A stretch of 64,000 bases of DNA from Thermoplasmata archaeon (lineage in GTDB: Archaea; Thermoplasmatota; DTKX01; VGTL01): assembly GCA_038851035.1 (NCBI GenBank), contig JAWCLH010000003.1, forward strand, positions 47,511 to 111,510, given 5' to 3'. The position numbers were made by a program, and so were the translations under genes. Positions 1 to 64,000 of this stretch are shown here, in pieces. The notes under the pieces are model-generated. The model made no database searches and was not told the origin of the DNA. It was given only the letters and a program-made list of their open reading frames with translations. How positions within the stretch are numbered: position 1 is the stretch's first letter; every line of letters begins with the position of its first letter.

Positions 1-878
1 AAGGCCTTTGCGTAGTCGAGGAGGTCCTCTATTGATGTCACCCTCAGAATTCCACATTGATGAAAGACAGCATCAGTGGTGATGTCGCCCTCAGCAAGAG
101 ACCCCGTATGGGAAGATATTGCCCTCGCCCCCGCCAGCGTCCGGCCTGATTTAACCGCTATAACGGGCTTCATGCGTGTCACCCTCCTAGCTATCCTCGT
201 GAACTTTCTCGGGTTGCCGAAGCTCTCGATGTACATCAGAATCATTTTAACCGTTGGGTCCTCGCCCCAGGCCTCGAGAAGGTCGTTGGCGCTCACGTCC
301 ATTTTGTTCCCCATGCTGACGAACTTGGAGAAGCCGATATGCTCCTCCCTAGCGTAGTCGAGGAGGGTGGCACAGAGAGCCCCGCTCTGGGACATGAGAC
401 CTATCGATCCCTCCAAGGGCATCGTGATGGCGAATGTGGCATTCATTCTCACATCGGGGTCTGTGTTTATCACGCCCATGCAGTTGGGGCCCACAACTCG
501 AATTCCATATTTCTTCGCAATCTGGGCGACTTCGTTCTCAAGCTCAGCGCCCTTTCCTCCGACCTCTTTGAAGCCCGCCGAGATGATGACCGCACCCTTC
601 ACTCCCTTTCTGCCACATTCTTCCATAACTTGAGGGACAACCCGCGCGGGAACTACAATGATTGCGAGGTCTACCGGATCCGGTATCGCCGAGACGCTGG
701 GGTAGCACTTCATGCTGTATATTGTGTGGGCCCTAGGGTTCACAGGGAAGACAGCACCCCTGAACTCATAGCTGATTATGTTGTGGAGAATCTCCCTCCC
801 CACCCCCCCTCTCTCCCTCGATGCCCCAATCACCGCAATTGACTGGGGGCGGAAGATCGCCTCTAGTGTCTTTGGCAT
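1..878 (-). CDS. Partial (N-terminal ~292 aa) acetyl-CoA synthetase (ADP-forming) alpha / CoA-binding-domain protein; the gene runs off the window start
   Basis: Minus-strand translation from the ATG at 876-878 reads MPKTLEAIFRPQSIAVIGASREGG...VNPRAHTIYSMKCYPSVSAIPDPVDLAIIVVPA...GPNCMGVINT, the typical CoA-binding / succinyl-CoA-synthetase-like fold of the ACD alpha subunit. It is absent from the ORF track because it has no in-window stop. Confidence 0.6.
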   Translation of the reverse strand, partial: MPKTLEAIFRPQSIAVIGASRERGGVGREILHNIISYEFRGAVFPVNPRAHTIYSMKCYPSVSAIPDPVDLAIIVVPARVVPQVMEECGRKGVKGAVIISAGFKEVGGKGAELENEVAQIAKKYGIRVVGPNCMGVINTDPDVRMNATFAITMPLEGSIGLMSQSGALCATLLDYAREEHIGFSKFVSMGNKMDVSANDLLEAWGEDPTVKMILMYIESFGNPRKFTRIARRVTRMKPVIAVKSGRTLAGARAISSHTGSLAEGDITTDAVFHQCGILRVTSIEDLLDYAKA

Positions 879-929
879 CGAATCACCCCTGCCCCCATTC
901 GCACCGGCAATATAAGCATTTACCGCGAG

Positions 930-945
930 CATATTAAATATCTGA
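930..945 (+). promoter_or_regulatory. Candidate archaeal TATA/BRE box (gcatattaaatatctg) in the divergent intergenic region between the ACD gene and the thiolase operon
   Basis: AT-rich octamer ttaaatat about 30 nt upstream of the GTG start at 975, within a 96-nt GC-rich divergent spacer. Confidence 0.3.
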
Positions 946-974
946 TTCCTAATTCAGGCCCAGGGGGGTCATGG

Positions 975-2234
975 GTGAGGAAGGTTGCGGTCGTGGGAAT
1001 CGGCAGAACAGTTCCGAGACCCTTCTCTCCAGAGGTGTCCTACAAGGAGCTCATGTACGAGGCCGCTGTTAGGGCCTACGAGGACGCTGGCCTTGACCCA
1101 CGGAAAGAAGTCGACTCTTTCATAGGCGTCTCAGAGGACTTCTGGGAGGGAACGAGCATATTCGATGAGTACATCCCCGACCAGCTCGGGGGAGCCCTAA
1201 GGCCGGTGTGCACAATTGGGAACGAGGGTCTGCACGGCGTCGCCACAGCAGCGATGCAGATAATGACGGGCCTTGTTGATGTGGTGGCGGTGGAGAGCCA
1301 CAGCAAGTTCTCTGAGGTCGAAAGGCCTTTTAGGGTCATGACCATGGCCCTCGACCCGATCCTCACTAGGCCCCTGGGCATTAACCCGCACGCAATAGCG
1401 GGTTTGGAGATGGCCGCTTTCATTGGTGAATCGCTCGCTCGACGCCGCGCCTGCGCGGAAGTGGTTACAAAAAACAGGAGGAACGCGATATCGAATCCCT
1501 GGGCCGCCTACCCATCTCGGCTTAGCCCGGATGATGTCCTTAATTCTGAAGAGCTGTTCTCTCCCCTTCGGGAGCTCGAGTTCAGCGCTCCAGCGGACGG
1601 GGCGGTCGTGGTGGTCATTGCCTCAGAGGAGAGGGCGAGGAAGCTGAGCGAGAGGCCGATATGGATAGATGGCATCGGCTGGGCCAACGAGACTCCCTCA
1701 CTAGAGTCTAGGGAGTGGGGGAAGGCTGGGTATGCCCGGCTGGCCCTAGAGCAAGCCTCCAGAATGGCTGGCTACTCCTCCGCGGATATTGACCTCTGCG
1801 AGATAGACGACACCTATGCTTACAAAGAGGTCCAGCACGCGGAGGCGCTGGGTATCTGCGAGCCGGAGAGGTACACCAACTATATTTCCCGGGGGCGAAT
1901 CGATATTAATCCATCAGGAGGGAGCCTAGGGTGCGGGCACCTGCTCGATGCCACCGGCCTCTTTAAACTCGCCGAGGCAGTGGAACAGCTAAGAGGCACG
2001 GCGGGTAGCCGGCAGGTGAAGGACGCAAGGAGGGCTCTGGTCCAGTCCTGGAGGGGCGTCCCGACGACCTCGGGCGCCGTGGTTCTGCTGTCCAACGATG
2101 AGGGAAGAGGGGAGGTGGAAAGGAGGATGAGAGTAAGTGGTAGGAAGACCGTAGCGCGGGTGGAAAAGAGCGGTGGCGGCCACCGGGGTAAGGGCGCAGG
2201 GGATGCGAGAGCGAGAGCACGGAGGAGGTGGTGA
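975..2234 (+). CDS. Thiolase-superfamily protein (SCP-x-like / acetyl-CoA acetyltransferase-like), GTG start
   Basis: N-terminus VRKVAVVGIGRTVPRPF, Cys in PVCTIGNEGLHGVATAAMQI, thiolase-like length (419 aa). Stop at 2232-2234 immediately precedes the next start. Confidence 0.7.
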   Translation: MRKVAVVGIGRTVPRPFSPEVSYKELMYEAAVRAYEDAGLDPRKEVDSFIGVSEDFWEGTSIFDEYIPDQLGGALRPVCTIGNEGLHGVATAAMQIMTGLVDVVAVESHSKFSEVERPFRVMTMALDPILTRPLGINPHAIAGLEMAAFIGESLARRRACAEVVTKNRRNAISNPWAAYPSRLSPDDVLNSEELFSPLRELEFSAPADGAVVVVIASEERARKLSERPIWIDGIGWANETPSLESREWGKAGYARLALEQASRMAGYSSADIDLCEIDDTYAYKEVQHAEALGICEPERYTNYISRGRIDINPSGGSLGCGHLLDATGLFKLAEAVEQLRGTAGSRQVKDARRALVQSWRGVPTTSGAVVLLSNDEGRGEVERRMRVSGRKTVARVEKSGGGHRGKGAGDARARARRRW

Positions 2235-2235
2235 G

Positions 2236-3399
2236 ATGAGACGGGTGGCTGTTATTGGGGCTGGAATGACCAGGTTTGTGCGGAGGGCGAAGGAAACTGG
2301 AAAGGAGCTGTCATTTGAGGCGGCGCGGATGGCTCTCGATTCCTGTGGGATGGAGTTCAAAGACATTCAAGCAGTCGCCGAGGGCACCGCCCCAGACGCG
2401 TTTGACGGCGTGCACATGAAGGGGGAGTACCTCTCCAACGGGAGCGGAGGGGTTGGCAGGCCCTACACAAGGTCCTACGTCGGCGGTGGGACAGGGGTCT
2501 TCTGCGGAATTCACGGCTGGTGGCACATTGCCTCGGGCATGTTCGATACCTGCCTTGTGGTGGGTGAAGAGAAGATGTCGTCCTGCCACCCGCACCCCCA
2601 AGGCGCGTTCCTGACCATCTTCGACAGCTTTACAGAAAGGCAACTGGGACCCAACCTGATCTGGATTTTCGCGCTCGAGATGAACAGATACATGACACGG
2701 CACCGCATCAAAAAGGAGGACATTGCGCTCGTGTCGGTGAAGAATCACAGAAATGCTCTCGACCACCCCTCTGCCCAGCTCGGCATGAAAATTACGGTGG
2801 AGGACGTACTTAACTCGGAGGTACTTGCCTACCCAGTCCAGAGGCTGGATATCAGCCCAACCAGCGACGGCGCCGCGGCTCTCGTGCTCGCCTCGGAGGA
2901 AATCGCCCGGAAGTACACCGACACGCCGGTTTTTATTGACGGCGTCGGGTGGTGCTTAGACACCGCATACTGGACCGACAGGGACCTTTACTATCCGCTC
3001 TATGTAGAAATGGCAGCGAGAATGGCATACAAGATGGCTCGTATAGATAATCCGAGGAGGGAGATCGACTTCGCCGAACCCTACGATCCCTTCGATTATA
3101 AGGAACTCCATCACATGGAGGGCCTCATGCTCTGCGGTAAGGGAGAGGCGCCAATATTAACCAGAGAGGGGGTGACTCAGCGCGACGGGGATCTCCCCAC
3201 CTGCCCTTCGGGGGGCGCGCTCGGCGTCGGAAATCCGATCGCGGCGACCGGCGTAATGAAGCTCTGCGAGCTCTTCTGGCAGCTAAGAGGCGAGGCGGGG
3301 AAGAGACAGATAAAAAAGGAGGCTAGAACCGGCGTTGCTCAGGCGTGGGGGGACCTGATGCAGGTGGGCACCGTAGTGGTTATGAGAAGGGGGGATTGA
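2236..3399 (+). CDS. Second thiolase-superfamily protein (SCP-x-type thiolase-like); start trimmed to MRRVAVIGAGMTRF
   Basis: MRRVAVIGAGMTRFV N-terminus typical of SCP-x thiolases; C-terminal GGALGVGNPIAATGV glycine-rich thiolase motif; 4 nt from the upstream stop. Confidence 0.7.
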   Translation: MRRVAVIGAGMTRFVRRAKETGKELSFEAARMALDSCGMEFKDIQAVAEGTAPDAFDGVHMKGEYLSNGSGGVGRPYTRSYVGGGTGVFCGIHGWWHIASGMFDTCLVVGEEKMSSCHPHPQGAFLTIFDSFTERQLGPNLIWIFALEMNRYMTRHRIKKEDIALVSVKNHRNALDHPSAQLGMKITVEDVLNSEVLAYPVQRLDISPTSDGAAALVLASEEIARKYTDTPVFIDGVGWCLDTAYWTDRDLYYPLYVEMAARMAYKMARIDNPRREIDFAEPYDPFDYKELHHMEGLMLCGKGEAPILTREGVTQRDGDLPTCPSGGALGVGNPIAATGVMKLCELFWQLRGEAGKRQIKKEARTGVAQAWGDLMQVGTVVVMRRGD

Positions 3400-3403
3400 G
3401 GCA

Positions 3404-4099
3404 ATGGCGAAGACCAGCACTAAACAACGTGCTCCGGCGTGTGGCCTAGGCCGCCAGAGCAGCTCGAAGCCCTCGCCTGGAGCCAAAGGACCGGAGCGGC
3501 TTCTCCAGAGAGCGACGGCGGGGCCAGAGGGCAGACCCGGAAAGGAGCTAGCGGGAACGGCATTGAGCGAGGAGGACCTGAGAGAGAGGAGAGTATTAGT
3601 GGAGGAGACCTCGGACCCAGGCCTTAGCTACTCGTGGAGCGCGGGTGTTGCGATCGGGACCTATCTAAATGGCCTCAAGGAGGGAAGAATTCTGGGTGTC
3701 CGATGCAGCTCGTGCGGGCGTATAATGGTGCCCCCGCGCATGTTCTGCGAGCAGTGCTTCATACCTCTCACCGAGTTTGTATCAGTCCGGGACCACGGCA
3801 CCGTAAATACTTTCGCAATATGCTATATAAGAACGGACGCGTCCAGGCAAAAGACTCCCCAGATACCCGCTGTGATAGAACTTGACGGCGCGTCCCCTGG
3901 CATGGGCATCCTCCACCTCCTCGGTGAGGTCGCGCCCGAGGCGGTGAGGGTGGGCATGAGGGTCCGGGCGGTCTGGAGGCCCCCTGAGGAGAGGAAGGGG
4001 GACATAACGGACATTCTCTACTTCAAACCGTTTGAGGAAGGCGCAGATTCGGGCCCAGGCAAGGCAATCACGGAGCCGCTCCGGAGGAGGGATGAGTGA
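3404..4099 (+). CDS. DUF35-family protein (rubredoxin-like Zn ribbon + OB fold, thiolase-associated); the N-terminal ~70 aa extension may be a start-calling artefact
   Basis: CSSCGRIMVPPRMFCEQC zinc ribbon followed by an OB-fold-like region, as in DUF35/BbsA-type partners of thiolases. Confidence 0.55.
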   Translation: MAKTSTKQRAPACGLGRQSSSKPSPGAKGPERLLQRATAGPEGRPGKELAGTALSEEDLRERRVLVEETSDPGLSYSWSAGVAIGTYLNGLKEGRILGVRCSSCGRIMVPPRMFCEQCFIPLTEFVSVRDHGTVNTFAICYIRTDASRQKTPQIPAVIELDGASPGMGILHLLGEVAPEAVRVGMRVRAVWRPPEERKGDITDILYFKPFEEGADSGPGKAITEPLRRRDE

Positions 4100-4578
4100 T
4101 GGGGGTTGCGAAAAAAGTGGAGAGAGCGGATAAGGTGAAAATAGTAAGGGGCAGCTTTCCGGTTAAATACATCTATACGATGCCACCCCATCTAGAACGG
4201 TTCTTTCAAAACCTCAGGGAGAACGGGGAGCTCACTGGGGCGGTATGCGAGCGCTGCGGAACCGTTTATGTTCCGCCGGTCTGGTTCTGCGAAAGGTGCT
4301 TTGTTAGGGTGAGCAAAGAGACCACTCTCCCCAGCGAAGGGGAGCTGATCGCCTTCACAGTCGCCCGTAGAGGACCGGAAGGGGAGGTTCTGGATAGGCC
4401 GGAGGTATATGGCCTTGTCCGACTCAAGGGAGCGTCCACGGTGTTACTCCACAGATTGCTCTCGGAGCCCTCCGGAATTCGTTCTGGTATACGAGTCCGA
4501 CTCAGGTTGAAGGAGAAGGTGGAGCGGCGCGGCTCGATAATGGATATTGAGGGCTTCGTGCCAGTGGAGGGGCGATGA
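4096..4578 (+). CDS. DUF35-family protein (Zn ribbon + OB fold), second copy
   Basis: CERCGTVYVPPVWFCERCF motif; 160 aa; start overlaps the upstream stop (ATGA). Confidence 0.6.
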   Translation: MMGVAKKVERADKVKIVRGSFPVKYIYTMPPHLERFFQNLRENGELTGAVCERCGTVYVPPVWFCERCFVRVSKETTLPSEGELIAFTVARRGPEGEVLDRPEVYGLVRLKGASTVLLHRLLSEPSGIRSGIRVRLRLKEKVERRGSIMDIEGFVPVEGR

Positions 4579-4928
4579 GAACGAAACAGACGGACATTTA
4601 TAGGGCAAGGAGCGGACAACTCCTCACCTCGCCGGACTCGAGGTATCTTAGGGGCCGGGTCGAGACAAAGAGACCGGGCGAGGAGACCGCAACCCATGTG
4701 ACGGAGGGTAGGGAGGAGGTGCTGATCGTCCTCGAAGGCACCGCCACGGTTGAGCTTGGCAGGTCGCGGGTGAGGAGAATCGCGATGGGTCCCGGCCGCG
4801 CCCTATTCATCCCCGAGGGTATCCCACACAATGTCCGGAACTCCGGCGGGAGCGGCCTGAGATATTTGTACGTTCGCTCGATTTCCGCGTCCGAGAAGAG
4901 GCGAAGCTTACGGCATAGCCACCACTGA
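4575..4928 (+). CDS. Cupin-domain protein
   Basis: VLIVLEGTATVELGRSRVRRIAMGPGRALFIPEGIPHNVRN is a cupin_2-like two-motif core; overlaps the upstream stop. Confidence 0.45.
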   Translation: MRTKQTDIYRARSGQLLTSPDSRYLRGRVETKRPGEETATHVTEGREEVLIVLEGTATVELGRSRVRRIAMGPGRALFIPEGIPHNVRNSGGSGLRYLYVRSISASEKRRSLRHSHH

Positions 4929-5041
4929 AATTACATTTGAGGAGAAGGTCCGGAGGCTGTTGATTTCACGCGGAGCCGGCATACGCCATGAAAAATTATT
5001 AAGTCAAACTGGCGATATGGCATATTAAAAGGTGGTTCTAA

Positions 5042-6010
5042 ATGAAGAGAATTGGTATTCTCACCTCGGGTGGGGATTCTCCAGGCATGAACGCCGCCAT
5101 CAGGGCCGCCACTAGGACTGCCTTGTCAAGAGGCGTTGAGGTCGTCGGCATCATGCGGGGTTATCAGGGCATGATAGAGGGCGATTTTGTACCCCTTGAC
5201 TCAAGGGCTGTTGCGGGCATCATAAACCGCGGCGGGACAATTCTCAAGACCGCGAGATCCAAGGATTTCATGAAGCCCTCGGGCAGACTGAAGGCTGCTG
5301 AGGCTCTGAGCGCTGCCGGGATTGAGGGCCTTGTGGTCATCGGAGGCGATGGGTCTTTCAGAGGAGCCCACAAGTTTTCAACCGAGCATAGCTTCCCAGT
5401 CTTGGGAATTCCAGGCTCAATCGACAACGACCAGATCGGGACTGACTACACGATTGGGTTCGATACGGCGGTCAACATCGCCCTCGAAGCGATAGACAGA
5501 ATAAGGGACACGGCAATATCGCACGACAGGGTTTTTTTTGTAGAGGTGATGGGGCGCTCGAGCGGCTTCATAGCGCTCCATGCTGGCCTCGTTGGCGGTG
5601 CCGAGGCGATTCTTGTCCCTGAGGTAAAGGAAAATCTTCAGGAACTCGCTAGCATGCTCAAGGAGAACCGGAAGAGGGGAAAGCTCTCGAATATCGTTGT
5701 TGTGGCCGAGGGCGAAGAATCCGGTGGCGCGTTCGCAATCGCCAACATGGTCAAGACATTGACAGGGCTCGACTACCGCGTGACGATCCTCGGCCACATT
5801 CAGCGAGGAGGAACCCCCACCGCATTCGACAGACTCTTGGCAACGCGCCTCGGTGCGGCGGCGGTTGATGCTCTGCTCGATGGAAAAAAGAACATGATGG
5901 CGGGGTTGATAAGCAACGAGGTGGTTCTAACGCCGTTCGAGCAGGTATGCAACTCAAGAAAAGAGCCGGATCTCTCCCTCCTAAAACTCGCCAAAATCCT
6001 CTCGGGGTGA
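5042..6010 (+). CDS. pfkA: ATP-dependent 6-phosphofructokinase, PfkA (bacterial-type) family
   Basis: MKRIGILTSGGDSPGMNAAIRA...GGDGS...GIPGSIDND...MGR...HIQRGG, the canonical PfkA motifs. Confidence 0.85.
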   Translation: MKRIGILTSGGDSPGMNAAIRAATRTALSRGVEVVGIMRGYQGMIEGDFVPLDSRAVAGIINRGGTILKTARSKDFMKPSGRLKAAEALSAAGIEGLVVIGGDGSFRGAHKFSTEHSFPVLGIPGSIDNDQIGTDYTIGFDTAVNIALEAIDRIRDTAISHDRVFFVEVMGRSSGFIALHAGLVGGAEAILVPEVKENLQELASMLKENRKRGKLSNIVVVAEGEESGGAFAIANMVKTLTGLDYRVTILGHIQRGGTPTAFDRLLATRLGAAAVDALLDGKKNMMAGLISNEVVLTPFEQVCNSRKEPDLSLLKLAKILSG

Positions 6011-6014
6011 TTGC

Positions 6015-7460
6015 GTGGGGAAAGCCAGAATAAAAAAGACAAAAATCGTCGCCACTCTGGGCCCCGCGACCGAAGATACTAGCGTTCTTCGGGAAATGAT
6101 ATCTGCTGGCATGGACGTTGCGAGGGTGAACTTCTCCCACGGAAGCCACGAGGAGCATCGGACCCGCATCCGGGCGGTCAGGGAGGCCGCCGAAAAGGAA
6201 GGGAGAATTGTGGCCGTGCTCGGGGACCTCGGGGGGCCGAAAATTCGGATTGGAGAATTCGCCAACGGCAGGGCTGAACTCGTGACCGGGAAGAGATTCA
6301 GACTCACGACACGCGACGTACCCGGGGACGAGACAGAGGTCTCCGTAAACTATCCTCGCCTTCCGGTCGAAGTCAAGGTCGATGAGACCATACTGCTGGC
6401 CGATGGCGCGGTAGAGCTGAGGGTTGTCGACCGAAATTCAACAGATGTCATTTGCGAAGTAGTGAGTGGCGGGGTAATTACATCACGCAAGGGAGTGAAT
6501 CTTCCCTCAAGCCGGTTGAAGACGCCTGCAGTAACCGAGAAGGATAAAGAGGATATCGCTTTTTCTGTTAAAGAGGAGCTGGACTATCTCGCAATCTCTT
6601 TCGTTCGAACGGTGAGGGATGTCAAGGAGGCTAAAGCCGTTCTGGAGACCCATGCCACCCAGATACCCTTGATAGCGAAGATAGAGAAGGCCGAAGCCCT
6701 CTCCGACCTTGAGAACATACTGACCGCTTCCGATGGCGTTATGATAGCCCGGGGGGACCTGGGAGTAGAGATACCTTTTGAGAAGATACCGATTGTGCAG
6801 AAGGAGGTTATGAAAAGAGCTAGGGGAGCGGGGAAACCGGTTATCACCGCTACACAGATGCTGAAATCAATGGTTGAATCCCCTAGACCGACTAGAGCCG
6901 AGACCACGGACGTCGCCAACGCCATTCTGGACGGCACGGACGCTGTGATGCTCTCTGAAGAAACAGCCGTCGGCAGATATCCCGTTGAGGCTGTAAAAAC
7001 CATGGCTTTGATCGCTGTTGAAACTGAAGCCTCGATGGACGAGGATTGGGAGATGAGGCCTGAGCTCTCTGAAGGAAGGAGAGACCTTCAGAACGCGATA
7101 GCAAGGGCCGTTATGGATGCAGCCACACACCCCGAGGCTTCGGTCATTGTCACGCCATCCGCTCGTGGTACGACACCAATGAGGGTTTCGCGCTTGAGGC
7201 CTCGAGTTCCCATTCTGATGCTGACTGAAAATAGGCGCATCGCGAGGAGATTTGCTTTGATTTGGGGTGTTATACCGATATGCGTTAAAATGCCGGGCGA
7301 ACTTAGTGAAGTGTTTAGGTTGGCAGGAGAGGAGGCAAAAATGCGAGGGCTTCTGGCTCCTGGTGAGCTGGCCGTCGTTACCGCAGGCTATCCGATTTTT
7401 GGCACACCAACGAATTTGATTTATATATATAAAAGGCCAAACAGCCCTGAGAAATCATAG
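6015..7460 (+). CDS. pyk: Pyruvate kinase (GTG start, 4 nt after the pfkA stop)
   Basis: KTKIVATLGPAT...ARVNFSHG...GDLGVEIP...MLSEETA, hallmark PK motifs. Confidence 0.9.
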   Translation: MGKARIKKTKIVATLGPATEDTSVLREMISAGMDVARVNFSHGSHEEHRTRIRAVREAAEKEGRIVAVLGDLGGPKIRIGEFANGRAELVTGKRFRLTTRDVPGDETEVSVNYPRLPVEVKVDETILLADGAVELRVVDRNSTDVICEVVSGGVITSRKGVNLPSSRLKTPAVTEKDKEDIAFSVKEELDYLAISFVRTVRDVKEAKAVLETHATQIPLIAKIEKAEALSDLENILTASDGVMIARGDLGVEIPFEKIPIVQKEVMKRARGAGKPVITATQMLKSMVESPRPTRAETTDVANAILDGTDAVMLSEETAVGRYPVEAVKTMALIAVETEASMDEDWEMRPELSEGRRDLQNAIARAVMDAATHPEASVIVTPSARGTTPMRVSRLRPRVPILMLTENRRIARRFALIWGVIPICVKMPGELSEVFRLAGEEAKMRGLLAPGELAVVTAGYPIFGTPTNLIYIYKRPNSPEKS

Positions 7461-7967
7461 CGAAATTCCTAGCGCTCGCCAATTATTTCTTGCTTTGAGG
7501 ATATCTGGATTCAAAAGTCCGTGCTGAATTCTCTGTAACCACGTGAATTCCCATGGAGACCTTGGGAGACTTTTTGCTAACTGTCTGAGTATATTTCTAG
7601 CTAGGTCGATGTTTTCATCATTAAGTTCTGGAATTTCAATGAAAGATAGAGCTCCAGAGGTGGAAGGATGAATGTCATAGAGGTCTATAACAAGCGGAGG
7701 TTGAGCCGTGATAATGAATCTGAAAACATATGCAAATTTTGGAATGGGGACAATAGCATAGAGTTGTGAGTAGGGTTTTTCTGAGCGTTCTCTTCTAAAG
7801 CTAAGACCCATTTCATTAAGAAGCTTTCTTAGGACAGAAGCTGTTGATTGAGCATTAAATGATATCGCGGATGACCAGTGAAGTATTTCACATTTGGATT
7901 TCTTTTTTCTTTTTTTTACCATTGAAGGCTTCTCTATACGTTCTTGCCTATTGATGGTGGATTTCAT
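7455..7967 (-). CDS. Hypothetical protein encoded in the AT-rich island (basic KKRKKKSK N-region)
   Basis: 170-aa ORF with codon usage matching the neighbouring AT-rich cdc6 gene; no family recognised. Confidence 0.35.
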   Translation of the reverse strand: MKSTINRQERIEKPSMVKKRKKKSKCEILHWSSAISFNAQSTASVLRKLLNEMGLSFRRERSEKPYSQLYAIVPIPKFAYVFRFIITAQPPLVIDLYDIHPSTSGALSFIEIPELNDENIDLARNILRQLAKSLPRSPWEFTWLQRIQHGLLNPDILKARNNWRALGISL

Positions 7968-8030
7968 GATTTGAATAATGAGTCGTATTTAAATGAACTT
8001 TTGGGTGGTTCAAAAGAGAAGGGCAGAGGG

Positions 8031-8053
8031 ACCCCTTCATTTCCTGTGGAAAT
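8031..8053 (-). promoter_or_regulatory. ORB-like origin recognition box (dyad TTCCACAGGAAAT + GAA + GGGGT, read on the minus strand)
   Basis: accccttcatttcctgtggaaat; its reverse complement TTCCACAGGAAATGAAGGGGT matches the archaeal ORB architecture (TTCC-N5-GGAA dyad followed by a G-string). It lies 180 nt upstream of cdc6. Confidence 0.45.
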
Positions 8054-8236
8054 CTAAAGAAACTTGATTGATTAGTTTTAAGATAGGAGATTCTAACGAT
8101 TTTGTAAAGAATTGTTATTATCGTCTACATGAAAACAATTTCTTGTTACAAACAGAAAAGTATTTGAAAATGGTATCCATTCCGCTTATCCCACAATAAA
8201 GAAAGGGGAGGAAGAAGGCTAGGAGGAGAAACCCAA

Positions 8237-9517
8237 ATGAGAGATGGAGAGACTGGAAAGGAAAACATAATGGATGACCACGTTACGGTCTTTGATCTCT
8301 ATCTTGATGAGAATATTCGCCCAATATTTAAAAAAGATAGATACGTTCTAAGACCTGAGTACGTACCAAATCGTCTTCCTCATAGAGATAGAGAAATTGA
8401 TCAGCTCGCTTCAATTCTCGTTACAGCTCTTAAAGGTGGCAGACCATCGAACGTTCTTATTTATGGGAAAACTGGCACAGGAAAAACTGCAGTCATAAAA
8501 TTTATTCAAAAAGAGATAGAAAAAAAAGCTTATTCACAGCTCCAGCAAATTCATTGTACTTATATAAATTGTCAGATAGTTGATACGGAATATGGCATTT
8601 TGGCTAATATAGGAAATATGTTTATTAAGGACTGGGATGAGAGAATTCCATTCACAGGATGGCCAACTGAGAAAGTTTATAATCATCTAAGAGAAAAAAT
8701 AGATAATGCCAGAGGCATTATATTAATAGTATTGGATGAAATAGATAAACTTATATTTAAGAGCGGAGATGATGTTTTATATCATCTAACTACTTTAAAT
8801 GAAGATTTAAAAAATTCAAAAATGAGTATTATAGGAATATCTAACGAATCTAAATTCACAGAATTCTTAGACCCTCGGGTCCAAACAAGATTAGGTGAAG
8901 AACGCCTTGTCTTTCCTCCATATAACGCCCATGAACTTTTTGATATACTAAAGCAGAGAGCACAATTAGCATTTGAAGATGGTGCAGTCGATGATTCTGT
9001 TATTTCTCTATGCGCAGCTCTCGCTGCTCAAGAACACGGAGATGCAAGAAGGGCACTTGATTTTCTCAGAGTAGCTGGAGAGCTTGCAGAAAGAGAGAGG
9101 TGTTCTAAAGTTACTGAAAGGCATGTATGGAAGGCAAAAGACAAAATCGAGCTTGATGTACAAATGGAACTCATAAGAACACTTCCAACTCAATCGAAGC
9201 TTCTCCTTTATGGAATAATCCTAAAATCTGAAGAGAGCATAACAATTCAAACAACTGGAGAAGTATACGATATATACAGAGAATTATGTTATAGGGCAAA
9301 TATTCAGCCTGTCAGCCAAAGAAGAATTACGGATCTCATTTCTGAGCTAGATATGCTTGGATTAATTAGCGCTCGAGTTCGTTCCTTCGGCAGGGGAGGA
9401 AGAACAAGAGAGATAACTTTGAGTGTGAATGTTCCAGATACAAAAAGAGTACTATATGAAGACGAAATAATTCGAGAGATAATGGATTTCACTTCTTCAC
9501 AACAGAAAATTATTTAG
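8237..9517 (+). CDS. cdc6: Orc1/Cdc6 replication initiator (AAA+ with C-terminal winged helix)
   Basis: Walker A GKTGTGKT, Walker B ILIVLDEID, sensor motifs, C-terminal wH; strong GGAGG SD 8 nt upstream. The gene is conspicuously AT-rich compared with its flanks. Confidence 0.9.
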   Translation: MRDGETGKENIMDDHVTVFDLYLDENIRPIFKKDRYVLRPEYVPNRLPHRDREIDQLASILVTALKGGRPSNVLIYGKTGTGKTAVIKFIQKEIEKKAYSQLQQIHCTYINCQIVDTEYGILANIGNMFIKDWDERIPFTGWPTEKVYNHLREKIDNARGIILIVLDEIDKLIFKSGDDVLYHLTTLNEDLKNSKMSIIGISNESKFTEFLDPRVQTRLGEERLVFPPYNAHELFDILKQRAQLAFEDGAVDDSVISLCAALAAQEHGDARRALDFLRVAGELAERERCSKVTERHVWKAKDKIELDVQMELIRTLPTQSKLLLYGIILKSEESITIQTTGEVYDIYRELCYRANIQPVSQRRITDLISELDMLGLISARVRSFGRGGRTREITLSVNVPDTKRVLYEDEIIREIMDFTSSQQKII

Positions 9518-10506
9518 TATTTCTTTTTTAGTTTTGCTCGTAGATCTTTTCTTTTTGTTTTTCTTTTTTTCAAAATTGAAATAATAAAATCAATACTGAT
9601 AGGAATAACTACAAGAATAACAATTGTTATAATTAATCCTCTAACACTAGTTTCTGGAAAAGTCTCAGAGCGATGACCCGTGACCCAAAGTTTGAAAAGA
9701 CCGAACCAAGGCAGTTCTCCTTCTGCTCTACCCACAATCCATTCGAGTTTAACAGGAGCTACTAAAGCTCCGTTCACTCTTAAAGATTCTTGGTCAACTT
9801 TTTGAATATTATGGTCTCCCTTTGTAAGAAAACCACTGTCTTGTTTTTGCGAAAAAATAACATTAAACGATATCGTCAAATCCTCTTTTCTATATCCTTG
9901 ATTTTTTATAGTATAAAATTTAACATTATACACATTAATATCTGGTATATCTCCTCTGATATCGTGAGTAGTCATGCATGAAGCGGTTCTATTGTACTCA
10001 ACCCATGCGATCGCGCGATGAATAACTGGAGTATCAGAGAGTCCGTTTTTTTTATATACTATCACATGACCGAAGTCTCCATAAGTCATAACACCATACT
10101 TAGGTGAAGTTCTACATGTGGCTTCTACATAAGTCACAATATCGTGTCGATTATTGATTTTTTTAACAAGAGTGAGATCCCCGGTATCAATAACGCCTAT
10201 TTGACTGTCATTTCCATGCATCATACTGCTGGATTCTATAACTACCATTGGCGGCCACACACCAGAATACATAAATAAAATGCCTAAAACAGAAAAGACT
10301 ATAATCGCAGATACAATGATATCCCTGACTAAACCATAAAAATATTCTTTATAACGAGATTTAGATTTCTTTTCTATCGTTTTATCTTCATTTAAATTAA
10401 ATAATTTTCTACGTCTTTTCTTGACGCTTTTATCATTTAATTTAGGATTAGAGCAGTGTTTAAGAAAATCATTAGATCCCCTCTTCATGCCTGCCCACTC
10501 CGCCAT
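9514..10506 (-). CDS. Signal peptidase I, archaeal/eukaryal Sec11-type (S26), with a large extra domain and a C-terminal TM
   Basis: N-terminal TM followed by VVIESSSMMHG (SGSMEP-like catalytic Ser box) and GVIDTGDLTLVKK (GDL box); 330 aa; AT-rich codon usage like cdc6. Confidence 0.6.
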   Translation of the reverse strand: MAEWAGMKRGSNDFLKHCSNPKLNDKSVKKRRRKLFNLNEDKTIEKKSKSRYKEYFYGLVRDIIVSAIIVFSVLGILFMYSGVWPPMVVIESSSMMHGNDSQIGVIDTGDLTLVKKINNRHDIVTYVEATCRTSPKYGVMTYGDFGHVIVYKKNGLSDTPVIHRAIAWVEYNRTASCMTTHDIRGDIPDINVYNVKFYTIKNQGYRKEDLTISFNVIFSQKQDSGFLTKGDHNIQKVDQESLRVNGALVAPVKLEWIVGRAEGELPWFGLFKLWVTGHRSETFPETSVRGLIITIVILVVIPISIDFIISILKKRKTKRKDLRAKLKKKY

Positions 10507-10633
10507 TCCTTCTGGACTGTTTTTTTCATCATAGACAGAGACGAGTAAGGAGGATGTTCAATATATATATCTTGGCAAAATATCAAATAAAAAAGGAGTT
10601 TTTACCCATAAGTACCTACTTATAATTTTCAAA

Positions 10634-10654
10634 TTCCATAGGAAATAAAGGGGT
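10634..10654 (+). promoter_or_regulatory. ORB-like origin recognition box (TTCCATAGGAAAT + AAA + GGGGT), inverted relative to the ORB at 8031-8053
   Basis: ttccataggaaataaaggggt in the AT-rich spacer that follows an A/T-rich DUE-like stretch at 10560-10620. Confidence 0.45.
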
Positions 10655-10771
10655 AGGAGGACTTAAAAATAGAAAAACTATTTATAATACTTTAGCTAAA
10701 ATAAGCCAAAAACTATTCTTGACCAAAAATATTATTAAGCAATACTACCATCTTGGCTTTGGTGAGAATGG

Positions 10772-11074
10772 ATGGAGCTAGAGATTGACGCTCCCGTCGT
10801 CCTTGACACCCTCCGTAACCTTTATAAAGGGGCTATTCGGGGGTCGAGAGTTCTTGACGACATTATCCGCGCCCATAAGATAACATATGAGGAGGCGGTT
10901 GAAGTTCTTCATTTTCTATTGAAAAACCAATTAATTCTCAACATAGAAAAAAATAGAATCAATGGGGACGCAGTGTACAAACTAACAAGAAGAGGAGAGG
11001 TAGTCATTGAAGAAAGACTTTCTAGCCTCTACCACTCTAACCCCAAGGCCGGGGGTGTGGGGGGAGTGATATGA
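10772..11074 (+). CDS. Small winged-helix DNA-binding protein
   Basis: 100 aa with a wHTH-like core (ITYEEAVEVLHFLLKNQLI...YKLTRRGE); GC-rich codon usage resumes here. Confidence 0.45.
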   Translation: MELEIDAPVVLDTLRNLYKGAIRGSRVLDDIIRAHKITYEEAVEVLHFLLKNQLILNIEKNRINGDAVYKLTRRGEVVIEERLSSLYHSNPKAGGVGGVI

Positions 11075-11538
11075 GCGCTGAAGAGTCAATTTCAAAGAAC
11101 CCCGAGGTTGCGATGGAGCTCCTGACCGAACTATATTATGGCCCCAAGCGCTCATCCAGACTCGTCAAAATGATCATGCAGAGACTTAAGGTCTCTGAGC
11201 CAACAGTGTATGCCACCCTCCAAGAGCTTGTTGCCAAGGGGGCTCTGGAGAAGCAGGAGAGGAGTCGTCGGAGAGTAATATACCGACTTACGGACGAGGG
11301 CCGGCGTTTAATGGATAAGGAGCATTTCGAAGTTATAAACAGTCTTCTCTCCCGCCTCGGTAATCAGGGGCGTCGTAGGGAAATAATGGTAGAGCTCCTT
11401 ATATTAGATTTGCTCGAGGAGCTGCCAGAGGAGATGAGGCGCAGCATCAAGATGGAGGCTCTTCGAAGCAGTACAGCAATTGAATTCGAGGACATGCGCA
11501 AGCGGCTAGTCAGGATGGCGAGTGCCCTCTTTATCTGA
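11071..11538 (+). CDS. PadR-like winged-helix transcriptional regulator
   Basis: PTVYATLQELVAKGALEKQE...RRVIYRLTDEGRRL is the PadR-type recognition helix/wing; overlaps the upstream stop. Confidence 0.5.
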   Translation: MSAEESISKNPEVAMELLTELYYGPKRSSRLVKMIMQRLKVSEPTVYATLQELVAKGALEKQERSRRRVIYRLTDEGRRLMDKEHFEVINSLLSRLGNQGRRREIMVELLILDLLEELPEEMRRSIKMEALRSSTAIEFEDMRKRLVRMASALFI

Positions 11539-11638
11539 GGGCTAGAGGGGTATAGAAGTGACGGAGAAGGAATGGGCGAACCGACCGGATGGCTGGAACG
11601 CAGGCCCAGATGGAATCGATAAAATAGAGGCGTGAGCG

Positions 11639-14600
11639 TTGGCGGAGATAAAAGGCTCCCGGGAGAGTAGCGCGAGAGATGCAATAGTCGAGGAGATGGA
11701 GCGGAGGCTATCGATTGGGAGGCCCACGCGCTTGGGAGAGGTTTCTAGGTCAGTGCTCGAGGCCATCGTCACTGTCTCGATAATCCCCGCCATTGCGATT
11801 ATCTGTGCGAAGTTGCCGATGCTCCAGGATCTCTGGTATGGCCATTTTGAGATATTCAACACGATGCTTCTGGTGCTCCTGCTCGCCGTGGCGGGAGCCG
11901 GTGCGTTTGTATTGCTATCCAACACGAAGCAGCTCTCGAGCAAGTGGTGGACAAGGTCGCTGGCGCTCGCCGCGGGCGGGGGATTGATAATCGGTCTCTC
12001 CCTACTACCTTCCGCCGGGTTCACCTATTTAAATGCTGTGCCATGGTGGGCACCGGCGATCCTGCTCATCGGCGCGGCCGTGGTCTGGGTGGCGAACTCT
12101 CTCATCAAAGAGAGGCTGGGCTTCTACAGCATCTGGTTCACGGGCCTTATTTTCCTGACCATAGTACCTCTTGAGGAGGCCCTCCTCAAGGGAGTCAGCG
12201 GAACCTACAGGTATGGCTCTTACGAGGGCGCTAGAATGAATATCATATTGGTGGGGCTGATATTTCTCTTCTTCGGGGTGCTTCTGTACGTTCGCGAGCG
12301 AAGGATGATCAAGAGGATAGATACCGAGCTAGCAAGAGGAGACGAGCTTGCCAAAGCGGGGAGGTATGACGAGGCCCTAAAGAGCTACGACAGGGCGATT
12401 CGGGCAGCCCACCTCCTCGCTCCGCCCTCCCATGTCGGGGAGGGCAAGAAAGCGCCCGTCGATGGCTACGAGACCCCCTGGCACGCCAAGGGGTTCGCAT
12501 TCATGAAGATGGGCCGCTACAGCGAAGCTGTCCCCTATCTCGACCTCGCGCTCGACGCCAACCCCGAGAACGAGGCGGTATGGATAAACCGTGGGAACGC
12601 CCTCTCCCGCCTTAAGCAGTTCGATAGCGCGATTCAAAGCTACACCGTGGCCCTGAAGCTCAACCCGAAGAGCGAGGCTGCATACAACAATCTAGGCTGG
12701 GCGCTCTATGCAAAGGATGATGTGGAGGGAGCTATCCGATGCTACGATGCCGCCATCGCCCTGAAGCCAGACTACTCGCAGGCGCTCTACAACAAGGGTT
12801 TGGCTCTCCTCAGGGCAAACAGGCTCGATGAGGCCGTATCAACTCTTGACAAGGCTCTCGCGGTCAAGGAGGCCCCGCTCAGCCCAGCCCAGCAGCTCGC
12901 TGCTAAACACGCCAAGGGCAACGCCCTCTACAGAATGCAGAAGCTGCCCGAGGCTGTCCAGGTCTTCGATGAGGTGCTGAGCCAGGTCCCGGACGTGTCC
13001 GTTTTTCTTCTCAAGGGCAACGCCCTGATGCTCCAGAGGAAATATTCCGAGGCCCTCACCCAGTACGAGAACGCCCTCCGCTATGACCCACGGAACGGCA
13101 GCGCCTGGAACAACCGTGGTAACGCCCTGTTGAACATGGACAAAAAGGAGGAGGCGATATACTGCTTCGACCAGGCAATAAAATTCGACCCCCAGAACGC
13201 AGAGCCTTGGAATAATAAGGGCATCGCGCTGAGCCGGCTGAACCGTCTTCCGGAAGCGCTGAAGTGCTTTGAAAAGGCTCTGGAACTCGACCCCCGGCAC
13301 CTTGATGCGATGTTGAACAAGGGCAATACCCTCTCGAAGCTTGGAAAGCACACCGAGGCCATAAAGTGCTTCGACCAGCTCCTCGCCCACGACCCAAACA
13401 ACGTGATAGCCCTGAATAACAAAGCCAACGCCTTGGCGCGCATGGGCAAGACTGAAGAGGCCCTCCAGGCTTACGACAGGGCGACAGCGCTCGCGCCGAA
13501 CTTCGAGCTCGCGCAGGTGAACAAGGGGAACACATTGATGGCCGTCGAGCGCTATGAGGAGGCCAAGAGGTGCTTCGAAAAGGCCCTGGAACTAAATCCG
13601 AAGAACGCCCACGCATGGTTCAGTCGTGGGAGCATACTGCAGAAGCTCAAAGCGTCTCCAGAAGAGGCTCTGAAAAACATAGACGCAGCCCTATCCCTCG
13701 ACCCGAAACATGTAGAAGCTTGGAACACCAGGGGCGATATACTACTTGAGGCGAAGAGGTTCGATGAGGCGATTCAGTGCTACGATACCGTCCTGAAGCT
13801 CCAGCCGGACAACGTCTCGGCCTGGTACCACAGGGGCAGTGCCCTCTCGCAGAAGGGGAACCACGCAGAGGCCATAGCCGCCCTTGACAAAGCCACCGAT
13901 CTGGACGAGGACTACATCGATGCCTGGAACCTAAAGGGGCATATCTGGCACACGCTGGGCGAGATGGAGAAGGCAATATTCAACTTCGACAAGGTTACCG
14001 AGCTAGACCCGGGACACGTCGAGGCCTGGGACAACAAGGGCGTTGCGTACTACTCAATGGGCAGAATTCACGACGCTATCAAGTGCTTCGAGAAGTGTGT
14101 GGCCATAGATCCCAGGTACGAGAAGGGCTGGTACAATATGGCTTCGGCCTACAGCTCGCAGGGCAAAGTCGAGGAGGCCCTGAAGTGCTATGAAAAGGCG
14201 ATTGAAATCAAGCCGGACTATGGGAAAGCCTGGAACAACATGGGCAACCTTCTTTATTCTATAGACAGGCTTGACGAGGCCCTCCGGTGCTTCGATCGCG
14301 CTCTCACCATCGACTCAACCTACGAGAAGGCCTGGAATAACAAAGGCAACATCCTGCTCACAAAAGGGCAGACGGAGGAGGCTCTGGCCTGCTTCAACCG
14401 CGCCCTAGAGCTCGACCCGAAGTACGTGAAGGCGTGGAACAACAAGGGGAGCGCCCTATTCAATTTGGGGAGAGTAGAGGAGTCGTTGGAGTGCTTTAGA
14501 GAGGCCTTGAAGCTGAAAAAGGACTACGACAAGGCTTGGTACAACGCCGGCGCGGCGCTGCACAAGATGGGCAAGTCGGAGGAGGCCATAGCCTGCTTCG

Positions 14601-17443
14601 ACAAGGCGATAGAGCTGAGGCCGAAGTACGACGAGGCATGGTACAACAAAGGCGCCGCCCTCTTCAAGCTCGGCCGGGTGAAGGAGGCGGTAGAGTGCTT
14701 TGAAGAAACGCTCAAGCTCAACCCTAGATTTGACGAGGCCTGGTACAATCTAGGCAATGCGAAGTACTATCTGGGCAGCACCCTGGAGGCCCTGAAGGCG
14801 CTCGACCGGGCGCTCGAGATAAACCCCGAGTATCAGGAAGCCATCCGAATTCGGACCGAGTGCCTCGAGACTTTGGAGAAGGCAGGAAGGATGTACGAGT
14901 ACTGGAGGGAGAAGGGCAACATTCTCGCGGAGGCGGGAAAGGACACGGAGGCCCTCACCTGTTACAACAAGGCTCTGGACCTAAAGAAGGACGACGACAG
15001 GACCTGGTTCTTCAAGGGGAAGCTGCAGGCTAAAATGGGGAGGCACGAGCAGGCCGTGCAGTCATTTGACAAGGTGCTGGCGATAAAACCTGACGACAGA
15101 GAGGCCTGGTACGGGAAGGCGGAGTCTCTGGTGGCCTCGGGAAGGGTGGCGGAGGCGATCATTTGCTACGACAAAGTGATCGAGCTCGACCCCCAGAACG
15201 AGCAGGCCTGGCTGAACAAAGGAATGGCGCTCATCAAGCTGGGCCGAATAGAAGACGGGATGCAGTGCTTCCAAAAGATGATCGAGCTCACGCCCGAGGA
15301 CCACCTGGGCTGGCACTACATGGGCCTCGGCCTTGCTGCGACGGGCAGAAAGGCAGACGCAGTCACCTACTTTTCCAGAGCGCTAGATCTGAACCCCAGC
15401 GCGCTCGACACGTGGTTCCAGAAGGGCCTAGCGCTCCGGGACCTAGGAAAAACTGACGAAGCGATCGCGGCTCTGAACAAGGTCGTTGAGCTGAAGCCTG
15501 AGCATTCCGAGGGCTGGACCGCTCTCGGCGAGCTGTTGATGAAAGCGGAGAAGTGGGAGGGTGCGAGCAAAGCCTTCGAGAAGGCGATCACTGCAAACGA
15601 GATGAACCCGCGGGCCTGGTTCGGAAAGGGAATGGTCCAGCTCAATCACGGCAACGCGCAGGCCGCTAGTGAGGCTCTTCAGAGGGCGCTAGAGCTGAAG
15701 CCGGACTTCGGCGAGGCCTGGAGCGGCATGGGGATGGCATACCTAAAGAGCGGGAACGCGGGGTCGGCGCTGGAGTGCTTCGAGAAGGCGGTGAAGCTTG
15801 CGCCGGGCTACGCGGAGGGCTGGTCCGGCTACGGCAGCGCGCTCTTTGCGCTAGGCCGCCTGGACGAGGCTATCAAGGCCTTTGACACCGCCATATCCAT
15901 CAACCCGAACTTCGAGAAGGCCTGGGCCAACAAGGCGACGGCATTGGTCAAAGCCGGCAAGGCTCCGATGGCTTTAATAGCACTTGACAAGGCGACTGAG
16001 ATAAAGCCGGATTATGAGAAGGCCTGGGCGGACAAGGGCAATGTGCTCCTTTCTCTGGGAAGAACGGAGGACGCCTTGGCGGCCTTCAACCGGGCGCTGA
16101 CGCTCAACCCCCGCAGCGACAAGACCTGGCTAGCGGTCGGTCAGGCCCTCCAGACTATGGGCAAGCACAAGGAGGCGGTGGCGGCCCTCGATAAGGCTAT
16201 AGGAATCAAGCCGGAGAGCGAACGAGCGTGGCTCGAGAAGGGGAACGCCCTCCAGGCGATGGGGAACCACGACGCTGCCATTCAGGCCTACAATCGAGCG
16301 CTGGAGCTGAAGCCTGACAACGCAAAGGCTTGGCTGGGGCGGGGCCTTGCCTACGCCGACCTTACGGAGTACGGGGACGCGCTCAAGAGCCTCGAGAAGG
16401 CCCTCGAGCTGAAGCCTGAGGACGACAGGGTCTGGATGGAGAGAGGAAAAGTTCTGATGGCGATGGAGCGGTATGATGAGGCCGCGACGAGCCTTGCGAA
16501 GGCAATAGAGCTGAACAGAGCAAACGCTCAGGCCTGGTTCCTGAGCGCAACGCTGCTGGCGAAGCAGGGAATGGCCGAGGATGCGATCGCCGCGCTCAAT
16601 CAGGCGCTCGAGGCTGACCCCGCCCATGCCGATGCGCTCCTGGAAAAGGCGAAGCTCGCGATGCAGCTCCGTAGGGGAGACGAGGCTCTGAAGGCCCTGT
16701 ACAGGTTCGTGGAGGTGAGGAAGGAGAGCGCCGAGGGCTGGCTTCTTCTGGGCGCAGCGCTCTACGAGAATGGGCAGAGGGAGGAGGCGCTGGGGGCGCT
16801 GGACAGGGTGGTCCAACTAGACACAAGCCATGCCCGCGCTTGGGCGCTACGTGGCAAGATACTACAGGAACTCGAGAGGAGCGAAGAGGCCCTGAAGTCC
16901 TTCGAGAGGGCTGCGGAGCTCGAGCCAGACATGGAGGAGGCATGGCTCGGCATGGCCGACATACAAACTCGGGCTGGAAAGGCTGAGGAGGCGGTCCGGA
17001 CGCTGAAGAAGGCGCTGGACAGGAACCCGAAGAGCGAAAGGGCATGGCTGGCGACCGCGGTGGCACTGAGGAAGCTGGGTCGTGTGAAGGACGCGATGAA
17101 GTGCGTAGAGCGGGTTCTCAAAATAAATCCGCGCAACGAGAGGGCTATAGAAATGAGGGAGCTGCTCGAGAGCGAGGAGGAGGAGGCTGGCGGGGCGGGG
17201 CCCGAGGCAGCTCCCACGGTGCCCGAGCCTGCGCCCACTACAAGCAAGGAGGGCCGCGAGAGGAGCGGCCCCGCGGCCCCAGAGCCATCAGGGCCTGTGG
17301 CTGCGGGGGAGGCCCAAAGGCGTGAGGGAACAGGAGCCTCGTCGCCATCGGCTGGACCTGGAGCCGTTCAGGCCGCCCCCGGCCCGCGCGGGGCCGATGT
17401 GAGAGACGATTTCGAGAGCATCGAGACTGTGGAGATGGAGTGA
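11639..17443 (+). CDS. Giant membrane-anchored TPR protein (N-terminal ~6 TM helices, ~45 TPR units, Glu/Pro/Ala-rich low-complexity C-tail), 1934 aa
   Basis: N-terminal hydrophobic helices (IIPAIAIICAKL, LLVLLLAVAGAGAFVLL, LIIGLSLLP, ILLIGAAVVWV, IFLTIVPL, IILVGLIFLFFGVLLYV). These are followed by an uninterrupted series of 34-aa W-x2-G-x2-L / A-x3-Y / A-x6-P TPR repeats. Confidence 0.85.
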   Translation: MAEIKGSRESSARDAIVEEMERRLSIGRPTRLGEVSRSVLEAIVTVSIIPAIAIICAKLPMLQDLWYGHFEIFNTMLLVLLLAVAGAGAFVLLSNTKQLSSKWWTRSLALAAGGGLIIGLSLLPSAGFTYLNAVPWWAPAILLIGAAVVWVANSLIKERLGFYSIWFTGLIFLTIVPLEEALLKGVSGTYRYGSYEGARMNIILVGLIFLFFGVLLYVRERRMIKRIDTELARGDELAKAGRYDEALKSYDRAIRAAHLLAPPSHVGEGKKAPVDGYETPWHAKGFAFMKMGRYSEAVPYLDLALDANPENEAVWINRGNALSRLKQFDSAIQSYTVALKLNPKSEAAYNNLGWALYAKDDVEGAIRCYDAAIALKPDYSQALYNKGLALLRANRLDEAVSTLDKALAVKEAPLSPAQQLAAKHAKGNALYRMQKLPEAVQVFDEVLSQVPDVSVFLLKGNALMLQRKYSEALTQYENALRYDPRNGSAWNNRGNALLNMDKKEEAIYCFDQAIKFDPQNAEPWNNKGIALSRLNRLPEALKCFEKALELDPRHLDAMLNKGNTLSKLGKHTEAIKCFDQLLAHDPNNVIALNNKANALARMGKTEEALQAYDRATALAPNFELAQVNKGNTLMAVERYEEAKRCFEKALELNPKNAHAWFSRGSILQKLKASPEEALKNIDAALSLDPKHVEAWNTRGDILLEAKRFDEAIQCYDTVLKLQPDNVSAWYHRGSALSQKGNHAEAIAALDKATDLDEDYIDAWNLKGHIWHTLGEMEKAIFNFDKVTELDPGHVEAWDNKGVAYYSMGRIHDAIKCFEKCVAIDPRYEKGWYNMASAYSSQGKVEEALKCYEKAIEIKPDYGKAWNNMGNLLYSIDRLDEALRCFDRALTIDSTYEKAWNNKGNILLTKGQTEEALACFNRALELDPKYVKAWNNKGSALFNLGRVEESLECFREALKLKKDYDKAWYNAGAALHKMGKSEEAIACFDKAIELRPKYDEAWYNKGAALFKLGRVKEAVECFEETLKLNPRFDEAWYNLGNAKYYLGSTLEALKALDRALEINPEYQEAIRIRTECLETLEKAGRMYEYWREKGNILAEAGKDTEALTCYNKALDLKKDDDRTWFFKGKLQAKMGRHEQAVQSFDKVLAIKPDDREAWYGKAESLVASGRVAEAIICYDKVIELDPQNEQAWLNKGMALIKLGRIEDGMQCFQKMIELTPEDHLGWHYMGLGLAATGRKADAVTYFSRALDLNPSALDTWFQKGLALRDLGKTDEAIAALNKVVELKPEHSEGWTALGELLMKAEKWEGASKAFEKAITANEMNPRAWFGKGMVQLNHGNAQAASEALQRALELKPDFGEAWSGMGMAYLKSGNAGSALECFEKAVKLAPGYAEGWSGYGSALFALGRLDEAIKAFDTAISINPNFEKAWANKATALVKAGKAPMALIALDKATEIKPDYEKAWADKGNVLLSLGRTEDALAAFNRALTLNPRSDKTWLAVGQALQTMGKHKEAVAALDKAIGIKPESERAWLEKGNALQAMGNHDAAIQAYNRALELKPDNAKAWLGRGLAYADLTEYGDALKSLEKALELKPEDDRVWMERGKVLMAMERYDEAATSLAKAIELNRANAQAWFLSATLLAKQGMAEDAIAALNQALEADPAHADALLEKAKLAMQLRRGDEALKALYRFVEVRKESAEGWLLLGAALYENGQREEALGALDRVVQLDTSHARAWALRGKILQELERSEEALKSFERAAELEPDMEEAWLGMADIQTRAGKAEEAVRTLKKALDRNPKSERAWLATAVALRKLGRVKDAMKCVERVLKINPRNERAIEMRELLESEEEEAGGAGPEAAPTVPEPAPTTSKEGRERSGPAAPEPSGPVAAGEAQRREGTGASSPSAGPGAVQAAPGPRGADVRDDFESIETVEME

Positions 17444-17570
17444 GGATGTGCGCTGAAAGACCGGATGTGGGCGAAGAGGGGGAAGCCGGAGGCCCCCGGG
17501 GAACCGAAGGCTTTAAAGCCCACACAGCGGTAATGGCGAATTCCCCACTAGGAACAATGGGGGAGCGCAG

Positions 17571-20500
17571 GTGAGAGGGAGACTAGTAAGGTGGTGGACA
17601 CTCGGGCTCATGCCAGTTCTGCAGGCCCAGCCCCCGGACTTTGATGGAGAGGAGCCGCCGCCCCAGAGAAGGGAGCAACCTCCTCCGGAGGGACATGACG
17701 ATTTCGAGGAGGTGCCGCCCCCTCCCCCCGGCGGGCCGGCTGAGAAGGCAACCTCTCCCCCATCTGGACCGGTACCGGCGCCCGCGGGGCCTGCAGAATT
17801 CGAGGAGGCTCCACCGCCGGCCCCCGGCCAGTCCGGAGCCCCAGCCCCGGAGAGTCCTGAAGAGTTACCGCCCTCTCCTCCTCCGCCCCAGCCGGCCGCG
17901 CCCGGGGAACCTGTGGAGTTCGAGGAAGCGCCTTCACGTCCCCCAGCGCCCGAAGCGTCCATGGAGTTCACGGAGGCTCCGGGTCCCGGTCCCTCGAGAG
18001 AAGCTCCACCACCCGAGGAGTTCGAGGAGGCCCCGGCCCCCGGACCTCCCGAGCAACCCGCAGTCCCTCCGCCGGAAGCTCCCTCCCCGGCAGTCACCCC
18101 CAGGGGCCCCGAGGAGGCTCTACCGGGCGAGCCGGAGGTATTCGAAGTGAAGGCCGAGGAGGCGCCGCCGGTTTCGCTCAGGACCGCCCCGCCGGCCGAG
18201 GCCGAGGCCCCCGAGACCAGACCGGCCGCCCGGAGGAGGGCGGGCATGGTCAATGGCCGGGGGCTCGTCAACGCCCGCGGGAGGGCCAACGGCCTCGTCA
18301 ATGGTCGGGGGCTGGTCAACGCGAGGGGCAGGACAAACGGCCTTGTCAATGGCCGTGGATTGGTCAATGCGCGCGGAGCGACGAACGGCCTCGTCAACGG
18401 CCGCAGGAGGGGGCTGGTCAACGGCGCGAGCCTCGTCAACGGCCGGAGGCGGAGGGGTCTGGTAAACGGTGGCGGCCTGATAAACGGTGAGGGTGTTATC
18501 AACGGCCGGGGGCTGGTCAACGGCAAGGGCCTGATAAACGGCCGCGGTCTGACCAACGGAAGGCAGCTCGTTGCGGCGGAGACCGTGCCCAGCCGCCCCA
18601 GGCCGCGGAAGAGGCTGATGATGGCCGCTCTCGCGGTCGCCATCGCCCTCCTGATAATCATCCCGATATTTTATATAGTGCAGGTGGAGAAGGGCATAGC
18701 GATAGACGGCATCTTCGCCGACTGGAGCGGCGTGAGCAACAAGTACAACGACGGCGGCGCCTCGCCCGTGCCATCGACGGACAACAATGTCGACATCGAC
18801 ATGTTCGGAGCGAGCGCGAGCGATACCGACCTATCCTTCTATCTGAAGGTCGCGGGACAGGTGCTGAAGGGCGCGGGCAACGGGGTTGATACACTTACTA
18901 TTTTCATAGACAAAGACCACGACGGTAACGGCTATCTGGTCAATAGCCCCGGAGGGGTCATCCACGCTGACCTGAAGCTCGAGGTCTTCGGCTGGGACGG
19001 ACTCGTCAAGTCCGCCTCATATTCGAAATTCGAGGGAGCCAACCCGAACGACTACTCCGGCTGGAAGAGCCTCGGGGCGGCGAGGGCAGCGGTCTCCGGG
19101 AGCGAGCTCGAGGCGCAGGTCTGGTTCAGGGATACGGGTATGTCCCGGAACTCCGAGGTCAGCATCCTGTTCTACCTGCGCGACTCGAACGGCGAGGAGG
19201 ACTACTCCGACTTTACGATAGGAATGAGCACCGGCGTCCTTAGCGTCAGGCAGAGGGAGCCGAGCCTTGGGGGTGGAGGAGGGAGCCTTGTTCTCGACCT
19301 GACCGCGCACGCCCGTACAATCAATGTGACATCGATAACGGTCACGCGTTTCGGGAGCGGGGGAGGGGGGATGCTCCAGCTCAGCGGGCCCGGAGGGCTT
19401 GAGAGGACGGCCTCATTCGCGGGCACGGGGAGCCTGACAGGCTTCGTCCTGACGGTCGAGAGAGACCGGACGGTCTCGGTCACGCTCTACGCGAGCGGTA
19501 TGAGCGGCGTATTTGGAATGGGCCTGGCATCGCCCACGGCGGTCACGGCCAGCACGAACGGCCGCACCGTCCACGTGTCGGTCTCGGGCTACTCAACGGC
19601 GCTCGTCAATCTCGCCGGTGGTGTGCCCGGAGGAATTATCATAGACGGGGCCTTCGAGGACTGGGACGCCACCCGCGGGAGCGCCGGGTACCGCTCCCGG
19701 CTGGACAGGAGCGACGATGTACAGCAGTCCGGGAGGGTCGGGACGCCGGGGCTCATTGACAGGGGCGGGCTGGCCTATTACCCAAACGACAACATCAACC
19801 TGCAGGAGGTGGCCGAGTACGACTCCGGAGGCGGGCCCCTCTATTTCTATGCCAGAGTCGCCGGGAAGGCGATGGCGGGCCAGCCGGTTCCGGCGACGAG
19901 GCGCGGGACGCCGGGGCCCTCCGGACCTCCATCTCCACCGAAGGAGCTGAAGCTCGTGGGCTCGGACGCTTTTTACGTTCTGATAGATGACGATGGCAAC
20001 AAAAACACCGGCTACCCGCTCTACACGGAGGACGGGGACCTCCTGATCGGAGCGAGGTACTGCGCCGTGGCGATAGGGAAGAACGGAGTGGTGCTAGAGG
20101 TCAGGACCTTCGTGTACGACGGCGGCTGGCGCGAGGGGGGCTTCTCAGCCACCGCGGCCTCGGGGGGGAAGAGGATAGAGCTCTCCGCGTCGGGCATCGC
20201 GGCCCTCGTGGCCCACAGGACCATCATAATAGCGGAGGACTGGACCTGCAACGCCGACCGGAGCGACGCGCCGCTCGTCGGCGCCGGGAGGAGCGGGGGA
20301 GAGCCGACGCTCATAGTCAACGAGGTGGATATTGCGAAGCACGTGATAAGAATCGGCTCCTCGAACAACCCGCTCTTCAGAATCGAGCTGGAGGCGCTCA
20401 ACGGAGAGGTCGAGGTCAGCGGAATCGAGCTCCAGAGGGACGGAACCGCCCCGGATGAGGATATCTGCCTCGTTCGCCTGATGCAGGACGCCGACGGCGA

Positions 20501-21314
20501 CTGGGAGCTGACGGTGGGAGACCGGGAGCTCGCGGCGACGGTATTTGTCAATGGAAGCGCTAACTTCACCCTCGCGCCGCCCGTCGTCGTCAGGCCGGGG
20601 GAGATTGTGGTCCTAATCGTGGCGATTGACGTTAGGGAGGGGGCGGGGGAGTATGGTAGATTTGGGGCGGGGATAAAGAGGGTGGAGAGCAGCGGAGTCG
20701 AAGTGGATACTATTATCGAGAGCGAGACGAGAGATGTCGTATTTGTCAAAACGAATGGAAGATGGCAATCACTGACAGCATGTGTAATTAATGAGATAAA
20801 AAAGAAAAGTAGTGGTTACGAAGTTGAATGGATTGAAATTCTTAATAAATCAGGAAATAAGATTTCAGATTGGAAAATTTCAGAATCTCTCGGATCATGG
20901 AGCATATCTATTACTTTAGAAAATGGAGAATGTAAATATTATGCAATCGGCGAAGATATTGTATATTGGAAAAAAGATTCTACTTACAATACAATTTATT
21001 TGTATGATAATAATAATAATTTGAAAGATTCAAAAACTCTTTCTGAATTAACAGAAGGTGCCTATTCAATGGCTCGTTATAGAGATGCAGATGAAAATCC
21101 CACGGATGAATGGTATGATGAGAATGAGCCTACACCTGGAAATAAAAATGATTTAATCCCCGAGTTCCAAGATATTATCTATCCACTCGCCGGCCTTATT
21201 GCTGTAATCGTCGTAATCCGCGCCGCAGGCCGGGGGCGCACCGGGGGTATGAGGCGCATGAAGAGTGGAGCGGAGAAGACGATCCGCGCGCGGAGGCGGA
21301 CCAGCGAGCTCTAA
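17571..21314 (+). CDS. Large surface protein: Pro/Glu-rich N-region with EFEEAP repeats, (G)LVNGRG tandem repeats, single TM, extracellular DG-F-DW domains, C-terminal lamin-tail-like module and hydrophobic/Arg-rich anchor (PGF-CTERM-like)
   Basis: Repeats NGLVNGRGLVNARG at 18243-18570; TM LMMAALAVAIALLIIIPIFYI; motif IIIDGAFEDWD appears twice; C-terminal PLAGLIAVIVVIRAAGRGR. It is paralogous to the gene at 35041-37512. Confidence 0.8.
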   Translation: MRGRLVRWWTLGLMPVLQAQPPDFDGEEPPPQRREQPPPEGHDDFEEVPPPPPGGPAEKATSPPSGPVPAPAGPAEFEEAPPPAPGQSGAPAPESPEELPPSPPPPQPAAPGEPVEFEEAPSRPPAPEASMEFTEAPGPGPSREAPPPEEFEEAPAPGPPEQPAVPPPEAPSPAVTPRGPEEALPGEPEVFEVKAEEAPPVSLRTAPPAEAEAPETRPAARRRAGMVNGRGLVNARGRANGLVNGRGLVNARGRTNGLVNGRGLVNARGATNGLVNGRRRGLVNGASLVNGRRRRGLVNGGGLINGEGVINGRGLVNGKGLINGRGLTNGRQLVAAETVPSRPRPRKRLMMAALAVAIALLIIIPIFYIVQVEKGIAIDGIFADWSGVSNKYNDGGASPVPSTDNNVDIDMFGASASDTDLSFYLKVAGQVLKGAGNGVDTLTIFIDKDHDGNGYLVNSPGGVIHADLKLEVFGWDGLVKSASYSKFEGANPNDYSGWKSLGAARAAVSGSELEAQVWFRDTGMSRNSEVSILFYLRDSNGEEDYSDFTIGMSTGVLSVRQREPSLGGGGGSLVLDLTAHARTINVTSITVTRFGSGGGGMLQLSGPGGLERTASFAGTGSLTGFVLTVERDRTVSVTLYASGMSGVFGMGLASPTAVTASTNGRTVHVSVSGYSTALVNLAGGVPGGIIIDGAFEDWDATRGSAGYRSRLDRSDDVQQSGRVGTPGLIDRGGLAYYPNDNINLQEVAEYDSGGGPLYFYARVAGKAMAGQPVPATRRGTPGPSGPPSPPKELKLVGSDAFYVLIDDDGNKNTGYPLYTEDGDLLIGARYCAVAIGKNGVVLEVRTFVYDGGWREGGFSATAASGGKRIELSASGIAALVAHRTIIIAEDWTCNADRSDAPLVGAGRSGGEPTLIVNEVDIAKHVIRIGSSNNPLFRIELEALNGEVEVSGIELQRDGTAPDEDICLVRLMQDADGDWELTVGDRELAATVFVNGSANFTLAPPVVVRPGEIVVLIVAIDVREGAGEYGRFGAGIKRVESSGVEVDTIIESETRDVVFVKTNGRWQSLTACVINEIKKKSSGYEVEWIEILNKSGNKISDWKISESLGSWSISITLENGECKYYAIGEDIVYWKKDSTYNTIYLYDNNNNLKDSKTLSELTEGAYSMARYRDADENPTDEWYDENEPTPGNKNDLIPEFQDIIYPLAGLIAVIVVIRAAGRGRTGGMRRMKSGAEKTIRARRRTSEL
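18243..18570 (+). repeat. Coding tandem repeat (18-nt unit, ggcctcgtcaacggccg-like) encoding (G)LVNGRG/LVNARG units
   Basis: About 18 consecutive imperfect copies of ctcgtcaacggccgnggg visible directly in the sequence. Confidence 0.8.
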
Positions 21315-21371
21315 ACCTATCATCCTTTCCCGTTTTCATAGTGGCGCCTCTTCAGCGCCTCCATAAGTGCC

Positions 21372-21755
21372 TCACGGCGCCATCTGCTCCTCAATCCAGA
21401 CGATAACTTCCTTCGCGTCCTCCATGAGGGCCTCAGCCTTTTCCTTTGTGTAGAGCTCATAGGGCGGCTCGCCGGAGGCGTCGGGGTATCTGGACAGCGT
21501 GTAGTGCGGCGTCAGCTCGCGAAGGCGCGTGTCGTGCTCGGGAGGAACGCTGGCGATGTGGCCGAGCCTTATCAGCGAGTGCTTCTCCTCCGGGGGCTCG
21601 AGGTTCTTGTGCATCAGGAGCGCCCGGAGCATCTTCTCGACCGATTGATGGCAGAGCCACGCCACGAGATAGAAGTCGCCGGCGGCGAGGGCCCTCTCGG
21701 CGCTCTCCATCTCTCGCTTCGCCTGCTTCACCCATATCAGGACGCGATCCTTCAC
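21372..21755 (-). CDS. HEPN-domain protein (orphan; no adjacent minimal nucleotidyltransferase)
   Basis: LVAWLCHQSVEKMLRALL...HSLIRL...LTPHYTLSRYPDA matches the HEPN helix/R-x4-6-H-like pattern ending in RYPD. Confidence 0.65.
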   Translation of the reverse strand: MKDRVLIWVKQAKREMESAERALAAGDFYLVAWLCHQSVEKMLRALLMHKNLEPPEEKHSLIRLGHIASVPPEHDTRLRELTPHYTLSRYPDASGEPPYELYTKEKAEALMEDAKEVIVWIEEQMAP

Positions 21756-21968
21756 CGCCCAGACCCGGACTATCTAGATGCTTAGGGGTAAATGAAGTTA
21801 TCTGGGAACAGCCCGGAGCGTCTGGAGGCAAGTCGCTGGAGTAGGAAGCAAGGAGGCAACGGTCTCTATCCATCCGGAATAATCGAAAAGGGGGATGAGT
21901 TGGGAGAAGTTTCGGAGTTCGCCGGAGGCGGTCGATGGAGCCTCCGGCAGCGGTGGCAAAATGGAAAA

Positions 21969-24900
21969 ATGAACGATAATAATATATATAATAAATCGAA
22001 TGGTTATACCGAAGGGAGCCTTGTGACGAATACGCGAGCGGTGGTGTGTGCTGTCCTCCTCGCCCTTGTCCTGCCCTGCGCCCTGCCAATCGCGCCTGAG
22101 GCCTCCGGATACGAGATAACCCGCTTCATGGACGGGGCGCTGGAGAGGGAGCTGGTTTTCACAGCGGAATCGCTATTCGCAACGGTCCAGCTGTCCATTC
22201 CGCGCGCTACAAATCTGTCCAGAGCCGAGCTTAGCATCTCCTCATCAGCCTCATCGGTCTCTGCGTTGCTGATGGAAAACACCTTCGCCTCCGGGTCTAT
22301 CCAGAACCTGACCCGCGCCAGTGAACTGCGGCTGGTCGAGAAGGACCGGTGGTGGAATACTTCATGGTCTTACAGAGCTCCCATATCGGTCAACTCCGGT
22401 TCCAAACCAAGGCGCAACATCACCGTTGTCGCCGACATCAATATTTCTCTTCTATTCACGAACCTCGGTATTCTGGGAAGGTCCCTGGATGCGAAATCAT
22501 TGAGAATCATTGAGGTAGATGCAAACGGCGACCCTGTGATCTTCAATGCCTCGATTGCCGGACCCGAAAAGTACGAGGTCCCGATGAGGTGGTCGAGGGC
22601 ACCGGGCTACAGCGCGCCCGGCAATGAAATAATAAGGCTCGAGTGGCTCCTCGCTGGCGATACCCCGCAGAATAGGGAGCGCAGGTTCCATCTATACTTC
22701 GACGACACCACCGCAACCCCTAAGCCCGAAAGCGACGCGAGGCTGGCGTTCTGGGACGATGTTCTTTTCTCCAACTGGGCCCCCTACACCAACTTCGGTC
22801 TGCTCTACAGAAACTCCAACGGGAATTTCTCCAATGTGCCGTCAGGTAGCTTCCCCACTAACGCCTCCGCGGCTGTGATTACCGGGGACTTCAACGGGGA
22901 TGGCTACCCCGACGCCGTCTTCGCCAACTGGTACAATGGCTCGTCCTACGAAATCACGAGCGACATCTTCGCCGGAGGCCCCGGGGGGCCAGACAATGTT
23001 CCCGAATGGTCCCTCCTGACCTGTGGGACTTTCGGCTGCGCCGTCGGAGACCTGAACGGCGATGGCATCGACGACATCGCCTTCCCCGGCCTCAGAGTCG
23101 GCTCTAACTATAGCATCGGGAGCAGGGTTTATCTGGGGAACGTGGCGGGCCCGTCGAATGACTCTGCGATTCTTTTCTATACAGAAGGCGCCACGGACGC
23201 GGCGATTGCCGATTTCAACCGCGATGGGCTTAACGACATCGTTTTCTCCAACGCCTACAACGGAAGCTCCGGAAACATTTATAGCTTCATATACTACAAT
23301 AGCGCGGGCGGAATCAACCCTGTGCCGGATGTCCGACTCCCGAGCCAGAATGCCTATGCAGTTGAGGCCGCGGACCTGAACAGGGACGGCTGGGTGGACA
23401 TCGTCATCGCCAACCGCAAGAACACGAGCCTCTCGGGCTCCGCGCAGTACAACATCAACAGCTTTGTATACTACGGGGGGCCGGGGGGATTCAACTCCAC
23501 CCCCGACGTCCTCCTTCCTACATACGGCGCCCTCGACGCCAAAATCGCGGACCTGAACATGGACGGTTGGCTTGACATAATTTTTGCGAACTACAACGAC
23601 GGCGCAACCTATAACACGATGAGCCATGCCTACTTCGGCGGCCCCTCGGGCTTCTCGACCACGCCCGGCGCCTACTTCCAGACATCGTGGGCCTACGGCG
23701 TCTCCGTGGGCGATGTGAACAATGATGGAATTCCGGATGTGGCCTTCGCGAACTACTACAATGGCGTTTCGACCGACATCAACAGCACGATATTCCTGGG
23801 GCCATGTATCGGGCTCCAGCAGCCTGACATATTCCTCCCGACGCACGGTGCGAATGACGTCCACATCGTGGACGTGGACAGGTACGACATGTCCAGGGAC
23901 CTGAGCCCTCCCATCGTCCACCCTGGCGTCCCCGAGGGGCGCTACGTTCCCTCCGGGAGCTACGTATCTGCAGAGCTCGTCGAGGACGAGCGAATTCTCT
24001 CCGCCTCCGCGACCTGGAACGCCACCGTCCCCGCCCAGCCCTCCGGCTGCTACGTGACCGTTGCGCTCTCCGGCGACGGCGGCGCGAGCTGGATCGAGGT
24101 CTCAAAGGGCGAGAGGCTCGATTTCACAACCCCGACGAAATCGCTGAGGTACCGCGTTGCCCTCCACTCAGACCCAAGGGCAGTCGAGACGCCTGTCTTC
24201 AAAGACATCACGATATTTTATGAAAAGGAGAGCTACCCCCACAACGTGACGCTGGACGTCGGGGAAGACGGCACGGTTGACTGGCGCTGGCCCGGCAAAT
24301 TCCCAGAGAGCGTCACGGTCAATGAGAGCACCCCGGGCGTCGCTGGGAAGGGCTTTGTGACGCTCCTCATGGAGCTCGTGCCTCGCGTCGGCATAGGGAA
24401 CCAGACCGTGCCCCTTAGGCTCGCGTCGGAGAGGCCCGGCGTCCTGAGGCTGCGCGGCCTTAGCATCGCCGGCAACTACGCCCCCGAGGCCTTCCTCCCG
24501 ATTCCGGACTTCCTGATGCTCGAGGACACCACAATAGAGAATGTGCTCAACTTCAACAACTTCTTCAGGGACCTCGACGGCGACCCCCTGCAGTTCACGC
24601 TTACGGGCGGACGGAACGTGAACGTCATTATCGCGACCAACGGCAGCGCGAGCTTCTCGCCCGCGCGCAACTGGTTCGGCACCGAGCGCCTTACGGTCAG
24701 GGCCGCGGACCCTTCGGGCGAGAAGGCCGAGCTCTCCTTCGCTGTCGAGGTCAGGTCGGTCGAGGACCCGCCCTTCTTCACCGCCCCCCTGCCAGACGTG
24801 AGTGTTCCGGAGGGAGAGAGCGCGCCCCAGCTCTTCAACCTGCTGGACTATATTGAAGACGAGGATACGGTGAAGACCGCGCTAATATTCTCGGTCGTCG

Positions 24901-26348
24901 AGGTCTCGAACAGAAACGTCTCCGTTCTCATCGATTCGAGCCGCAATGTGGAGGTATCATCGAGACTCGGCTGGAACGGCACCGCTGTGGCGAGAATCAA
25001 GGTCTTCGACGGCGAGCTCAGCGCCTTCGCCCAGCTCAACATCACGGTAGAGAGGGCGAACAGGCCCCCGGTTGTTTCGGCCCTGCCAAGCATCAGCCTC
25101 CAGCAGGGCAGTGTGATGGAGAGAGCATTCAACCTGCGCAACTACACCTCCGACCCCGACACACCCATCGAGAATCTTGTCTTCGCTATAGAAAGCAACA
25201 ACGAGCCCTCCTCGGGCGTCTCCATCGACACAGAAGGCTGGGTCCATGTACGGCCAGCATCTGAGTGGAAGGGGACGGCGCTCGTCGTCGTCAACGTAAC
25301 AGACGGCCAGTGGACCGTCAGGGCATCTTTCACCGTCACCGTTCTGGAGAAGCCCGCGACCCCCCCTCCGACGCCAGCCCCAGTCGAGGACAGGACCCTC
25401 GACTACATCCTGATCGCCCTCCTCATCGTCCTCGTGGTCGCTGTGATTGTCGATGTGGGCCTCAGGGTGAGAAAGCCGCCCCCGACTCCCCCCCAAGCAG
25501 GAGCGGTCGAAAGGAAGGAGGAGGTAGGGGCTCCGCCGGAGGCACCGGAGTCGAGGGTGGAGCCGAGGCCACCGGGTGAAGGCGCGGTAACCCCCGCTCC
25601 TGAGGAAGGCGGTGTGCTGCCGCCCGTGCCGCCGACCGGCGAGGGCGCGCCGGAGAGTGTCCCTGGAGGCGGTGAGGTCCCGGCTCCCGGCGAGACCGCC
25701 GGGCCGCGCGCGCCAGAGGCACTGATTGAAGAGCGCGAGGTGCCGCCGGAGGGCCCCGCGCCACCCACCCCCAAGGAGGAAACGGGCTTCGAGGTCGTTT
25801 CGGTCGAGGAGATGCCGGGGGCCGGGGTTGCGGCTCTGCCAGAGGGGGGAGCCGAGGTACCTCAGGTCCCCGAGAGCGTTCCTGACGTGACGCCGCCGGA
25901 GGCCGGAGCAGAGCCGACACAGGAAGCCCCCCACACGGAGGGAGAGGCCGGGGCCGCGGCCGGAGCCGGTTTCGAGGAGCTCCCGGCGCCGGCCGCTCCA
26001 GGAGTTGAGGAGCGGCCCGCCGGCGGCGTGCCGGAAGAGAGGCCCGCCGCGCCCATGGGCACTAAGAGCGCCGCAGAGCTGCTTGCAGCACTGGAGGGAA
26101 GAGCCCCAGCGGAGGCAGCTCCTCAACCCTCCCCTCCACTGCCTCAGGAGCCCCCGGCCCCCGGCCCAGCACCCGCGCCGGGCCCGATAGGCGAGGAAGG
26201 CCCACCCGGAGAGGTCGAACAGCAACCGCCCAAACCCGTCACGAAGGTCAGGTGCGCGGGCTGCAGGGCTGCCATCCCCGTTTTCAGCACCCAGAGGCCG
26301 CTCGTCGTCACCTGCCCCCACTGCGGGAGAATGGGTATGCTGAAGTAG
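21969..26348 (+). CDS. Very large surface protein with FG-GAP/VCBS-type beta-propeller repeats, cadherin-like/He_PIG Ig-like domains, C-terminal TM, Pro/Glu/Ala-rich cytoplasmic tail and a terminal CxxC...CxxC zinc ribbon
   Basis: Signal/TM AVVCAVLLALVLPCALPIAP; repeated DxNxDGxxD calcium-binding-like FG-GAP motifs (DFNGDGYPDAVFAN, DLNGDGIDDIAF, DFNRDGLNDIVFSN, DLNRDGWVDIVIAN, DLNMDGWLDIIFAN, DVNNDGIPDVAFAN); TM LIALLIVLVVAVIV; C-terminal VRCAGCRA...CPHCGRMGMLK. The start was trimmed from the 21792 ORF to the AT-rich MNDNNIYNK. Confidence 0.8.
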   Translation: MNDNNIYNKSNGYTEGSLVTNTRAVVCAVLLALVLPCALPIAPEASGYEITRFMDGALERELVFTAESLFATVQLSIPRATNLSRAELSISSSASSVSALLMENTFASGSIQNLTRASELRLVEKDRWWNTSWSYRAPISVNSGSKPRRNITVVADINISLLFTNLGILGRSLDAKSLRIIEVDANGDPVIFNASIAGPEKYEVPMRWSRAPGYSAPGNEIIRLEWLLAGDTPQNRERRFHLYFDDTTATPKPESDARLAFWDDVLFSNWAPYTNFGLLYRNSNGNFSNVPSGSFPTNASAAVITGDFNGDGYPDAVFANWYNGSSYEITSDIFAGGPGGPDNVPEWSLLTCGTFGCAVGDLNGDGIDDIAFPGLRVGSNYSIGSRVYLGNVAGPSNDSAILFYTEGATDAAIADFNRDGLNDIVFSNAYNGSSGNIYSFIYYNSAGGINPVPDVRLPSQNAYAVEAADLNRDGWVDIVIANRKNTSLSGSAQYNINSFVYYGGPGGFNSTPDVLLPTYGALDAKIADLNMDGWLDIIFANYNDGATYNTMSHAYFGGPSGFSTTPGAYFQTSWAYGVSVGDVNNDGIPDVAFANYYNGVSTDINSTIFLGPCIGLQQPDIFLPTHGANDVHIVDVDRYDMSRDLSPPIVHPGVPEGRYVPSGSYVSAELVEDERILSASATWNATVPAQPSGCYVTVALSGDGGASWIEVSKGERLDFTTPTKSLRYRVALHSDPRAVETPVFKDITIFYEKESYPHNVTLDVGEDGTVDWRWPGKFPESVTVNESTPGVAGKGFVTLLMELVPRVGIGNQTVPLRLASERPGVLRLRGLSIAGNYAPEAFLPIPDFLMLEDTTIENVLNFNNFFRDLDGDPLQFTLTGGRNVNVIIATNGSASFSPARNWFGTERLTVRAADPSGEKAELSFAVEVRSVEDPPFFTAPLPDVSVPEGESAPQLFNLLDYIEDEDTVKTALIFSVVEVSNRNVSVLIDSSRNVEVSSRLGWNGTAVARIKVFDGELSAFAQLNITVERANRPPVVSALPSISLQQGSVMERAFNLRNYTSDPDTPIENLVFAIESNNEPSSGVSIDTEGWVHVRPASEWKGTALVVVNVTDGQWTVRASFTVTVLEKPATPPPTPAPVEDRTLDYILIALLIVLVVAVIVDVGLRVRKPPPTPPQAGAVERKEEVGAPPEAPESRVEPRPPGEGAVTPAPEEGGVLPPVPPTGEGAPESVPGGGEVPAPGETAGPRAPEALIEEREVPPEGPAPPTPKEETGFEVVSVEEMPGAGVAALPEGGAEVPQVPESVPDVTPPEAGAEPTQEAPHTEGEAGAAAGAGFEELPAPAAPGVEERPAGGVPEERPAAPMGTKSAAELLAALEGRAPAEAAPQPSPPLPQEPPAPGPAPAPGPIGEEGPPGEVEQQPPKPVTKVRCAGCRAAIPVFSTQRPLVVTCPHCGRMGMLK

Positions 26349-26420
26349 GCCTGCTCGTAGTGCATCTGCGCTGAGGGGTGGCTGGGGGACAATGGAGTGG
26401 GGGGCACCCCGCGCCTTTCC

Positions 26421-27824
26421 TCAGGCGATATCCTGTCCCGACAGACTCGGGGTCTTCCGCTTTCCGGACGCAGATGGCGGTCTGGAGGCGCCGGGGTCCG
26501 GGCCCGGCAGACCGTGGTCATCTACGTTTACTCCCCGAAACCCTTCCCCACCTCTGCTGAGGGGCTGCCCAACCGGCTGGAGTTCGAGCGGAATCGCCAC
26601 CATTTGAACGAAGGAGAGACCCTTCCAGCGGAGCCGCGAGAGTAAGAGTTCTGCGATGCGGTACTGTCCGCCGGAGGTCATCAGCCGGCACCGGAGACGA
26701 CGCCTCTCGCCCTTCATCACACCTCCGATACAGGCGAGGAGGCTCTTCAGGTCCTCGGGATGGGCCTCGAGAACCACTCTCCCTCTGGCCACATCCTCCC
26801 TCCTGAAGCCTGTCATCTCTTCGAATCGATTGTTGATGAATATGCAGCGGAGCCTCCGGTCCACAATGCACACCCCCGCTGGCATGCTCCAGAGCATCTC
26901 GTCGCAGAACTCGCTCTCGGACCTTCTCGCCTCCTCCACGGCCTTCAGATCAGTTATGTCGACGCGAACGCCGGCTATCCCCGCTCGCTCACCTGTCGAG
27001 TCGGGGACTGGAGAAGCGCAGTCGAGCACCCAGCGGTAGACGCCGTCGGCGCGGAGCCACCGATAAACCAACCGGGCGGCGTCCCCTGAAGCCAGCTCCC
27101 GGAGAGCGCGCAGCACTCTCCTCTGGTCCTCGGGGTGGATGCGTGTCTTCCACAGGGCGGGGCGCTCGATGAACTCCGAGGGGCTGAAGCCCGTGAGCTC
27201 CTTCACCTTCCCTCCGACCCAGCTCGACGCAGCCGAGCCGCTGGTCGAAAGAAAATAGACGAAAACGGGAAGAGCTTCAGGAGATGGAATGACTGGGAGT
27301 GTGCCGCAGGCCTTTCTCTTTTCCTTCTCATCCCCTCCCTCGCCCGCCGCCGGTGGCATGGGGAGCACTGTGAGCTGGATGGACCCGTCCGGACCGCTTA
27401 GCTCCACAATCTGCCCGGAGCCCGTCTGGCCCACTGTTTTCAGAATTCTACGCAACTTCTGCCTTTCCTCTTCTCCGCAGAGCGATTTGAGGCTTTCGAA
27501 GAGACTCATAGCCTCATCATTGAGTCTGAGAATCTCGCCATCCGAGCTCGCCAGAAAAAGAGGTAGCGGGGTTCCTCCAGGGTCCTCGAGCAGCCCAGCT
27601 ATATCCTCCTGTCCAGTAACTGGCCTGGTTCTGAGCAGTCGGGGGTGAGGGGCACCACCAGTCACCCGGCCGCCCGCTGTTCCACCATCTACAAGGGCTG
27701 GACGGGGCGGCGATGGCCGAGGGATGGTGCGTACTCCCAGAGGAATCAGGGGAAGATCCCCGCCGGCCTTAAGGTGGGGGCATGCGGCTACCTCTTTCAG
27801 GAGACCTCCCATCCCGGTCCTCAA
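26421..27824 (-). CDS. Multi-PAS-domain sensor protein without a recognisable catalytic output domain
   Basis: Three PAS-like blocks (e.g. ILRLNDEAMSLFES, YRWLRADGVYRWVLDCASPVPD, MLWSMPAGVCIVDRRLRCIFINNRFEEMTGF...RLRCRLMTSGGQYRIAELLLSRL); the start is probably downstream of the called M. Confidence 0.65.
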   Translation of the reverse strand: MRTGMGGLLKEVAACPHLKAGGDLPLIPLGVRTIPRPSPPRPALVDGGTAGGRVTGGAPHPRLLRTRPVTGQEDIAGLLEDPGGTPLPLFLASSDGEILRLNDEAMSLFESLKSLCGEEERQKLRRILKTVGQTGSGQIVELSGPDGSIQLTVLPMPPAAGEGGDEKEKRKACGTLPVIPSPEALPVFVYFLSTSGSAASSWVGGKVKELTGFSPSEFIERPALWKTRIHPEDQRRVLRALRELASGDAARLVYRWLRADGVYRWVLDCASPVPDSTGERAGIAGVRVDITDLKAVEEARRSESEFCDEMLWSMPAGVCIVDRRLRCIFINNRFEEMTGFRREDVARGRVVLEAHPEDLKSLLACIGGVMKGERRRLRCRLMTSGGQYRIAELLLSRLRWKGLSFVQMVAIPLELQPVGQPLSRGGEGFRGVNVDDHGLPGPDPGASRPPSASGKRKTPSLSGQDIA

Positions 27825-27919
27825 CCGCTCATATCTATTACAACTCGTGATATAAATACCTTGCTGGAAAAATTAACAGCAAAGCCTAAATACTTAAAAC
27901 TCCGCCACCGACGGTAGAA

Positions 27920-29023
27920 TCAACACAGGGGCAGCACGCCGAACTGAAGGATTTCCATCCTCTCCTCGGGGGTCAGGAGGCTCGAGCTCAGGAGAATCGT
28001 GGCCCCGGTGTTTCTGGCGACCCGGACGAGGTCCCTGACGAGGTCGAGGGCGGCGAAGTATCCCGCGTTCGTGACGATGTAGTCCAGATTCTCGATGAGG
28101 ACCACAGACCTCTCCGACTGCTCGATGTAGTCCCGCACGGTGTGGAGGAGAACATCGCACTCCGAGGGAGGCAGCGCCCTCTCGTAGACCGATTGGGCCA
28201 TCCATATCACGGGCACCCTCCTGAGGCCCGTCGCCGCCCTCAGCGAGACGGGGTGGGTGCGCGTGACGACGAGGCCGGGTATCCCGGCGCGCGCCGCGGC
28301 CAAGAGCGCCTCCCTTGCCCCGGCGACCCCGCCCTCTCCGGCCAGGTATACCCCGGGCCCGGGTCCCGTCCAGCCCTCACCGCTGCCGGGTCCCTCGGCT
28401 GCGGGGGCCGGGCTGAATGCCTTGTACCTGAGGACGAGGAGGGTAAGAATCGCCGAGGCCCCCGCGGACGCGTAGGGAAAAATCGCAATGGAGACGCCGA
28501 GGAAAGGCAACAGGGCGTCGCAGACGGGGCCAGCGACGAAGAGCACGGTCAGGGCCGAGGCAATCATCTCTGGCTCCCTCTCGGATAGAACGGCCTCCGA
28601 GCGGCCGGCGTATAAAAAGAACGAGGCGAGGAGATAGAAGAACGCGCCGTGTAGCAGGTAGGCTGGATGGGGTGGGCTCCAGCCGTAACTCACGCCAGCC
28701 GCGAGTAAGAGTAGAGCGGGAATGAATAAGAGCGGCCCCCGAATGATTCCCCGCCCCGAGAGGTGCTTTCCTGATGTGTAGCCGAGGGTGAATAGGGCGA
28801 CGAGAGGGGCCTCCGCAATGGAGAGAGCGAGGGACGCTGTCGGATCGCTCGGCCAGAGATAGGTCAGGTCGTGGATTGAGAATGTGCCGATGAGGACCGC
28901 AAGAAGTGTGGCGACGCGGCCGCGGGCAGACCGAACGAGCAGTAGAAGAAGGCCGACGTGGAGGAATAGGGGAAGGAGGAGCCACTGGTCCAGGAGCCGA
29001 GTGAGCGGGGAGACCTCCCTCAT
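27920..29023 (-). CDS. 7-TM membrane protein with a C-terminal degenerate (P-loop-less) KaiC/RecA-like domain (DUF835-like architecture). Start trimmed to MREVSPLTRLL; the upstream 185 codons of the track ORF overlap the real ASCH gene in another frame
   Basis: About 7 hydrophobic helices, then GIPGLVVTRTHPVSLRAATG...SVVLIENLDYIVTNAGYFAALDLVRDLVRVARNTGATILLSS. This aligns block by block with the soluble DRPH paralogs at 29.9-34.4 kb and with the intact KaiC-like gene at 31931. Confidence 0.65.
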   Translation of the reverse strand: MREVSPLTRLLDQWLLLPLFLHVGLLLLLVRSARGRVATLLAVLIGTFSIHDLTYLWPSDPTASLALSIAEAPLVALFTLGYTSGKHLSGRGIIRGPLLFIPALLLLAAGVSYGWSPPHPAYLLHGAFFYLLASFFLYAGRSEAVLSEREPEMIASALTVLFVAGPVCDALLPFLGVSIAIFPYASAGASAILTLLVLRYKAFSPAPAAEGPGSGEGWTGPGPGVYLAGEGGVAGAREALLAAARAGIPGLVVTRTHPVSLRAATGLRRVPVIWMAQSVYERALPPSECDVLLHTVRDYIEQSERSVVLIENLDYIVTNAGYFAALDLVRDLVRVARNTGATILLSSSLLTPEERMEILQFGVLPLC

Positions 29024-29025
29024 CT

Positions 29026-29571
29026 TCAGCCCCCTCTCAGGGTCCTCAGGGGCCTGAACTCGATCACCCTGACGATCTCGAATGGGTTCCAGCGGTGGTA
29101 GGCCGCCTCCCACTTGCGCCTGAACTCCTCGAGCGAGCCGGACCCATCGGCTATTGCGTCCTCCTCGGTCAGGTCCGCGAGCCTTTTCCGGTAGACATCG
29201 GTGATTAGGAGCTGGGCAAAGGAGCTCCCGGATGCAACCCTGAGCTTTGCGTCGTAGACGCTCCCCGCCCTCATCCTCGTCCTCCTCAGCGGGCGAATTG
29301 TGAGAGTCTTGGAGCCGTATTGGATAAGCCTCACCTCTTCCGGCCGGAAAACGAGGGCGCCCGCGGAGCGCCTCCCGATAGAGGTGTTCCCCCCGGCCCA
29401 GAAGATAACCTTCAGGAAGGCGAAGGTGACGAGGCCGCCGATGAGGACGAGGGGGAGCTGGCCAAGCTTGTAGAACTCCGCGTGACCCCAGAAACCTATG
29501 ACGAGCAGCATCGAGACCAGGAGAAGCACCGCGTTCCGGACAGCGGAGGATTGCAGGCGTTTCTCGGTCAC
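29026..29571 (-). CDS. Membrane-anchored ASCH-domain protein (2 N-terminal TM helices + ASCH)
   Basis: VLLLVSMLLVIGFW and LVLIGGLVTFAFLKVIFWA, then FRPEEVRLIQYGSKTLTIRP...LLITDVYRKRLADLTEEDAIADGSGSLEEFRRKWEAAYHRW...IVRVIEF (ASCH beta-barrel signature). Its stop abuts the start of the 27920-29023 gene. Confidence 0.6.
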   Translation of the reverse strand: MTEKRLQSSAVRNAVLLLVSMLLVIGFWGHAEFYKLGQLPLVLIGGLVTFAFLKVIFWAGGNTSIGRRSAGALVFRPEEVRLIQYGSKTLTIRPLRRTRMRAGSVYDAKLRVASGSSFAQLLITDVYRKRLADLTEEDAIADGSGSLEEFRRKWEAAYHRWNPFEIVRVIEFRPLRTLRGG

Positions 29572-29915
29572 GAGACATTATTGAGCTGAGGGGAGATATC
29601 CGTTTCGGAGTGGGGCGGCACCGGGGAGCTGCGCGGCCGGCCTATGGGCTGAACGAACGGGCGGGGCCGTTGGCCCGAGGGGCGCCGGCCCCTTTCAGAA
29701 ATCGCGCGCCCGCGTTCAAGAAAAGGACAGCCGGAGGGGCCGCTGCGGGAAATTGCGGGTCACTTGAAAAATAAGGCTCGGGTCACCTGTATTTCCGTCG
29801 GAGCACCGAGAGCGGGCAGGGATGCCAGCGAGGGAAATTGGCTGCACGGGGGGGCTGGGGGGCGCGATTTCCTGCCCGACCCGGAGAGAATTTCAAACGA
29901 TTCGAAACCACACCG

Positions 29916-29931
29916 GAATTTTTAAATAACA
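29916..29931 (+). promoter_or_regulatory. Candidate TATA/BRE box (ggaatttttaaataac) for the pseudo-KaiC operon
   Basis: The only AT-rich hexamer in a 420-nt GC-rich divergent spacer; 60-75 nt upstream of candidate starts 29994/30003. Confidence 0.3.
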
Positions 29932-29993
29932 CACCACTGCAATTATCTCACAACGCCTCAGGAGGGCGGCGGAACCAAGGTCGGAAACAAAGG

Positions 29994-30725
29994 ATGCGGT
30001 GCATGGGTCGCGGCGGAGGTGCGGGTTGTATGGACGGCGGCGGTCTGAAAGAGCCAGAACCGGCATCATCCGTTGCCCCGGCCATCCCGGGGCTCGTGAG
30101 GCCCAACGGGGGACAGCCGGCCTATCTCTCCCCCCTGGAAGAAATTCTTGCGGGCCACCTCTCCCACTCACGGCCGGGTAGCAGGCTCCTCCTGACCTGT
30201 CCTTACACAAGAATTCTTAAAGTGGATATGGCCGTGCTCCGCGTTCTCCTCGGCCGGAGGAGGGAGAGAGGCATATACGTCTCCATAGACAGGCCCCACA
30301 GCTTCGTCCAGACCGCACTGAGAAAGATGGGTGTTCCTCTCGATGGCCTGATATTTATTGACGCCGTTTCAAAGCTGACGGGCATGAGGGCTGAGGGCTC
30401 CATGGTCAGGTTCCTGTCCAGCGGCTACTCCCTCCCCCTCCTCGACGACCTCTTCAGCAGGGCCTACCTGCCGGAGGGCATCCAGATGCACTTCGTCAGG
30501 CTGGAGGACCTGAGTTTCGTCCTTCTGGATAATATCGTGGTCATGCTGCAGTACACCACGCTCGAGAAGGTCAGGAGGACGGTCACCCTGCTGGGGGAGG
30601 CGGTTAAAAAGTTCACGGACATGAGAGCGCTCATCACACTCGACCCATCCGTCAGTCCGGAGCTCTACTCGATTGTGAAAGGCACCTGCGACCGAGAGAT
30701 TTCCCTGCTGGAGGCCGGGCTTTGA
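29994..30725 (+). CDS. Degenerate KaiC/RecA-like paralog 1 (no Walker A; SIDRPH motif); start uncertain (29994, 30003 or 30033)
   Basis: RVLLGRRRERGIYVSIDRPHSFVQTALRKMGVPLDGLIFIDAVS ... FVLLDNIVVMLQYTTLEKVRRTVTLLGEAVKK...ALITLD. These are the same blocks as the KaiC gene at 31931 (GEQGIFFTTLSEP / RIVIDPVSVI) but with the P-loop replaced. Confidence 0.6.
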   Translation: MRCMGRGGGAGCMDGGGLKEPEPASSVAPAIPGLVRPNGGQPAYLSPLEEILAGHLSHSRPGSRLLLTCPYTRILKVDMAVLRVLLGRRRERGIYVSIDRPHSFVQTALRKMGVPLDGLIFIDAVSKLTGMRAEGSMVRFLSSGYSLPLLDDLFSRAYLPEGIQMHFVRLEDLSFVLLDNIVVMLQYTTLEKVRRTVTLLGEAVKKFTDMRALITLDPSVSPELYSIVKGTCDREISLLEAGL

Positions 30726-31285
30726 GTGAGACTCCTGCCTCAGCCGAACACGGGGCTCTTCTTGAAGGTGAGGGCTTCGTTGTCTGCCCTGTCAGGTTCC
30801 CGATGATATCAAAAGTCATGATTGGAATTCTGGACAAGCTCCTGAGACGGACGCAAGGCATAGGGGCGGTACTCTCCCTCGACAGGCCGCACAGCTACAT
30901 CAGCCGTCTTGTGGAGAAGAACGGAATTCCCCAGGACAGAATTCTCTATATAGACGCAGTGATGGGGATCTCGGGAGAGAGCCCAGAGCCGGACGGGGGA
31001 GCGGAGATGCTGCCCGCGCCCTTCTGCATCAACATTCTATCGGACTTCATCAACGTCTGTGGGCCTAGGTTCAGCGAGAAGAGACCGGGCTTCCTGCTGA
31101 TTGACAACCTCAGCGCTCTCACGTCGTACGTTTCCGAGGAGTGCCTCAAGAGATTCCTGGAAAGCCTCCTCGTCCTGAGTAGGCAGACGCCCGGGCTGAG
31201 GTGCGTTTTTGTTCTGGACAAAGACGCTCATCCAAGAATTTACGAAATGGTTAGGGCGATGGGTGCGAGGGAGGTGAGCCCTTGA
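30722..31285 (+). CDS. Degenerate KaiC/RecA-like paralog 2 (SLDRPH motif)
   Basis: LRRTQGIGAVLSLDRPHSYISRLVEKNGIPQDRILYIDAV...FLLIDNLSALTSYVSEECLKRFLESLLVLSRQTPGLRCVFVLD; overlaps the upstream stop by 4 nt. Confidence 0.6.
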   Translation: MSETPASAEHGALLEGEGFVVCPVRFPMISKVMIGILDKLLRRTQGIGAVLSLDRPHSYISRLVEKNGIPQDRILYIDAVMGISGESPEPDGGAEMLPAPFCINILSDFINVCGPRFSEKRPGFLLIDNLSALTSYVSEECLKRFLESLLVLSRQTPGLRCVFVLDKDAHPRIYEMVRAMGAREVSP

Positions 31286-31926
31286 ATGCTGGCCCCAGGC
31301 CTGCCGCCCCATGGGAAAGCGCCCGAACGGACCAGGCAGTGGCGAGCGGGGAGCGCCCCAGGCCCCGTCTCCCCACGTCGGGCTCAAGCCTTCTCCCGGC
31401 GGACAGGTGGGCCTGCCTTGTCAGAGAACTAAGCACCGGGAGGAAACTGCTCGTAACCACCTCCCCACGCCTTCTGAATCTAGTGAGCCTGTACGTGGTC
31501 TGTTATCTCCAGAAGCATCCCGGAAGCGTTCTGTTCATCTCCGTGGACCGACCCAAAGGATACATGTCAAAAATGGTAGAGAGGTACTGCCCTGCAAGCG
31601 GGAAAGTGGTCTGGAGGGACTATACGATGATAAATCAAGCGAGGGTTTCCCATGTTGCCGGTCTCTTCGCCCCCAAGCTACTTCTAGATGCCCTCGACCA
31701 CCTTTCCCGAGTAGAAGGCGGAGAGACCTCGGTCGTGGTTTCGAACGTCTCCGCGCTGAGCTACTACAACAGCAATGACCGCGTCCGAGAATTTCTTGCA
31801 GCCCTAAGCAGAGAAGTCGACGAGGGACGAATAAAGAAGATTGCGATAATAATGGACGGTCAGGGGCAATATATATATAACGAAGCAAAAATATTTACTG
31901 AAAAATCGGTCGACATCGGGTGGTGA
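31282..31926 (+). CDS. Degenerate KaiC/RecA-like paralog 3 (SVDRPKGYM motif)
   Basis: VVCYLQKHPGSVLFISVDRPKGYMSKMVERY...SVVVSNVSALSYYNSNDRVREFLAALSREVDEGRIKKIAIIMD; 4-nt overlap with the upstream gene. Confidence 0.6.
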   Translation: MNAGPRPAAPWESARTDQAVASGERPRPRLPTSGSSLLPADRWACLVRELSTGRKLLVTTSPRLLNLVSLYVVCYLQKHPGSVLFISVDRPKGYMSKMVERYCPASGKVVWRDYTMINQARVSHVAGLFAPKLLLDALDHLSRVEGGETSVVVSNVSALSYYNSNDRVREFLAALSREVDEGRIKKIAIIMDGQGQYIYNEAKIFTEKSVDIGW

Positions 31927-31930
31927 GGGA

Positions 31931-32620
31931 ATGGGCGAGATCGGTCTGATAAGAATCAAGTCTGGGATCCACGGGCTCGATGAGATGATGGAGGGCGGGT
32001 TCGCCTTCCCTTCTACAGTGCTCGTTGCCGGAAGCGCTGGAACGGGGAAGACTACGTTCGCCCTCCAGTTCCTAAGCCAGGGCGCGAGGGAGGGAGAGCA
32101 GGGAATCTTTTTCACCACTTTGAGCGAGCCCACGCAATGGATGCTGAGGTTCGTCTCTCGATTCAGCTTTTTGGACAAAGACACCTTCGGCAAGCAGATA
32201 AAGTACGTCGACCTCGGACCGTTCCTCAGGGAGCAGAGGGACCCCGCGGCTATGCTCAAGTTCATAGACGACCAGATCGCCGAGCACATGCCCCAGAGAA
32301 TCGTTATCGACCCCGTCTCAGTCATAGGAGGAATGATCAAGGGGGACTACAGGATGTTCCTATACGACCTGACCACCCACCTGAAGAACTGGCAGGCCGT
32401 GTCCATACTGACGGGTGAGGTCCTGCCCAACGAGCCCTACCCGGTCGAGATATCGTACATCGTGGACACGGTCATCATCCTGAGTCTCGGCCTCACCCCC
32501 GAGGGTGCGCGCAGGAAGTACTGCGAGATTCTCAAGATGCGCGGCACCACTCACGCGACGGGCCAGCACCTGATGGACATATCGAGAGACGGAATAACGG
32601 TCACGATGGGGCTGAAGTAG
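31931..32620 (+). CDS. Single-domain KaiC/RecA-like ATPase with intact Walker A and B
   Basis: GIHGLDEMMEGGFAFPSTVLVAGSAGTGKTTFALQFL (Walker A at ~32030-32053), RIVIDPVSVI (Walker B), ILKMRGTTH; 229 aa. Confidence 0.8.
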   Translation: MGEIGLIRIKSGIHGLDEMMEGGFAFPSTVLVAGSAGTGKTTFALQFLSQGAREGEQGIFFTTLSEPTQWMLRFVSRFSFLDKDTFGKQIKYVDLGPFLREQRDPAAMLKFIDDQIAEHMPQRIVIDPVSVIGGMIKGDYRMFLYDLTTHLKNWQAVSILTGEVLPNEPYPVEISYIVDTVIILSLGLTPEGARRKYCEILKMRGTTHATGQHLMDISRDGITVTMGLK

Positions 32621-32643
32621 GGCTCATTCGAGACGGAGCCGCC

Positions 32644-33237
32644 ATGTCCTACAGGTCTGAGCTGATTTTTCAGGAGCTGCGGAGGGCTCTGGAGCGGCCG
32701 GGGGCGGGCGGTGTTCTTGTCACGGTAAGGGCCACGTCGGTCACAAGAATCAATCTGTCGGTCCTCAGGGTTCTTCTTACAGAGAGGGGGGAGCGAGGAA
32801 TATTTCTCTCCCTCGACAGGCCGGACAGGCACATGCTGGAGCTTCTGGAGAGGCACAACCTCGCCGCCCCTGGCGAGGCATCTTCCTCGCAGGAGACGAG
32901 GCCAAAGAAAATAGTCGTGGCCGCGGGCGTCATCAGCCCCGTGGAGTTCTTAGACGAGGTCCTCGCCCGCCTCTCGGACAGGGAGAGGGCCCCTGCGCTC
33001 GAGGAGGACCTGAGGTCCTTCCAATTCATAATGGTTGACAACCTCTCATCTATGGCTCTTTATAGCGGCCCTCGCAATCTAGAGCGATTCTTTAGGGGCA
33101 TGGAGGAGCTCCTCCTGCGCTTCCCAAACCTAAGATGCGTCTTCGTCACGGCAAGAGGGGCGCCTCCGGAGGTCATGGCACTTGCCAGGAGAGTATGTCC
33201 CGTCGAGGTGGACATAAAGGACGAGTGGCTGATTTGA
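32644..33237 (+). CDS. Degenerate KaiC/RecA-like paralog 4 (SLDRPDRHM motif)
   Basis: RVLLTERGERGIFLSLDRPDRHMLELLERHNL...FIMVDNLSSMALYSGPRNLERFFRGMEELLLRFPNLRCVFVTA. Confidence 0.6.
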   Translation: MSYRSELIFQELRRALERPGAGGVLVTVRATSVTRINLSVLRVLLTERGERGIFLSLDRPDRHMLELLERHNLAAPGEASSSQETRPKKIVVAAGVISPVEFLDEVLARLSDRERAPALEEDLRSFQFIMVDNLSSMALYSGPRNLERFFRGMEELLLRFPNLRCVFVTARGAPPEVMALARRVCPVEVDIKDEWLI

Positions 33238-33306
33238 GCGCTGAGGGGAGCACTAAGTGGGAAGCACCCCGGAGCTTCAAGAGCCAGTGGAAGGGGGGAA
33301 ACCCTT

Positions 33307-34362
33307 TTGCAGCCCGCGCTACATCCTGACGAATCACTCCTGGAGGTCGCGGAGCTCGCGGCCCGGGGCAGGAGGTGGGAGGAGGCTCTCTCGCTCCTCG
33401 ACAGGGTTCTTGAGGCTGCACCTGCGCTGGAGCGCGCCCACATCCTTCGATGCGGAATTCTAAGGGCCCTCGACCGCCGGAGCGAGGCCGTCGCCTCGGC
33501 CGAGGCCTTCGCTTCCGCGCTCCCCGGCTCGGCGAGAGCCCACCACGAGCTGGGGGTGTGCCTGAGCGCCGCGGGCAGGTATGAGGAGAGCGTGGAAGCC
33601 TTCAGGAGGGCACTGGAGCTTGACCCGAAACTGCTCGAGGCCTGGAAATGGATGGGAATCGCTCTGGGTAGGATGGGAAGGCTCGAGGAGGCCTTCCGGT
33701 GCTACGAGCGGGCCAGTGGCAGGGCGCCGGAGCTGAGCGTTCCCGTGCCGTCCGGGCCCGCGCCATCCGGGCTCGAGACAAGAATTCACGAGCTGATGAC
33801 CGGAATGATGGAAAAGGGCGGCGGTTGCGTGCGGGTCGAGACAGACCCCGCACTCACCTTTAGGACTAGCGTCCTTCTTCTCTCGATTCTTCTCAGGGAC
33901 TGGGACATGGACGGCGTCCTGGTTTCGCTTGGCAGGCCCGCGGACGTCTACCGGAGAGCGCTTGCCGCTAGGGTTCACACCCGCCACCCCCCACACTTCG
34001 TCGAGGTGGTGGCGGGCGGACCCTCGCCCGAGGCCGAGGGGGCACGGGAGTGGGTCACAAGCCTCTCCGCCTTCGAGCCCGATAGGATAGACGCCGCAGT
34101 CAGGGCGGGGCTCCAGAAGGTCGCGGAGATGTACGGCGGGGAGGAGCACTTCGTCATCATAGACGATATAACAGCGATGGAATTCTACAACGGGCGCGAG
34201 GTCGTGAGGAGGTTCGTCGCGGGCTTCTTGGGGGAGCTGTCGTTGCTCAACATCTTCTGCTTCGTAGTTGTTCCCACGAGAAGAGCGCTGGAGCTGCTTG
34301 GGCTCCTTCCCTTTTTCTGTCGAGAGAGAATTTGCGTGAGGGCGGAGTGGCTTCGCGAGTGA
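33307..34362 (+). CDS. TPR-repeat N-domain fused to degenerate KaiC/RecA-like paralog 5
   Basis: N-terminal TPR units (ALSLLDRVLEAAPALERAHILRCGIL..., AHHELGVCLSAAGRYEESVEAFRRALELDPKLLEAWKWMGIALGRMGRLEEAFRCYERA), then LLLSILLRDWDMDGVLVSLGRPADVYRRAL...FVIIDDITAMEFYNGREVVRRFVAGFLGELSLLNIFCFVVVPT. Confidence 0.6.
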   Translation: MQPALHPDESLLEVAELAARGRRWEEALSLLDRVLEAAPALERAHILRCGILRALDRRSEAVASAEAFASALPGSARAHHELGVCLSAAGRYEESVEAFRRALELDPKLLEAWKWMGIALGRMGRLEEAFRCYERASGRAPELSVPVPSGPAPSGLETRIHELMTGMMEKGGGCVRVETDPALTFRTSVLLLSILLRDWDMDGVLVSLGRPADVYRRALAARVHTRHPPHFVEVVAGGPSPEAEGAREWVTSLSAFEPDRIDAAVRAGLQKVAEMYGGEEHFVIIDDITAMEFYNGREVVRRFVAGFLGELSLLNIFCFVVVPTRRALELLGLLPFFCRERICVRAEWLRE

Positions 34363-34449
34363 CCCGTGAAGGGTTTCCGGGCCGGCGCCCCCCTGAGTCA
34401 GAGCAAAACCTAAATACTCGGGCATATAAAGAATTCCTATAGAGTAAAA

Positions 34450-34698
34450 ATGATGGAGCCCACACCTGTAAATATGCTGGGTCGTCCCGTGAGAGATGCA
34501 GAGGGCCGGAGGATCGGTGTCATAAAGGGCCTCCACCAGCGCTTCTGCCCCGGCGGCTTCGAAGAGGTCTCGATTGTGAACTGCAACGGCGTGATTATTG
34601 CAAGGGTGGAGGAGCTCGTGCCGGCGGGGCAGGAGTTCCTTCTTATAGCAAACAGGGAGCGAAGGGAAGAGGGGCAGAAAAGTTCCGGAGATGGCTAG
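34450..34698 (+). CDS. Small PRC-barrel-like protein (tentative)
   Basis: 82 aa, LGRPVRDAEGRRIGVIKGL...VIIARVEELVP pattern resembling PRC-barrel proteins; weak. Confidence 0.3.
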   Translation: MMEPTPVNMLGRPVRDAEGRRIGVIKGLHQRFCPGGFEEVSIVNCNGVIIARVEELVPAGQEFLLIANRERREEGQKSSGDG

Positions 34699-35040
34699 GC
34701 GCATAGACGGGCGGCGGTCCTCTTGGAGAGGGAGCGGCAGTCGTGAGGCTTTCCTCCTTCCACGGTTAAGTTGCGTCGTATGTAAAGGGTGCGAAGCGGC
34801 GGGCAATGCCAGGTCACTTGGCCATGTCACTTCGAATTTACTATCGGTGCTGGATAATTTTCCAGGCTGGTGCCCCGGGCCACGGTCGAGTAGAATATGG
34901 CTCAACCGCGCAATGTGTTTCGCGAACTCACAAAATCAATATATATCGGCTGTTAATCATAGCAATGGCCAGTAAATATATCTAGTCGACGTTGGGCGAT
35001 CTGCAATGTCGAAACGGGCAATGCCGAGTGTGGTGGTCGC

Positions 35041-37512
35041 ATGGTCGGAGAGAGAGGCGAGGAGAAATTGGGTGATAGGGAGGAAGATGGGCTGGAGGGG
35101 AGAGCCGGAGGAGAAGAGGATGCGACCACTGATGGGTGTCCGGGGGAACAGGAGAGCGTCCTGAGGCCCGTGCCCCCTCCTGAGAGAATTCAGGAGATTG
35201 AGATGGAGGAAGCGGAGGCCGTGGAGGTGGAAGAGGACATTGCAGAGGTCGAGCAGGCGAAGGGTGAGGAGGCCTTTAGGAAGAGCGAGGGGGCGATGGA
35301 GACAGGTGCCGGCTCCCCCGGAACACCCTTGGGTGGGGCTGAAGGACCGGTTGAGATTCCGGGCGACAGGAGGGGTGAGAGGGGCCGGAGCAATGGGCTT
35401 CTGAACAGGAGGGCCCTGACCAACGGTCGGAGCATAGTCAACGGCAACGGCCTAGTCAACGGCGCCAAAACGGGTTTAATAAACGGTGGAAAAAGGGGCG
35501 CAATCAACGGCCGAGGCATCGTCAATGACAAGGGAATCACTAACGGGAGCGATACAGGAGTGGTCGAGGCCCCGCCCCGCAGGCTCACTAAGAAGGGGCC
35601 CTTAGCCGCACTGGCCATCATCGTTGCCTTGGTTCTCATCACCGTCTCATATTACGCCCTCCTCTCGACCGAGAGAGGAGTAAGGGTCGACGGCGGGTTC
35701 TCGGACTGGACCCCCTTCCTCAAGTACCACGACGAGGCCGGCGACCAGCGGAATGCTGACATCGACATCACACAACTCGCGCTGGCCGTGGAGGACTCAT
35801 CGGTCTCGCTCTATGTACGAGTTGGGGGGAGGGTCCTGGCTGGAAGGGACGGCGGTGTGGACATGTTCTGCTTCTTTTTCGACACGGACAGGAACCCAGC
35901 CACGGGATATCCCGCGCCAAGCGTCGGGGCGGAGTATGTTCTCGTCGTGGACGGATACGATGGACGCGTCTCGGCCTGCGGGCTTTACAGGTTCGGGGGG
36001 GCGGGGCGGTCCATTAGCGACTGGAACTCGAGGACCCCCGTCGGTTCCGCAAGAGCGGCCGCCTCCGGGGCCGAACTCGAGGCCCAAGTCGCTCTCTCGG
36101 ACCTCGGGCTCCGACCTGGCTCCGGGCCGAACGTCCAGACCCTAGCGCGGCACAGCGGGGGCGGGGAGGACATCGGGCCGGTCGTCGGGACGGGGCGGGC
36201 CGCGCTTACGGCGGTCTGGGCCCGCGTCGGTCCCGTCTCCGTCCCTCCTGGCAAGGCGGGTGTGCCTCTGCTCAGGGTGGAGCTCAGGGCTCAAGGGGGC
36301 TCCGTGAGGGTCTCATCGCTACGGGTGTCCGTGAACGAGGGAACAGGGGCGCGCGACATCAGCCGGCTCTCGCTGATGACCGCCTCTGGTGCGGAGGTGC
36401 CCGGGGCATCGGCCCCAATTGCAAATGGGTCGGCGCTGCTCGCCCCTGGGAGCCCCTTGGAGCTCAGGCGCGGCGAGTCGATGAACCTCACAGTGGTGGC
36501 CTGGATAGCCTTTGAGGCGGAGAGGGGTCGGGCGGTCGGGCTCTCGCTCGAAGGGCCGCAGAGCATCATCTCCAGCGCGGACACCGTGATGGTGGAGGGC
36601 CGCGGGGGGAATCTGACGCAAATCGGAGAGCAGGCGCAGCCCGGTCGAATCATCATTGATGGAGCGTTTCAGGACTGGGAGGGCATCCCGGGCCACCCAG
36701 ACCCCATCGGCGACGCGACCAACCCTTCCGTGGACCTCAGGGACTTCAGGGTGACCAACGACTCAGCCTCACTCTTTCTCTACGCCGCTGTTGACGGAGA
36801 GATAATGGCGGGCGCGTGGGTGCCGGAGACGAAGCAGAGGCCACAGCCAGGAGGCGGGGGCGGTGGCGGCGTGCCCGCGCCCCTCCCCGAGCTGACGGGA
36901 GAGGACGCCCTCTTTGTGTTCCTCGACATCGATGGTCTCTCTGAGACAGGCTACGCAGGCGAGGGGGCTCCGCCGGGAGCGGATTATCTGGTCAAAATAA
37001 CTGGTCGGGGTGGGAAAATAACATCCCACCTCGTTATGCCCTTCACGGGTGGGGCGGACCGGAGCCAGTGGAGCTGGGGCAGGGGGACGGAGCTCCCCGC
37101 CGCGGCGGGCGGGACCGGAATCGAGCTAGCCGTGGCATTGGAAACCATCGAGAGCCCAGTGGGAGTGGTCTCCCTGTTCTATTACATGACCGGCTGGGGC
37201 CAGAGCCGGGATGCCGGGACGGAAATCGAGTACAGCCTTAGCGGCGGGGGATGGGGGAGGGGAGCCGGCGCCGGCGACCCGCCGGGGGCCGGGCCGGGCC
37301 TTGGGTCGCCAGAGGGTTCGGGCGATGAGCCCCTTCACGCCCCTGAGTTCGGTGAGCTTCTCCTGCCTATAGCAGGAGTCATCGGCATATTCGCAGGAGC
37401 CAGAGGAGCGAGACGGAGGAACGCGCGCGTCCGAAGGGGAGAAAAAAGGAATGATGGAGCGGTGACCGTGGCGTTCTCCGTTGAGGGGGCGTTGAGGGAA
37501 TGGTCTGGCTGA
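35041..37512 (+). CDS. Surface protein, paralog of 17571-21314: acidic N-region, (G)LVNG/INGRG repeats, TM, extracellular DG-F-DW domains, C-terminal hydrophobic + Arg-rich anchor
   Basis: GLLNRRALTNGRSIVNGNGLVNGAKTGLINGGKRGAINGRGIVNDKGITNG; TM LAALAIIVALVLITVSYYALL; RVDGGFSDWTP and IIIDGAFQDWEG; C-terminal LLLPIAGVIGIFAGARGARRRN. Confidence 0.75.
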   Translation: MVGERGEEKLGDREEDGLEGRAGGEEDATTDGCPGEQESVLRPVPPPERIQEIEMEEAEAVEVEEDIAEVEQAKGEEAFRKSEGAMETGAGSPGTPLGGAEGPVEIPGDRRGERGRSNGLLNRRALTNGRSIVNGNGLVNGAKTGLINGGKRGAINGRGIVNDKGITNGSDTGVVEAPPRRLTKKGPLAALAIIVALVLITVSYYALLSTERGVRVDGGFSDWTPFLKYHDEAGDQRNADIDITQLALAVEDSSVSLYVRVGGRVLAGRDGGVDMFCFFFDTDRNPATGYPAPSVGAEYVLVVDGYDGRVSACGLYRFGGAGRSISDWNSRTPVGSARAAASGAELEAQVALSDLGLRPGSGPNVQTLARHSGGGEDIGPVVGTGRAALTAVWARVGPVSVPPGKAGVPLLRVELRAQGGSVRVSSLRVSVNEGTGARDISRLSLMTASGAEVPGASAPIANGSALLAPGSPLELRRGESMNLTVVAWIAFEAERGRAVGLSLEGPQSIISSADTVMVEGRGGNLTQIGEQAQPGRIIIDGAFQDWEGIPGHPDPIGDATNPSVDLRDFRVTNDSASLFLYAAVDGEIMAGAWVPETKQRPQPGGGGGGGVPAPLPELTGEDALFVFLDIDGLSETGYAGEGAPPGADYLVKITGRGGKITSHLVMPFTGGADRSQWSWGRGTELPAAAGGTGIELAVALETIESPVGVVSLFYYMTGWGQSRDAGTEIEYSLSGGGWGRGAGAGDPPGAGPGLGSPEGSGDEPLHAPEFGELLLPIAGVIGIFAGARGARRRNARVRRGEKRNDGAVTVAFSVEGALREWSG

Positions 37513-37742
37513 GTGCGCGGACGCTCTTCTGGACGGCCCTTGCACTGTCGGCCCTCGGCCTTGCAGGGTTCACGCTAGGTCTCCTCTGGGACTCGTTCTG
37601 GGGTCGCGGCCTCGGGACTGGGGCCATTGGGCCACTCCAGCTCTCAGTGGTCATTGGTGGCCTTGTCTCCTGCGGGGTCGGAATCGCGATTTTTTTGATT
37701 CCTTTGCGCAAGGTCGGGGCGAGTGCGGAGGAAGAAGAATGA
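37500..37742 (+). CDS. Small 2-TM membrane protein (tentative)
   Basis: 80 aa with two hydrophobic helices; overlaps the upstream stop; weak. Confidence 0.3.
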   Translation: MVWLSARTLFWTALALSALGLAGFTLGLLWDSFWGRGLGTGAIGPLQLSVVIGGLVSCGVGIAIFLIPLRKVGASAEEEE

Positions 37743-37815
37743 AAGGTACGGAGGCCCATTGCGGAACTTTAGAAGCCACCGGTAACCGGTATGGAAAGAG
37801 GAGGTTGGAAAGACG

Positions 37816-39423
37816 ATGAGTGAGCGGGAATGGGGCGAGGCGGACATCCGGACCCTGCTCTCCATCCTCCCGGTCGGGGTGTTCGCGGCGGACTCCGAGG
37901 GCCTCTACACGTATGTTAACCTTCGCTGGTCCGAGATAACTGGAATCTCGATGGAGGCGGCGAGGGGCAGGGGCTGGGAAGAGGGGTTGCATCCGGAAGA
38001 TAGGGCTACGACGGTCAGAGACTGGTACGCTGCCGTGAAGAGGGGCGCTATATGGAAGAGCCGGCACAGGCTCCGGAGCCGGATGGGGAAGGAGGTGTGG
38101 GTGTTGGAGCAGGCGGTCCCGCTCCGGGGCAGGGAGGGAAGAGTCCAGGGCTATATCGGCACCCAGCTGGACATAACTCTCCAGATGGAGGAGGAAAGGA
38201 GGAAAAAAAGGGAATTGGAGGTTGTCGAGAGGGTCACCCAGCTCCTCGGTGCGGGTCTCGCTTTAATATCAAAAAAATCACGGGTAATCTGGGCCAACAG
38301 CGTGCTAAAAAGGCGCTATGGAGAAATAGAGGGGACTATATGCCCTCTCGCGCATGGCCGCGGGCGGGCCCTGTGCCCAAAGTGCGCTGTTATGGAGGTC
38401 TTCCTCACCGGAAGGGATGCGGTCGTCAAGGAACAGAAGAGCGTAGAGAGGGATGGTGAGGTACGATGGAACCAGATAATGGCCTCTCCGATCAGAGGCG
38501 AGGGCGGCGGGATCGAGGCCGTTCTGGAGCTCGTCGTTCCAATAACTGAAAGAAAAATATCGGAGCAGACGCTTAGGGAGAGCGAGGAGAGGTTCCGAAG
38601 GCTTGCCGGGGCAGCTTTTGAGGGAATAGTGATTCACGGCCCGGAGGGAATTATCGACTGCAACCTCAGGTTCGCAGAGATGGTCGGGAGGGAGCCGGCC
38701 GAGCTCGTCGGGACCGATCTCTGCGAACTGATATCACAGGAGCAGAGGGCTCTAGCGAGGGAGTGCTTTTCCCAAGGCCTCAGCTGGCCCCACGAGTTCC
38801 TTCTGCTCAGGAAGGGCGGCGAGCCCCTGCCCGTTGAGGTCGTAGGGCGGGAGATTCCATACGAAGGCAGACGTCTCTTCGTTTCTTCGTTTAGGGACAT
38901 CAGCGAGAGAAAGGAGGTCGAAAGGCTCAGGAGGGAGAGGGAGAGGTCCGAGCTCTACGGCCTCGTGGTCAGCGCCCTCCCTCTGATTGTGCCCGGACCC
39001 TACCAGGAGATCCGGATGGATCTTCTCAAGACCTTCGCCGAGCGCTTCGAGGCCTACTTCAGGCCCAGATACGAAAAAGAAATGGAGGCGGAGGGTGAGG
39101 CGTCAGAAAGCGGGGCCGCGAAGAGAAATGGACGCGCAGTTACCATGGACAAATACGTTCACTGGTGTGCGGAGCTCTTCAGGAGCTTCGGCCTCACTGT
39201 CAGCTCGGGTTCAGAGGCCGGCTCTGGCCATCTGGAGTTCCACAGCTGCCCCTGGATAGAATACTCGAAGAACAACCCCGTGTTCTGCATCTTGTGCAGG
39301 ACGATGGTCTCACGGAGCTTCTCATGGGCCTGCCCGGGCGGGGCTGTGGGCGTGAAGAGCACAATCGCCGGCGGCGGGAAGTGCTGCAGGTTCGAGTTCA
39401 GACAGCTCCGCGGAAAAAGGTGA
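37816..39423 (+). CDS. Multi-PAS sensor protein with a Cys-rich C-terminal putative ligand/metal-binding output domain (V4R-like?)
   Basis: PAS blocks (LLSILPVGVFAADSEGLYTYVNLRWSEITG..., ALISKKSRVIWANSV..., IVIHGPEGIIDCNLRFAEMVGREPAELVG...). The C-terminal 150 aa carry HWC, HSCPW, CILC, WACPGG, GKCCRFEF cysteines. Confidence 0.7.
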   Translation: MSEREWGEADIRTLLSILPVGVFAADSEGLYTYVNLRWSEITGISMEAARGRGWEEGLHPEDRATTVRDWYAAVKRGAIWKSRHRLRSRMGKEVWVLEQAVPLRGREGRVQGYIGTQLDITLQMEEERRKKRELEVVERVTQLLGAGLALISKKSRVIWANSVLKRRYGEIEGTICPLAHGRGRALCPKCAVMEVFLTGRDAVVKEQKSVERDGEVRWNQIMASPIRGEGGGIEAVLELVVPITERKISEQTLRESEERFRRLAGAAFEGIVIHGPEGIIDCNLRFAEMVGREPAELVGTDLCELISQEQRALARECFSQGLSWPHEFLLLRKGGEPLPVEVVGREIPYEGRRLFVSSFRDISERKEVERLRRERERSELYGLVVSALPLIVPGPYQEIRMDLLKTFAERFEAYFRPRYEKEMEAEGEASESGAAKRNGRAVTMDKYVHWCAELFRSFGLTVSSGSEAGSGHLEFHSCPWIEYSKNNPVFCILCRTMVSRSFSWACPGGAVGVKSTIAGGGKCCRFEFRQLRGKR

Positions 39424-39527
39424 GAGCGAGGCTCGTGCGTGTCTCTGGCCGGGGCCGAGGGTTGAGAGATAAATATTAATCTTCTCTAAGCATTACAGAG
39501 AAGCGAAAGCAACTGGAGGCTGCTGGC

Positions 39528-40637
39528 GTGAAGTCGATAATCACGGACGCGCTCTCCCGACGGGGAGCCGAGGGAATGCCGCTGGCGCTGGCCCAGCCGT
39601 CCGCCCCGGCGGAGCCTGGCGCCGACGACCGAGAGCTCGAGGAGATTCTTCAGGGGATGAAGGTCAGGATCAAGGTCTTCGGCTGCGGGGGCGGCGGCTC
39701 GAACACGATAAACCGGCTCGTCGAAGCGGGAGTGCTCGGGGCGGAGCTCTTTGCGCTCAACACCGACGCCAAGCACCTCCTGACGGTCCACGCCCAGAGG
39801 AAATTTTTGCTGGGCAAGAGGTTGACGAGGGGCCTCGGCGCAGGCGCGATACCGCAAGTCGGGGAGGAGGCTGCGAGGGAGGCCGAGGAGGAGATAAAGC
39901 CCGTGATGGCGAACACCGACATCGCATTCATCACCTGCGGCATGGGCGGTGGAACTGGAACGGGTGCTGCGCCCGTCATTGCGAAGATGGCGAAGGACGC
40001 CGGCGCGCTGGTAATCGGGGTCGTGACGATGCCCTTCCACGCCGAGGGCGCGATGAGGATGCAGAATGCGCTCGAGGGACTTGAGAGGCTTGAGAAGGTC
40101 GCTGACACAGTGATCGTGGTTCCCAACGACAAGCTGCTTCAGCTCGTCCCCCGGCTCCCCCTAGACCAGGCCTTCAAGGTCGCAGACGAGGTGCTGATGC
40201 TCGCGATAAAGGGAATAACCGAGGTCGTAACTAAGCCCGGGCTGGTCAACCTGGACTTCAGCGACCTGAAGACCATAATGAAGGGCGGCGGGGTGGCGAT
40301 GATAGGTATGGGCGAGGGCGAGGGCGACGAGAAGGCCAACGACGCCATCCAGGAGGCCCTGAACTCACCGCTCCTCGATGTGGACATATCGGAGGCCACG
40401 GGAGCGCTGATCAGCGTGACCGGGGGCCCGGACATGACCGTGGCAGAGGCGGAGAAGATGGCCGAAATCGTCGGGAGCAGAATCAACCCGATGGCAAGAA
40501 TCATCTGGGGCTGCTCCGTGGACCCCAGCCTCGAGCACGGCATGAAGGTGCTTCTTGTCGTGACCGGCGTGAAGAGCCGGTACCAGCTTTCGGAGATATC
40601 GCACCGGGCGGAGAAGGGGCTCGAGTTCCTCAGGTAG
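39528..40637 (+). CDS. ftsZ: Cell division GTPase FtsZ (paralog A)
   Basis: GCGGGGSNTINRL, tubulin signature GMGGGTGTGAAPVIA, NTDAKHL, VPNDKL. Confidence 0.9.
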   Translation: MKSIITDALSRRGAEGMPLALAQPSAPAEPGADDRELEEILQGMKVRIKVFGCGGGGSNTINRLVEAGVLGAELFALNTDAKHLLTVHAQRKFLLGKRLTRGLGAGAIPQVGEEAAREAEEEIKPVMANTDIAFITCGMGGGTGTGAAPVIAKMAKDAGALVIGVVTMPFHAEGAMRMQNALEGLERLEKVADTVIVVPNDKLLQLVPRLPLDQAFKVADEVLMLAIKGITEVVTKPGLVNLDFSDLKTIMKGGGVAMIGMGEGEGDEKANDAIQEALNSPLLDVDISEATGALISVTGGPDMTVAEAEKMAEIVGSRINPMARIIWGCSVDPSLEHGMKVLLVVTGVKSRYQLSEISHRAEKGLEFLR

Positions 40638-40772
40638 GTCAGGGACAAACCGAAACGTATTAAAATATAAACCCCGTTAGGACCCAGCGAGCCCGCCGGC
40701 AGGGCGCGCCTCAGAGATAGATTAGTCCGGTCTATCCCAGCGCGGCTGGCCCGCGGGAGGGAAGGGACCGAA

Positions 40773-41900
40773 ATGAAGTCAATCGTCCGAGACATGCTCT
40801 CCAGGCCCGCGAGCGAGCGGCCGAGCCTGGCCCCCACCGGCACCCCGCCGCCCCAGCCCGGGCCCGCCGGGGCGGACGACGAGGAGCTGGAGAAGGTGCT
40901 CCAGGGTCTTAAGACCCGGATAAAAATAATCGGTTGCGGGGGCGGGGGCTGCAATACGATAAATAGAATCGTTGAGGCTGGAATTCCGGGGGTGGAGTTA
41001 TTTGCCGCCAACACAGACGCCCAGCACCTTCTGGCGATTCATGCCCCCCGGAAGATTCTCTTGGGAAGGAGGACAACCAGGGGCTTGGGCGCCGGCGCGA
41101 TACCCCATGTCGGCGAGGAGGCGGCGAGGGAGTCGGAGGAGGAGCTCAAAGCGGCCCTGAACGGGGCAGACATATGCTTCATCACCTGCGGCCTGGGCGG
41201 GGGCACAGGCACGGGGTCTGTCTCTGTGGTAGCTAAAATCGCCAAGGATCTGGGGGCACTGACCATCGGCGTCGTCACCCTGCCGTTCAAGGCGGAGGGC
41301 ATCGTGAGGATGGAAAATGCCGAGTGGGGCCTCGAGCAGCTTAGGAGGAACGCCGACACAGTCATAGTGATACCCAACGACAAGCTTCTGGAGCTCGTCC
41401 CCCGGCTCTCGCTCAACGCAGCCTTCAAGGTCGCGGACGAGGTCCTGATGCGCTCGATAATCGGAATATCGGAGATAATCACCAAGCCCGGCCTCGTGAA
41501 TCTGGACTTCAGCGACCTTAAGACGATAATGAAGGGCGGGGGGGTGGCGATGATTGGTCTCGGGGAGGCCTCCGAGGACAACAGGGCCCTCGAGGCGGTG
41601 AACGAGGCCCTCAACTCGCCCCTGCTCGAGGTGGACATATCAGACGCCAACGGGGCCCTAGTAAACGTCACGGGCGGCCCGGACATGACGATAGCCGAGG
41701 CGGGCAGGGTGGTTGAGGAGGTCCACAACCGCATCAATCCCGGAGCCAGAATCATCTGGGGGGCGGCGGTAGACCCCGCGCTCGAGCGCACTTTGAGAGT
41801 GATGATAGTGGTCACAGGAGTGAAGAGCCGGCAGATACTGGGGCCAACCTCCCGGCCGGTCTACTCACAGCTGCACGGAATAGATTTCGTAAGGAGATAG
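40773..41900 (+). CDS. ftsZ: Cell division GTPase FtsZ (paralog B)
   Basis: [35 protein letters not shown]; about 60% identical to the upstream copy. Confidence 0.9.
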
Positions 41901-41903
41901 GAA

Positions 41904-42143
41904 ATGGATATCATAGAGCGCTCTTGGAGAATTCAGAACCGATTCGACGAAAAGCTCAAGCAGTTCGGGAAGGGGAAGTATGGCCGGGTGCTCAAGATGG
42001 CCAAGAAGCCCGAGCCGGAGGAGTACAAGAAAACCCTTCAGATAACCAGCGCCGGCTGCGTGCTGATCGGCGGCCTAGGTTTTCTCATATACCTGATATG
42101 GAATTACGGTCCCGGTATCTTCCGCAGCGCTCTGGGGATTTGA
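41904..42143 (+). CDS. secE: Protein translocase subunit SecE/Sec61-gamma
   Basis: 79 aa, basic N-region then a single TM (ITSAGCVLIGGLGFLIYLIW); conserved position between ftsZ and spt5. Confidence 0.7.
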   Translation: MDIIERSWRIQNRFDEKLKQFGKGKYGRVLKMAKKPEPEEYKKTLQITSAGCVLIGGLGFLIYLIWNYGPGIFRSALGI

Positions 42144-42156
42144 GCGGAATCGCGGG

Positions 42157-42708
42157 GTGAGCGGGTTGGAAGAGGGTATAAAGGGGACGGACTCTCAAAG
42201 GGAGGCGGTGGAGAAGGGCGTCGGGCACGGGCAGGAGGAGGAGGCTCCCTCGAAGCCCCAGATAGTCGTTGTGAAGACCTCAATAGGGCATGAGAAGATC
42301 GTGGCCGACGCCATAGCGGGGCGGGTGAAGCGGAGGGGAGCGAAGGTGTTCTCGATTCTCTCCCCCTCCAATCTACGCGGGTACCTCTTAGTCGAGACCT
42401 TGGACAAGGACGAGTTCAAGAACCTCGTTAAGGGAATTCCAAGGGTAAGGGGAATGGTCGAGGGCAGCACGATAATGGGGGAGATATCTCACTTTCTCAC
42501 GCCAAAGCCTCTAGTCTCGGGTATTGTCGAGGGCGACATCGTCGAGCTCGTCAGCGGACCTTTCAAGGGCGAGAAGGCGCGGGTCCAGCAGATAGACGAG
42601 GCCAAGGAGGAGATAACCGTCGAGCTGTTCGAGGCCCTGATATCGATTCCGGTCACGGTCAAGGGCGACTGCGTTCGTGTGATAGAGAAAGAGGAGGAGG
42701 AGAAGTAG
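42157..42708 (+). CDS. spt5: Transcription elongation factor Spt5 (NusG homolog; NGN + KOW)
   Basis: [18 protein letters not shown] (NGN) and [18 protein letters not shown] (KOW); the start may be downstream of the called GTG. Confidence 0.8.
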
Positions 42709-42736
42709 CGCCGCTTACCGCTCGCGCTCACGGAAG

Positions 42737-43222
42737 GTGCATCGGATGGCTGAGAAAATCGAGGTTCTGGTGGAGGGCGGAAAGGCCACCCCGGGCCCCC
42801 CCCTAGGCCCAGTGCTGGGGCCTTTGGGGGTGAATGTCGTCCAAGTGGTCGCGAAGATAAACGAGAAGACGAAAGCCTTCACGGGCATGAAGGTTCCCGT
42901 GAAAGTGATTGTTGAAAAGGACAGGAGCTTCACCATTGAGGTGGGCTCCCCGCCAACCTCCGCCCTGATAATGAAGGAGCTCGGGCTCGAGAAGGGGTCG
43001 GGAAACCCGAAGGCGAGTAAGGTCGGAAACCTCAGCCTCGAGCAAGCGAAGAAGATCGCGAAAATGAAGGAGGAGTCGATGCTCGGCAGGGATCTCAAGA
43101 AGGCGGTCAAGGAGGTCGTGGGTACCTGCGTCTCGATGGGCGTCACGGTGGAGGGCAGGGACCCGCGAGAGGTCCAGAAGGAGATCGACGAGGGGAAGCA
43201 CGACCGGCTCCTCTCTGGCTGA
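42737..43222 (+). CDS. rpl11: 50S ribosomal protein L11
   Basis: [23 protein letters not shown]...PVKVIV signature. Confidence 0.9.
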
Positions 43223-43357
43223 CGGCCCGTGGCCAGTCAGAAACTTTGATATACCTCCACCGCTCTGTGCCCCCCCACCGGAAGTCCAAGTAACGGCCCT
43301 GTAGGAGAGGGAGACCCCTCGACCAAGGTCTTCAAATGGCACTACAGGGGTGATGAG

Positions 43358-43996
43358 ATGGCTGAGGAAAAGATAGTTGAAGCGGTCCGGAAGGCTCTCC
43401 AGGCAGGCAAGCCGAGGAAGTTCCTGGAGAGCGTGGAGATAAGTATCAACCTCAAAGACGTCGACCTCTCCCTGCCGAAGAACAGAATAGATGAGGAGAT
43501 ACCGCTCCCAAAGGGCCGCGGGAAGCCCGTGAAGGTCGCAGTCTTCGGAACTGGAGAGCTGGCATTCAGGGCGAAGAGCGTGGCAGACCGTGTGCTGACG
43601 CCCGAGGAGATGGAAAAGCTAGCCGAAAACAAGCGGGAGAGCAGAAAGCTCGCCTCCACTTACAACTACTTCATCGCCGAAGCTCCCCTGATGCCGTCCA
43701 TAGGCAAGAAGCTCGGCAGAATTCTCGCTCCCCGGGGAAAGATGCCCCGGCCCATACCACCCCAAGCCGACCCTGTTCCAATAATAAACGCCGCCCGGAA
43801 CTCGGTAAGGGTGAGGAGCAAGGACCGCAGGACCTTCCACGCCACGGTGGGCACACGCGAAATGTCCCCCGAGGACCTGGCCGACAATATCGAGGCGGTT
43901 CTGAAGAGGGTGACCTCGAAGCTGGAAAGGGGGGAGGGAAACATCCAGTCGGTCTTCGTGAAGACCACAATGGGGCCCGCGGTCAGGATAATGTGA
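43358..43996 (+). CDS. rpl1: 50S ribosomal protein L1
   Basis: LESVEISINLKDVD...PKGRGK...VAVF pattern of L1. Confidence 0.9.
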   Translation: MAEEKIVEAVRKALQAGKPRKFLESVEISINLKDVDLSLPKNRIDEEIPLPKGRGKPVKVAVFGTGELAFRAKSVADRVLTPEEMEKLAENKRESRKLASTYNYFIAEAPLMPSIGKKLGRILAPRGKMPRPIPPQADPVPIINAARNSVRVRSKDRRTFHATVGTREMSPEDLADNIEAVLKRVTSKLERGEGNIQSVFVKTTMGPAVRIM

Positions 43997-43997
43997 G

Positions 43998-44867
43998 GTG
44001 AGGGGAATGGCGAAGAGGGAAGCTCATGTGGCTCCGCAGAAGAAGGAGACAGTGAGGCGAATCTCGGAGCTAATCCAGAGATACCCAGTCATAGGAGTTG
44101 CCAGCGTCGCCGGCGTCCCCGGCCCCCAGCTCCAAGCCATCCGGAGGCGGCTGAGGGGAAAGGCGGAGATTCTGGTTTCCAAGAACAACCTCTTCGAGAT
44201 AGCATTCAGGGAAGGCGAACAGCTCAAGCCAGGCATCGGGGGGCTCTCGGAGGGGGTTAGCGGCCAGACCGCACTTGTTGCCACGGGCCTCAGCCCGTTC
44301 CTCATGTATAAGGAGCTAGAAGCGACCAAACAGAGGTCGCCGGCTAGGGGAGGGGAGACCGCCCCGGAGGACATCATAGTCCCGGCAGGCGAGACCTCTT
44401 TTAAGCCGGGCCCCATCGTCGGGGAACTCCAGAAGGCGGGGATACCGGCGGGCATCGAGGGTGGCAAGGTGGTCATAAAGAAAGACAAGCTTCTCGTGAA
44501 AAAGGGTGAGAAGATACCACGAGAGCTCGCCCCGATGCTGACCAAGCTCGAGATACTCCCTCTGACCGTCGGTCTCGACCTGCGACTCGCTTGGGAAGCG
44601 GGCACGGTCTATCCGGCGAGCATGCTGGCAATAGACGAGCAGAAGACGGCCGCAGAGTTGGCCGCCGCGGCCCTCTATGCTTTCAATTTGGCGGTCTTCG
44701 CCGCATATCCGACCGCTGCTACCATCCAGCCCCTCATTCGGAGGGCCAGACTGGAGGCCCTATCGCTCGCACTAGAGGCCGGCGTCGCCAACAGAGACAC
44801 AATCGAGCTCCTGCTCGGTGCTGCCCATGCACGGGCGGCCGCGCTTTCGGCAACAATAGGACTGTGA
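43998..44867 (+). CDS. rplP0: 50S ribosomal stalk protein L10/P0 (appears to lack the usual acidic C-terminal tail)
   Basis: AHVAPQKKETVRRISELIQRYPVIGVASVAGVPGPQLQAIRRRLRG N-domain typical of P0; ends ...SATIGL without a P1-like tail. Confidence 0.8.
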   Translation: MRGMAKREAHVAPQKKETVRRISELIQRYPVIGVASVAGVPGPQLQAIRRRLRGKAEILVSKNNLFEIAFREGEQLKPGIGGLSEGVSGQTALVATGLSPFLMYKELEATKQRSPARGGETAPEDIIVPAGETSFKPGPIVGELQKAGIPAGIEGGKVVIKKDKLLVKKGEKIPRELAPMLTKLEILPLTVGLDLRLAWEAGTVYPASMLAIDEQKTAAELAAAALYAFNLAVFAAYPTAATIQPLIRRARLEALSLALEAGVANRDTIELLLGAAHARAAALSATIGL

Positions 44868-44935
44868 GGTATTCCAGAATTATGATCACAATAAATAATG
44901 GGAAGGACCGTGGACTAAAAAGGAGGATGTGAGAG

Positions 44936-45244
44936 ATGGAGTATGTGTACGGTGCGCTCCTCCTGCACTCCGCAGGAAAGCCCATAACCGAGGAGAGTCT
45001 GAGCAATGTGCTGAAGGCCGCGGGCGTGGCCGTGGACGCCACCCGCGCCAAGGCGCTTGTCGCAGCCCTCCAGGGAGTTGATATCGCCAAGGCGATAGCG
45101 ACGGCGGCCGCGGCACCAGTGGTGGCGGCGCCGGCCCCCGAAGCGAAAAAAGAGGAGAAGAAGGAGGAGAAGAAGGAGAAGAAGGAGGAGAAGACAGTAA
45201 CGGAGGAGGAGGCCGCGGCAGGCCTCAGCGCCCTCTTCGGCTGA
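44936..45244 (+). CDS. rpl12: 50S ribosomal stalk protein L12/P1
   Basis: [31 protein letters not shown]...[16 protein letters not shown]...GLSALFG. Confidence 0.85.
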
Positions 45245-45455
45245 ATTCTCTTAGTCCCCTCCCTCAGGCACTTGGGAAAAAATGGAGCGGTTCGGGCTCC
45301 CGAGGCGTCAGCACCGCGTGGTTCGGACCGGAGGGCCCGGGCACATCCCCCGGTCGCCATGCCACAGGTTCCGCGAGCGCCTCGAGCCGAACGCCGGAAC
45401 CCCCCGGAGCGGTGGAAAGTCCAAGACCCTCCCTAGCAGCTCCCTCACTGACTTT

Positions 45456-45809
45456 TTAAAGTCCTCTAGCTAGAATCTCCCGTAGCTCCTTCTCAAACAT
45501 TGCCATGAGCTCCTTGGAAACGTCCTTTTTCAATGCTGGGGGGAGGAGCTCGAGCCCCAGTCTGGCCCCGGCCACCCCGAGCTTGAGCGCGGCGAAGACC
45601 TGGCGGCCCCGGGCCTCAAGGTACATCGATATTGCCTCTTTGATTTCGTCCCTCAGTGCGGGATTCTCCTCGAGTTTGGCTCGGATAACTCTCTTGATTT
45701 CATCCCTGACAAGATCCCTGGTCGCTTCGAGCAGGAGATCCTCTGCTCCGATGACATCGGAAAGGGCTGATTTTATAAGGGGAGCAATATTCTTCTCCTC
45801 ATTATTCAT
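45456..45809 (-). CDS. Hypothetical all-helical protein
   Basis: 117-aa ORF, coherent amphipathic composition, convergent with rpl12; no family recognised. Confidence 0.4.
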   Translation of the reverse strand: MNNEEKNIAPLIKSALSDVIGAEDLLLEATRDLVRDEIKRVIRAKLEENPALRDEIKEAISMYLEARGRQVFAALKLGVAGARLGLELLPPALKKDVSKELMAMFEKELREILARGL

Positions 45810-46176
45810 CTACAGCACCCAGATACCTGATGCCGCTTTGAGTATTAATAATTTAAATGATAGCTTAAACGGAGTTAAATTGAGAACAGGACGAGGCCAA
45901 ATGGGGCTCAAAAGCGGACGCAAAAAGGCGGCCAAATAAAAAGCAGCGGGCCTGACGAGCGGTCTGGGAGCCCCTCCCGGGGGATGACCGAGAGCCATTT
46001 GCGGGAGGGTGGGTGCCCGCGGCCCGCCGCTTTTACGAGAATTCTGTTCAGTCGTAATGGGTGTCGCAGCCGTAGCTGCTGTATACTTCCTCCCAGCTGC
46101 AGTCCTCGTCCTCAGGCATCCCCTCTGCCTCTTTCATTCTGGAATGTAAATTGGAACCGCTTCTTTATATACCCGC

Positions 46177-46239
46177 GGAGGGGGGGTGGGTGAAAGTTGG
46201 GGATGGGGGGGGGGAGAGCGGGGTTAGGGGCAGGTAGGG
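46177..46239 (+). other. G-quadruplex-prone G-run cluster in a ~580-nt stretch without convincing ORFs
   Basis: ggagggggggtgggtg...ttggggatgggggggggg...gcggggttaggggcaggtaggg gives at least 6 G3+ tracts within 63 nt. Confidence 0.4.
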
Positions 46240-46386
46240 AAACAGAAGTTGCGAGAATTGCTCGGGGTGGGGAGGCTCAAGTTGCCCGACGAAGCATGAT
46301 GAAGCTGCCAAGGCGGGCGAAAGCGCTCACTGAATGGGGCGTGGGTTTGGCTGGTTGGGATGGTGCTCACGGGAGGGAACCGGGGC

Positions 46387-47220
46387 TCAGAGCCCCAGAT
46401 GTCTTATATAGTGAAAGAGGTACTGCTGGGCGTAGCCCGCGAAGGGACCGTAGCGATTCATGCCCCATTCTCTAACATTATTCTCTGTGAGCTCTTTCCC
46501 GTTGAAAAAAAGCCGCTCGACCGCCCTTCTTACCCACCTGTCCACGGGGAAGACCTCGAGCCTGCCCAGAGAAAAAAGGAGGACACAGTCGGCGACCTTG
46601 GGCCCGACACCCGCGAGGGCCATCAGCTCCTCCCTAGCTTTCCCTGAGGATAGCTTGCTGAGCTCGTCAAAATCCAGCTGGCCGTTTTGGACAGCCTTCG
46701 CCGCGGAGCAGAGATAGCGCGCCCGGAAGCCCAGCCCCAGTCTCCTTAGAGCTCGAGGCCCCGCGCGAGCAAGGGCACCGGGAGATGGGAAGGAGTGCGT
46801 CTCCCATGCCTCAAGCTGGAGTCTGTTCCCATATCTCTCCGATATTCTCTCAATTGTCGCGGATATCCTCGGGATGTTCGAGGCTATGGAGATGATATAT
46901 GAAGCCAAGCACTCCCATGGCTGCTGGCGCAGGAGCCTCAAACCCCGGTACCTCCGTATTGCAACACGAATATGGTCGTCCACGGCGATGCTGTCGTAGA
47001 TCTCGTCGAGGTCGTCTTCGAGGCGGAAATAGGAGCTGAGCTGGCCAGGCGACAGCGGGGAATTCGAGCGAGCCTCAAGAGTCCTCCCCTTGACCCGGAC
47101 CTTCAGGGCAAAGCCCCCCACGGTGCCGAGGTACCAGTCCCCCTCTTGCCTCCACCTGAATGCTTGGCCGCACCCAAGCGTGTGCGATAGGTTGAGAGGC
47201 CCTTCGAAGGGTATGAACAT
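46387..47220 (-). CDS. ogg: 8-oxoguanine DNA glycosylase/AP lyase, Ogg1 type (HhH-GPD)
   Basis: N-terminal LGCGQAFRWRQ (Ogg1 GQSFRW motif); HhH-GPD LMALAGVGPKVADCVLLF with catalytic Lys and VDRWV Asp. Confidence 0.75.
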   Translation of the reverse strand: MFIPFEGPLNLSHTLGCGQAFRWRQEGDWYLGTVGGFALKVRVKGRTLEARSNSPLSPGQLSSYFRLEDDLDEIYDSIAVDDHIRVAIRRYRGLRLLRQQPWECLASYIISIASNIPRISATIERISERYGNRLQLEAWETHSFPSPGALARAGPRALRRLGLGFRARYLCSAAKAVQNGQLDFDELSKLSSGKAREELMALAGVGPKVADCVLLFSLGRLEVFPVDRWVRRAVERLFFNGKELTENNVREWGMNRYGPFAGYAQQYLFHYIRHLGL

Positions 47221-47747
47221 CAGCTCGAATCTCCCGAATCGGCGCCTAGAGTTGTTCCGAGGATGTAGGGCAGTTGGCCGGAACCAACGCCGTATATTGC
47301 GCTCAGAAACTCTCCTATGGATGTGTTTCTGAGAAAGAAAAGGTGGGCCGGGCAGCCACAGTCGCTGCTCCCGAAGCCCTTAACGCCCACCACGCCGGGA
47401 ATGAAGGAGACCGCCTCTGCCAGCGCGCACTCGAGCCTATCCGTGGATGGAAAGATCGTCGCGCCATCGAGCTTCGCACTCTCCAGAAGATAGTCTATGT
47501 GCCACCGCTTGTTCCTCCTTTTTGTGAAGTGACGGGAGAGGCGCGCGCTGAGGCCGCCCATGGCCGAGCCAACGTAAGCGTAGCTCCCGAGGGCGAAACT
47601 AATTTTCCCGAGTGCCCCCACTCGCACCCTGAGGGGCCGCGGGACACGGATGAGGAGGATGTAGCAACCCCTCGTACACTCACCTCCGTCTGGGTCGAAT
47701 TCTCCCTTCGAAGGGCTCGTCGTACCTTCCGTCCGACTTCGGTCCAA
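47220..47747 (-). CDS. DUF123 (GIY-YIG-like nuclease superfamily) protein, glycosylase-associated; the true start is probably internal/alternative
   Basis: GCYILLIRVPRPLRVRVGALGKISFALGSYAYVGSAMGGLSARLSRHFTKRRNKRWHIDYL resembles DUF123, a family recurrently linked to HhH-GPD glycosylases. Confidence 0.5.
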   Translation of the reverse strand: MDRSRTEGTTSPSKGEFDPDGGECTRGCYILLIRVPRPLRVRVGALGKISFALGSYAYVGSAMGGLSARLSRHFTKRRNKRWHIDYLLESAKLDGATIFPSTDRLECALAEAVSFIPGVVGVKGFGSSDCGCPAHLFFLRNTSIGEFLSAIYGVGSGQLPYILGTTLGADSGDSS

Positions 47748-47958
47748 CGCGCCTCATGCCATAACCAAGGGAGCGGGTGCCCTTGAACCAATGGCATTTG
47801 GGACAGAGCAGACCCCTGTAGTTCCTCTCCTTCACATCGGCACCGTCGAACTTCTCCATAGGGGTATGGCAGCGGGGGCAGAGGGCAACGGGGCTGCGGG
47901 ACCACGCGTCAGGCACATCCGTATCGTTCCTTGGTTCCATGGGAATCATCCCGTCCAT
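47680..47958 (-). CDS. Small Zn-ribbon protein (CPRCH...CPKCH)
   Basis: 92 aa with two CxxC pairs; overlaps the 5' end of the DUF123 ORF in another frame. Confidence 0.35.
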   Translation of the reverse strand: MDGMIPMEPRNDTDVPDAWSRSPVALCPRCHTPMEKFDGADVKERNYRGLLCPKCHWFKGTRSLGYGMRRVGPKSDGRYDEPFEGRIRPRRR

Positions 47959-48505
47959 TGCTCTCGGGATACTTAAATCAGCTGGGAACCTTATTAAATC
48001 AATATTGCAATTTACTCACAGGATAGCAGCGGCTTTCGCAATAACCACCCGGAGGCGGATAGCGATGAGAATCCGAGGAATTGCTGTTGATGGCGAGGAG
48101 GGCTTCTCGGCCATTCTGGCGGAGGACCGGGTGGTGATCAGAAAGGGCGAGAGGCGAGTTGAGATGCCGAGGTCCTCTCCTCCATCAATGAAATGGTGCA
48201 AAAGGTACCGGTACGGCAGGGCGATTCTGGCGATGGGCGCCATCCTTATTCCCGTTTTCGGCCTCGGGGTAGTTCTTCTCGCGCTGTATTATCTGTCGAG
48301 CGATAAGGCTTTAGTCCTGCGATACCGGGAAAAGGAGTATATTCTAACCGGCGGGGAGGGGAATCTGACCAGAATAAAGAACCATATCTCTGGGTGGAGT
48401 ACAGAAGGTGTGGAGGAAGAAGAGGAGGAATGAACTCGCAGACCGCTAGATAAAGAACTCACTTTGCCGTACATTCTGCAGAAAAATCGCCTCATCCCCC
48501 AGTGA

Positions 48506-49708
48506 CTAGTAGGGGAAAATACCACACCCGCTACCTCGTCCATTACTAATAGGGTCGGATTTGGCTGCCCTCCCGCGCGCCTCGGAGATCACGATGCGTC
48601 TCTCCCGGACCATCCTAAAAAAATCACCAGCTGGTACACAGAGCTCCTGAGGCACGGCTCCCTTTTTCTTGATTCGGCCGGTGCCGAGCATCCAGGCGAC
48701 CACAGAAGCGGGGAAGGCCGTGGTCTTCATCATCGCGCTGATTCCTCTCCCCGGCATCCCCTCATCCACCATCTGATATGTCAGTCGAATGGAGCCTTTT
48801 CCAGCGGTCACCCTCAGGAGAACCACGTCCCTTCCCCCATCTCCAAGGCTTCTCCGGAGGAGCTCGTGGAGCAGCTCTCTGGGTACGAACTTCGACTCCC
48901 CGACCCTCACGGGCAGCGTCGAGCCTAGGCCGATGGAGAATATAGCTCTCATCATTGCGCAATGGCCCGGGTAGCGGATGGTCTTGTAGTCCAGATTTCG
49001 CACTCTCCCGAGCATGGTCCAGGGGAGGGTCGAGGCGCCTCCGGAGGTCGCGAAGGCCTCCAGCCTCCCGAAAGGCTCCGGGAACTCGATATCCTCGAGT
49101 TCAGTCAGGGACTCGAGCTCCACGATTCTTCCTTCCCGAATCGCGACCGCTCTCTCAAGATACTCATTGGTCAGCCCCTCTGGCGAGAAGACGAGCTTGT
49201 AGTTCAGGGGAGGCCTCGGGTGGAGGGGCAGGCCACCCACGCGAATTCGAACCTCGTCGGCGCTCCCCCCCAGTCTCTTAACGGCGTGCGCGGCGAGGAT
49301 TGTTGCGAGGCCGGGCGCGAGGCCACAGTCGGGAATAATACTCACACCGGCCTCTCTTGCCCGCTCGTGCAGCCCGAGCTCCCTCCTCACGACCTCATTG
49401 TTGCCGCCGAGGTCGCAGAAATTCACCCCCGCCCATATGGCCGCCCTTGCGAGCGCGTGGTTGAACCGGTAGGAGACCGCCCCGACAGCAACGTCGAAGT
49501 TGTGTCTCATCAACACCCGGACATCCCTCTCCTTGCTTACGTCTACCCTGATGGGCCTCACCCTCCTGCTCCGGCACCAGCGCGCGGCCTCGCGAGCTAC
49601 TTTCAGCGAGATATCCCCGAGAGTCACCTCTTCGACTTCCTCCGACCTGCAGAGGTCGTAGGCGATTGCCCTGCCCATCATTCCGGCGCCGAGCACGAGA
49701 GCGCGCAT
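48506..49708 (-). CDS. Saccharopine dehydrogenase-family NAD(P) oxidoreductase
   Basis: MRALVLGAGMMGRAIAYDL Rossmann N-terminus and Sacchrp_dh-like length/pattern. Confidence 0.7.
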   Translation of the reverse strand: MRALVLGAGMMGRAIAYDLCRSEEVEEVTLGDISLKVAREAARWCRSRRVRPIRVDVSKERDVRVLMRHNFDVAVGAVSYRFNHALARAAIWAGVNFCDLGGNNEVVRRELGLHERAREAGVSIIPDCGLAPGLATILAAHAVKRLGGSADEVRIRVGGLPLHPRPPLNYKLVFSPEGLTNEYLERAVAIREGRIVELESLTELEDIEFPEPFGRLEAFATSGGASTLPWTMLGRVRNLDYKTIRYPGHCAMMRAIFSIGLGSTLPVRVGESKFVPRELLHELLRRSLGDGGRDVVLLRVTAGKGSIRLTYQMVDEGMPGRGISAMMKTTAFPASVVAWMLGTGRIKKKGAVPQELCVPAGDFFRMVRERRIVISEARGRAAKSDPISNGRGSGCGIFPY

Positions 49709-49841
49709 CCTTTATCGCCCTCCACAGATTTCATTCCGGATATATCCAACTTTCACTCTCCCATCCTCCACCCGAAACCCACGAGCACTTTCACAGACCA
49801 CCCCGGAAGATTGATAGACCGCTGCCCCCTCCTCAATTCCC

Positions 49842-50303
49842 GTGGTCTACGACGACCTGAAGCGGCACGGGGACCGCGTTTACACCGGCATGCCCGTCGG
49901 GGGGAGACACGTATGGGAATACCCCAACGGCCTGTGGAAGGAGCGCAAGGTCGCCCCCGACAGGTGGGAGTTCACGTTTTCATCAATAAAGAGAAGGGCG
50001 ACGGGCGCCCCGGAGGGCTCCGGCGCCCCGCCCGGAACGCAGTTCCACTGGTTCATAATGGCGCACCAGAGGGTGCGGAAGCTGGATGCGGACACTTATG
50101 AGACGTTTATGGAGGGAGTGAAGCATAAGGTGGCGCACAAGAGGCCCCACTGGCGGGGCTGGAGCACGGACTACCCGGACCACCCCACAGAGAGGGAGGT
50201 TCTTATTGATATACTGGAAAAGGCGCTCTCTGAACTAAAGGAGGATTTGAATGGGCAATTGAGGACCTGGGACGGAGCCCCGGCTGAATTAAAAGCGCTT
50301 TGA
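49842..50303 (+). CDS. Hypothetical protein
   Basis: 153-aa ORF with host-like codon usage; no family recognised. Confidence 0.3.
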   Translation: MVYDDLKRHGDRVYTGMPVGGRHVWEYPNGLWKERKVAPDRWEFTFSSIKRRATGAPEGSGAPPGTQFHWFIMAHQRVRKLDADTYETFMEGVKHKVAHKRPHWRGWSTDYPDHPTEREVLIDILEKALSELKEDLNGQLRTWDGAPAELKAL

Positions 50304-50331
50304 GGCGAATTCTGAAAACGCAACATACCTT

Positions 50332-51495
50332 TTGGGGAGGACAGAATCCTTATCTGCTGACCGTGGATACAGCTTTTCGGGGTTGCCTCCACCCTTGAGA
50401 AAAATACCTGGTCTCGGAGAGAGCGCTCACATCGTCCTGGGCGTTGTATTCCTTCTGCTCTTCTGCCTGGGGCTTGTCTCCGGAGCGATGTATCTGGTGC
50501 AGGGTGATACGGCCAGCGCTGGTTATGTTCTCGGGGTTTGCGCCTTCTCCGGCCTTCTACCCGCTATAATTTTCTTCCATTTCGCGGTCCGGCTCGCGAA
50601 GGAGCGAATGGAGCTGGAGCGGCTCGGTCTCTATCTGGCGAAAAAGGGCCGCGCCAGTGTTTCCGGGGTGGCCTTTGAGTTCAAATGGACAGAGGCCAAG
50701 GCCGAGGAGCGCATAGTCGCCGCCATATCAGAGAACAAGGTCGCTGGAAATCTCGACCGCGTTACGAGGGAGTTTTTTACAGACGCGAGCCTGGAGAGCA
50801 TGGAGTTCGTCCCGAGGTGCGGGTCCTGCGGCGCCATAATCTCGGCGTGGGTCTCAAAGAGGGAACCGGCGAAATGCCCTTACTGCAACTCCGAGCCAAG
50901 GCCAAACTTCGTTTCGCCTCCCCAGCACGGAGTTCATGTGCCATTGATTTACGCTCCTCCACGGGGAGCACCGGCCCAGTATCGGGCAGCGCCCCCCGGT
51001 CCTCCGTCGGAGTATGCGGGCAAGGCTCCCGGTGCGCGCGCAGTCCCGCCCTCGCAGCCTTCGGCCCTTCCGATACCGGGCACGGGGGGAGGGACCGTTC
51101 TATCCTATCCCGCGGGCGCACCACCCGCTCCACCTGTGATGCCCAGACGGAAAAGAAGGGTCAGGTTCCTTCTCTTTTCGATGAAATCGGGAACAATGAA
51201 GGCCGTCGGTTTTTCACTTTTCATTCTGGGTCTTATAGCTCTCGCAGCCGCAATATATATCAGCGACTCCTCTCTGGGTCGGAGCCTGGTCCTTCGTCTT
51301 GATTTCGAGCTTGTCGATGGCTACCTCACCCCCGACGAGAGCGAGTTTGTAGTCAGCCTACGGCCGGAGGACGTGAGGTCGGTGAGGGTCTGCCCTATTT
51401 GCCACAGCCCGAACATAAACATTCAGGTAATAAGGGGCGGGAGCGAGAAGTGTCCCTACTGCAGCGGGCTGATATATTTCCCGGAGGTGAGCTGA
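50332..51495 (+). CDS. Membrane protein with two repeated modules (2 TM + linker + CxxC...KCPYC zinc ribbon) separated by a Pro-rich spacer
   Basis: PRCGSCGAIISAWVSKREPAKCPYCNS and CPICHSPNINIQVIRGGSEKCPYCSG; hydrophobic pairs at 35-85 and 290-320. Confidence 0.5.
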   Translation: MGRTESLSADRGYSFSGLPPPLRKIPGLGESAHIVLGVVFLLLFCLGLVSGAMYLVQGDTASAGYVLGVCAFSGLLPAIIFFHFAVRLAKERMELERLGLYLAKKGRASVSGVAFEFKWTEAKAEERIVAAISENKVAGNLDRVTREFFTDASLESMEFVPRCGSCGAIISAWVSKREPAKCPYCNSEPRPNFVSPPQHGVHVPLIYAPPRGAPAQYRAAPPGPPSEYAGKAPGARAVPPSQPSALPIPGTGGGTVLSYPAGAPPAPPVMPRRKRRVRFLLFSMKSGTMKAVGFSLFILGLIALAAAIYISDSSLGRSLVLRLDFELVDGYLTPDESEFVVSLRPEDVRSVRVCPICHSPNINIQVIRGGSEKCPYCSGLIYFPEVS

Positions 51496-51592
51496 GACTG
51501 GCTTCCTTTTCAACATCCGAGAAGCCACCTGCAAGTGGCTAGGCATCCTGTCCATCGCCTTCGGACTGGGGCTGGCGGCGTTCGCTTGGGAC

Positions 51593-52021
51593 ATGATGAG
51601 AAACCAGGAAACCGCCCACTTCGGCTACGAGGCTTTCGGAGTCTGTCTGCCACTCGCGCTGATACTTGGAATTCTGCTCCTGCACATTGGCCTGAAAGCC
51701 AAGCGTGAAGTGAGCGACTTCAAGAAGTTCGCGGCCTATTTCAAGGCCTACCGGAGAATAAAAATACCTGCCCTAGCCTCGAAGATGAAGCTCAGCGAGT
51801 ACGAGACCGAGAGGCGCATAATCAGGTGCGTGAGGCTGCGGCTGCTCACGGGCTATATCGACAGGGCCTCGGACGAATTCTTCAACCCCCCAGGAATGGA
51901 TGGGAGGGTTCTCATCAGCTGCCCCCGGTGCGGTGGACCGGTTGAACAGATGCTCATGAAGGGCGAGACGGGGAAGTGCCCCTACTGTGGGAGTCCGCTC
52001 ACCGCCGACAGCAACAGGTGA
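51593..52021 (+). CDS. Membrane protein (2 TM + zinc ribbon), paralogous to the modules of the upstream gene
   Basis: FGVCLPLALILGILLLHIGL...CPRCGGPVEQMLMKGETGKCPYCGS. Confidence 0.5.
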   Translation: MMRNQETAHFGYEAFGVCLPLALILGILLLHIGLKAKREVSDFKKFAAYFKAYRRIKIPALASKMKLSEYETERRIIRCVRLRLLTGYIDRASDEFFNPPGMDGRVLISCPRCGGPVEQMLMKGETGKCPYCGSPLTADSNR

Positions 52022-52204
52022 GTCTCAGCTAATGAGTGCGCTTCAGGGTTCGCAATTCAACCCTCCAAATCGCATCCATGTGCAAACACAGGATACGGCT
52101 CACATACGCTCCCGTATCCTGTGGCTTCAGAAGAGCCGCTTCTCTGCCGCGGAAGTGGCTCTTCCTCGCATCAGACTTTCTGTGCGCTCAATATAAAGTC
52201 TGAT

Positions 52205-52279
52205 GCTCCCGCCGGGATTTGAACCCGGGTGACCAGCTCGAAAGGCTGGCATGATTGACCGGACTACACTACGGGAGCA
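52205..52279 (-). tRNA. tRNA-Glu (anticodon UUC)
   Basis: Reverse complement GCTCCCGTAGTGTAGTCCGGTCAATCATGCCAGCCTTTCGAGCTGGTCACCCGGGTTCAAATCCCGGCGGGAGCA folds with a 7-bp acceptor, CCAGC/GCTGG anticodon stem, loop CTTTCGA and TTCAAAT T-loop. CCA is not encoded. Confidence 0.8.
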
Positions 52280-52467
52280 TTGAGGCGGCGCCTGCGGGCA
52301 TCGACACCTTCAGGCCCCGCGCAACCGTTCAGCGAACGGAACACGCGGGTATTTAGCCTTTCCCACCACCACCCCGGGGACGCACCAGCCCCCCACGAAG
52401 GGGTCCTGGGAGCAAAGCCCCTTGATAATAGGCAAATGTTATCACCGCGTAGGCCAATCAACGCCCG

Positions 52468-52677
52468 GTGACGCCGATGCCCAGAACCTGCACCCAGGAG
52501 AGAAACCTCCAGAAATGTACCTGCACCTACCCGACCTGCTCGAGGAAGGGGCTGTGCTGCGAGTGCATAGCCCACCATCGCGCCCACGGGGAGCTCCCCG
52601 GTTGCCTCTTCCCAAAGGACATTGAAAAGACCTACGACCGCAGCATCGAGGCCTTTGTCCGGGCCTACAGCAGATGA
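52468..52677 (+). CDS. Small Cys-rich protein (tentative)
   Basis: 69 aa, [30 protein letters not shown]; host-like codon usage; weak. Confidence 0.25.
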
Positions 52678-52775
52678 GGTAAGGGCAGAGGCTCGAAGAA
52701 TTAGGGAGTTCCCTGCGCCGTCACCAAGATCACCCGCCTGGGCATTCAGCCATTCTCCAGGACGCTCCGGCTCCT

Positions 52776-54107
52776 CTATGCCCTGACCGCCCTTTTAATT
52801 GCTCCGTCAAGAATATCAACGGCCGTTTCTATCTGCTCTTCGGTTACTATCAGAGGCGGAATGTACCTTATCGTGCTCCGGCCGCAGCCCAGCAGAATCA
52901 GGCCCTTCTTGAGCGCCTCGAGCTCTATCCTGTCGCGCAGCTCCGGCGCGGGCTCCTTCGTCTTTCTGCTCTTCACAAACTCCGTCGCCTGCATCAGCCC
53001 CTTCCCCCTGACATCACCGATGCATTCGTGCCTCTCCTGAAGCTCGAGGAGCCTCTTGTGAAGATGCGCCCCGACTCTAGCCGCGTTCTCCAAGAGCCTC
53101 TCTTTCTCGATCACCTCGATTGTCGCCAGCGAGGCTGCACAGCCAACGGGGTTGCCCCCATAGGTATTAGAGTGGGCGCCCTTGACGCTCCAGTCCAGCT
53201 CCCTCCTGAAGACTATCGCCCCGATTGGGAACCCGGAGCCCATGCCCTTCGCCATCGCGATGATGTCGGGGGCGACGCTGTAGTGCTCCGCGCAGAACCA
53301 CTTCCCAGTCCTCCCGAAGCCCGCCTGGACCTCGTCGTCAATGAAAAGGACCCCGTGCTTTTCAGCGACTCTCTTCAGCGCCGGGAAGAAGTCATCGGGA
53401 GGGACCATATAGCCCCCCTCGCCCTGAATCGGCTCGACCACGATCGCCGCGACCTCGTCTGGCGGCACGAGGGTCTGGAAGTAGAGTTCTTCCAGTATCT
53501 TCGCGCACCAGAGGTCGCAGCCCGGATACTCCAGCTTATATGGGCATCTGTAGCAGTAAGCGTAGGGAAGGTGGGTGACGCCGGGCATGGTCGGAAAGTA
53601 CCTCGCCCGGTGAACGAGCTTGCTTGCGGTAAACGAGAGAGCGCCCATCGTTCTGCCATGAAACGCGCCTATGAAGCCGATGAAAAGGGGCCTGCGGGTC
53701 GTCCACCGCGCCAGCTTGACGGCGGCCTCGACAGACTCGGCCCCGCTGTTGGTGAAGAAGACCCTCTTCGGGAATTTCCCAGGCGTTATCCCCACGAGCC
53801 TCTCGGCTAGCCTAACCTGAACGTCGTAGTAGAAGTCTGTGCCGGCGAAGTGCAGCAGCTCTGCGGCCTGCCTCTGAATCGCCTCGACGACCGTCGGGTG
53901 GCAGTGGCCGGTGTTTGTCACGCCCGCGCCGCAGGTGAAGTCCATGAAAACGTTTCCATCAACGTCCTCAATATAAATCCCCCTACCCCGCGCCGCCACT
54001 ACGGGCGCAGCCTTTGTGGATGTGGCCAGCAACTCACTATCCTTAGCAACTATCTCCTTTCCCCGCTGTCCCGGCAGCTTTCCCCTTACGAAAGGCCTCT
54101 GCTCCAT
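52776..54107 (-). CDS. Class-III PLP-dependent aminotransferase (GABA/ornithine/lysine aminotransferase-like)
   Basis: FHGRTMGALS, DEVQAGFGRTGKWF (PLP-lysine region), class-III length (443 aa). Confidence 0.85.
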   Translation of the reverse strand: MEQRPFVRGKLPGQRGKEIVAKDSELLATSTKAAPVVAARGRGIYIEDVDGNVFMDFTCGAGVTNTGHCHPTVVEAIQRQAAELLHFAGTDFYYDVQVRLAERLVGITPGKFPKRVFFTNSGAESVEAAVKLARWTTRRPLFIGFIGAFHGRTMGALSFTASKLVHRARYFPTMPGVTHLPYAYCYRCPYKLEYPGCDLWCAKILEELYFQTLVPPDEVAAIVVEPIQGEGGYMVPPDDFFPALKRVAEKHGVLFIDDEVQAGFGRTGKWFCAEHYSVAPDIIAMAKGMGSGFPIGAIVFRRELDWSVKGAHSNTYGGNPVGCAASLATIEVIEKERLLENAARVGAHLHKRLLELQERHECIGDVRGKGLMQATEFVKSRKTKEPAPELRDRIELEALKKGLILLGCGRSTIRYIPPLIVTEEQIETAVDILDGAIKRAVRA

Positions 54108-54146
54108 CCCGCTCGACCTCCTGTGAGTGATGGAGACCGCGTATAA

Positions 54147-55508
54147 TTACTTTGTGCGATTGGACTCGTCCCGGAATTCCATTCCCGAGGCCCCGCTCCT
54201 CTCGACGGTCTTAATTCCCAGCCCCTCCAGCTCCTTCAGAACGGGCTCGTATATTTCTGGTATCACGGGCACCTGAACCCCGCGGGCAGTAATCTTTCCC
54301 TCCAGAATCAGCCGGACGGCTATCGCCGCAGGATAGCTCACGGTCCGCGCCACGGCCGTGTCTCCGCCCGGTACGCCGAAGTCCACGAGTGTGGAGGTCA
54401 GGTACCTCGTCGCGCCGTCTCCCATCCTCGCCACAAACTCATGGTGGAGCACGACCATGTCCCTCTCGCGATCGCCGTAGCTGAGCTTCCGGAGCATCAG
54501 CGCTGTGAGGGCGTCCAGAACGCTTTTTTCCGCAGGTACTCTCTCATCGGCAAGCAGGCCCAGCCACTCAAGCCGCTTAATGACGGTGGAGCCAACAGGG
54601 ACTTTAAGTCTTCTGGCTAGGGCGGACTTTATGTCGCCGGAGCCGCAGCCCAGCTTTTCGGCCATCAATCCGGCCCAGGTGAGGTTCTCGAGGCCGCCCC
54701 TCTCTGTGTCGTCCAGCAGGCCAAGCTCCGCGATCTTTCTCATCGTCTCGCACCAGCCGATGTTCCGGAGGGTGGCCCTGTACATTGTCCTCGCGCTCCG
54801 GATGCCGTAGGTGTCAAGATAGGGAATGGAGTCGCGGTTGGGGTACTCCTCGAACCAGCCGACCCCCGGGACTTCCTTGAAGGTGTAGTTTTCAAAGAGC
54901 TCGTTTCCGGGAATATCGACCACTTTCCCATCCTTGAGGAAGCGGGCGGCGTTGCGGGAGGCGAGGAGGACGCCCCTCGGGCTCCAGGAGAATTTGTAGC
55001 CGAAGGGGTTGAGGGCGGCCTCGGGGGCGGGCAGGGCGCCACAGTATGAGCTGAATGCCTCTATCTCCCCTCCCTCCCTCTTTACGCTGTCAATCACCCT
55101 CATTGCCGACATGTGGTCTATGCCGGGGTCGAGACCGATTTCGTTGAGGCTGATGAGGCCAGCGCTCTTAAAATCTGGATCTAGGGCCCTCATTGCAGGG
55201 CTCACATAAGATGTGGTGACTAGGTGCTTCCCATGCTTCAGACATATACGGGCCACCATTGGATGGTGTACATAAGGAAGTAGACTGACGACAAGCTCCG
55301 CGTCTCTGACCAGCGGCTCGAGGACATCAGCCTTTGTGGCATCAACCTCCTTTGCCTCACCTCGCGGGTGGCCACCGAGAATTCTCCGGACCTTGCTGAT
55401 TGTTCTGCTAGCGACGACCACGGGGTACTTCGTATGGTCCAGAAGGTAACTGACCATAGGCCTCGATATCATTCCCGCGCCTAGAACAAGCACGCCGCCC
55501 ATTGTCAT
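54147..55508 (-). CDS. Saccharopine dehydrogenase-family oxidoreductase (second copy)
   Basis: MTMGGVLVLGAGMISRPMVSYLL Rossmann start, Sacchrp_dh-like C-terminal region. Confidence 0.7.
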   Translation of the reverse strand: MTMGGVLVLGAGMISRPMVSYLLDHTKYPVVVASRTISKVRRILGGHPRGEAKEVDATKADVLEPLVRDAELVVSLLPYVHHPMVARICLKHGKHLVTTSYVSPAMRALDPDFKSAGLISLNEIGLDPGIDHMSAMRVIDSVKREGGEIEAFSSYCGALPAPEAALNPFGYKFSWSPRGVLLASRNAARFLKDGKVVDIPGNELFENYTFKEVPGVGWFEEYPNRDSIPYLDTYGIRSARTMYRATLRNIGWCETMRKIAELGLLDDTERGGLENLTWAGLMAEKLGCGSGDIKSALARRLKVPVGSTVIKRLEWLGLLADERVPAEKSVLDALTALMLRKLSYGDRERDMVVLHHEFVARMGDGATRYLTSTLVDFGVPGGDTAVARTVSYPAAIAVRLILEGKITARGVQVPVIPEIYEPVLKELEGLGIKTVERSGASGMEFRDESNRTK

Positions 55509-55517
55509 GCCTCCGCT

Positions 55518-56672
55518 CTATCGTTTCTCCAAGAATTTAACAATGTATCGGTATGGAGGTGTAAGTTCTCCCTTGTGAAGTATCATTGCGTTCTTCAGGG
55601 TCGGTTGGAGAGCTATTCGCTCGAAGCTGGCTGAATAGTCAGCTTTCGCAATCTCTGGGACGAAGGGCCTGAGAGCAGCGCTGAAGCTCTCAGACGATTC
55701 TTTTGGAAATTCGCATGGGAGGTTGTAGACGGCCATTACAACAACCCCATTCCCCTCGACCCCGTCTCTGATAGTGTCGCTCTCCGGGTCGTAGACAAAG
55801 ACGGGGCTGTCTGGCTCCGTAGCTTTATAAGTGAATTCAATAGAGCCCCGGATGTCGCAGCTGATGTCCCCAACGACCCTGAGGCGGTGCTGGCCCTCCC
55901 TCCTAAGGTACTCCCTGGTCACAAGTCTCGGGTATCTTGCGTCCCAATATATGCAATTCAGGAGCACCGTCAAGTGGGGAAGATACCTTTCGAAGCGCGG
56001 TCTGTACTTCTCCGGATGCTGATAGTAATCCTGCAACTCGAACTTTCTGCCCGGTTCAACCGGCTCCACCATGTGCTCCTCTTTGAAGGTAACTGCATAG
56101 ATCAAGTGCCTGGACGGCGCCTTTAGCCCTTCTTCTATCTCGTCGGGTGAGAGCTCCTTAACGGGCAGCTCCCTGAGCATCTCCCAGACCCCGCCCGCCA
56201 CGTTCCCGTAGCCAGTGACACCGATGATGAGAGGGGAGAGGCTCTCTGGAAGACCGTCCCTCGAGACCAGATTGCCAAGCTCGCGCAGGGCCCTCTTCGC
56301 CGCCGTGAGGTTATCGTAATCGAACGCGTGCCTTAGGTTGAGGAATGGGGTGGCGAGGCCCTCCCACCTGAGCCTCTGGCCGAGGGCCCAGAGCGTCTCT
56401 ATAACTCCGGCGAGACCGGCGTGTCGGCCGAAGAAGATCAGCCGCCGCCCGCGATCGTCAACTATTCTCTCATAGTCTATTAATTGGCATTTCAGGTCCA
56501 TGAGCCTTCTGAGCATGGGCATGTTATGCTCCTGGCCCTTGATGACGTGTGCGAAAAAAATGTAGGTTTTTCCTTCCTCGAGCTCGCTCACGGGAATTTC
56601 TTTAATCGCAAATATCACAGGGCACTCTTTAAGACTCTTCTCCACCCTTGCGCCGGCTCTCACGTATTCCAC
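55518..56672 (-). CDS. LOR/SDH (lysine-oxoglutarate reductase / alanine-dehydrogenase-like) family protein
   Basis: VIFAIKEIPVSELEEGKTYIFFAHVIKGQEHNMPMLRRL...IIGVTGYGNVAGG resembles the AlaDH/PNT-like LKR domain. Confidence 0.55.
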   Translation of the reverse strand: MEYVRAGARVEKSLKECPVIFAIKEIPVSELEEGKTYIFFAHVIKGQEHNMPMLRRLMDLKCQLIDYERIVDDRGRRLIFFGRHAGLAGVIETLWALGQRLRWEGLATPFLNLRHAFDYDNLTAAKRALRELGNLVSRDGLPESLSPLIIGVTGYGNVAGGVWEMLRELPVKELSPDEIEEGLKAPSRHLIYAVTFKEEHMVEPVEPGRKFELQDYYQHPEKYRPRFERYLPHLTVLLNCIYWDARYPRLVTREYLRREGQHRLRVVGDISCDIRGSIEFTYKATEPDSPVFVYDPESDTIRDGVEGNGVVVMAVYNLPCEFPKESSESFSAALRPFVPEIAKADYSASFERIALQPTLKNAMILHKGELTPPYRYIVKFLEKR

Positions 56673-57109
56673 GTTCGTGTAGACCCTCAGGCTTGAGTCT
56701 TCAACAATGACCTCGAGCCCGTGCTCAGAAATCAGCCACCGGACGTCTTGTGGGGTGAGAGGGGCCCTCCGCTCCCGGCGGTTGATATCCTCCCGGCGAA
56801 TGCCTATCCTCGCTACCAGTGCTCTACCCCCATGGGCAATCGAGATTAGGTTAGATAATCTTTATTGGACATACGCTATCACGGGGGGGTTGTTGAATGG
56901 GACACCCGGAGTTCCATTAAGGGCCACTCGAAGCGCTCCTGCACATTCGGAGGTCCTCGGTGCCCACCTAAACATACGGTGCGAAAATGTTATCCTTTGA
57001 AAATACCACAAAATTGAATAGTCGTGAAGGGCAATAGCATTGGGGAGGGATAGGGACGCGCGGTGCCGATGACAGAAATATCGAGACTGTTACCGCTATC
57101 TCTAAGCTT

Positions 57110-57352
57110 GTGGGCGGGATCGGGGTGCTCTTCGGCTTGGTGGGTATCGGCTTGCTTTATTATTATATATATGAAGCTTTCCCGGACGCACCCACGCGCA
57201 TAGGATGGTGGGCGACTATCTCAATCGGCTTATGCATAATATTTTTCATAGTATATTTCATCTTAAAAGATACCCTCCAGAGCATGGAGCTGGAACGCCG
57301 GAGGAAGGTCGAGAGAAACCTCGGTTCTGGAGAAAAAGGGGAAAAAATCTAG
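57110..57352 (+). CDS. Small 2-TM membrane protein (tentative)
   Basis: 80 aa, two hydrophobic helices, Lys/Arg/Glu-rich tail. Confidence 0.3.
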   Translation: MGGIGVLFGLVGIGLLYYYIYEAFPDAPTRIGWWATISIGLCIIFFIVYFILKDTLQSMELERRRKVERNLGSGEKGEKI

Positions 57353-57536
57353 CGCCGCGTTGCTGGGGGTGCACAGGCCCTGCCGGGAAATGGTGAAGTG
57401 GGGGTGCGGGGATTTTCCCTTCGGGCAACAACTAACGGCTCGCTAGGCTCCTGTTAATTGTTGATTTGGGCCCCTTCCTCTCTACCGTATCGGAAGGTCC
57501 CCCTCTCAAATCCGACGCCCTCCAATAAAGTTGAAG

Positions 57537-57610
57537 TGCGGGCGTCGGGATTTGAACCCGAGTTCTGAGCTTGGCAAGCTCAAGTGATAACCAGTCTACA
57601 CTACACCCGC
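57537..57610 (-). tRNA. tRNA-Gly (anticodon GCC)
   Basis: Reverse complement GCGGGTGTAGTGTAGACTGGTTATCACTTGAGCTTGCCAAGCTCAGAACTCGGGTTCAAATCCCGACGCCCGCA; anticodon loop TTGCCAA. Confidence 0.8.
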
Positions 57611-57874
57611 ACCGGCCAGCGTGTATCATCTTGCCCCTTTTAAAGGTTTTACTGGTCCTCTCCGGGCATAAGGATTGCCCCGGGGTTTTCAGAAAAAGGA
57701 TCGCGCGGGGTTTTCCAAATTCTATACAGGGGCAATCGGAGGGGATCCTACTCTTCTGCAGGGCATCACGCCGTACCACTGCATCCGGCCCTTTTCCTAC
57801 ATCTGACTGGGATGGGGAATCGAGTGGAGTACGACCGGAAGCAATTATTAGCTCCAGCCATATTCCCTGCCCAA

Positions 57875-57947
57875 GGGCCCGTGGGGTAGCTTGGTATCCT
57901 AGGAGCTTTGGGAGCTTCAGACTCCGGTTCAAATCCGGACGGGCCCA
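57875..57947 (+). tRNA. tRNA-Pro (anticodon UGG); its 3' 17-20 nt are duplicated at 62262-62281
   Basis: GGGCCCGTGGGGTAGCTTGGTATCCTAGGAGCTTTGGGAGCTTCAGACTCCGGTTCAAATCCGGACGGGCCCA; anticodon loop TTTGGGA; closely resembles archaeal tRNA-Pro. Confidence 0.85.
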
Positions 57948-58027
57948 TTTTCACCCCCTTTTACCGATAGTGAATGAAGGTCCAGAAGGGGATAAGCTTT
58001 CTCTTCCGGGGACTGGGGAGCTGTCGG

Positions 58028-58840
58028 TCAATCTTGACTTTCCTCCTTCTTTATAGGGCCTGGAATTGGCCCTGGCCTTGTTTTTCTTTCCGAGGGGGCA
58101 TCAGCCTGGCCCGGGACAGACTGCATTTCCTGAGGGGTTTCTGGGGGTCCTGGAGGGCATTCCTGTGGGGGGTGCTGGCCCGAGGCCTCCGGTTTAATCC
58201 TGGCCGGAATAGAGCGCGTCTCCGGTGCTGCGGGTGTCTGAGCCTCCGAAAGGATGCTGCCAGGCCAGGGACACTCGCCCGGCTTCTCCTCCCCTATCAG
58301 AATTCTGCCCATTCTCTCCATAATCCATTCGCCGTCCTGAAGTTCGGCATCACGCTGCCGGTATCCCTGCATAAACGCTTTTTTGAGCCGCGGCTCACCT
58401 AGGAAAACCGGGCCATCTTCCTGTTCTTTTGCTCCGGCACCAAGAGACCTTGCTTTCAACTGGGTTTCCAAGACACGCCGTATCTGCTCCGTCAGGGCCA
58501 AAAGGACCTGAACCGGAGCATGGCCGCCAGAGGCCAAATCGGCTTCGAGCCCCTTGAGTCGGTCAAGATACCTGGCAAGTTCCCAGCCAACATCGATTTC
58601 TGAACTTGTGACATCTGAAGAAGTGTGACATCCGTTCTTCCGGGCTATTCGGTCCTCTGCCACCAATATGGGTTGTGTGACATTCACTATGACGCTTGCG
58701 GGCTTATGGAGCCTGTGCCCGAGCTGGCGGACATTTGCTGGCGTTGTGGAATACTTCCGGGCCAGTACAGTGGCGGGCTGGTCTCCTTTAAGGATATCTG
58801 CTTTGAGGCTCAGGCGGGCCTCAGGGGACATCCTGGTCAA
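58028..58840 (-). CDS. Hypothetical protein with an N-terminal HTH-like region (element-encoded)
   Basis: 270 aa; ATVLARKYSTTPANVRQLGHRL HTH-like segment; Pro/Glu-rich C-terminus. Confidence 0.4.
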   Translation of the reverse strand: MTRMSPEARLSLKADILKGDQPATVLARKYSTTPANVRQLGHRLHKPASVIVNVTQPILVAEDRIARKNGCHTSSDVTSSEIDVGWELARYLDRLKGLEADLASGGHAPVQVLLALTEQIRRVLETQLKARSLGAGAKEQEDGPVFLGEPRLKKAFMQGYRQRDAELQDGEWIMERMGRILIGEEKPGECPWPGSILSEAQTPAAPETRSIPARIKPEASGQHPPQECPPGPPETPQEMQSVPGQADAPSERKTRPGPIPGPIKKEESQD

Positions 58841-58994
58841 GAGAGACCCCTCTGCCCATGCTGCCGGGGTACAGGGCCTGAACCCTGCTGCCTGCCAGGT
58901 CCGGCTTCGGCTCTGTTCCGTATGACTGTTACCTCTAACACAGGGGAATTTGGTATTGGGGTATATCTCGCCCCCATGTTAACATTTGAATTCA

Positions 58995-60098
58995 TTAGCA
59001 GACCCCCCGCGCAACCGGAATGGCCGGTGGGGATGGTGGGTCTGGTTTGGCCCTTATACTGCCGGTTGCACCGCTTGCGCCGGTTGCACCATAGATATCC
59101 GGTTGTACCTTTTTTCCGGTTGCGCTCTTTTTCCTCAGGATTCTTTGAGGACTCGGATACTTCCTTGGGATAATAGGTTTCGGTCTGGGGGTCATAGTCA
59201 AGAATCTTCTTGTCGCCGCGTCGGATTTTTTCCCCAGTCTGACCTTCCAAAAAGTAAACTGTCTGCTGTTTTGTTCATCGGGGGTCTTCGGCCTAGAATT
59301 ACCTCGCGCGTCTCTTGGTTGTGCCGTCTCCTCAAACAGGATATTGGTAGTGGCCAAATCCTTATATATAGAGGGACCACGAATGTCATCAGCATCCGTG
59401 TCCATTATTCGCCCGTTGCTCCTGAATTTTTTACGAAGGTGATGGATTAAAACGAAAAAGACCTTCTCCTTTTGTGATATTTGTTTTATGCTGTCAATGA
59501 ACCGCTTGGCGTCGCCAGGGTCGTCCGGATTTCCGGCGACTGCCAGCTGAAGATTGTCAAGAATCACCAACTCTGCACCTTTTATCAATCTCCGGAAATC
59601 CTGCTCCCTGGTGGGCAGACGCAAAGGGTCCAAATGCTGACATCGAATATAGTCTCTAGCGGTTGGATACATCCTCTCCAGTTTTTCCGTCCGCTGAACC
59701 AAATCATACTGGGAAGATTCCAGGTCAAGATAAGCAACCACAGTCCGTCGAGTCTTTAACCCGAGAAATAGTTCTCCGCTGGCCACAGCGTAAGCCATCT
59801 GCAAAGCAAATTGGGTTTTCCCCGTGCCTTCTCTTCCGCCGATAATAATGTATCCGGGCTCGATGGGGTCCGGTATCAGGTCCTCAATAATAAATGGCGG
59901 TCGAGGTTTCTCCAAGCACTGCCTGCGGTATTCCCTGGCTGAGGGGATGAGGCAATGAATTATCCCCCCACATTTATCTGGAATAACCCCGGCAGTTTTC
60001 TCCTTCCAAGCATTGGGGTCCTTGCCGCCTTGCTGCTGCGGCTCCGAGCCCTGCTGTTCCTGGACCTGATGGTCCTGGCCTCTCAGGTCCTCGGTCAT
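58995..60098 (-). CDS. RepA-like RecA-superfamily ATPase (AAA_25 / primase-helicase C-terminal type) typical of archaeal plasmids and integrated elements
   Basis: Walker A GGREGTGKTQFALQMAYA, Walker B VILDNLQLAV, VFFVLIHHLRKK; Gln-rich N-terminus. Confidence 0.6.
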   Translation of the reverse strand: MTEDLRGQDHQVQEQQGSEPQQQGGKDPNAWKEKTAGVIPDKCGGIIHCLIPSAREYRRQCLEKPRPPFIIEDLIPDPIEPGYIIIGGREGTGKTQFALQMAYAVASGELFLGLKTRRTVVAYLDLESSQYDLVQRTEKLERMYPTARDYIRCQHLDPLRLPTREQDFRRLIKGAELVILDNLQLAVAGNPDDPGDAKRFIDSIKQISQKEKVFFVLIHHLRKKFRSNGRIMDTDADDIRGPSIYKDLATTNILFEETAQPRDARGNSRPKTPDEQNSRQFTFWKVRLGKKSDAATRRFLTMTPRPKPIIPRKYPSPQRILRKKSATGKKVQPDIYGATGASGATGSIRAKPDPPSPPAIPVARGVC

Positions 60099-61027
60099 GA
60101 ATGCACCTCCTCGATTTTCAGAACTGCTGAGCGGTTGAACCGAATCCGCGTATTATCACGGCGGACCAAGACCAGAAACTGAGGGTCATCCTCAATAAGC
60201 TGGATCCCTCTGCATCGCCGCACACCCTCGTCCGGGTCGCGATAAACAACTGAAATATCCCCCGTGCCCTCACCCCCTATATTTGGCTATTTTATAATAT
60301 ATTTAATAAGGGTAATATGCGTTGCGTGGTGTAGGAATAGAATCCTACAATAGGTGATGGGCATGGGAGATAATCGCAGGGCAGGGAAGCGGAAAAGGTT
60401 TGTTGGCCTCTCATATCTTCAATATGAGATATATCAACTCGTTTAATACTCCGGACCTTATTCAATCCCGCATATTATGGAACTTCTTCATCTTCCGAAA
60501 TCATCCCGGCCCGATGTTTATGATGGATCCAACAACTTGTCAAATTCGGTTATCTAAAAAAGCAGCGGACACACTTGGAGAAAATTGGACGCGAATATGG
60601 GGAGCGAGATAAGGGAAAAGACCCTGCTCACTACATTTTTAACCAAGGAAAAATGGGTCCTGGAAGGGGGCCCACTTATGTCTATGTTGACAATCGTCCT
60701 GTCGAAAAAATAATTAATGAAATCAATGACCTCGATAAATCTCTCGGAAGAGGGGGGCTCTCAGGAGATGAGACAAAAAGAATCAATGAAATGAGGTTCG
60801 GGTTATTGAGAAAGCTTCTCTATATCGGACCGAATCTGAAGCCTTCGTGACATTTCGCCATCCGGGAATTGAACATTTTTCAGAAAGTGCTATTCCCCCT
60901 TTTGATGAGTCAGTTTTTCCGTATGGAGCTTTCAGGATAATCTTTAATATCCCGTCCGTATATTATTTTGTCCGCCCGGGGGGCGCTCTGGGACTGCCGA
61001 TACTGCCAGGCATCGAGGGTGGAGACC

Positions 61028-61702
61028 ATGAGGGTGAGAACGATATTGGCGGTGCTTACGCTATTGTGTTTATTGACACCTGTGGATATTATCTCAGCGA
61101 AGACGAATGTCAAGAATGAGACGGTAAATGAAAATGATCATTACTCCGATTGGCTCTTTGGAGTCTCCAAGGGTGACAAGATAGACATTGATGTTACATC
61201 AACGGGCAACATCGATATTTACATCATATCCAACAATCAATATTGGAGCGGTTATCTCGGCATCTATTCGAATTTCACGCCCACCTTTCAGATGCTCAAT
61301 GTCACAACAGCGCATTTCTCCTGGACAAAACCCGATGACCAATCTTACTGCTTGGTGATTGATAATAGAGTCAATGATATCGAAGGCAGCGCGAATCCTG
61401 TCGGTCCGGTGACTATTTCTCTCACTCGTAGCGACCCTTTCTCAGAGAATGTACAAGCAGCTGGTGAAGCACTCAGTTTCTTCTGTCTCGCGGTCATAGT
61501 GATTCTCATAGTGATTGTGGTCCTTATTATTGTTGGAATTGTAATCTATGTAAAGAGAAAATCCCAGAAAACTCCACCGCTGCAGCCCTACCCGCAACAG
61601 CAATATTATCAGCAACAGCCTCAATATGTCCCTGTTCAATATCCGCCTCAGTATCCACAACAGCCTCCCCAACCGCCATATTATCCACCTCAAGGGCGAT
61701 AG
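61028..61702 (+). CDS. Secreted/membrane-anchored protein with signal peptide, C-terminal TM and a Pro/Gln/Tyr-rich tail (start trimmed to MRVRTILAVL)
   Basis: MRVRTILAVLTLLCLLTPVDIISA signal; TM FFCLAVIVILIVIVVLIIVGIVIYV; tail PPLQPYPQQQYYQQQPQYVPVQYPPQYPQQPPQPPYYPPQ; AT-richer codon usage than the host. Confidence 0.45.
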   Translation: MRVRTILAVLTLLCLLTPVDIISAKTNVKNETVNENDHYSDWLFGVSKGDKIDIDVTSTGNIDIYIISNNQYWSGYLGIYSNFTPTFQMLNVTTAHFSWTKPDDQSYCLVIDNRVNDIEGSANPVGPVTISLTRSDPFSENVQAAGEALSFFCLAVIVILIVIVVLIIVGIVIYVKRKSQKTPPLQPYPQQQYYQQQPQYVPVQYPPQYPQQPPQPPYYPPQGR

Positions 61703-62261
61703 TCTGCCGGTCTGCTGCCGGTGACCTGGGGCCTGCTCATAGCCTGCTGACGGACATTCTTGGTATCATAGAACCGGTAACAAGATACCGTCTTCCGTCC
61801 AATAACACGGGTTATTGGACACTCAACGAGCGCGTATTTAAAGTCAACAAGCCTCCAATGCTTATTCATATGCTCGCATTCTGATGCTGTGAAAAACATG
61901 CTTCATTATGCCCGGAACTGAACTGTATTGCGAGTTCTTCTACCATCAAGCCTCTCCCCAACTATCCTCTGTCCTGGGCCTGTCACAGAGCCCAGAAATG
62001 GCCTTTTAGGCAAATGCAAATCGATTTATGGCCAAACCGTGAATCAGCTGTGAAAAATTCTATAACCTGGGTTGAATCATTGAAAAAAGAAAAAACCCCC
62101 GGCCCCGTTTCTAGGACCAGGGGAGAACAGGACACAGGGCGGTTCTGGAATTCCCCGGAATGCTATCCGGGGGCCATTGAGACCGGGTTTTTCGTGCATG
62201 GCCCAGAGGTTCAATACTTGCCTGATTGAAAATGGGTCCACCGATAGTAAAAAAGGCGATT

Positions 62262-62281
62262 TTTAAATCCGGACGGGCCCA
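62262..62281 (+). repeat. Direct repeat of the tRNA-Pro 3' end (putative attR); immediately followed by a 10-bp perfect inverted repeat (62271-62280 / 62297-62306)
   Basis: tttaaatccggacgggccca matches ttcaaatccggacgggccca of the tRNA; ggacgggccc...gggcccgtcc hairpin with a 16-nt loop. Confidence 0.6.
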
Positions 62282-62468
62282 CTACGCAGTTGGTTAGGGC
62301 CCGTCCTTACCTTAAGCAGTCATTTCAGTTGGGGTCATGCGCTTTTGCAATTCGTACGGGTTGGAAGGACGGGAAAATAGGCGTTTGCATGTAAAATAGA
62401 AATTAATAAATGATTTAGAAGATAGCAAGGGAAGATATAAATTCTCCTTTTCTGTATTGTAATTGATT

Positions 62469-64000
62469 ATGACCCATGGGGCACCCTTTAAAAGGGCGGC
62501 GGTCGGGCTGCTGGCGCTTGGCCTAGCTCTTGGATGGTCAGTACTTCCGACCTCCAAGGCCTCGGTCTATCAGCTCAGCGTCTCCTCCCTTGCTCCTGAA
62601 TGGGTCAAGCCCCTCTCCGGGCCGGTTGCGATATTTGGAGTCAATATGTACCAGGACGGGGGCGAGCTCCTGACGGCCGTGGCGGTAAACTTCACGGACG
62701 CCAGCGGGGCTGGCCACTTCGATACATCCGACCTCGCGCCCCTCTCAACGAGTTCCTCGAGCGGTGTGGCTATTTATATTGACAACAAGACGAAGGGCAC
62801 AACAGGGCTCTTCGACCAGTACGACCAGCCTGCGCCACTCTCGGAGGTCCCCGCCTGGACCGTCGTCGGCAACACCTTCAGGACCGTCCTCAAGATGAGC
62901 GGCCTTCAAATCCCTCCCAGCGACCTCGCCAATTATTCAGGACCGGATTTCTTCATTGTCATCAGAACAAGTGCCCTAGCCTCTAACGGTGACAATTTCA
63001 CCGCCTCGCTAGCCTCGGGAGACGTATGGGTTGATGGCGTCCCCTTGGTTTTCTCGTCGGTGGGGACTGGGGTGATCACTGTTGATGCTATCGAGCCGCG
63101 CGCCTGCGCCGGCGATGACTTTACCGCAGAGGAGGGGGAGGAGTGCACATTTTACGGGGGCCTCTCAACGGACAATGTTGGGATTGCGCGATTTATATGG
63201 TCCTTTGGGGACTTTGGGTCCGATGGCGTGGCCAGCGGCTCCTTTGTTTCCCACACCTACAAAGCCCCTGGGCGCTACACCGTTGTGCTGAACGTCACCG
63301 ATCCGGCCGGCAACTCTGATGAAGACACCCTGGTTGTGACCGTCTTGAACATCAACCAGCCCCCAGAGATTATCTCCATCCCTCCGAGCGCGGGGGTCCA
63401 GGGTAGGGACTACACATATTTAATGAGAGCCATAGACCCCGACGGCGACACCCTCACCTTCCTTAAACTCGAGGGCCCGGACGGAATGATTGTGGATTCT
63501 AGCTCCGGCCTTGTTTCCTGGAAACCGGGCGTCACAGACGCAAACCGTACTTTCAGGGTGGTTCTTGGCGTCACGGACGGCATAGCTTCACCGGCCAGCC
63601 AGTCCTATTTCCTCACCGTTCAGAACATCAACGACCCACCGTATTTTAAGAGCCTCCCGGTGCTCATCGCCCTTCAGGGGCGGCCCTATTTTTATCAAGC
63701 CGAGGCCGAGGACCCGGACCACGACGCCCAGCTTGTGTTCTCAATTGTGGCGGGGCCTCGCGGAATGTCCATCGAGGCATTCACGGGTCTCGTCAGCTGG
63801 ACCCCGACCAATGAGCAGGTAGGGCTGAACCGTATTGTGCTGGCCGTCTCAGACGGCGAGTTCACGGCTTACCAGAGCTTCGAGGTGAATGTAACCAATG
63901 CCAACGACCCCCCGCAGATTCACTCCCTTCCTCCGACCATCGCCCAGCAGGGTGTGCTATATGAGTACCAGATTCGGGCTTACGACCCGGACGGCGACGA
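62469..64000 (+). CDS. Partial (N-terminal 510 aa) secreted protein with PKD and repeated cadherin-like/He_PIG Ig-like domains; runs off the window end
   Basis: Signal MTHGAPFKRAAVGLLALGLALGWSVLPTSKA; PKD core FVSHTYKAPGRYTVVLNVTDPAGN; repeats of NxNxPPxxxSxP...Y.Y...A.DPDGDTLTF...GP.GM.VDSSSGLVSW. The frame is open from 62469 to 64000 with host codon usage; it is absent from the track because it lacks a stop. Confidence 0.75.
   Translation, partial: MTHGAPFKRAAVGLLALGLALGWSVLPTSKASVYQLSVSSLAPEWVKPLSGPVAIFGVNMYQDGGELLTAVAVNFTDASGAGHFDTSDLAPLSTSSSSGVAIYIDNKTKGTTGLFDQYDQPAPLSEVPAWTVVGNTFRTVLKMSGLQIPPSDLANYSGPDFFIVIRTSALASNGDNFTASLASGDVWVDGVPLVFSSVGTGVITVDAIEPRACAGDDFTAEEGEECTFYGGLSTDNVGIARFIWSFGDFGSDGVASGSFVSHTYKAPGRYTVVLNVTDPAGNSDEDTLVVTVLNINQPPEIISIPPSAGVQGRDYTYLMRAIDPDGDTLTFLKLEGPDGMIVDSSSGLVSWKPGVTDANRTFRVVLGVTDGIASPASQSYFLTVQNINDPPYFKSLPVLIALQGRPYFYQAEAEDPDHDAQLVFSIVAGPRGMSIEAFTGLVSWTPTNEQVGLNRIVLAVSDGEFTAYQSFEVNVTNANDPPQIHSLPPTIAQQGVLYEYQIRAYDPDGD

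Follow-up and report, generated by a model that had tools for sequence, protein, structure and literature searches.

A native oriC1-type origin locus with locally maintained low GC content is predicted on a Thermoplasmata chromosome

The AT-rich island analyzed here is probably a native, vertically inherited oriC1-type origin locus of a Thermoplasmata chromosome, with a low GC content that appears to be maintained locally rather than to be of foreign descent. We put the probability of this reading, which draws on sequence comparisons, at roughly 0.7. The locus is interpreted as an oriC1-type origin because it combines a replication initiator gene, origin recognition boxes (ORBs), conservation of those boxes and an ancient gene neighborhood. 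An initial annotation of the window (the whole 64-kb stretch of DNA that was analyzed) had proposed a probable oriC at this position, and the proposal is supported, within the reach of sequence analysis, by the cdc6.1-type initiator, the two inverted, consensus-like ORBs and the adjacent AT-rich tracts, all of which are retained in relatives. The results locate a probable chromosomal origin for an uncultured freshwater/sediment clade of Thermoplasmata and define the ORB variant of that clade. The locus contains the following features.

7455-7967, minus strand: orf170, a conserved clade-restricted protein, divergently transcribed from cdc6, forming the left side of the AT-rich island
8031-8051, minus strand: left ORB, TTCCACAGGAAATGAAGGGGT, with dyad TTCCACAGGAA and G-string GGGGT
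8052-8188, no strand: AT-rich tract (GC 0.27), candidate unwinding element, separating the left ORB from the promoter region of cdc6
8154-8166, plus strand: AGAAAAGTATTTG, the non-coding block with the strongest conservation in the cdc6-upstream spacer
8189-8209, plus strand: ORB-like element TCCCACAATAAAGAAAGGGGA, degenerate (four mismatches to the ORB pattern) and in inverse orientation to the left ORB
8237-9517, plus strand: orc1/cdc6, replication initiator of the slow-evolving "cdc6.1"/oriC1 type
9514-10506, minus strand: divergent Sec11-type signal peptidase I, convergent with cdc6, with a 4-nt overlap
10540-10633, no strand: AT-rich tract (GC 0.28) on the inner side of the right ORB, containing a TATATATA block
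10634-10654, plus strand: right ORB, TTCCATAGGAAATAAAGGGGT, in inverse orientation to the left ORB
10691-10739, plus strand: conserved block TTTAGC..AGCCAAAAaCTAT..GACCAAAA..TTAT, upstream of orf100 and kept in 10 loci
10772-11538, plus strand: orf100 and a PadR-family regulator, conserved neighbors at the island's right shoulder, where GC recovers gradually

The three genes previously called within the island, a 170-aa ORF, cdc6/orc1 and a Sec11-type signal peptidase, were identified correctly. Orc1 scored 562.7 bits against NF001625, a chromosomal equivalog model with a cutoff of 501 bits. It also scored 440 bits against TIGR02928 and contains the Pfam domains Cdc6_C, Cdc6_lid and AAA, whereas PHROG profiles gave only generic AAA+ matches of up to 76 bits. 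The best matches are all Thermoplasmatota Orc1 proteins, with 80-89% identity to clade relatives and 60-68% identity to other Thermoplasmata/Methanomassiliicoccales Orc1 sequences. The peptidase has a membrane segment at its N-terminal and at its C-terminal end, and five orthologues share the invariant boxes VIESSSM (Ser), GD, PVIHRA (His) and GFxTxGDxN..DQ (Asp). It fell under the TIGR02228 family threshold (22.7 bits, cutoff 51.85) and matched no Pfam peptidase family at E ≤ 1; a profile built from the five orthologues matched human SEC11A/SEC11C (E = 1.2e-5), and the order of the three catalytic boxes is shared. The protein is a divergent Sec11 (archaeal/ER-type) relative with an insertion of ~60 aa. 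The product of orf170 has 11 homologues, all within the clade and with 56 invariant columns, and matches, at 100% identity, a hypothetical protein in NCBI from a "Thermoplasmata archaeon" MAG. It matched no Pfam, NCBIfam or PHROG family, and its AF2 model (pLDDT 74.5) gave no significant fold match.

The two near-identical, inverted ORB-like boxes that had been noted around the cdc6-peptidase pair are exact over all 21 nt of each. No other match to the ORB pattern was found in the 64 kb, even when three mismatches were allowed, and none arose by chance in 100 shuffles. The two full ORBs lie 2.6 kb apart, one in each intergenic spacer, and bracket two genes, with the G-string of the left box directed away from cdc6 and that of the right box away from the cdc6-peptidase pair. 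Comparison with related loci placed the left ORB on the same strand and 189-279 nt upstream of cdc6 in 11 of them, with a match in four more (15 loci in total), and 12 loci (groups A, B and C together with L020) retain the right ORB beyond the peptidase gene, on the plus strand. Each box retains its position and orientation in all of the ~12 related lineages whose contig covers its spacer, while the surrounding spacer sequence has diverged. The right ORB is the same as M. luminyensis ORB2 (GTTCCAGTGGAAATAA-AGGGGT) except for the two central dyad bases. The left ORB likewise differs only in its two central dyad bases from the published "Ca. M. intestinalis" ORB3, GTTCCAGTGGAAATGA-AGGGGT (PMC4153887 Table 2). 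The dyad center is CA or TA (TTCCAyAGGAA) instead of the GT of the canonical dyad TTCCAGTGGAA, and this variant is common to the whole clade and to outgroup L031, where copies are clustered upstream of cdc6.

AT-rich tracts had also been described close to both boxes, and the GC content of 0.27 at 8052-8188, 0.28 at 10540-10633 and 0.28 at 10655-10771 bears this out. In high-GC relatives, a 60-mer that ranks among the lowest in GC at the locus lies at the position matching the left tract, -108 to -186 from the cdc6 start. On the right, the relatives' lowest-GC 60-mers lie 75-140 nt upstream of the ORB and the TATATA block of the 10540-10633 tract is conserved; this tract is a candidate for a second unwinding element and/or the peptidase promoter. 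The block at 8154-8166 is nearly invariant over the 15 loci, in contrast to the diverged remainder of the spacer, and probably represents the BRE/TATA promoter of cdc6. Conservation of the degenerate element at 8189-8209 is limited to its yTCC core, within a short TCC-containing block of the alignment; this element is a weak candidate for a second box in the left spacer. In group B relatives, a second box, TTCCACGAGAAGGGG, is more clearly recognizable and lies ~45 nt away from the left ORB.

From this arrangement, we infer that Orc1/Cdc6 would bind the inverted ORBs at 8031-8051 (minus) and 10634-10654 (plus), which bracket the convergent cdc6/Sec11-peptidase pair, and that the AT-rich tract inward of each box may be a site of DNA opening and MCM loading; origin firing at the locus is predicted on the same grounds. 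Characterized origins of the oriC1 type beside orc1/cdc6.1 include that of Pyrococcus and the oriC1 of Sulfolobus and of haloarchaea, and such origins have been predicted in Methanomassiliicoccales (PMC4153887, PMC4010727). The locus described here resembles them in having the initiator gene beside the origin, inverted ORBs composed of a dyad and GGGGT, and AT-rich tracts alongside. It also shares a signal-peptidase neighbor with haloarchaeal oriC1 (PMC4010727), and in "Ca. M. alvus" ORBs are likewise found on either side of cdc6.1, both upstream and downstream (PMC4153887). Unlike other oriC1-type origins, it has a single full ORB per spacer, in a pair spread around two genes, a CA/TA dyad center and genes that are strongly shifted toward AT.

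Characterized origins usually have at least two ORBs flanking a DUE within one spacer. Each spacer here has one full ORB and a tract of GC 0.27-0.28, and the second box of the left spacer is only a four-mismatch candidate. The cumulative GC skew, which was followed over the 64-kb window only, rises through the island and peaks near 47 kb with no extremum at the island, and the local change of sign at ~9.5 kb follows the convergent gene ends. GC skew is often weak in archaea. These observations would fit with the ORBs being Orc1 operators, sites of other regulation or what is left of a dormant origin, with initiation occurring elsewhere or by recombination-dependent replication. The boxes do lie near the probable promoters of cdc6, the peptidase and orf100, and replication without Cdc6 and the origin has been reported, in one account, for Thermococcus kodakarensis (PMC5663688). 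Moreover, the oriC3-cdc6D* locus of Haloarcula hispanica also carries just one ORB-like element per intergenic region around cdc6 and was judged a "deficient origin" with no ARS activity (PMC3528665). That cdc6 gene is a strain-specific accessory, however, whereas the initiator described here is a conserved oriC1-type orthologue in a conserved neighborhood rather than an accessory paralogue. The arrangement, including the ORBs, their inverted orientation and the AT-rich tracts, is kept in every lineage covered, across deep divergence, and group B relatives have a second ORB-like box beside the left ORB. We therefore consider it unlikely that the boxes are solely regulatory or dormant.

The GC content in 300-nt windows is 0.53-0.62 up to ~7,350, 0.28-0.42 across 7,351-10,950 and at least 0.50 after ~10,950. 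At 100-nt resolution, the left edge is sharp and falls at 7,400-7,460, which corresponds to the pyk stop, and the right edge is graded over ~0.3-0.8 kb, with orf100 (10,772-11,074) still mixed at 0.32-0.52 and values of 0.55 or more at ~11,050-11,600. The initial annotation had described a drop from above 60% exactly at the pyk stop and a recovery at 10772. The drop and its place hold, though its starting level was slightly overstated (pyk and pfk have GC 0.54 and 0.56), and the recovery is real at a position that is only approximate. The AT-rich codon usage claimed for the island genes was confirmed: GC3 is 0.32 for orf170, ~0.25 (0.24-0.25) for orc1/cdc6 and 0.26 for the peptidase, compared to a mean of 0.70 (sd 0.077, minimum 0.47) for 40 other ORFs in the window, corresponding to z scores of -5.0 to -5.9. 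Intergenic spacers inside the island have GC 0.30-0.35, whereas those elsewhere in the window are mostly 0.53-0.65. At four-fold sites of invariant residues, the GC3 of cdc6 is 0.17, and even the amino-acid composition of the peptidase is shifted (FYMINK 0.35 vs 0.25; GARP 0.19 vs 0.28). An assembly chimera was ruled out because two other independent assemblies contain the same island and junctions (99.96-99.98% identity).

A contrast of this strength, together with the sharp left boundary at the pyk stop, had suggested that the cassette of orf170, cdc6 and the peptidase was acquired laterally or belongs to an integrated plasmid or virus replicon, with its AT-richness reflecting unameliorated donor composition. 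Archaeal mobile elements often carry orc1/cdc6 genes, and the haloarchaeal oriCa/oriCb families, which are associated with transposases, exemplify laterally acquired origins (PMC3528665). The cdc6-linked segment of atypical composition resembles such elements, but it lacks mobility genes, a variable context and tree incongruence. The gene order pyk-orf170-cdc6-sigpep-orf100-PadR-TPR was found with the same orientation in every relative examined (29 loci), and the trees of the island proteins Cdc6, signal peptidase and orf170 are congruent with one another and with those of the flanking PadR, TPR and pyk. A convergent Sec11-like gene also comes next after cdc6 in the distant Thermoplasmata outgroups L030, L032 and L033, and in haloarchaea oriC1 is described as lying, with inverted ORBs, in the gene context gbp-cdc6-signal peptidase-polA (PMC4010727). 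The cdc6/peptidase pair represents a conserved oriC1 neighborhood older than the clade. In addition, Orc1 matches the chromosomal equivalog at 563 bits against at most 76 bits for PHROG. Searches of the region found no integrase or transposase domain, no border or att-like repeats flanking the island, no tRNA at the island (the nearest are at 52-58 kb of the window) and no relatives among viral contigs. Finally, saturation of synonymous sites between lineages that have each kept the island means that a donor signature should by now have decayed. Together, these results contradict the proposal of lateral acquisition, which we regard as highly improbable.

The GC3 of cdc6 and the peptidase is below that of the flanks in every clade member: 0.24/0.26 vs 0.57-0.77 in the window, 0.32/0.36 vs 0.65-0.81 in L004, 0.50/0.46 vs 0.76-0.87 in L028 and 0.83/0.77 vs 0.92-0.96 in L005. 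GC content between the ORBs is lower than in the flanks in nine of nine loci, four outgroups have no GC dip at the locus, and the strength of the dip varies more than five-fold among close relatives. The low GC is a local compositional domain centered between the ORBs, which is weaker in every member of the high-GC clade and became extreme (GC3 deficit ~0.3-0.5) in the sub-lineage that contains the source genome. Four-fold sites of the window and L004 are 33% identical, compared to 29% expected for independent draws. Because synonymous sites have fully turned over since the sub-lineage split and the island is still AT-rich beside GC-rich neighbors, these data point to an ongoing local substitution bias. 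Such a bias could arise if the DNA is repeatedly exposed as single strands, if the interval escapes GC-biased gene conversion or if easy melting is selected for.

Homologous allele replacement, in which the cdc6-peptidase segment was overwritten by the ortholog of an AT-rich family member with synteny kept, would also account for the sharp left boundary at a gene end. Consistent with this, window Cdc6 is about as similar to groups B and C (82-86%) as to L004 (82%), whereas TPR makes a clear distinction (83% vs ~69%); the Cdc6 tree is therefore less well resolved than the flank trees. However, no AT-rich family member was found among the ~12 lineages, in which all flanks have GC3 of at least 0.53, and group A is monophyletic for Cdc6, signal peptidase and flank genes alike. 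The graded right boundary, extending over ~0.3-0.8 kb, is also difficult to reconcile with a replaced segment. The deficit is present in four of four group A members and is smaller in every other clade member, and a graded local process fits this pattern better than repeated imports. For these reasons, we doubt that allele replacement produced the island, although repeated replacement by AT-rich relatives outside the sampled lineages keeps a small probability.

With locally maintained composition as the preferred reading, we tentatively propose that the inter-ORB interval could be an AT-rich micro-domain that maintains itself and owes its existence to origin function, although we hold this mechanism to be possible rather than probable. 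DNA that is repeatedly single-stranded where MCM is loaded and the duplex unwound could produce it, as could GC-biased gene conversion that bypasses the origin of a polyploid, high-GC archaeon. The process would drag codon and amino-acid usage in orc1/cdc6 and the signal peptidase, both of them essential, by as much as 50 GC3 points, and its strength would have shifted several-fold between sister lineages. A+T enrichment near bacterial replication termini shows that prokaryotic chromosomes can be compositionally structured by region. Like that enrichment, the GC3 shift described here is tied to a replication landmark, touches essential genes and is maintained in place; unlike it, the shift spans only ~3 kb, lies at the origin, is very strong (GC3 deficit up to ~0.5) and differs more than five-fold between close relatives. 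Our literature search found no description of an origin-centered compositional domain in Archaea, and the micro-domain, if real, would be one. It would also allow origin activity in uncultured lineages to be recognized from sequence alone, and if origin function causes the bias, mutation and gene-conversion regimes at archaeal origins could be studied from metagenomes alone. A strong GC drop with deviant codon usage, which is usually read as horizontal transfer, can be native and maintained in place at a replication origin, which calls for caution in the use of island-prediction methods.

On the right shoulder of the island, GC3 rises from 0.47 in orf100 to 0.60 in the PadR gene, whose product matches PF03551 at 2.7e-8. 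The conserved block at 10691-10739 is probably the promoter/operator of an orf100-PadR operon, judging from its position and conservation.

GC content, measured in 300-nt windows, is 0.53-0.62 before ~7,350, falls to 0.28-0.42 over ~7,350-10,950 and recovers beyond. The initial annotation had placed a sharp drop exactly at the pyk stop and the recovery at 10772. In 100-nt windows the left edge is indeed sharp, lying at 7,400-7,460, the pyk stop, but the recovery on the right is graded, with orf100 at 0.32-0.52 and values of at least 0.55 reached by about 11,050-11,600. The AT-rich island holds three genes.

Genes of the AT-rich island (window positions)
7455-7967, minus strand: orf170, with 11 homologues, 56 invariant columns and an AF2 model
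8237-9517, plus strand: orc1/cdc6, matching the chromosomal Orc1/Cdc6 equivalog model NF001625 at 562.7 bits (cutoff 501) and TIGR02928 at 440 bits, with Cdc6 lid and winged-helix domains
9514-10506, minus strand: sigpep, predicted divergent Sec11-type signal peptidase, with catalytic boxes and a profile match to SEC11A/SEC11C

The third-codon-position GC (GC3) of orf170, cdc6 and sigpep is 0.32, 0.25 and 0.26, respectively, against a mean of 0.70 (sd 0.077, minimum 0.47) for the 40 other ORFs in the window, which places the island genes at z -5 to -5.9 and bears out the AT-rich codon usage reported for cdc6 and sigpep. The two island spacers have a GC of 0.30-0.35 versus 0.53-0.65 in most other window spacers; because spacers are affected as well as genes, the effect is regional and extends beyond codon choice alone. 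Two independent assemblies, L001 and L029, contain the same island and junctions (99.96-99.98% identity), and therefore the island is not an assembly chimera. Six SNPs in total, too few for a mutational spectrum to be inferred from strain differences, distinguish the three near-identical assemblies, and four of the six fall in the island (26% of the compared length). The window and L029 differ at five positions over 12.9 kb, three of which (8246, 8300 and 8313) lie within the first 80 nt of cdc6.

The origin recognition boxes (ORBs) are exactly where they had been placed: TTCCACAGGAAATGAAGGGGT occupies 8031-8051 in minus orientation, and TTCCATAGGAAATAAAGGGGT occupies 10634-10654 in plus orientation. 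These are the sole matches with three or fewer mismatches in 64 kb, and 100 shuffles produced none. Borrel et al. (PMC4153887, Table 2) list a Methanomassiliicoccales ORB consensus, GTTCCAGTGGAAATGG-AGGGGTA, an archaeal consensus, CTTCCAGTGGAAACGAAAGGGGT, and individual Methanomassiliicoccales sites that include GTTCCAGTGGAAATGA-AGGGGT and GTTCCAGTGGAAATAA-AGGGGT; the window boxes differ from the latter two only in the two central dyad bases. The same paper reports that 'Ca. M. alvus' has ORB pairs on both the upstream and the downstream side of orc1/cdc6.1, and describes cdc6.1 in general as slow-evolving, vertically inherited and conserved in context (PMC4153887). Among the relatives, the left ORB is present in 15 loci; in the 11 loci measured it is in minus orientation and precedes cdc6 by 189-279 nt. 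In 12 loci a right ORB in plus orientation is located past the peptidase gene. Sequence conservation in the surrounding spacers is otherwise low. In group B another ORB-like box, TTCCACGAGAAGGGG, accompanies the left ORB at a distance of ~45 nt; for this second box the window has only a degenerate candidate at 8189-8209. A repeat search of the island returned only low-complexity T-rich and A-rich repeats, with no border repeats or additional ORB copies. In the outgroup locus L031, where Cdc6 identity is 64%, cdc6 has four boxes of the window's ORB variant around it and an HflX-like GTPase gene upstream.

The AT-rich composition had been taken as a sign that the cassette was acquired laterally or belongs to an integrated replicon. 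We compared 29 loci. The Cdc6 homologues with 80-89% identity belong to uncultured Thermoplasmatota sampled in metagenomes of lakes, wetlands and sediments, and a second tier (60-68%) belongs to Thermoplasmata/Methanomassiliicoccales. The order and orientation of orf170(-), cdc6(+), sigpep(-), orf100, PadR and the giant TPR gene are constant in all loci by tblastn, with pyk and pfk upstream in every contig that extends that far. Identity matrices of Cdc6, sigpep, orf170, PadR, TPR and pyk give identical groupings: group A (the window with L028, and L004 with L018), group B (L005, L011, L013, L015, L016 and L017), group C (L008, L014 and L022), and L020 alone. The convergent cdc6/Sec11 pair also occurs in the distant complete genomes of L030, L032 and L033. 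Haloarchaeal oriC1, whose context comprises a GTP-binding protein, cdc6, a signal sequence peptidase, polA and inverted ORBs (reviewed in PMC4010727), shares the cdc6-signal peptidase neighbourhood and the inverted ORBs with the window. No integrase or transposase domain was detected in the island region and no tRNA near the island; scanning viral contigs with Cdc6 revealed no relative, and PHROG gave only generic AAA+ matches of at most 76 bits. Synteny, congruent trees, an ancient neighbourhood and missing mobility signals thus agree in contradicting a foreign origin, and we reject lateral transfer in favor of a native oriC1 locus.

We then considered how a native locus came to differ so strongly from its surroundings. 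The GC3 of cdc6 and sigpep is lower than that of the flanking genes in all clade members, but the size of the deficit varies widely and large deficits are limited to group A.

GC3 of cdc6, sigpep and flanking genes in the window and in clade relatives
Window: cdc6 0.24, sigpep 0.26; flanks 0.57-0.77
L004: cdc6 0.32, sigpep 0.36; flanks 0.65-0.81
L028: cdc6 0.50, sigpep 0.46; flanks 0.76-0.87
L008: cdc6 0.61, sigpep 0.71; flanks 0.77
L005: cdc6 0.83, sigpep 0.77; flanks 0.92-0.96
L011: cdc6 0.85, sigpep 0.84; flanks 0.91-0.94

At 287 cdc6 codons with invariant amino acids, GC3 spans 0.25 in the window to 0.86 in L011, and GC at the four-fold sites of such codons spans 0.17 to 0.89. The inter-ORB interval has a lower GC than both flanks in all nine loci with both ORBs. 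The low-GC domain of L004 and of L028 is essentially this interval, and that of the window covers orf170 too. Four-fold sites are saturated between the window and L004 (33% identical versus 29% expected for independent draws) and nearly saturated between the window and L028 (31% versus 24%), yet in the window, L004 and L028 alike the island has stayed AT-rich next to a TPR gene that is GC-rich. A donor signature would decay over such synonymous turnover, which argues that a local substitution bias must be sustaining the contrast. The GC3 dip is absent in four outgroups, all at 44-51% GC. A lag behind a genome-wide rise in GC does not suffice as a full explanation, because the island GC3 of 0.25 is far below the 0.53-0.73 of these moderate-GC outgroups; the island has moved toward AT and was not merely left behind. 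Protein composition has followed this shift, with FYMINK at 0.35 in the window peptidase versus 0.25 in that of L008, and GARP at 0.19 versus 0.28.

Together, these comparisons support a native oriC1 with a locally maintained AT-rich domain, and the earlier origin reading is upheld on bioinformatic grounds. We infer Orc1 binding, an unwinding site and firing at this locus. The window has one full ORB per spacer, like the Haloarcula hispanica cdc6D locus, which has a single ORB in each flanking spacer, is classed as deficient and showed no ARS activity (PMC3528665); use of an origin cannot be taken for granted in archaea (PMC5663688). Within the 64-kb window, a scale at which GC skew is uninformative, the cumulative skew reaches no extremum at the island, and the same window contains no further cdc6 copy. 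As an origin, the locus is of a well-known kind, and its compositional behaviour is the sole unusual aspect. Our literature searches turned up no account of an AT-rich domain of this kind at archaeal origins, which is weak evidence of novelty.

The peptidase was recognised solely by searching the PDB with a profile and by examining its catalytic boxes. A Pfam scan gave no match, either alone or with five orthologues, and the TIGR02228 score was below threshold. The boxes SSSM, GD, PVIHRA and GDxN..DQ are invariant in five orthologues, and the five-orthologue profile matched human SEC11A/SEC11C (E=1.2e-5) with catalytic Ser, His and Asp segments in matching order, in agreement with the original Sec11-type prediction. 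The ORF encodes ~330 residues in the window and 620-670 in some relatives (L005 4895-6757 and L020 11671-13683, both minus strand), where a long, acidic, low-complexity N-terminal extension with a KDQEESS repeat is present; this extension may be genuine, or may reflect a wrongly assigned start codon. We conclude that orf170 is a real gene. It is confined to the clade and could not be assigned to a family or fold: its AF2 model, of reasonable quality (pLDDT 74.5), had no Foldseek match in the PDB with E ≤0.001, and TM was at most 0.40. One homologue, from an NCBI 'Thermoplasmata archaeon' MAG, is 100% identical.

An Rfam scan of 7,000-11,600 (E ≤0.1) detected no RNA family. The block AGAAAAGTATTTG / AGAAAAGTAT(T/A)TG occupies 8154-8166 in the window, recurs at the corresponding site of 14 related loci, and is more strictly conserved than the ORB. 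It is probably the BRE/TATA promoter of cdc6; alternatively, this strictness could reflect another protein-binding site. A TATATA block inside the right ORB and a ~45-nt block upstream of orf100 are also conserved non-coding elements. In high-GC relatives the lowest-GC 60-mers lie just inside each ORB, and short GGGT-rich tandem repeats (such as CAGGGTT x5, GGGTGGAA x6 and GGGTACCGGGTTCC) directly follow the right ORB (L005 6816-6900, L015 3358-3440, L017 3377-3470, and just past the box in L022 and L027). These repeats, which might be G-string extensions or G-quadruplexes, are absent from the window and L004, where AT-rich sequence is found instead. In L004 the spacer that separates the peptidase gene from the right ORB contains an N run at 3250-3350 (masked in the stored record), followed by two copies of a ~40-nt repeat, GAGCATTTGCTCGATTGTTTGGTGTTGC. 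The convergent cdc6 and peptidase genes overlap or almost touch except in L020 (11,234-11,670) and L021, where a ~440-nt spacer separates them and includes a ~100-nt stretch at GC ~0.10, where the locus has its most AT-rich 60-mer.

Another low-GC patch, weaker than the island, lies within 57,500-62,500 (low GC at about 59-62.5 kb; GC 0.47-0.52, GC3 0.41-0.54). Unlike the island it adjoins tRNAs, directly following tRNA-Gly (57536-57610, minus strand) and tRNA-Pro (57875-57947, plus strand). It carries an AAA_25/DnaB_C-like ATPase ORF (58995-60098, minus strand) and several orphan ORFs (60575-61702); the patch resembles a genuine integrated mobile element, although Pfam identified no integrase in it. 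Three very large ORFs follow immediately downstream of the origin region, at 11,639-26,348: a TPR-repeat protein of 1,934 aa that is conserved throughout the relatives, a 1,247-aa ORF and a 1,518-aa FG-GAP/Big_9/cadherin-like surface protein. GC rises to 0.70-0.75 near 17.4-18.5 kb.

Follow-up and report, generated by a model that had tools for sequence, protein, structure and literature searches.

Two described archaeal systems are among those closest to the proteins considered here. On the cytoplasmic side, these are the gene neighbourhoods of KaiC-like ATPases, characterized as 'signal-transduction hubs' in the work of Makarova, Galperin & Koonin (2017) as it is cited in PMC5847659, which also equates DUF835 with iKaiC. 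On the outer side, these are the PEF-CTERM substrates of archaeosortase C (ArtC), for which PMC9723798 cites Haft et al. (2012). The window analyzed here, i.e. the whole 64,000-nucleotide stretch of DNA from a Thermoplasmata archaeon, carries two genes, P1 and P2, whose products share an acidic N-region, a basic xxNG array and one transmembrane (TM) helix, in this order, followed by two copies of a CBM9/DOMON-like beta-sandwich with an Ig-like domain, and finally by a PEF tripeptide, a TM helix and an Arg-rich tail. We consider it about an even bet (a probability of roughly 0.5) that these are bitopic surface proteins in which the array serves as a basic juxtamembrane tether, presenting the N-terminal module to TPR or KaiC-like partners; the literature that we searched contained no description of an NG-array/CBM9-like membrane partner. 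The features of P1 are as follows.

17571..21314, + strand: P1 coding sequence, 1247 aa (ORF call)
17571..18245, + strand: acidic Pro/Glu-rich region, aa 1-225 (composition, motif positions)
18246..18563, + strand: basic NG array, aa 226-331 (18 [L/R/M][V/T/I]-N-[G/A] units with R/G spacers of 0-4 residues)
18564..18614, + strand: basic linker from the last NG to the TM helix, RQLVAAETVPSRPRPRKR (family-wide spacing and charge)
18615..18686, + strand: signal-anchor TM helix, aa 349-372, predicted N-in (hydropathy 2.94; AF2 helix)
18687..19229, + strand: ectodomain module 1, CBM9/DOMON-like beta-sandwich, aa 373-553, starting IAIDGIFADW
19230..19625, + strand: Ig/cohesin-like beta-sandwich 1, aa 554-685
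19626..20285, + strand: ectodomain module 2, second CBM9/DOMON-like sandwich, aa 686-905, starting IIIDGAFEDW
20286..20765, + strand: beta-sandwich domain 2, aa 906-1065 (AF2 strands; generic Ig, Calx-beta and cohesin matches)
20766..21140, + strand: lamin-tail-like domain, aa about 1066-1190 (sub-cut-off Pfam LTD)
21141..21311, + strand: PEF (aa 1197-1199), TM helix (about 1200-1224) and Arg-rich tail (alignments, AF2 helix)

Those delimited for P2 are the following.

35041..37512, + strand: P2 coding sequence, 823 aa, paralog of P1 with the same architecture, without LTD
35386..35547, + strand: NG array, aa 116-169, about 9-10 units
35599..35664, + strand: TM helix, about aa 187-208 (hydropathy on P0032; aligns with the P1 TM helix)
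37336..37440, + strand: PEF (aa 768-770), hydrophobic helix and RGARRRNARVRR (sequence, P1/P2 alignment)

Both open reading frames lie exactly where the initial annotation had placed them, and the paralogy it proposed is borne out by an alignment that starts at the array and includes the second ectodomain module (641 aa, 32% identity, E 9e-50). The matching proteins from an NCBI MAG are 98% (QXH42_02125, P1) and about 95% (QXH42_02190, P0032, P2) identical to our translations. For P1, an alternative start is possible at ATG 17610 (M14), with GGTGG 13 nt 5' of that ATG, and the sequence MPVLQAQPPDF at this start is kept in ortholog P0004. That said, speaking of two paralogs, while true of the pair, understates the family, whose Thermoplasmatota members number in the hundreds to thousands (at E<=1e-30, no fewer than 857 clusters at 50% identity). 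P1 and P2 are members of a large, undescribed Thermoplasmatota surface-protein family, and looking for the array outside this genome, as had been proposed, found it in 115 of 120 homologs. Of 97 additional representatives of clusters at 50% identity, 95 have it too and the remaining two have 4 units; the array is retained in lineages with the labels Methanomassiliicoccales, DHVE2 and other Thermoplasmatota, and a GTDB-wide DNA scan found true arrays in no MAGs but those of Thermoplasmatota type.

The density of the array greatly exceeds chance expectation: across the family, the median count of N[GA] is 13 per 160 aa before the TM helix, versus 1.3 per 160 aa elsewhere in the protein. The 18-25 repeats counted previously agree with the 18 units of P1 (15 NG and 3 NA), but not with the 9-10 or so of P2, and the strict hexapeptide L-[VI]-N-[GA]-R-G gives way to a tetrapeptide core, [L/R/M][V/T/I]-N-G, often with an optional [R/K]-G insert in front of it. 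In P1, the units are 4, 6, 7 and 8 residues long rather than uniformly 6, and even close orthologs differ freely in unit length and in copy number (4 to 27). Is such a sequence anything more than the neutral product of replication slippage, tolerated since any basic stretch would meet the positive-inside rule? There are indeed DNA-level tandem repeats within the P1 array (48 nt x3.2, i.e. a 16-residue super-repeat, and 18/36 nt), copy number differs between orthologs, and AF2 finds no structure in the array. However, slippage alone hardly accounts for an array found in essentially every member of a family of this breadth, with a restricted position before N and a fixed distance to the TM helix, and the separate basic linker already provides the positive-inside signal. 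What is more, N and G are invariant while their codons differ from unit to unit and the flanking residues vary, which points to selection at the protein level. We regard a neutral origin as very improbable indeed.

The regularity of the array goes further. Namely, among N-to-N spacings of up to 12 residues across the family, 1288 are even, versus 86 odd, with 4 (572), 6 (461), 2 (142) and 8 (53) leading the former and 5 (14), 7 (34) and 9 (11) among the latter, and some 95% of units have a beta-branched residue (V, T or I) just before N. Both properties count against a purely floppy tether, which has no obvious need for either. N-G is also the classic dipeptide of type I' beta-turns, and one could picture the array as a structural element, namely an Asn-ladder beta-solenoid or cross-beta zipper built from one or several protomers with N-G at the turns, forming a sub-membrane lattice that matches an ectodomain lattice. 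The 16-residue super-repeat of P1 and a weak resemblance to Bactofilin and Bflower_2 would fit such a picture. On the other hand, the free variation of unit length and copy number is hard to square with a fixed rung, and in the AF2 model the P1 array is coil with pLDDT 36-41 (below 50 throughout, versus above 85-90 for the TM helix and ectodomain), low confidence being no proof of disorder and the repeat alignment fed to AF2 being unreliable. The profile matches, too, fall far under their cut-offs. In particular, Bflower_2 (5-fold beta-flower, PF21785) scores 14.7 to 16.7 bits against the arrays (E 0.028 to 0.0068; cut-off 38), and Yae1_N (deca-GX3, PF09811) reaches at best 24.1 bits, on the P0039 array only (cut-off 27.5), because this array has G every 4 residues; neither assignment was retained. 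All in all, a structural array seems to us unlikely.

More generally, no Pfam or NCBIfam model reached its cut-off on the array. Pfam Hexapep had no match at E<=10 on five arrays, and the left-handed beta-helix hexapeptide ([LIV]-[GAED]-X2-[STAV]-X, with a 6-residue period and 18 residues per coil) was also rejected on the mixed 4/6 spacing and the missing helix in AF2. With the literature on NG repeats yielding only unrelated cases, i.e. pearlin of mollusc shells and Volvox channelrhodopsin tails, the original impression of a repeat outside the recognized classes stands.

Where does the array lie with respect to the membrane? The P1 TM helix starts at aa 346/349 and corresponds to an AF2 helix at model residues 132-158 with pLDDT 85-95. 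Across the family, the last NG is followed by the TM helix after a median of 22 aa (10-90%: 18-27), and this fixed distance, together with the near-constant presence of the array, leads us to read it as obligatory and position-fixed. The linker before the TM helix is net positive in 93 of 94 homologs, and the 30 aa after it are net zero or negative in all 94. Relatives have cytoplasmic-type domains (KaiC ATPase, Zn-ribbons, HhH, TPR) on the N-terminal side of the array and surface-type domains (LTD, DUF11) after the TM helix. By hydropathy, no signal peptide is evident in P1 or P2: the highest 15-residue value in aa 1-30 of P1 is 0.99, its only weakly hydrophobic stretch (aa 5-19) may precede the actual start, M14, and the P2 N-terminus is a highly charged segment. 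A secreted N-region with a cleavable signal peptide, named at the outset as a finding that would speak against the proposal, was rejected, there being no evident h-region of about 10-15 residues in the first 30 aa and the N-terminal fusions of relatives being of cytoplasmic type. Because of these fusions and the charge distribution at the TM helix, an N-in topology is supported at the level of sequence, with a predicted cytoplasmic N-terminus and a single signal-anchor crossing, and the cytoplasmic, juxtamembrane position first suggested for the array agrees with all of the above.

The charge of the array itself is open to another interpretation. Namely, 85 of 94 proteins have an array with a net positive charge (in P1, aa 226-348 carry +22), hexapeptide units have [R45/K13]-[G93] before the core, and HhH and Zn-ribbon fusions are common among relatives. 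The array could thus be an RG/RGG-like binder of polyanions, be it nucleic acid or acidic lipid, and, acting jointly with the HhH and Zn-ribbon domains found in relatives, would keep DNA or RNA attached to the membrane. Yet it is N and G that are conserved rather than R, many arrays consist of Leu-type tetrapeptides with few Arg (position 1 is L in 56%), and nucleic-acid-related genes are not consistently nearby. We give this possibility a slim chance.

The part upstream of the array differs among families, with acidic low-complexity tails in this genome and Zn-ribbon, HhH, TPR or KaiC domains in relatives. In P1, the acidic, Pro-rich character noted earlier is evident, since aa 21-225 contain 32% Pro and 18% Glu with a net charge of -29, and aa 1-225 are probably a disordered cytoplasmic region. 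The eight PxxxEFEEAP repeats reported for it reduce to 5-6, namely five clean E-F-E-E-A-P-type motifs (aa 43-49, 75-81, 115-121, 131-137 and 149-155) and one degenerate copy (EVFEVKAEEAP). The (P)EEFEEAP motif is confined to the P1 clade, and orthologs P0003 and P0004, at 50% identity, retain about 8 copies of it.

As for possible cytoplasmic partners, the window contains the following neighbouring genes.

11071..11538, + strand: PadR-like winged-helix regulator (Pfam PadR E 2.7e-8), the first gene of a triad with the giant TPR and NG genes
11639..17443, + strand: giant TPR protein of 1934 aa, membrane-anchored, with 6 TM helices predicted at its N-terminus, immediately 5' of P1
27920..29578, - strand: DUF835 protein (inactivated KaiC-like domain) near P2 (Pfam DUF835 E 3.1e-15)
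31931..32620, + strand: stand-alone KaiC-like ATPase upstream of P2 (Pfam KaiC E 3e-39)
33307..34362, + strand: 351-aa TPR protein, encoded between the KaiC-like ATPase and P2 (Pfam TPR_1 E 1.2e-16)

The order PadR, giant TPR, NG-family gene recurs at locus L125 (TPR 68% identity) and at loci L122/L123 (39%), making the giant TPR protein a candidate cytoplasmic partner of P1. KaiC-like homologs lie upstream of NG-family genes, on the same strand, at 24 GTDB loci, and the order KaiC-like, 2xwHTH, NG gene is seen at 24-25 of 64 GTDB loci; the double-wHTH gene of this triad is absent from the 64-kb window. Paralog P0013 is flanked by KaiC and DUF835, with a 1329-aa DUF835 protein directly upstream, and in P0014 KaiC is fused to the array. 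Such conserved synteny points to a connection between the envelope and the cytoplasm. The gene surroundings vary among loci, that of P0079 having neither a TPR nor a KaiC gene.

TPR domains bind short acidic or extended peptides, and one can argue that the array, or EFEEAP in P1, is itself a repetitive linear ligand lying in the groove of a TPR superhelix and tethering the surface protein to a scaffold, with the TPR supplied by the giant upstream protein here or fused in cis in relatives, in a sort of repeat-on-repeat recognition. Giant TPR and NG genes stay syntenic at three levels of divergence, P0028 and P0041 have TPRs in the same chain immediately ahead of the arrays, and EFEEAP is conserved and multiplied in P1 orthologs. 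What is more, the cytoplasmic part of P0037 (135 aa) is just two NG arrays, hence there is nothing else to bind. That said, many family members have no fused or neighbouring TPR gene in the DNA at hand, and EFEEAP is limited to a single clade. A dedicated TPR ligand is, in our judgment, distinctly unlikely.

We return to the juxtamembrane tether. In such a scheme, the NG array would be extended, largely unstructured and positively charged, would fix the N-in topology and would lie along the anionic inner face of the membrane. It would offer the variable N-terminal module, and perhaps the array as well, to partners in the cytoplasm. These may be TPR scaffolds and KaiC-like ATPases that either belong to the same chain or come from adjacent genes, along with a winged-helix regulator. 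In this way, the protein could connect a layer that binds glycans or ligands outside the cell with scaffolding or signalling in the cytoplasm.

On the outside, the duplicated DG-F-DW motif described earlier is present twice in each protein as IxIDGxFxDW (P1 aa 376-385 and 689-698; P2 aa 214-223 and 537-546), and the structural check proposed for these ectodomains gave a CBM9/DOMON-like fold. The modules have the beta-sandwich of CBM9/DOMON, with only 12-15% identity to CBM9 of T. maritima Xyn10A (PDB 1i82) and to ethylbenzene dehydrogenase gamma (2ivf_C). Neither Pfam CBM9_1/DOMON at E<=1 nor a PDB sequence search had a match to P1 or P2, and membership at the level of sequence profiles was rejected. 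One may only guess that the CBM9-like modules bind sugars. Beta-sandwich domain 2 of P1 has its AF2 strands at model residues 228-374. The lamin-tail-like domain of P1, missing from the initial annotation, scores 19.9 bits with Pfam LTD (PF00932; E 9.7e-4, cut-off 34.3), is above cut-off at homologous positions in P0009 (42.5 bits) and P0041 (36 bits), and is precomputed as PF00932 for the P1 orthologs P0003 and P0005.

The C-terminal PEF, hydrophobic helix and Arg-rich tail had also gone unremarked in both proteins. Family alignments A1 and A2 show little or no variation at P, E and F, and in P1 the tripeptide is followed by an AF2 helix (model residues 515-539) and the tail RGRTGGMRR. This tripartite end (PEF, hydrophobic helix, basic cluster), found in P1 and P2 alike, resembles, as far as sequence goes, a PEF-CTERM-like sorting signal. 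NCBIfam searches with 65- and 75-aa C-terminal pieces had no match at E<=10, short-domain models being easily lost to HMMER filters, and no archaeosortase occurs among the scanned ORFs of the window.

How, then, does the family compare with known systems? Like the left-handed beta-helix hexapeptide, pentapeptide, bactofilin and RGG repeats, the array has a short period (4-6) with Gly and aliphatic residues, and its R-G dipeptides recall RGG boxes. However, what is invariant in it is N and G rather than R-G-G, and it differs from the regular short-period classes in its mixed unit length and the missing solenoid in AF2; Bactofilin (E 2.3) was the only one of these classes with a Pfam match to the arrays at E<=10. 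Mollusc shell-matrix proteins (pearlin, N16, N14) and the cytoplasmic domains of Volvox channelrhodopsins have similar Asn-Gly-rich low-complexity runs, and the Asn-Gly/Met-Gly repeats of the latter also lie in the cytoplasmic region of a membrane protein. Still, these are simple dipeptide runs in eukaryotes, with no hydrophobic or beta-branched positions, no fixed place relative to a TM helix and no homology to the NG-array family. As in LTD surface proteins of bacteria and archaea, P1 has an LTD-like beta-sandwich near its C-terminus; P2 has none, and LTD is not the family-defining part. P1 and P2 share P-E-F, a hydrophobic helix and an Arg-rich cluster with PEF-CTERM substrates as these are represented in the citing paper, although in the NG-array family the chain continues about 20 aa past the Arg cluster near the C-terminus, and, unlike canonical substrates with their N-terminal signal peptide, P1 and P2 begin with a lengthy cytoplasmic region and cross the membrane by a signal-anchor helix. 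Finally, just as in the KaiC hub neighbourhoods, to the extent that these are outlined in the paper citing them, genes for KaiC-like, DUF835, PAS and wHTH proteins surround members of the NG family or are fused to them.

The two surface-protein genes considered here lie on the forward strand of the window, whose G+C content is 57.6%:

17571-21314, forward strand, P1, an open frame of 1247 amino acids
35041-37512, forward strand, P2, an open frame of 823 amino acids

P1 is 98% identical to QXH42_02125, a 'hypothetical protein' from a Thermoplasmata archaeon MAG, and the counterpart of P2 in the same MAG is QXH42_02190. The two align with 32% identity over 641 residues (E 9e-50), from the repeat array to the second ectodomain module, while modules 1 and 2 match each other at E 7e-7 and 3e-6; as read from these alignments, P1 and P2 are paralogs carrying an internal duplication. 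In line with the initial annotation, each contains two copies of the motif I-x-[IV]-D-G-x-F-x-D-W. The start codon of P1 is ambiguous. Namely, GTG at 17571 gives the 1247-residue length of the near-identical NCBI protein, and ATG at 17610 has GGTGG 13 nt upstream and opens a peptide (MPVLQAQPPDF) that is conserved in the ortholog P0004. A Pro/Leu/Arg/Thr-rich antisense frame of 382 amino acids (17513-18661, reverse strand) covers the acidic region and the array, and we reject it as a gene because the plus-strand frame runs on into a conserved, confidently folded ectodomain; it is a reverse-complement shadow of the G+C-rich repeats.

The array itself, hereafter the NG array, had been described as 18 to 25 L-V-N-G-R-G hexapeptides ending at a single transmembrane (TM) helix. 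P1 does carry 18 N-[G/A] units (aa 226-331), but P2 has only about 9-10 (aa 116-169), and the hexapeptide, though a common phasing, is not the true unit, which is a four-residue core with an optional two-residue insert. One strongly hydrophobic helix follows the array in both proteins. In 111 homologs with a recognisable TM helix followed by a DGxFxDW motif, the median number of N[GA] dipeptides in the 160 residues before the helix is 13 (range 4-26), compared with 1.3 per 160 residues elsewhere. The core has the position profile [L56/R16/M10]-[V53/T28/I16]-N-G, and in the 'hexapeptide' form [R45/K13]-[G93] stands in front of it. In 85 of 94 proteins the array has a net positive charge, and one may ask whether it acts as an RGG-like region binding polyanions; this fits less well, as the conserved residues are N and G and not R, and we regard it as very unlikely. 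From the last NG to the TM helix the median distance is 22 residues (10-90%: 18-27), taken up by a linker rich in Pro and Arg/Lys. Asn-to-Asn distances are mostly 4 (572 cases) or 6 (461), then 2 (142) and 8 (53), with odd values rare. This even spacing, together with the beta-branched residue before N-G, would suit a structured array, either an Asn-ladder or a beta-zipper formed on oligomerisation, which we consider rather unlikely. In the AlphaFold2 model, built on a 45-sequence alignment, the array is coil at pLDDT 36-41, the TM helix reaches 85-95 and the ectodomain exceeds 90.

The view that the array belongs to no recognised repeat class was borne out, in that neither Pfam nor NCBIfam gave anything above cut-off for the full proteins or for five isolated arrays, and Hexapep and Pentapeptide did not match at all in these searches. 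The candidates that did appear were sub-threshold and composition-driven, namely Bflower_2 (at best 16.7 bits against a cut-off of 38), Yae1_N (24.1 against 27.5), Bactofilin (E 2.3 at best), TrAA12 and FliH. Searching 5.8 billion proteins with the array alone returned 4 matches, a low-complexity query of this kind carrying an E-value penalty. At the DNA level, the P1 array contains recent duplications:

18249-18403, tandem repeat of 48 nt, 3.2 copies (79% match)
18455-18563, tandem repeat of 18/36 nt, 3 copies (about 71% match)

Since close orthologs also vary in the length of the array (13-18 units), it evolves by gain and loss of units. Within P1, Asn codons, Gly codons and flanking residues all vary from unit to unit, and the NG pattern is kept across very divergent homologs, which points to selection on the peptide and not to mere slippage.

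How widely the pattern is kept is best seen in the family as a whole. A search with P1 aa 215-1247 returned 166 proteins, the named ones all from Thermoplasmata, Thermoplasmatota or 'Euryarchaeota archaeon' MAGs, and among the best 120 of the 166 the array directly precedes the first TM helix in 115. When 1.84 billion representatives of clusters at 50% identity were searched with a profile, 3920 matched at E<=1e-3, 1694 at E<=1e-10 and 857 at E<=1e-30; at least five N[GA] occur in the 130 residues before the TM helix in 95 of 97 evaluable new representatives, the remaining two having four each. An independent scan, using one genome per GTDB species and a degenerate DNA pattern for G-L-[VIM]-N-G-x-G-L-x-N-G, gave at least 120 loci. 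Counting as true arrays those with at least four NG units, a TM helix 30-60 residues downstream and then an NG-family ectodomain, about 64-70 of the 120 pattern matches listed qualify, some with a variant ectodomain motif such as IDHNFSEW or VDGSAGDW. Among the matches listed, true arrays come from MAGs labelled Thermoplasmata, Thermoplasmatota, Methanomassiliicoccales, DHVE2, 'Methanobacteriota archaeon', 'Euryarchaeota archaeon' or unclassified 'archaeon', and several genomes contribute 2-4 loci each. Bacterial pattern matches (Pantoea, Erwinia, Mixta and others) contain just two NG, fall in short ORFs that lack a TM helix, and are due to chance. A few Gly/Asn-rich bacterial ORFs are not NG arrays either, with no TM helix following and no CBM9-like domain: L057, L022 (a Dehalococcoidia MAG, OZ253486.1, about 1,031,800-1,032,000), which has the superficially similar Gly/Asn/Leu repeat GLVNGLGLVRDLGFVNG..., and L050, which has another, GGFRNGGGWVNG. 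Given true arrays in archaea and chance or unrelated matches in bacteria, array, TM helix and first ectodomain module are, at the level of sequence, a strictly coupled unit found only in Thermoplasmatota among the matches listed. Neutral low-complexity drift as the origin of the array fits less well with its being essentially universal in a very large, old family, and we hold it to be most improbable.

The array is on the cytoplasmic side, as the initial annotation had proposed, judging from the charge around the TM helix and from the cytoplasmic-type N-terminal domains of relatives. Namely, the linker before the helix carries a net positive charge in 93 of 94 homologs, and the 30 residues after it are net zero or negative in all 94. 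Before the array, the homolog P0041 has HhH (12-60), a double Zn-ribbon (76-142) and TPR (220-360), P0014 a KaiC ATPase (499-733), P0028 about 400 residues of TPR and P0009 Zn-ribbons, while LTD, DUF11 and DUF7507 come after the TM helix in those relatives. The cytoplasmic N-terminal modules are interchangeable, and what is obligatory is the basic array at a fixed distance from the membrane. No convincing signal peptide, which would have spoken for a secreted N-region, was found in P1 or P2. A Tat-type signal anchor, prompted by the Arg-rich linker, was discarded, as the linkers do not carry twin-Arg consistently.

In P1, the cytoplasmic module is indeed an acidic Pro/Glu region, with 32% P, 18% E and a net charge of -29 over aa 21-225. 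Instead of the eight EFEEAP repeats first counted there, we find the (P)EEFEEAP-type motif five times in clean form and once degenerate; about eight copies each are conserved in the orthologs P0003 and P0004. Being kept and multiplied in orthologs that are only about 50% identical, EFEEAP may well be a short linear motif under selection and not noise. A strict regular expression found no such motif in the tails of neighbouring genes, P1 being the sole match. Directly downstream of P1 (21792-26348, forward strand), a 1518-residue protein has the mirror-image layout, with FG-GAP, Big_9 and cadherin-like domains outside, then a TM helix and a Pro/Glu-rich tail in the cytoplasm, with a CxxC...CxxC zinc ribbon at the C-terminus, so that acidic Pro-rich cytoplasmic tails recur among the surface proteins of this genome.

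On the outer side, two AlphaFold2 models of P1 (aa 215-700, mean pLDDT 76, ectodomain above 90; aa 686-1247, mean pLDDT 83) give the order beta-sandwich, Ig-like sandwich, beta-sandwich, sandwich, LTD-like sandwich and long C-terminal helix. The ectodomain has no sequence match in Pfam or in the PDB, and its structural matches, a putative carbohydrate-binding protein from Bacteroides (4jpq_B), glucodextranase (1ulv) and NxrC (7b04_C), share 12-15% sequence identity with it; the predicted likeness to CBM9/DOMON-like folds is thus at the level of fold only. LTD scores 19.9 bits in P1, below threshold, and is above threshold at the homologous position in relatives. Both proteins end in a feature missed by the initial annotation, namely P-E-F followed by a hydrophobic helix and an Arg-rich tail, with PEF nearly invariant in alignments of 39-45 homologs. 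This ending resembles the PEF-CTERM signal of archaeosortase C substrates, for which ArtC has been named as the specific enzyme (PMC9723798). The C-terminal pieces gave no match in the NCBIfam search, and no archaeosortase gene was seen among the ORFs scanned in the 64-kb window. Near the surface-protein cluster, a 330-residue ORF (9514-10506, reverse strand) matches archaeal signal peptidase I (TIGR02228) below threshold, at 22.7 bits against a cut-off of 51.85. Taken as a whole, the proteins are N-in bitopic surface proteins whose ectodomain is CBM9/DOMON-like and whose C-terminal anchor is of the PEF type.

What do the cytoplasmic parts contact? Three lines of genomic context give evidence for a link with TPR, KaiC-like and winged-helix proteins, by recurrent fusion or synteny. 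In the window, P1 and P2 are preceded by the following genes:

11071-11538, forward strand, PadR-like regulator (Pfam PadR, E 2.7e-8), upstream of P1
11639-17443, forward strand, giant TPR protein of 1934 aa with tens of TPRs and, at its N-terminus, six predicted TM helices, directly upstream of P1
27920-29578, reverse strand, DUF835 protein, before P2
31931-32620, forward strand, KaiC-like ATPase, before P2
33307-34362, forward strand, TPR protein, before P2

The order PadR-like gene, giant membrane-anchored TPR gene, NG-family gene is kept in two contexts outside the window. On the unrelated metagenome contig carrying P0003 (L125, 1879-11784), a PadR gene and a 1905-residue protein 68% identical to the TPR protein of the window precede P0003; at the locus of the distant member P0037 (L122, 4963-12640), they are a PadR gene and a 1504-residue TPR protein with 39% identity, TM region included. 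The cytoplasmic part of P0037 comprises only 135 residues, made of two NG arrays. This TPR synteny, that of P0037 above all, would favour the array being a repeat ligand for the TPR superhelix, a reading we nevertheless judge unlikely.

A second triad emerges from 64 GTDB loci that bear true arrays and are arbitrary blocks no longer than 8 kb. In 24 of the 64, a stand-alone KaiC-like ATPase of about 290 aa is encoded upstream on the same strand, and in 25 the 700-860 nt gap between the KaiC-like and NG-family genes holds a conserved gene whose product, about 237 aa long, has two winged-HTH domains (HTH_24, HTH_20, TrmB, MarR). The triad is found at loci L004, L007, L009, L013-L016, L021, L028, L031, L034, L036, L045, L062, L074, L076, L087, L088 (3377-4288, gap, 5098-7998), L090-L092, L110 and L112. 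The window holds no homolog of the double winged-HTH gene. The MAG of QXH42_02125 has a third paralog, P0013, with KaiC-like genes and a 1329-residue DUF835 protein on its flanks; DUF835 is described as an inactivated KaiC-like domain of archaeal signal-transduction architectures (PMC5847659). TPR, KaiC-like, winged-HTH and DUF835-type neighbours are all absent at the locus of the homolog P0079, and the context is hence not universal. PAS-domain genes (26421-27824, reverse strand; 37816-39423, forward strand), one with a MetOD1 'methanogen output domain', flank the region, making the neighbourhood, with its KaiC-like, DUF835 and TPR genes, rich in signal transduction. Two adjacent FtsZ paralogs (Tubulin and FtsZ_C; 39528-40637 and 40773-41900, forward strand) lie 2 kb downstream of P2, and an Orc1/Cdc6 gene (8237-9517, forward strand) 2 kb upstream of the PadR/TPR/P1 block.

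As the most likely mechanism, at a probability of roughly 0.5, we infer that the NG array would be an extended, mostly unstructured, positively charged juxtamembrane tether, which would rest on the inner face of the membrane and make the N-terminal module, or the array itself, available to cytoplasmic scaffolds, thereby linking a binding layer at the surface with scaffolding or regulation in the cytoplasm. One could go further and propose, as an improbable extension, that an undescribed system for coupling across the membrane, found here only in Thermoplasmatota, has the array, the TM helix and the CBM9/DOMON-like module as its core. In such a system, an extracellular ligand- or glycan-binding sandwich would be wired, via the array as a docking element that threads the groove of the giant TPR superhelix or zippers into a sub-membrane beta-lattice, to the KaiC-like ATPases and winged-helix regulators of the conserved triads; the array would then be a new class of functional juxtamembrane repeat and not a passive linker. 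Were it only a basic spacer, a useful family definition would remain, with no mechanistic surprise. The discovery at the level of the family is solid, and the tether mechanism is a testable, unproven proposal.

Thermoplasmatota, including the Methanomassiliicoccales of gut and sediment, are abundant archaea that for the most part have not been cultured, and little is understood of their cell envelopes. Here, a very large family with several paralogs per genome has an ectodomain core and a cytoplasmic repeat that match no Pfam or NCBIfam model. An obligatory, position-fixed repeat tied by synteny or fusion to TPR, KaiC-like and winged-HTH proteins offers a concrete route into how the archaeal surface connects to the cytoplasm, and the array is a simple sequence signature by which hundreds of 'hypothetical' giant proteins could be annotated. 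The family is not described in Pfam, NCBIfam or the searchable literature, and full-text searches (motif strings, 'NG repeat', Thermoplasmatota surface proteins) returned no description of the array. The only NG repeats found were in mollusc shell proteins, with runs of the dipeptide NG, and Volvox channelrhodopsin tails, for which Asn-Gly/Met-Gly repeats are mentioned. Familiar from earlier work are the folds of the ectodomain and the general type, an archaeal surface protein of several domains that ends in a sorting-like signal; new are the conserved cytoplasmic NG array, strictly coupled to the TM helix and the first CBM9-like module, a family this large and confined to one phylum, and the two conserved gene triads.

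Follow-up and report, generated by a model that had tools for sequence, protein, structure and literature searches.

An AT-rich lamin-tail-domain cassette in a GC-rich surface-protein gene of Thermoplasmata: a predicted ancestral module and probable unit of allelic exchange

Why does a surface-protein gene that is GC-rich along most of its length change abruptly to AT-rich codons over some 450 nt close to its 3′-end? This question is raised by an open reading frame from a Thermoplasmata MAG, located in a stretch of 64,000 nt which was analysed as a whole and is called the window here. A first-pass annotation, made from the sequence alone, had read the AT-rich patch as a lamin-tail-like module that was acquired together with a C-terminal membrane anchor by recent exon-like domain capture. 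In the following, the patch itself, the protein segment encoded by it, and its counterparts in related genes are described.

The protein is identical to MEM2869095.1 and MEM3041983.1, which carry the name “hypothetical protein” at NCBI, and it is found on two contigs, one of them being JAWCPG010000001.1 of assembly GCA_038870335.1. Its features are compiled in Table 1. In the Pfam search, the Lamin-tail domain (LTD) was the sole match, and the GC-rich body matched no Pfam family. The N-terminal Pro/Glu-rich region with its (G/R)LVNG repeats, of which the orthologs and a paralog within the window also possess a version, is presumably cytoplasmic, and the Arg-rich tail is placed in the cytoplasm as well in the topology predicted from the sequence. 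The protein encoded at 35041-37512 is a true paralog with 32% identity over 641 aa (E 9e-50). The alignment confirmed the earlier statement that it is devoid of an LTD and showed that its PEF-like tail follows a Gly-rich linker.

Table 1. Features of the surface-protein gene and its paralog (positions of the window)
Feature	Coordinates	Strand	Basis
Whole gene, surface protein, 1247 aa	17571..21314	+	ORF list and translation
N-terminal Pro/Glu-rich region, then (G/R)LVNG repeats (18243-18563)	17571..18563	+	translation, motif coordinates
First transmembrane helix LMMAALAVAIALLIIIPIFYIV, signal-anchor	18615..18680	+	sequence; topology inferred
GC-rich extracellular body with two IDGxFxDW modules (18696-18725, 19635-19664)	18681..20729	+	sequence, ortholog comparison
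Low-GC3 cassette	20730..21206	+	change-point analysis, Fisher test, composition profiles
Lamin-tail-domain (PF00932) match, aa 1072-1154	20784..21032	+	Pfam
Family-conserved ARYRD...PTD.WY...PT.G..N segment between LTD core and sorting motif, AT-rich codons	21072..21158	+	alignment A1
PEF motif of PEF-CTERM-like sorting signal, aa 1197-1199	21159..21167	+	invariant P142, E143, F144 in A1
C-terminal hydrophobic helix IIYPLAGLIAVIVVI, aa 1202-1216	21174..21218	+	sequence, AF2 helix
Arg-rich tail, aa 1217-1247, GC-rich native codons, outside the patch	21219..21311	+	composition profiles
Paralog: same N-terminal repeats, transmembrane helix, body and PEF-like tail HAPEFGELLLPIAGVIGIF; Gly-rich linker in place of the LTD	35041..37512	+	

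The AT-rich patch is real, as shown by GC content, GC3, and change points alike. The GC content is ~0.28-0.35 over about 20740-21185, compared with 0.60-0.76 across most other parts of the gene, and GC3 amounts to 0.805 in 18780-20735, 0.213 in 20736-21185, and 0.786 in 21186-21311. The edges of the low-GC3 segment were located by a maximum-likelihood scan with two change points, which set them after codon 1053 (nt 20730) and codon 1212 (nt 21206) and separated parts with GC3 values of 0.81, 0.22, and 0.86 (Fisher p=3e-44). The originally proposed start at 20735 lies one base out of frame. Reading from 20736 is in frame and gives 0 stops over 150 AT-rich codons, whereas the frame of 20735 contains 23 stops; the patch is therefore coding, and the peptide quoted in the first-pass annotation was found in frame together with its EWIEILN core. 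The shift seen in GC3 is one of codon choice and goes beyond amino-acid composition alone. Codons which are rare in the host dominate the cassette, for instance AAT (14 of 14) and GAT (11 of 11), and in its codon usage it agrees with an AT-rich island of 3.6 kb at 7391-11050 of the same window, which carries an Orc1/Cdc6 gene with a GC3 of.25. Thus, AT-rich DNA of separate origin exists in this genome.

A separately assembled sister MAG, GCA_038894075.1 (locus L015), contains the gene with 96.7% nucleotide identity and with identical junctions. Between the two strains, 4 SNPs were counted in the 450 nt of the cassette (99.1% identity) versus 122 differences in the 3744 nt of the whole gene (Fisher p=0.001), synonymous differences are likewise fewer in the cassette, and a hyper-divergent tract is located at 20466-20570. 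The low divergence of the cassette and the presence of this tract are consistent with a mosaic ancestry, although the distribution of substitutions along the gene is uneven in any case.

The lamin-tail-like nature of the encoded module was borne out at the level of the family. Both signature motifs of the domain are present in the window protein, namely VINEI (aa 1072-1076, 20784-20798) and EWIEILN (aa 1086-1092, 20826-20846), which follow the patterns (I/V)NE and E[WF][IV]E[IL]xN, respectively. The module alone matched PF00932 with an E-value of 1.7e-4 over model positions 9-104 of 109, its score of 22.4 bits lying under the gathering threshold of 34.3 bits. When 1.84 billion representatives were searched exhaustively with HMMER, 72 relatives of the module were recovered, and the C-terminal regions of 11 family members were combined in an alignment (A1). 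When searched individually, 10 of these 11 matched PF00932 (best E 3.7e-12), and for two relatives, P0002 and P0006, the domain is already annotated in precomputed form. Invariant in A1 are INE, W.E..N, AR, P, N, and PEF, corresponding to the positions N19, E20, W32, E34, N37, A113, R114, P122, N138, P142, E143, and F144. An AF2 model calculated from A1 (pLDDT 80) predicts a nine-strand beta-sandwich followed by a helix (model residues 144-165), with the lamin-B1 tail on top of the Foldseek matches; a sequence search of the PDB with the family profile gave only noise (E>0.2). Since 10 of 11 family members match PF00932, the assignment to the LTD is backed at the level of the family. The module shares with prokaryotic LTDs (PF00932) the INE and E-[WF]-[IV]-E-[IL]-x-N motifs, a predicted beta-sandwich of ~110 aa, and the extracellular context, and differs in that the window copy itself scores below the gathering threshold and is assigned through family-level matches and the predicted fold.

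The sequence YDNNNNLKD, originally described as an Asn/Asp-rich linker, is located inside the Pfam match to the LTD, and the linker which actually follows the domain is ARYRDADENPTDEWYDENEPTPGNKND. As for the membrane anchor, its PEF motif and the larger part of its hydrophobic helix do lie within the patch as proposed, but the Arg/Gly-rich tail is GC-rich and located outside of it. Taken together, the patch is supported to encode, besides an LTD-type Ig-like domain, the conserved linker behind it, the PEF motif, and the bulk of the C-terminal helix. The C-terminus has the tripartite layout of PEF-CTERM proteins (PEF motif, hydrophobic helix, basic cluster), and from these sequence features the anchor would be better named a PEF-CTERM-like sorting signal. 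This layout is shared with PEF-CTERM (TIGR03024), the motif being kept throughout the family and in the paralog; hits to the HMM are below threshold and restricted to relatives. With the cutoff of 23 bits, neither the window protein nor its last 57 aa matched TIGR03024, and 4 of the 11 relatives gave sub-threshold hits at E<=1 (best E 0.002; P0002 with 14.2 bits, E 0.038). No archaeosortase gene was found among the window ORFs scanned.

How old is the domain at this position? A search with the GC-rich body, that is, without the module, detected the orthologs P0001 and P0002 (55-56% identity), both of which have the LTD at the identical position, followed by IPEF[QS]DI..PL.G, a transmembrane helix, and a basic tail. 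An LTD with the IPEF motif, transmembrane helix, and Arg tail also terminates P0006, P0008, P0010, P0011, P0019, P0022, P0028, and P0040, and in the ortholog P0004 twelve tandem LTDs precede the same C-terminus. With the exception of the in-window paralog, every relative recovered has an LTD at this position and the IPEF/transmembrane/Arg tail behind it, and this holds for orthologs with 46-55% flank identity as well as for distant subfamilies with 22-31%. The combination of LTD, IPEF motif, transmembrane helix, and Arg tail is, as judged from these alignments, the ancestral architecture of the family. The ortholog set is small, and many of its genes are cut off at contig ends; members of the 90% clusters (P0075-P0077) provided no additional cassette variants. 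Positional orthology could be established for L005, L007, and L009, since they share the gene for the conserved FG-GAP/Big_9 protein located downstream of the window gene (55-59% identity).

The compositional switch recurs among these relatives (Table 2). A low-GC3 tail with about the same boundaries is present in nine other genes of the ortholog clade, namely in L015, L002, L003, L005, L006, L020, and L008 as well as in L009 and L012, for which only partial sequence is available; L007 shows it weakly. Four relatives, L016, L004, L011, and L021, have GC-rich LTDs. The left change points lie no more than about 10 codons away from the motif T[RK]DV...KTGGR. Of the nine further clade genes included in this analysis, six have their right change point directly in front of IPEF; for L002 and L003 the fit places it further upstream, within the module. 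By the criterion of the first-pass annotation itself, the recurrence of the low-GC3 tail in orthologs argues for a conserved feature and against an insertion. Similar AT-rich tails thus exist in orthologs and are missing from the paralog, and the proposed recent exon-like capture is not upheld, the LTD being ancestral at this place.

Table 2. GC3 of the cassette and its surroundings in the window gene and related genes
Gene	Upstream 150 codons	Cassette	Tail	Remark
Window	.75	.19	.77	
L015	.78	.20	.77	
L002	.86	.35	.73	
L003	.91	.27	.48	
L005	.82	.29	.93	
L006	.94	.44	.96	
L007	.98	.69	.89	
L008	.69	.37	.78	
L009		.26	.67	partial gene
L012		.49	.95	partial gene
L016	.95	.88	.81	12 LTDs
L004	.98	.95	1.0	
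L011	.96	.82	.71	
L021 (P0011)				no marked switch

Direct signs of exchange were obtained from pairs of relatives. L020 (JGI 3300060336) and L006 (Ga0233425) originate from different metagenomes and show 0 differences over a cassette core of 405 nt, whereas their flanks differ at 30 of the first 90 nt upstream and at ~9 of 85 nt in the tail, and are 86% identical further downstream. In the comparison of L006 with L007 the situation is reversed: the first 127 nt are identical, the cassettes are unrelated (34% aa identity), and the tails are again 88% identical, although the identical 127 nt could represent a k-mer overlap of one assembly graph. According to the breakpoints, the exchanged tract of relatives ends on its right side just behind the PEF motif. 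On a broader scale, identity over the 300 aa upstream of the cassette is 46-55% inside the ortholog clade and 22-31% towards distant subfamilies, and the cassettes are 24-50% identical within the clade and 24-36% identical to distant subfamilies, so cassette identity does not follow flank identity. On the other hand, the neighbour-joining tree of the ~130-aa cassettes lacks robustness, and the phylogenetic signal could be obscured by saturation alone.

The best explanation of these observations, which we regard as moderately probable, is that the LTD, together with the conserved linker up to the PEF motif, is the ancestral last extracellular module of the protein and is represented here by a compositionally distinct allele of an exchangeable, hypervariable cassette. 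On the sequence level, the data support a homologous cassette replacement and not the gain of a new domain. Recombination would take place in the conserved GC-rich flanks, on the left in the ...SIDVS..A.LY.TFG...T[RK]DV region and on the right in the IPEF.DI..PL.G helix, and would swap one LTD allele for that of another strain or lineage. The evolutionary history of the cassette is thus distinct from that of the vertically inherited gene body, and the window copy may be one such allele which arrived by exchange. The mature protein would be cleaved at the PEF motif and lipid-anchored, leaving the LTD beside the membrane, where its variability may serve the evasion of viruses or self/non-self recognition.

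A donor of the window cassette was searched for in several ways. Among the 1.84 billion representatives the best non-self identity was 40%, a word-index homolog search with the module alone gave no matches, and blastn and tblastn searches of the patch against the 64-kb window detected no second copy, no silent cassette, and no template of a DGR. It is thus for relatives that exchange is demonstrated and not for this particular allele. A scan of IMG/VR yielded no relatives of the cassette, which leaves a viral reservoir without support. Two further candidates for an AT-rich reservoir were P0043, whose Lys/Asn/Ile-rich sequence suggests an AT-rich host, and P0011 (L021), which shows no switch; neither could be confirmed as one.

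Exchange does not give a full account of the locus, since the AT-richness persists although the hosts are GC-rich, and a maintaining force or a reservoir is needed. In standard models, imported DNA drifts with age to the composition of its host; considering flank identities of 46-55%, an old import should thus already have reached host composition. Candidate causes of an AT-rich allele pool are an AT-rich reservoir that has escaped sampling, the absence of GC-biased gene conversion from deeply diverged alleles, and a selective advantage of rare codons.

According to the second of these, the composition would have decayed in situ: diverged alleles escape recombination and, with it, a putative GC-biased gene conversion, and AT-biased mutation then lowers their GC content, with the flanks, which continue to recombine, remaining GC-rich. 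The hypervariable zone and the low-GC3 zone coincide as this predicts, no AT-rich donor was found, and LTDs with close recombination partners are GC-rich, as seen in the twelve tandem LTDs of L016 (GC3.8-.97) and in L004 and L011 (GC3.95 and.82), which are 72% identical to each other. The simple rule of isolation does not fit L009 (GC3.26) and L007 (.69), though, which carry related cassettes, the full version of the L009 cassette in P0010 being 56% identical to that of L007; moreover, identical cassettes across genomes show that the cassette travels. We consider decay in situ unlikely. It addresses only the cause of the AT-richness and does not conflict with an exchange of cassettes.

Selection for rare A/T-ending codons would instead create a slow-translation zone of ~150 codons ahead of the C-terminal sorting signal that aids co-translational folding or membrane handling. 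The boundaries are delimited by the domain and recur in orthologs, nearly all codons of the window cassette are host-rare, and the reduced number of synonymous differences between the two strains would fit as well. Against such selection, L016, L004, L011, and L021 have the same architecture and use host-typical GC-rich codons in their LTDs, and cassette GC3 within the clade ranges from.19 to.69, which makes this explanation quite improbable.

That a foreign LTD “exon” was recently inserted into a gene originally devoid of an LTD could account for the abrupt switch in composition, for the paralog without LTD, and for the codon usage resembling that of the AT-rich island. It is nevertheless very unlikely, considering that the LTD occupies the exact position in all orthologs and distant subfamily members recovered, and that the conserved ARYRD...IPEF segment inside the AT-rich patch aligns with GC-rich versions of relatives. 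Furthermore, there is no target-site duplication: the sole boundary repeat, the 11-mer GTATTTGTCAA (20541, 20739), occurs at about chance level (roughly 0.2 expected in 1.3 kb by our estimate), and no inverted repeats of note were found at the cassette boundaries. An intein or intron was rejected since the LTDs of all relatives can be aligned with the segment residue by residue.

Hardly any probability remains for a hidden DNA or RNA element, be it a promoter, an ncRNA, or a terminator serving the convergent HEPN gene, or for DGR-like targeted hypermutation. Promoter- or terminator-like signals are conceivable in AT-rich DNA of a GC-rich archaeon, and a convergent HEPN gene ends at 21372, but this gene is absent downstream in positional orthologs with an AT-rich cassette; it is not syntenic, and the terminator idea was rejected for this reason. 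An Rfam search of 20300-21900 found nothing. Regarding a DGR, there is no template-repeat-like copy in the 64-kb window, none of the ORFs scanned encodes a reverse transcriptase, and the two strains differ at only four positions of the patch, which are not A-specific. Finally, an assembly or binning chimera, conceivable for any sequence from a MAG, can practically be dismissed, as the frame is intact across both junctions, the same patch and junctions are present in the separately assembled sister MAG with SNPs on both sides, the exact protein occurs on two contigs, and analogous switches exist in unrelated metagenomes.

Returning to the exchangeable cassette, its unusual trait is the conserved low-GC compartment which is delimited by the domain. 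If exchange holds true, recombination-shuffled hypervariable C-terminal Ig-type domains of archaeal surface proteins would reach beyond the Thermococcales. An in-frame cassette of 0.45 kb with sharp compositional edges is an unusually clean natural system, in which it becomes testable why horizontally exchanged alleles, or balanced ones, stay AT-rich within genomes of high GC content and what the membrane-proximal LTD recognizes in uncultured Thermoplasmata. For genome scanning, an intragenic GC3 change point can serve to flag exchangeable surface cassettes.

By analogy, the closest known counterpart of the Thermoplasmata LTD family is VARTIG (VARiable Thermococcales IG, arCOG07710; Makarova et al. 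2021, PMC8416519), which is not the same family. VARTIGs are large surface proteins of Thermococcales in which the C-terminal Ig domain just before the sorting signal is hypervariable, a property attributed to inter-species recombination; the variable domain is expected to stay on the mature protein after cleavage, and the authors encountered no comparably variable Ig domains outside the Thermococcales (PMC8416519). In both families, the last Ig-type domain before the sorting signal shows the highest variability of the protein and is reshuffled through recombination between strains or species, in the Thermoplasmata as proposed above. They differ in the host group, in the Ig subtype (LTD instead of CARDB-like), in the PEF-like sorting signal, and in the neighbourhood, where an array of small downstream Ig genes is replaced by the conserved FG-GAP neighbour. 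In addition, a sharp low-GC compartment is not mentioned for VARTIG (PMC8416519). A tentative and rather doubtful extension is that this compartment is actively maintained over deep divergence and marks a VARTIG-like exchange between lineages for self/non-self recognition or virus evasion, with the AT-richness being either a result of the exchange mechanism or a precondition for it; it may reflect, for example, old balanced alleles beyond the reach of GC-biased conversion, or a common reservoir of AT-rich mobile DNA.

A second comparison is offered by the replacement flexible genomic islands of Haloquadratum walsbyi. In this species, with island GI1 as an example, cell-surface determinants are replaced by recombination, and an event of ~250 bp inside an S-layer gene is also known (PMC4535781). 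Common to both systems would be the diversification of surface determinants by homologous recombination via conserved flanks. In contrast to H. walsbyi, the unit in the Thermoplasmata family is a single in-frame domain of ~0.45 kb, with a GC content far below that of the gene which harbors it.

The lamin tail domain (LTD, PF00932) occurs in repeated form in P0004, an ortholog of the window's LTD protein encoded at L016 2001-9380 and also at L017 and L018, which carries 12 tandem LTD modules followed by the PEF-CTERM-like tail. Its N-terminal repeats and body are the same as those of the window protein, and all 12 modules are written in GC-rich codons (GC3 0.7-1.0). In P0004 the module is amplified and not replaced.

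Compared with L015, the copy of the LTD gene in the sister MAG GCA_038894075.1, the window sequence shows 20 differences within about 105 nt at 20466-20570, while the divergence over the entire gene is 3.3%. This hyper-divergent tract is located approximately 170 nt 5' of the AT-rich LTD cassette, which suggests a small and separate recombination tract. An exact 11-nt direct repeat, GTATTTGTCAA, has its first copy (20541-20551) within this tract and its second (20739-20749) where the AT-rich patch has its left boundary. By a rough estimate, about 0.2 such repeats are expected by chance in 1.3 kb, and the repeat is therefore probably coincidental.

The features surrounding the LTD gene (17571-21314) and those in the remainder of the window are listed in the table. 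The upstream protein consists of an N-terminal multi-pass hydrophobic region and about 42 subsequent TPR repeats, and the synteny of its gene is kept in the sister MAG. For the downstream HEPN gene, no MNT partner was seen adjoining it, and the gene is missing at the orthologous loci L005, L007 and L009.

Features in the window
Feature	Position	Strand	Remarks
AT-rich island	7391-11050		3.6 kb; GC ~0.35, GC3 ~0.25, within GC-rich genome
ORF without Pfam match	7455-7967	-	in AT-rich island
Orc1/Cdc6 gene	8237-9517		in AT-rich island; Cdc6_C E 2e-28
ORF without Pfam match	9514-10506	-	in AT-rich island
TPR protein	11639-17443		1934 aa; directly 5' of LTD gene; TPR_1 score 1060 bits
HEPN-domain gene, solitary	21372-21755	-	convergent with LTD gene; E 2e-23
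PAS sensor gene	37816-39423		'methanogen output domain 1'
FtsZ/tubulin-family paralog	39528-40637		adjoins second paralog
FtsZ/tubulin-family paralog	40773-41900		adjoins first paralog
tRNA-Gly	57536-57610		adjoins lower-GC stretch
tRNA-Pro	57875-57947		adjoins lower-GC stretch
AAA_25/DnaB_C-like ATPase	58995-60098	-	in lower-GC stretch

PAS sensor genes are found close to the FtsZ/tubulin-family pair. Further downstream, the GC content is reduced to 0.47-0.52 between 57536 and 62510, with some patches below 0.40; this stretch, which also holds ORFs without a Pfam match, may be an integrated element.

A simple repeat finder detected no ORB-like repeats in the AT-rich island, which was found in the same context in a Logan assembly of SRR27730043. 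The island could be either an origin region or an element that has integrated, and its codon usage is nearly identical to that of the LTD patch.
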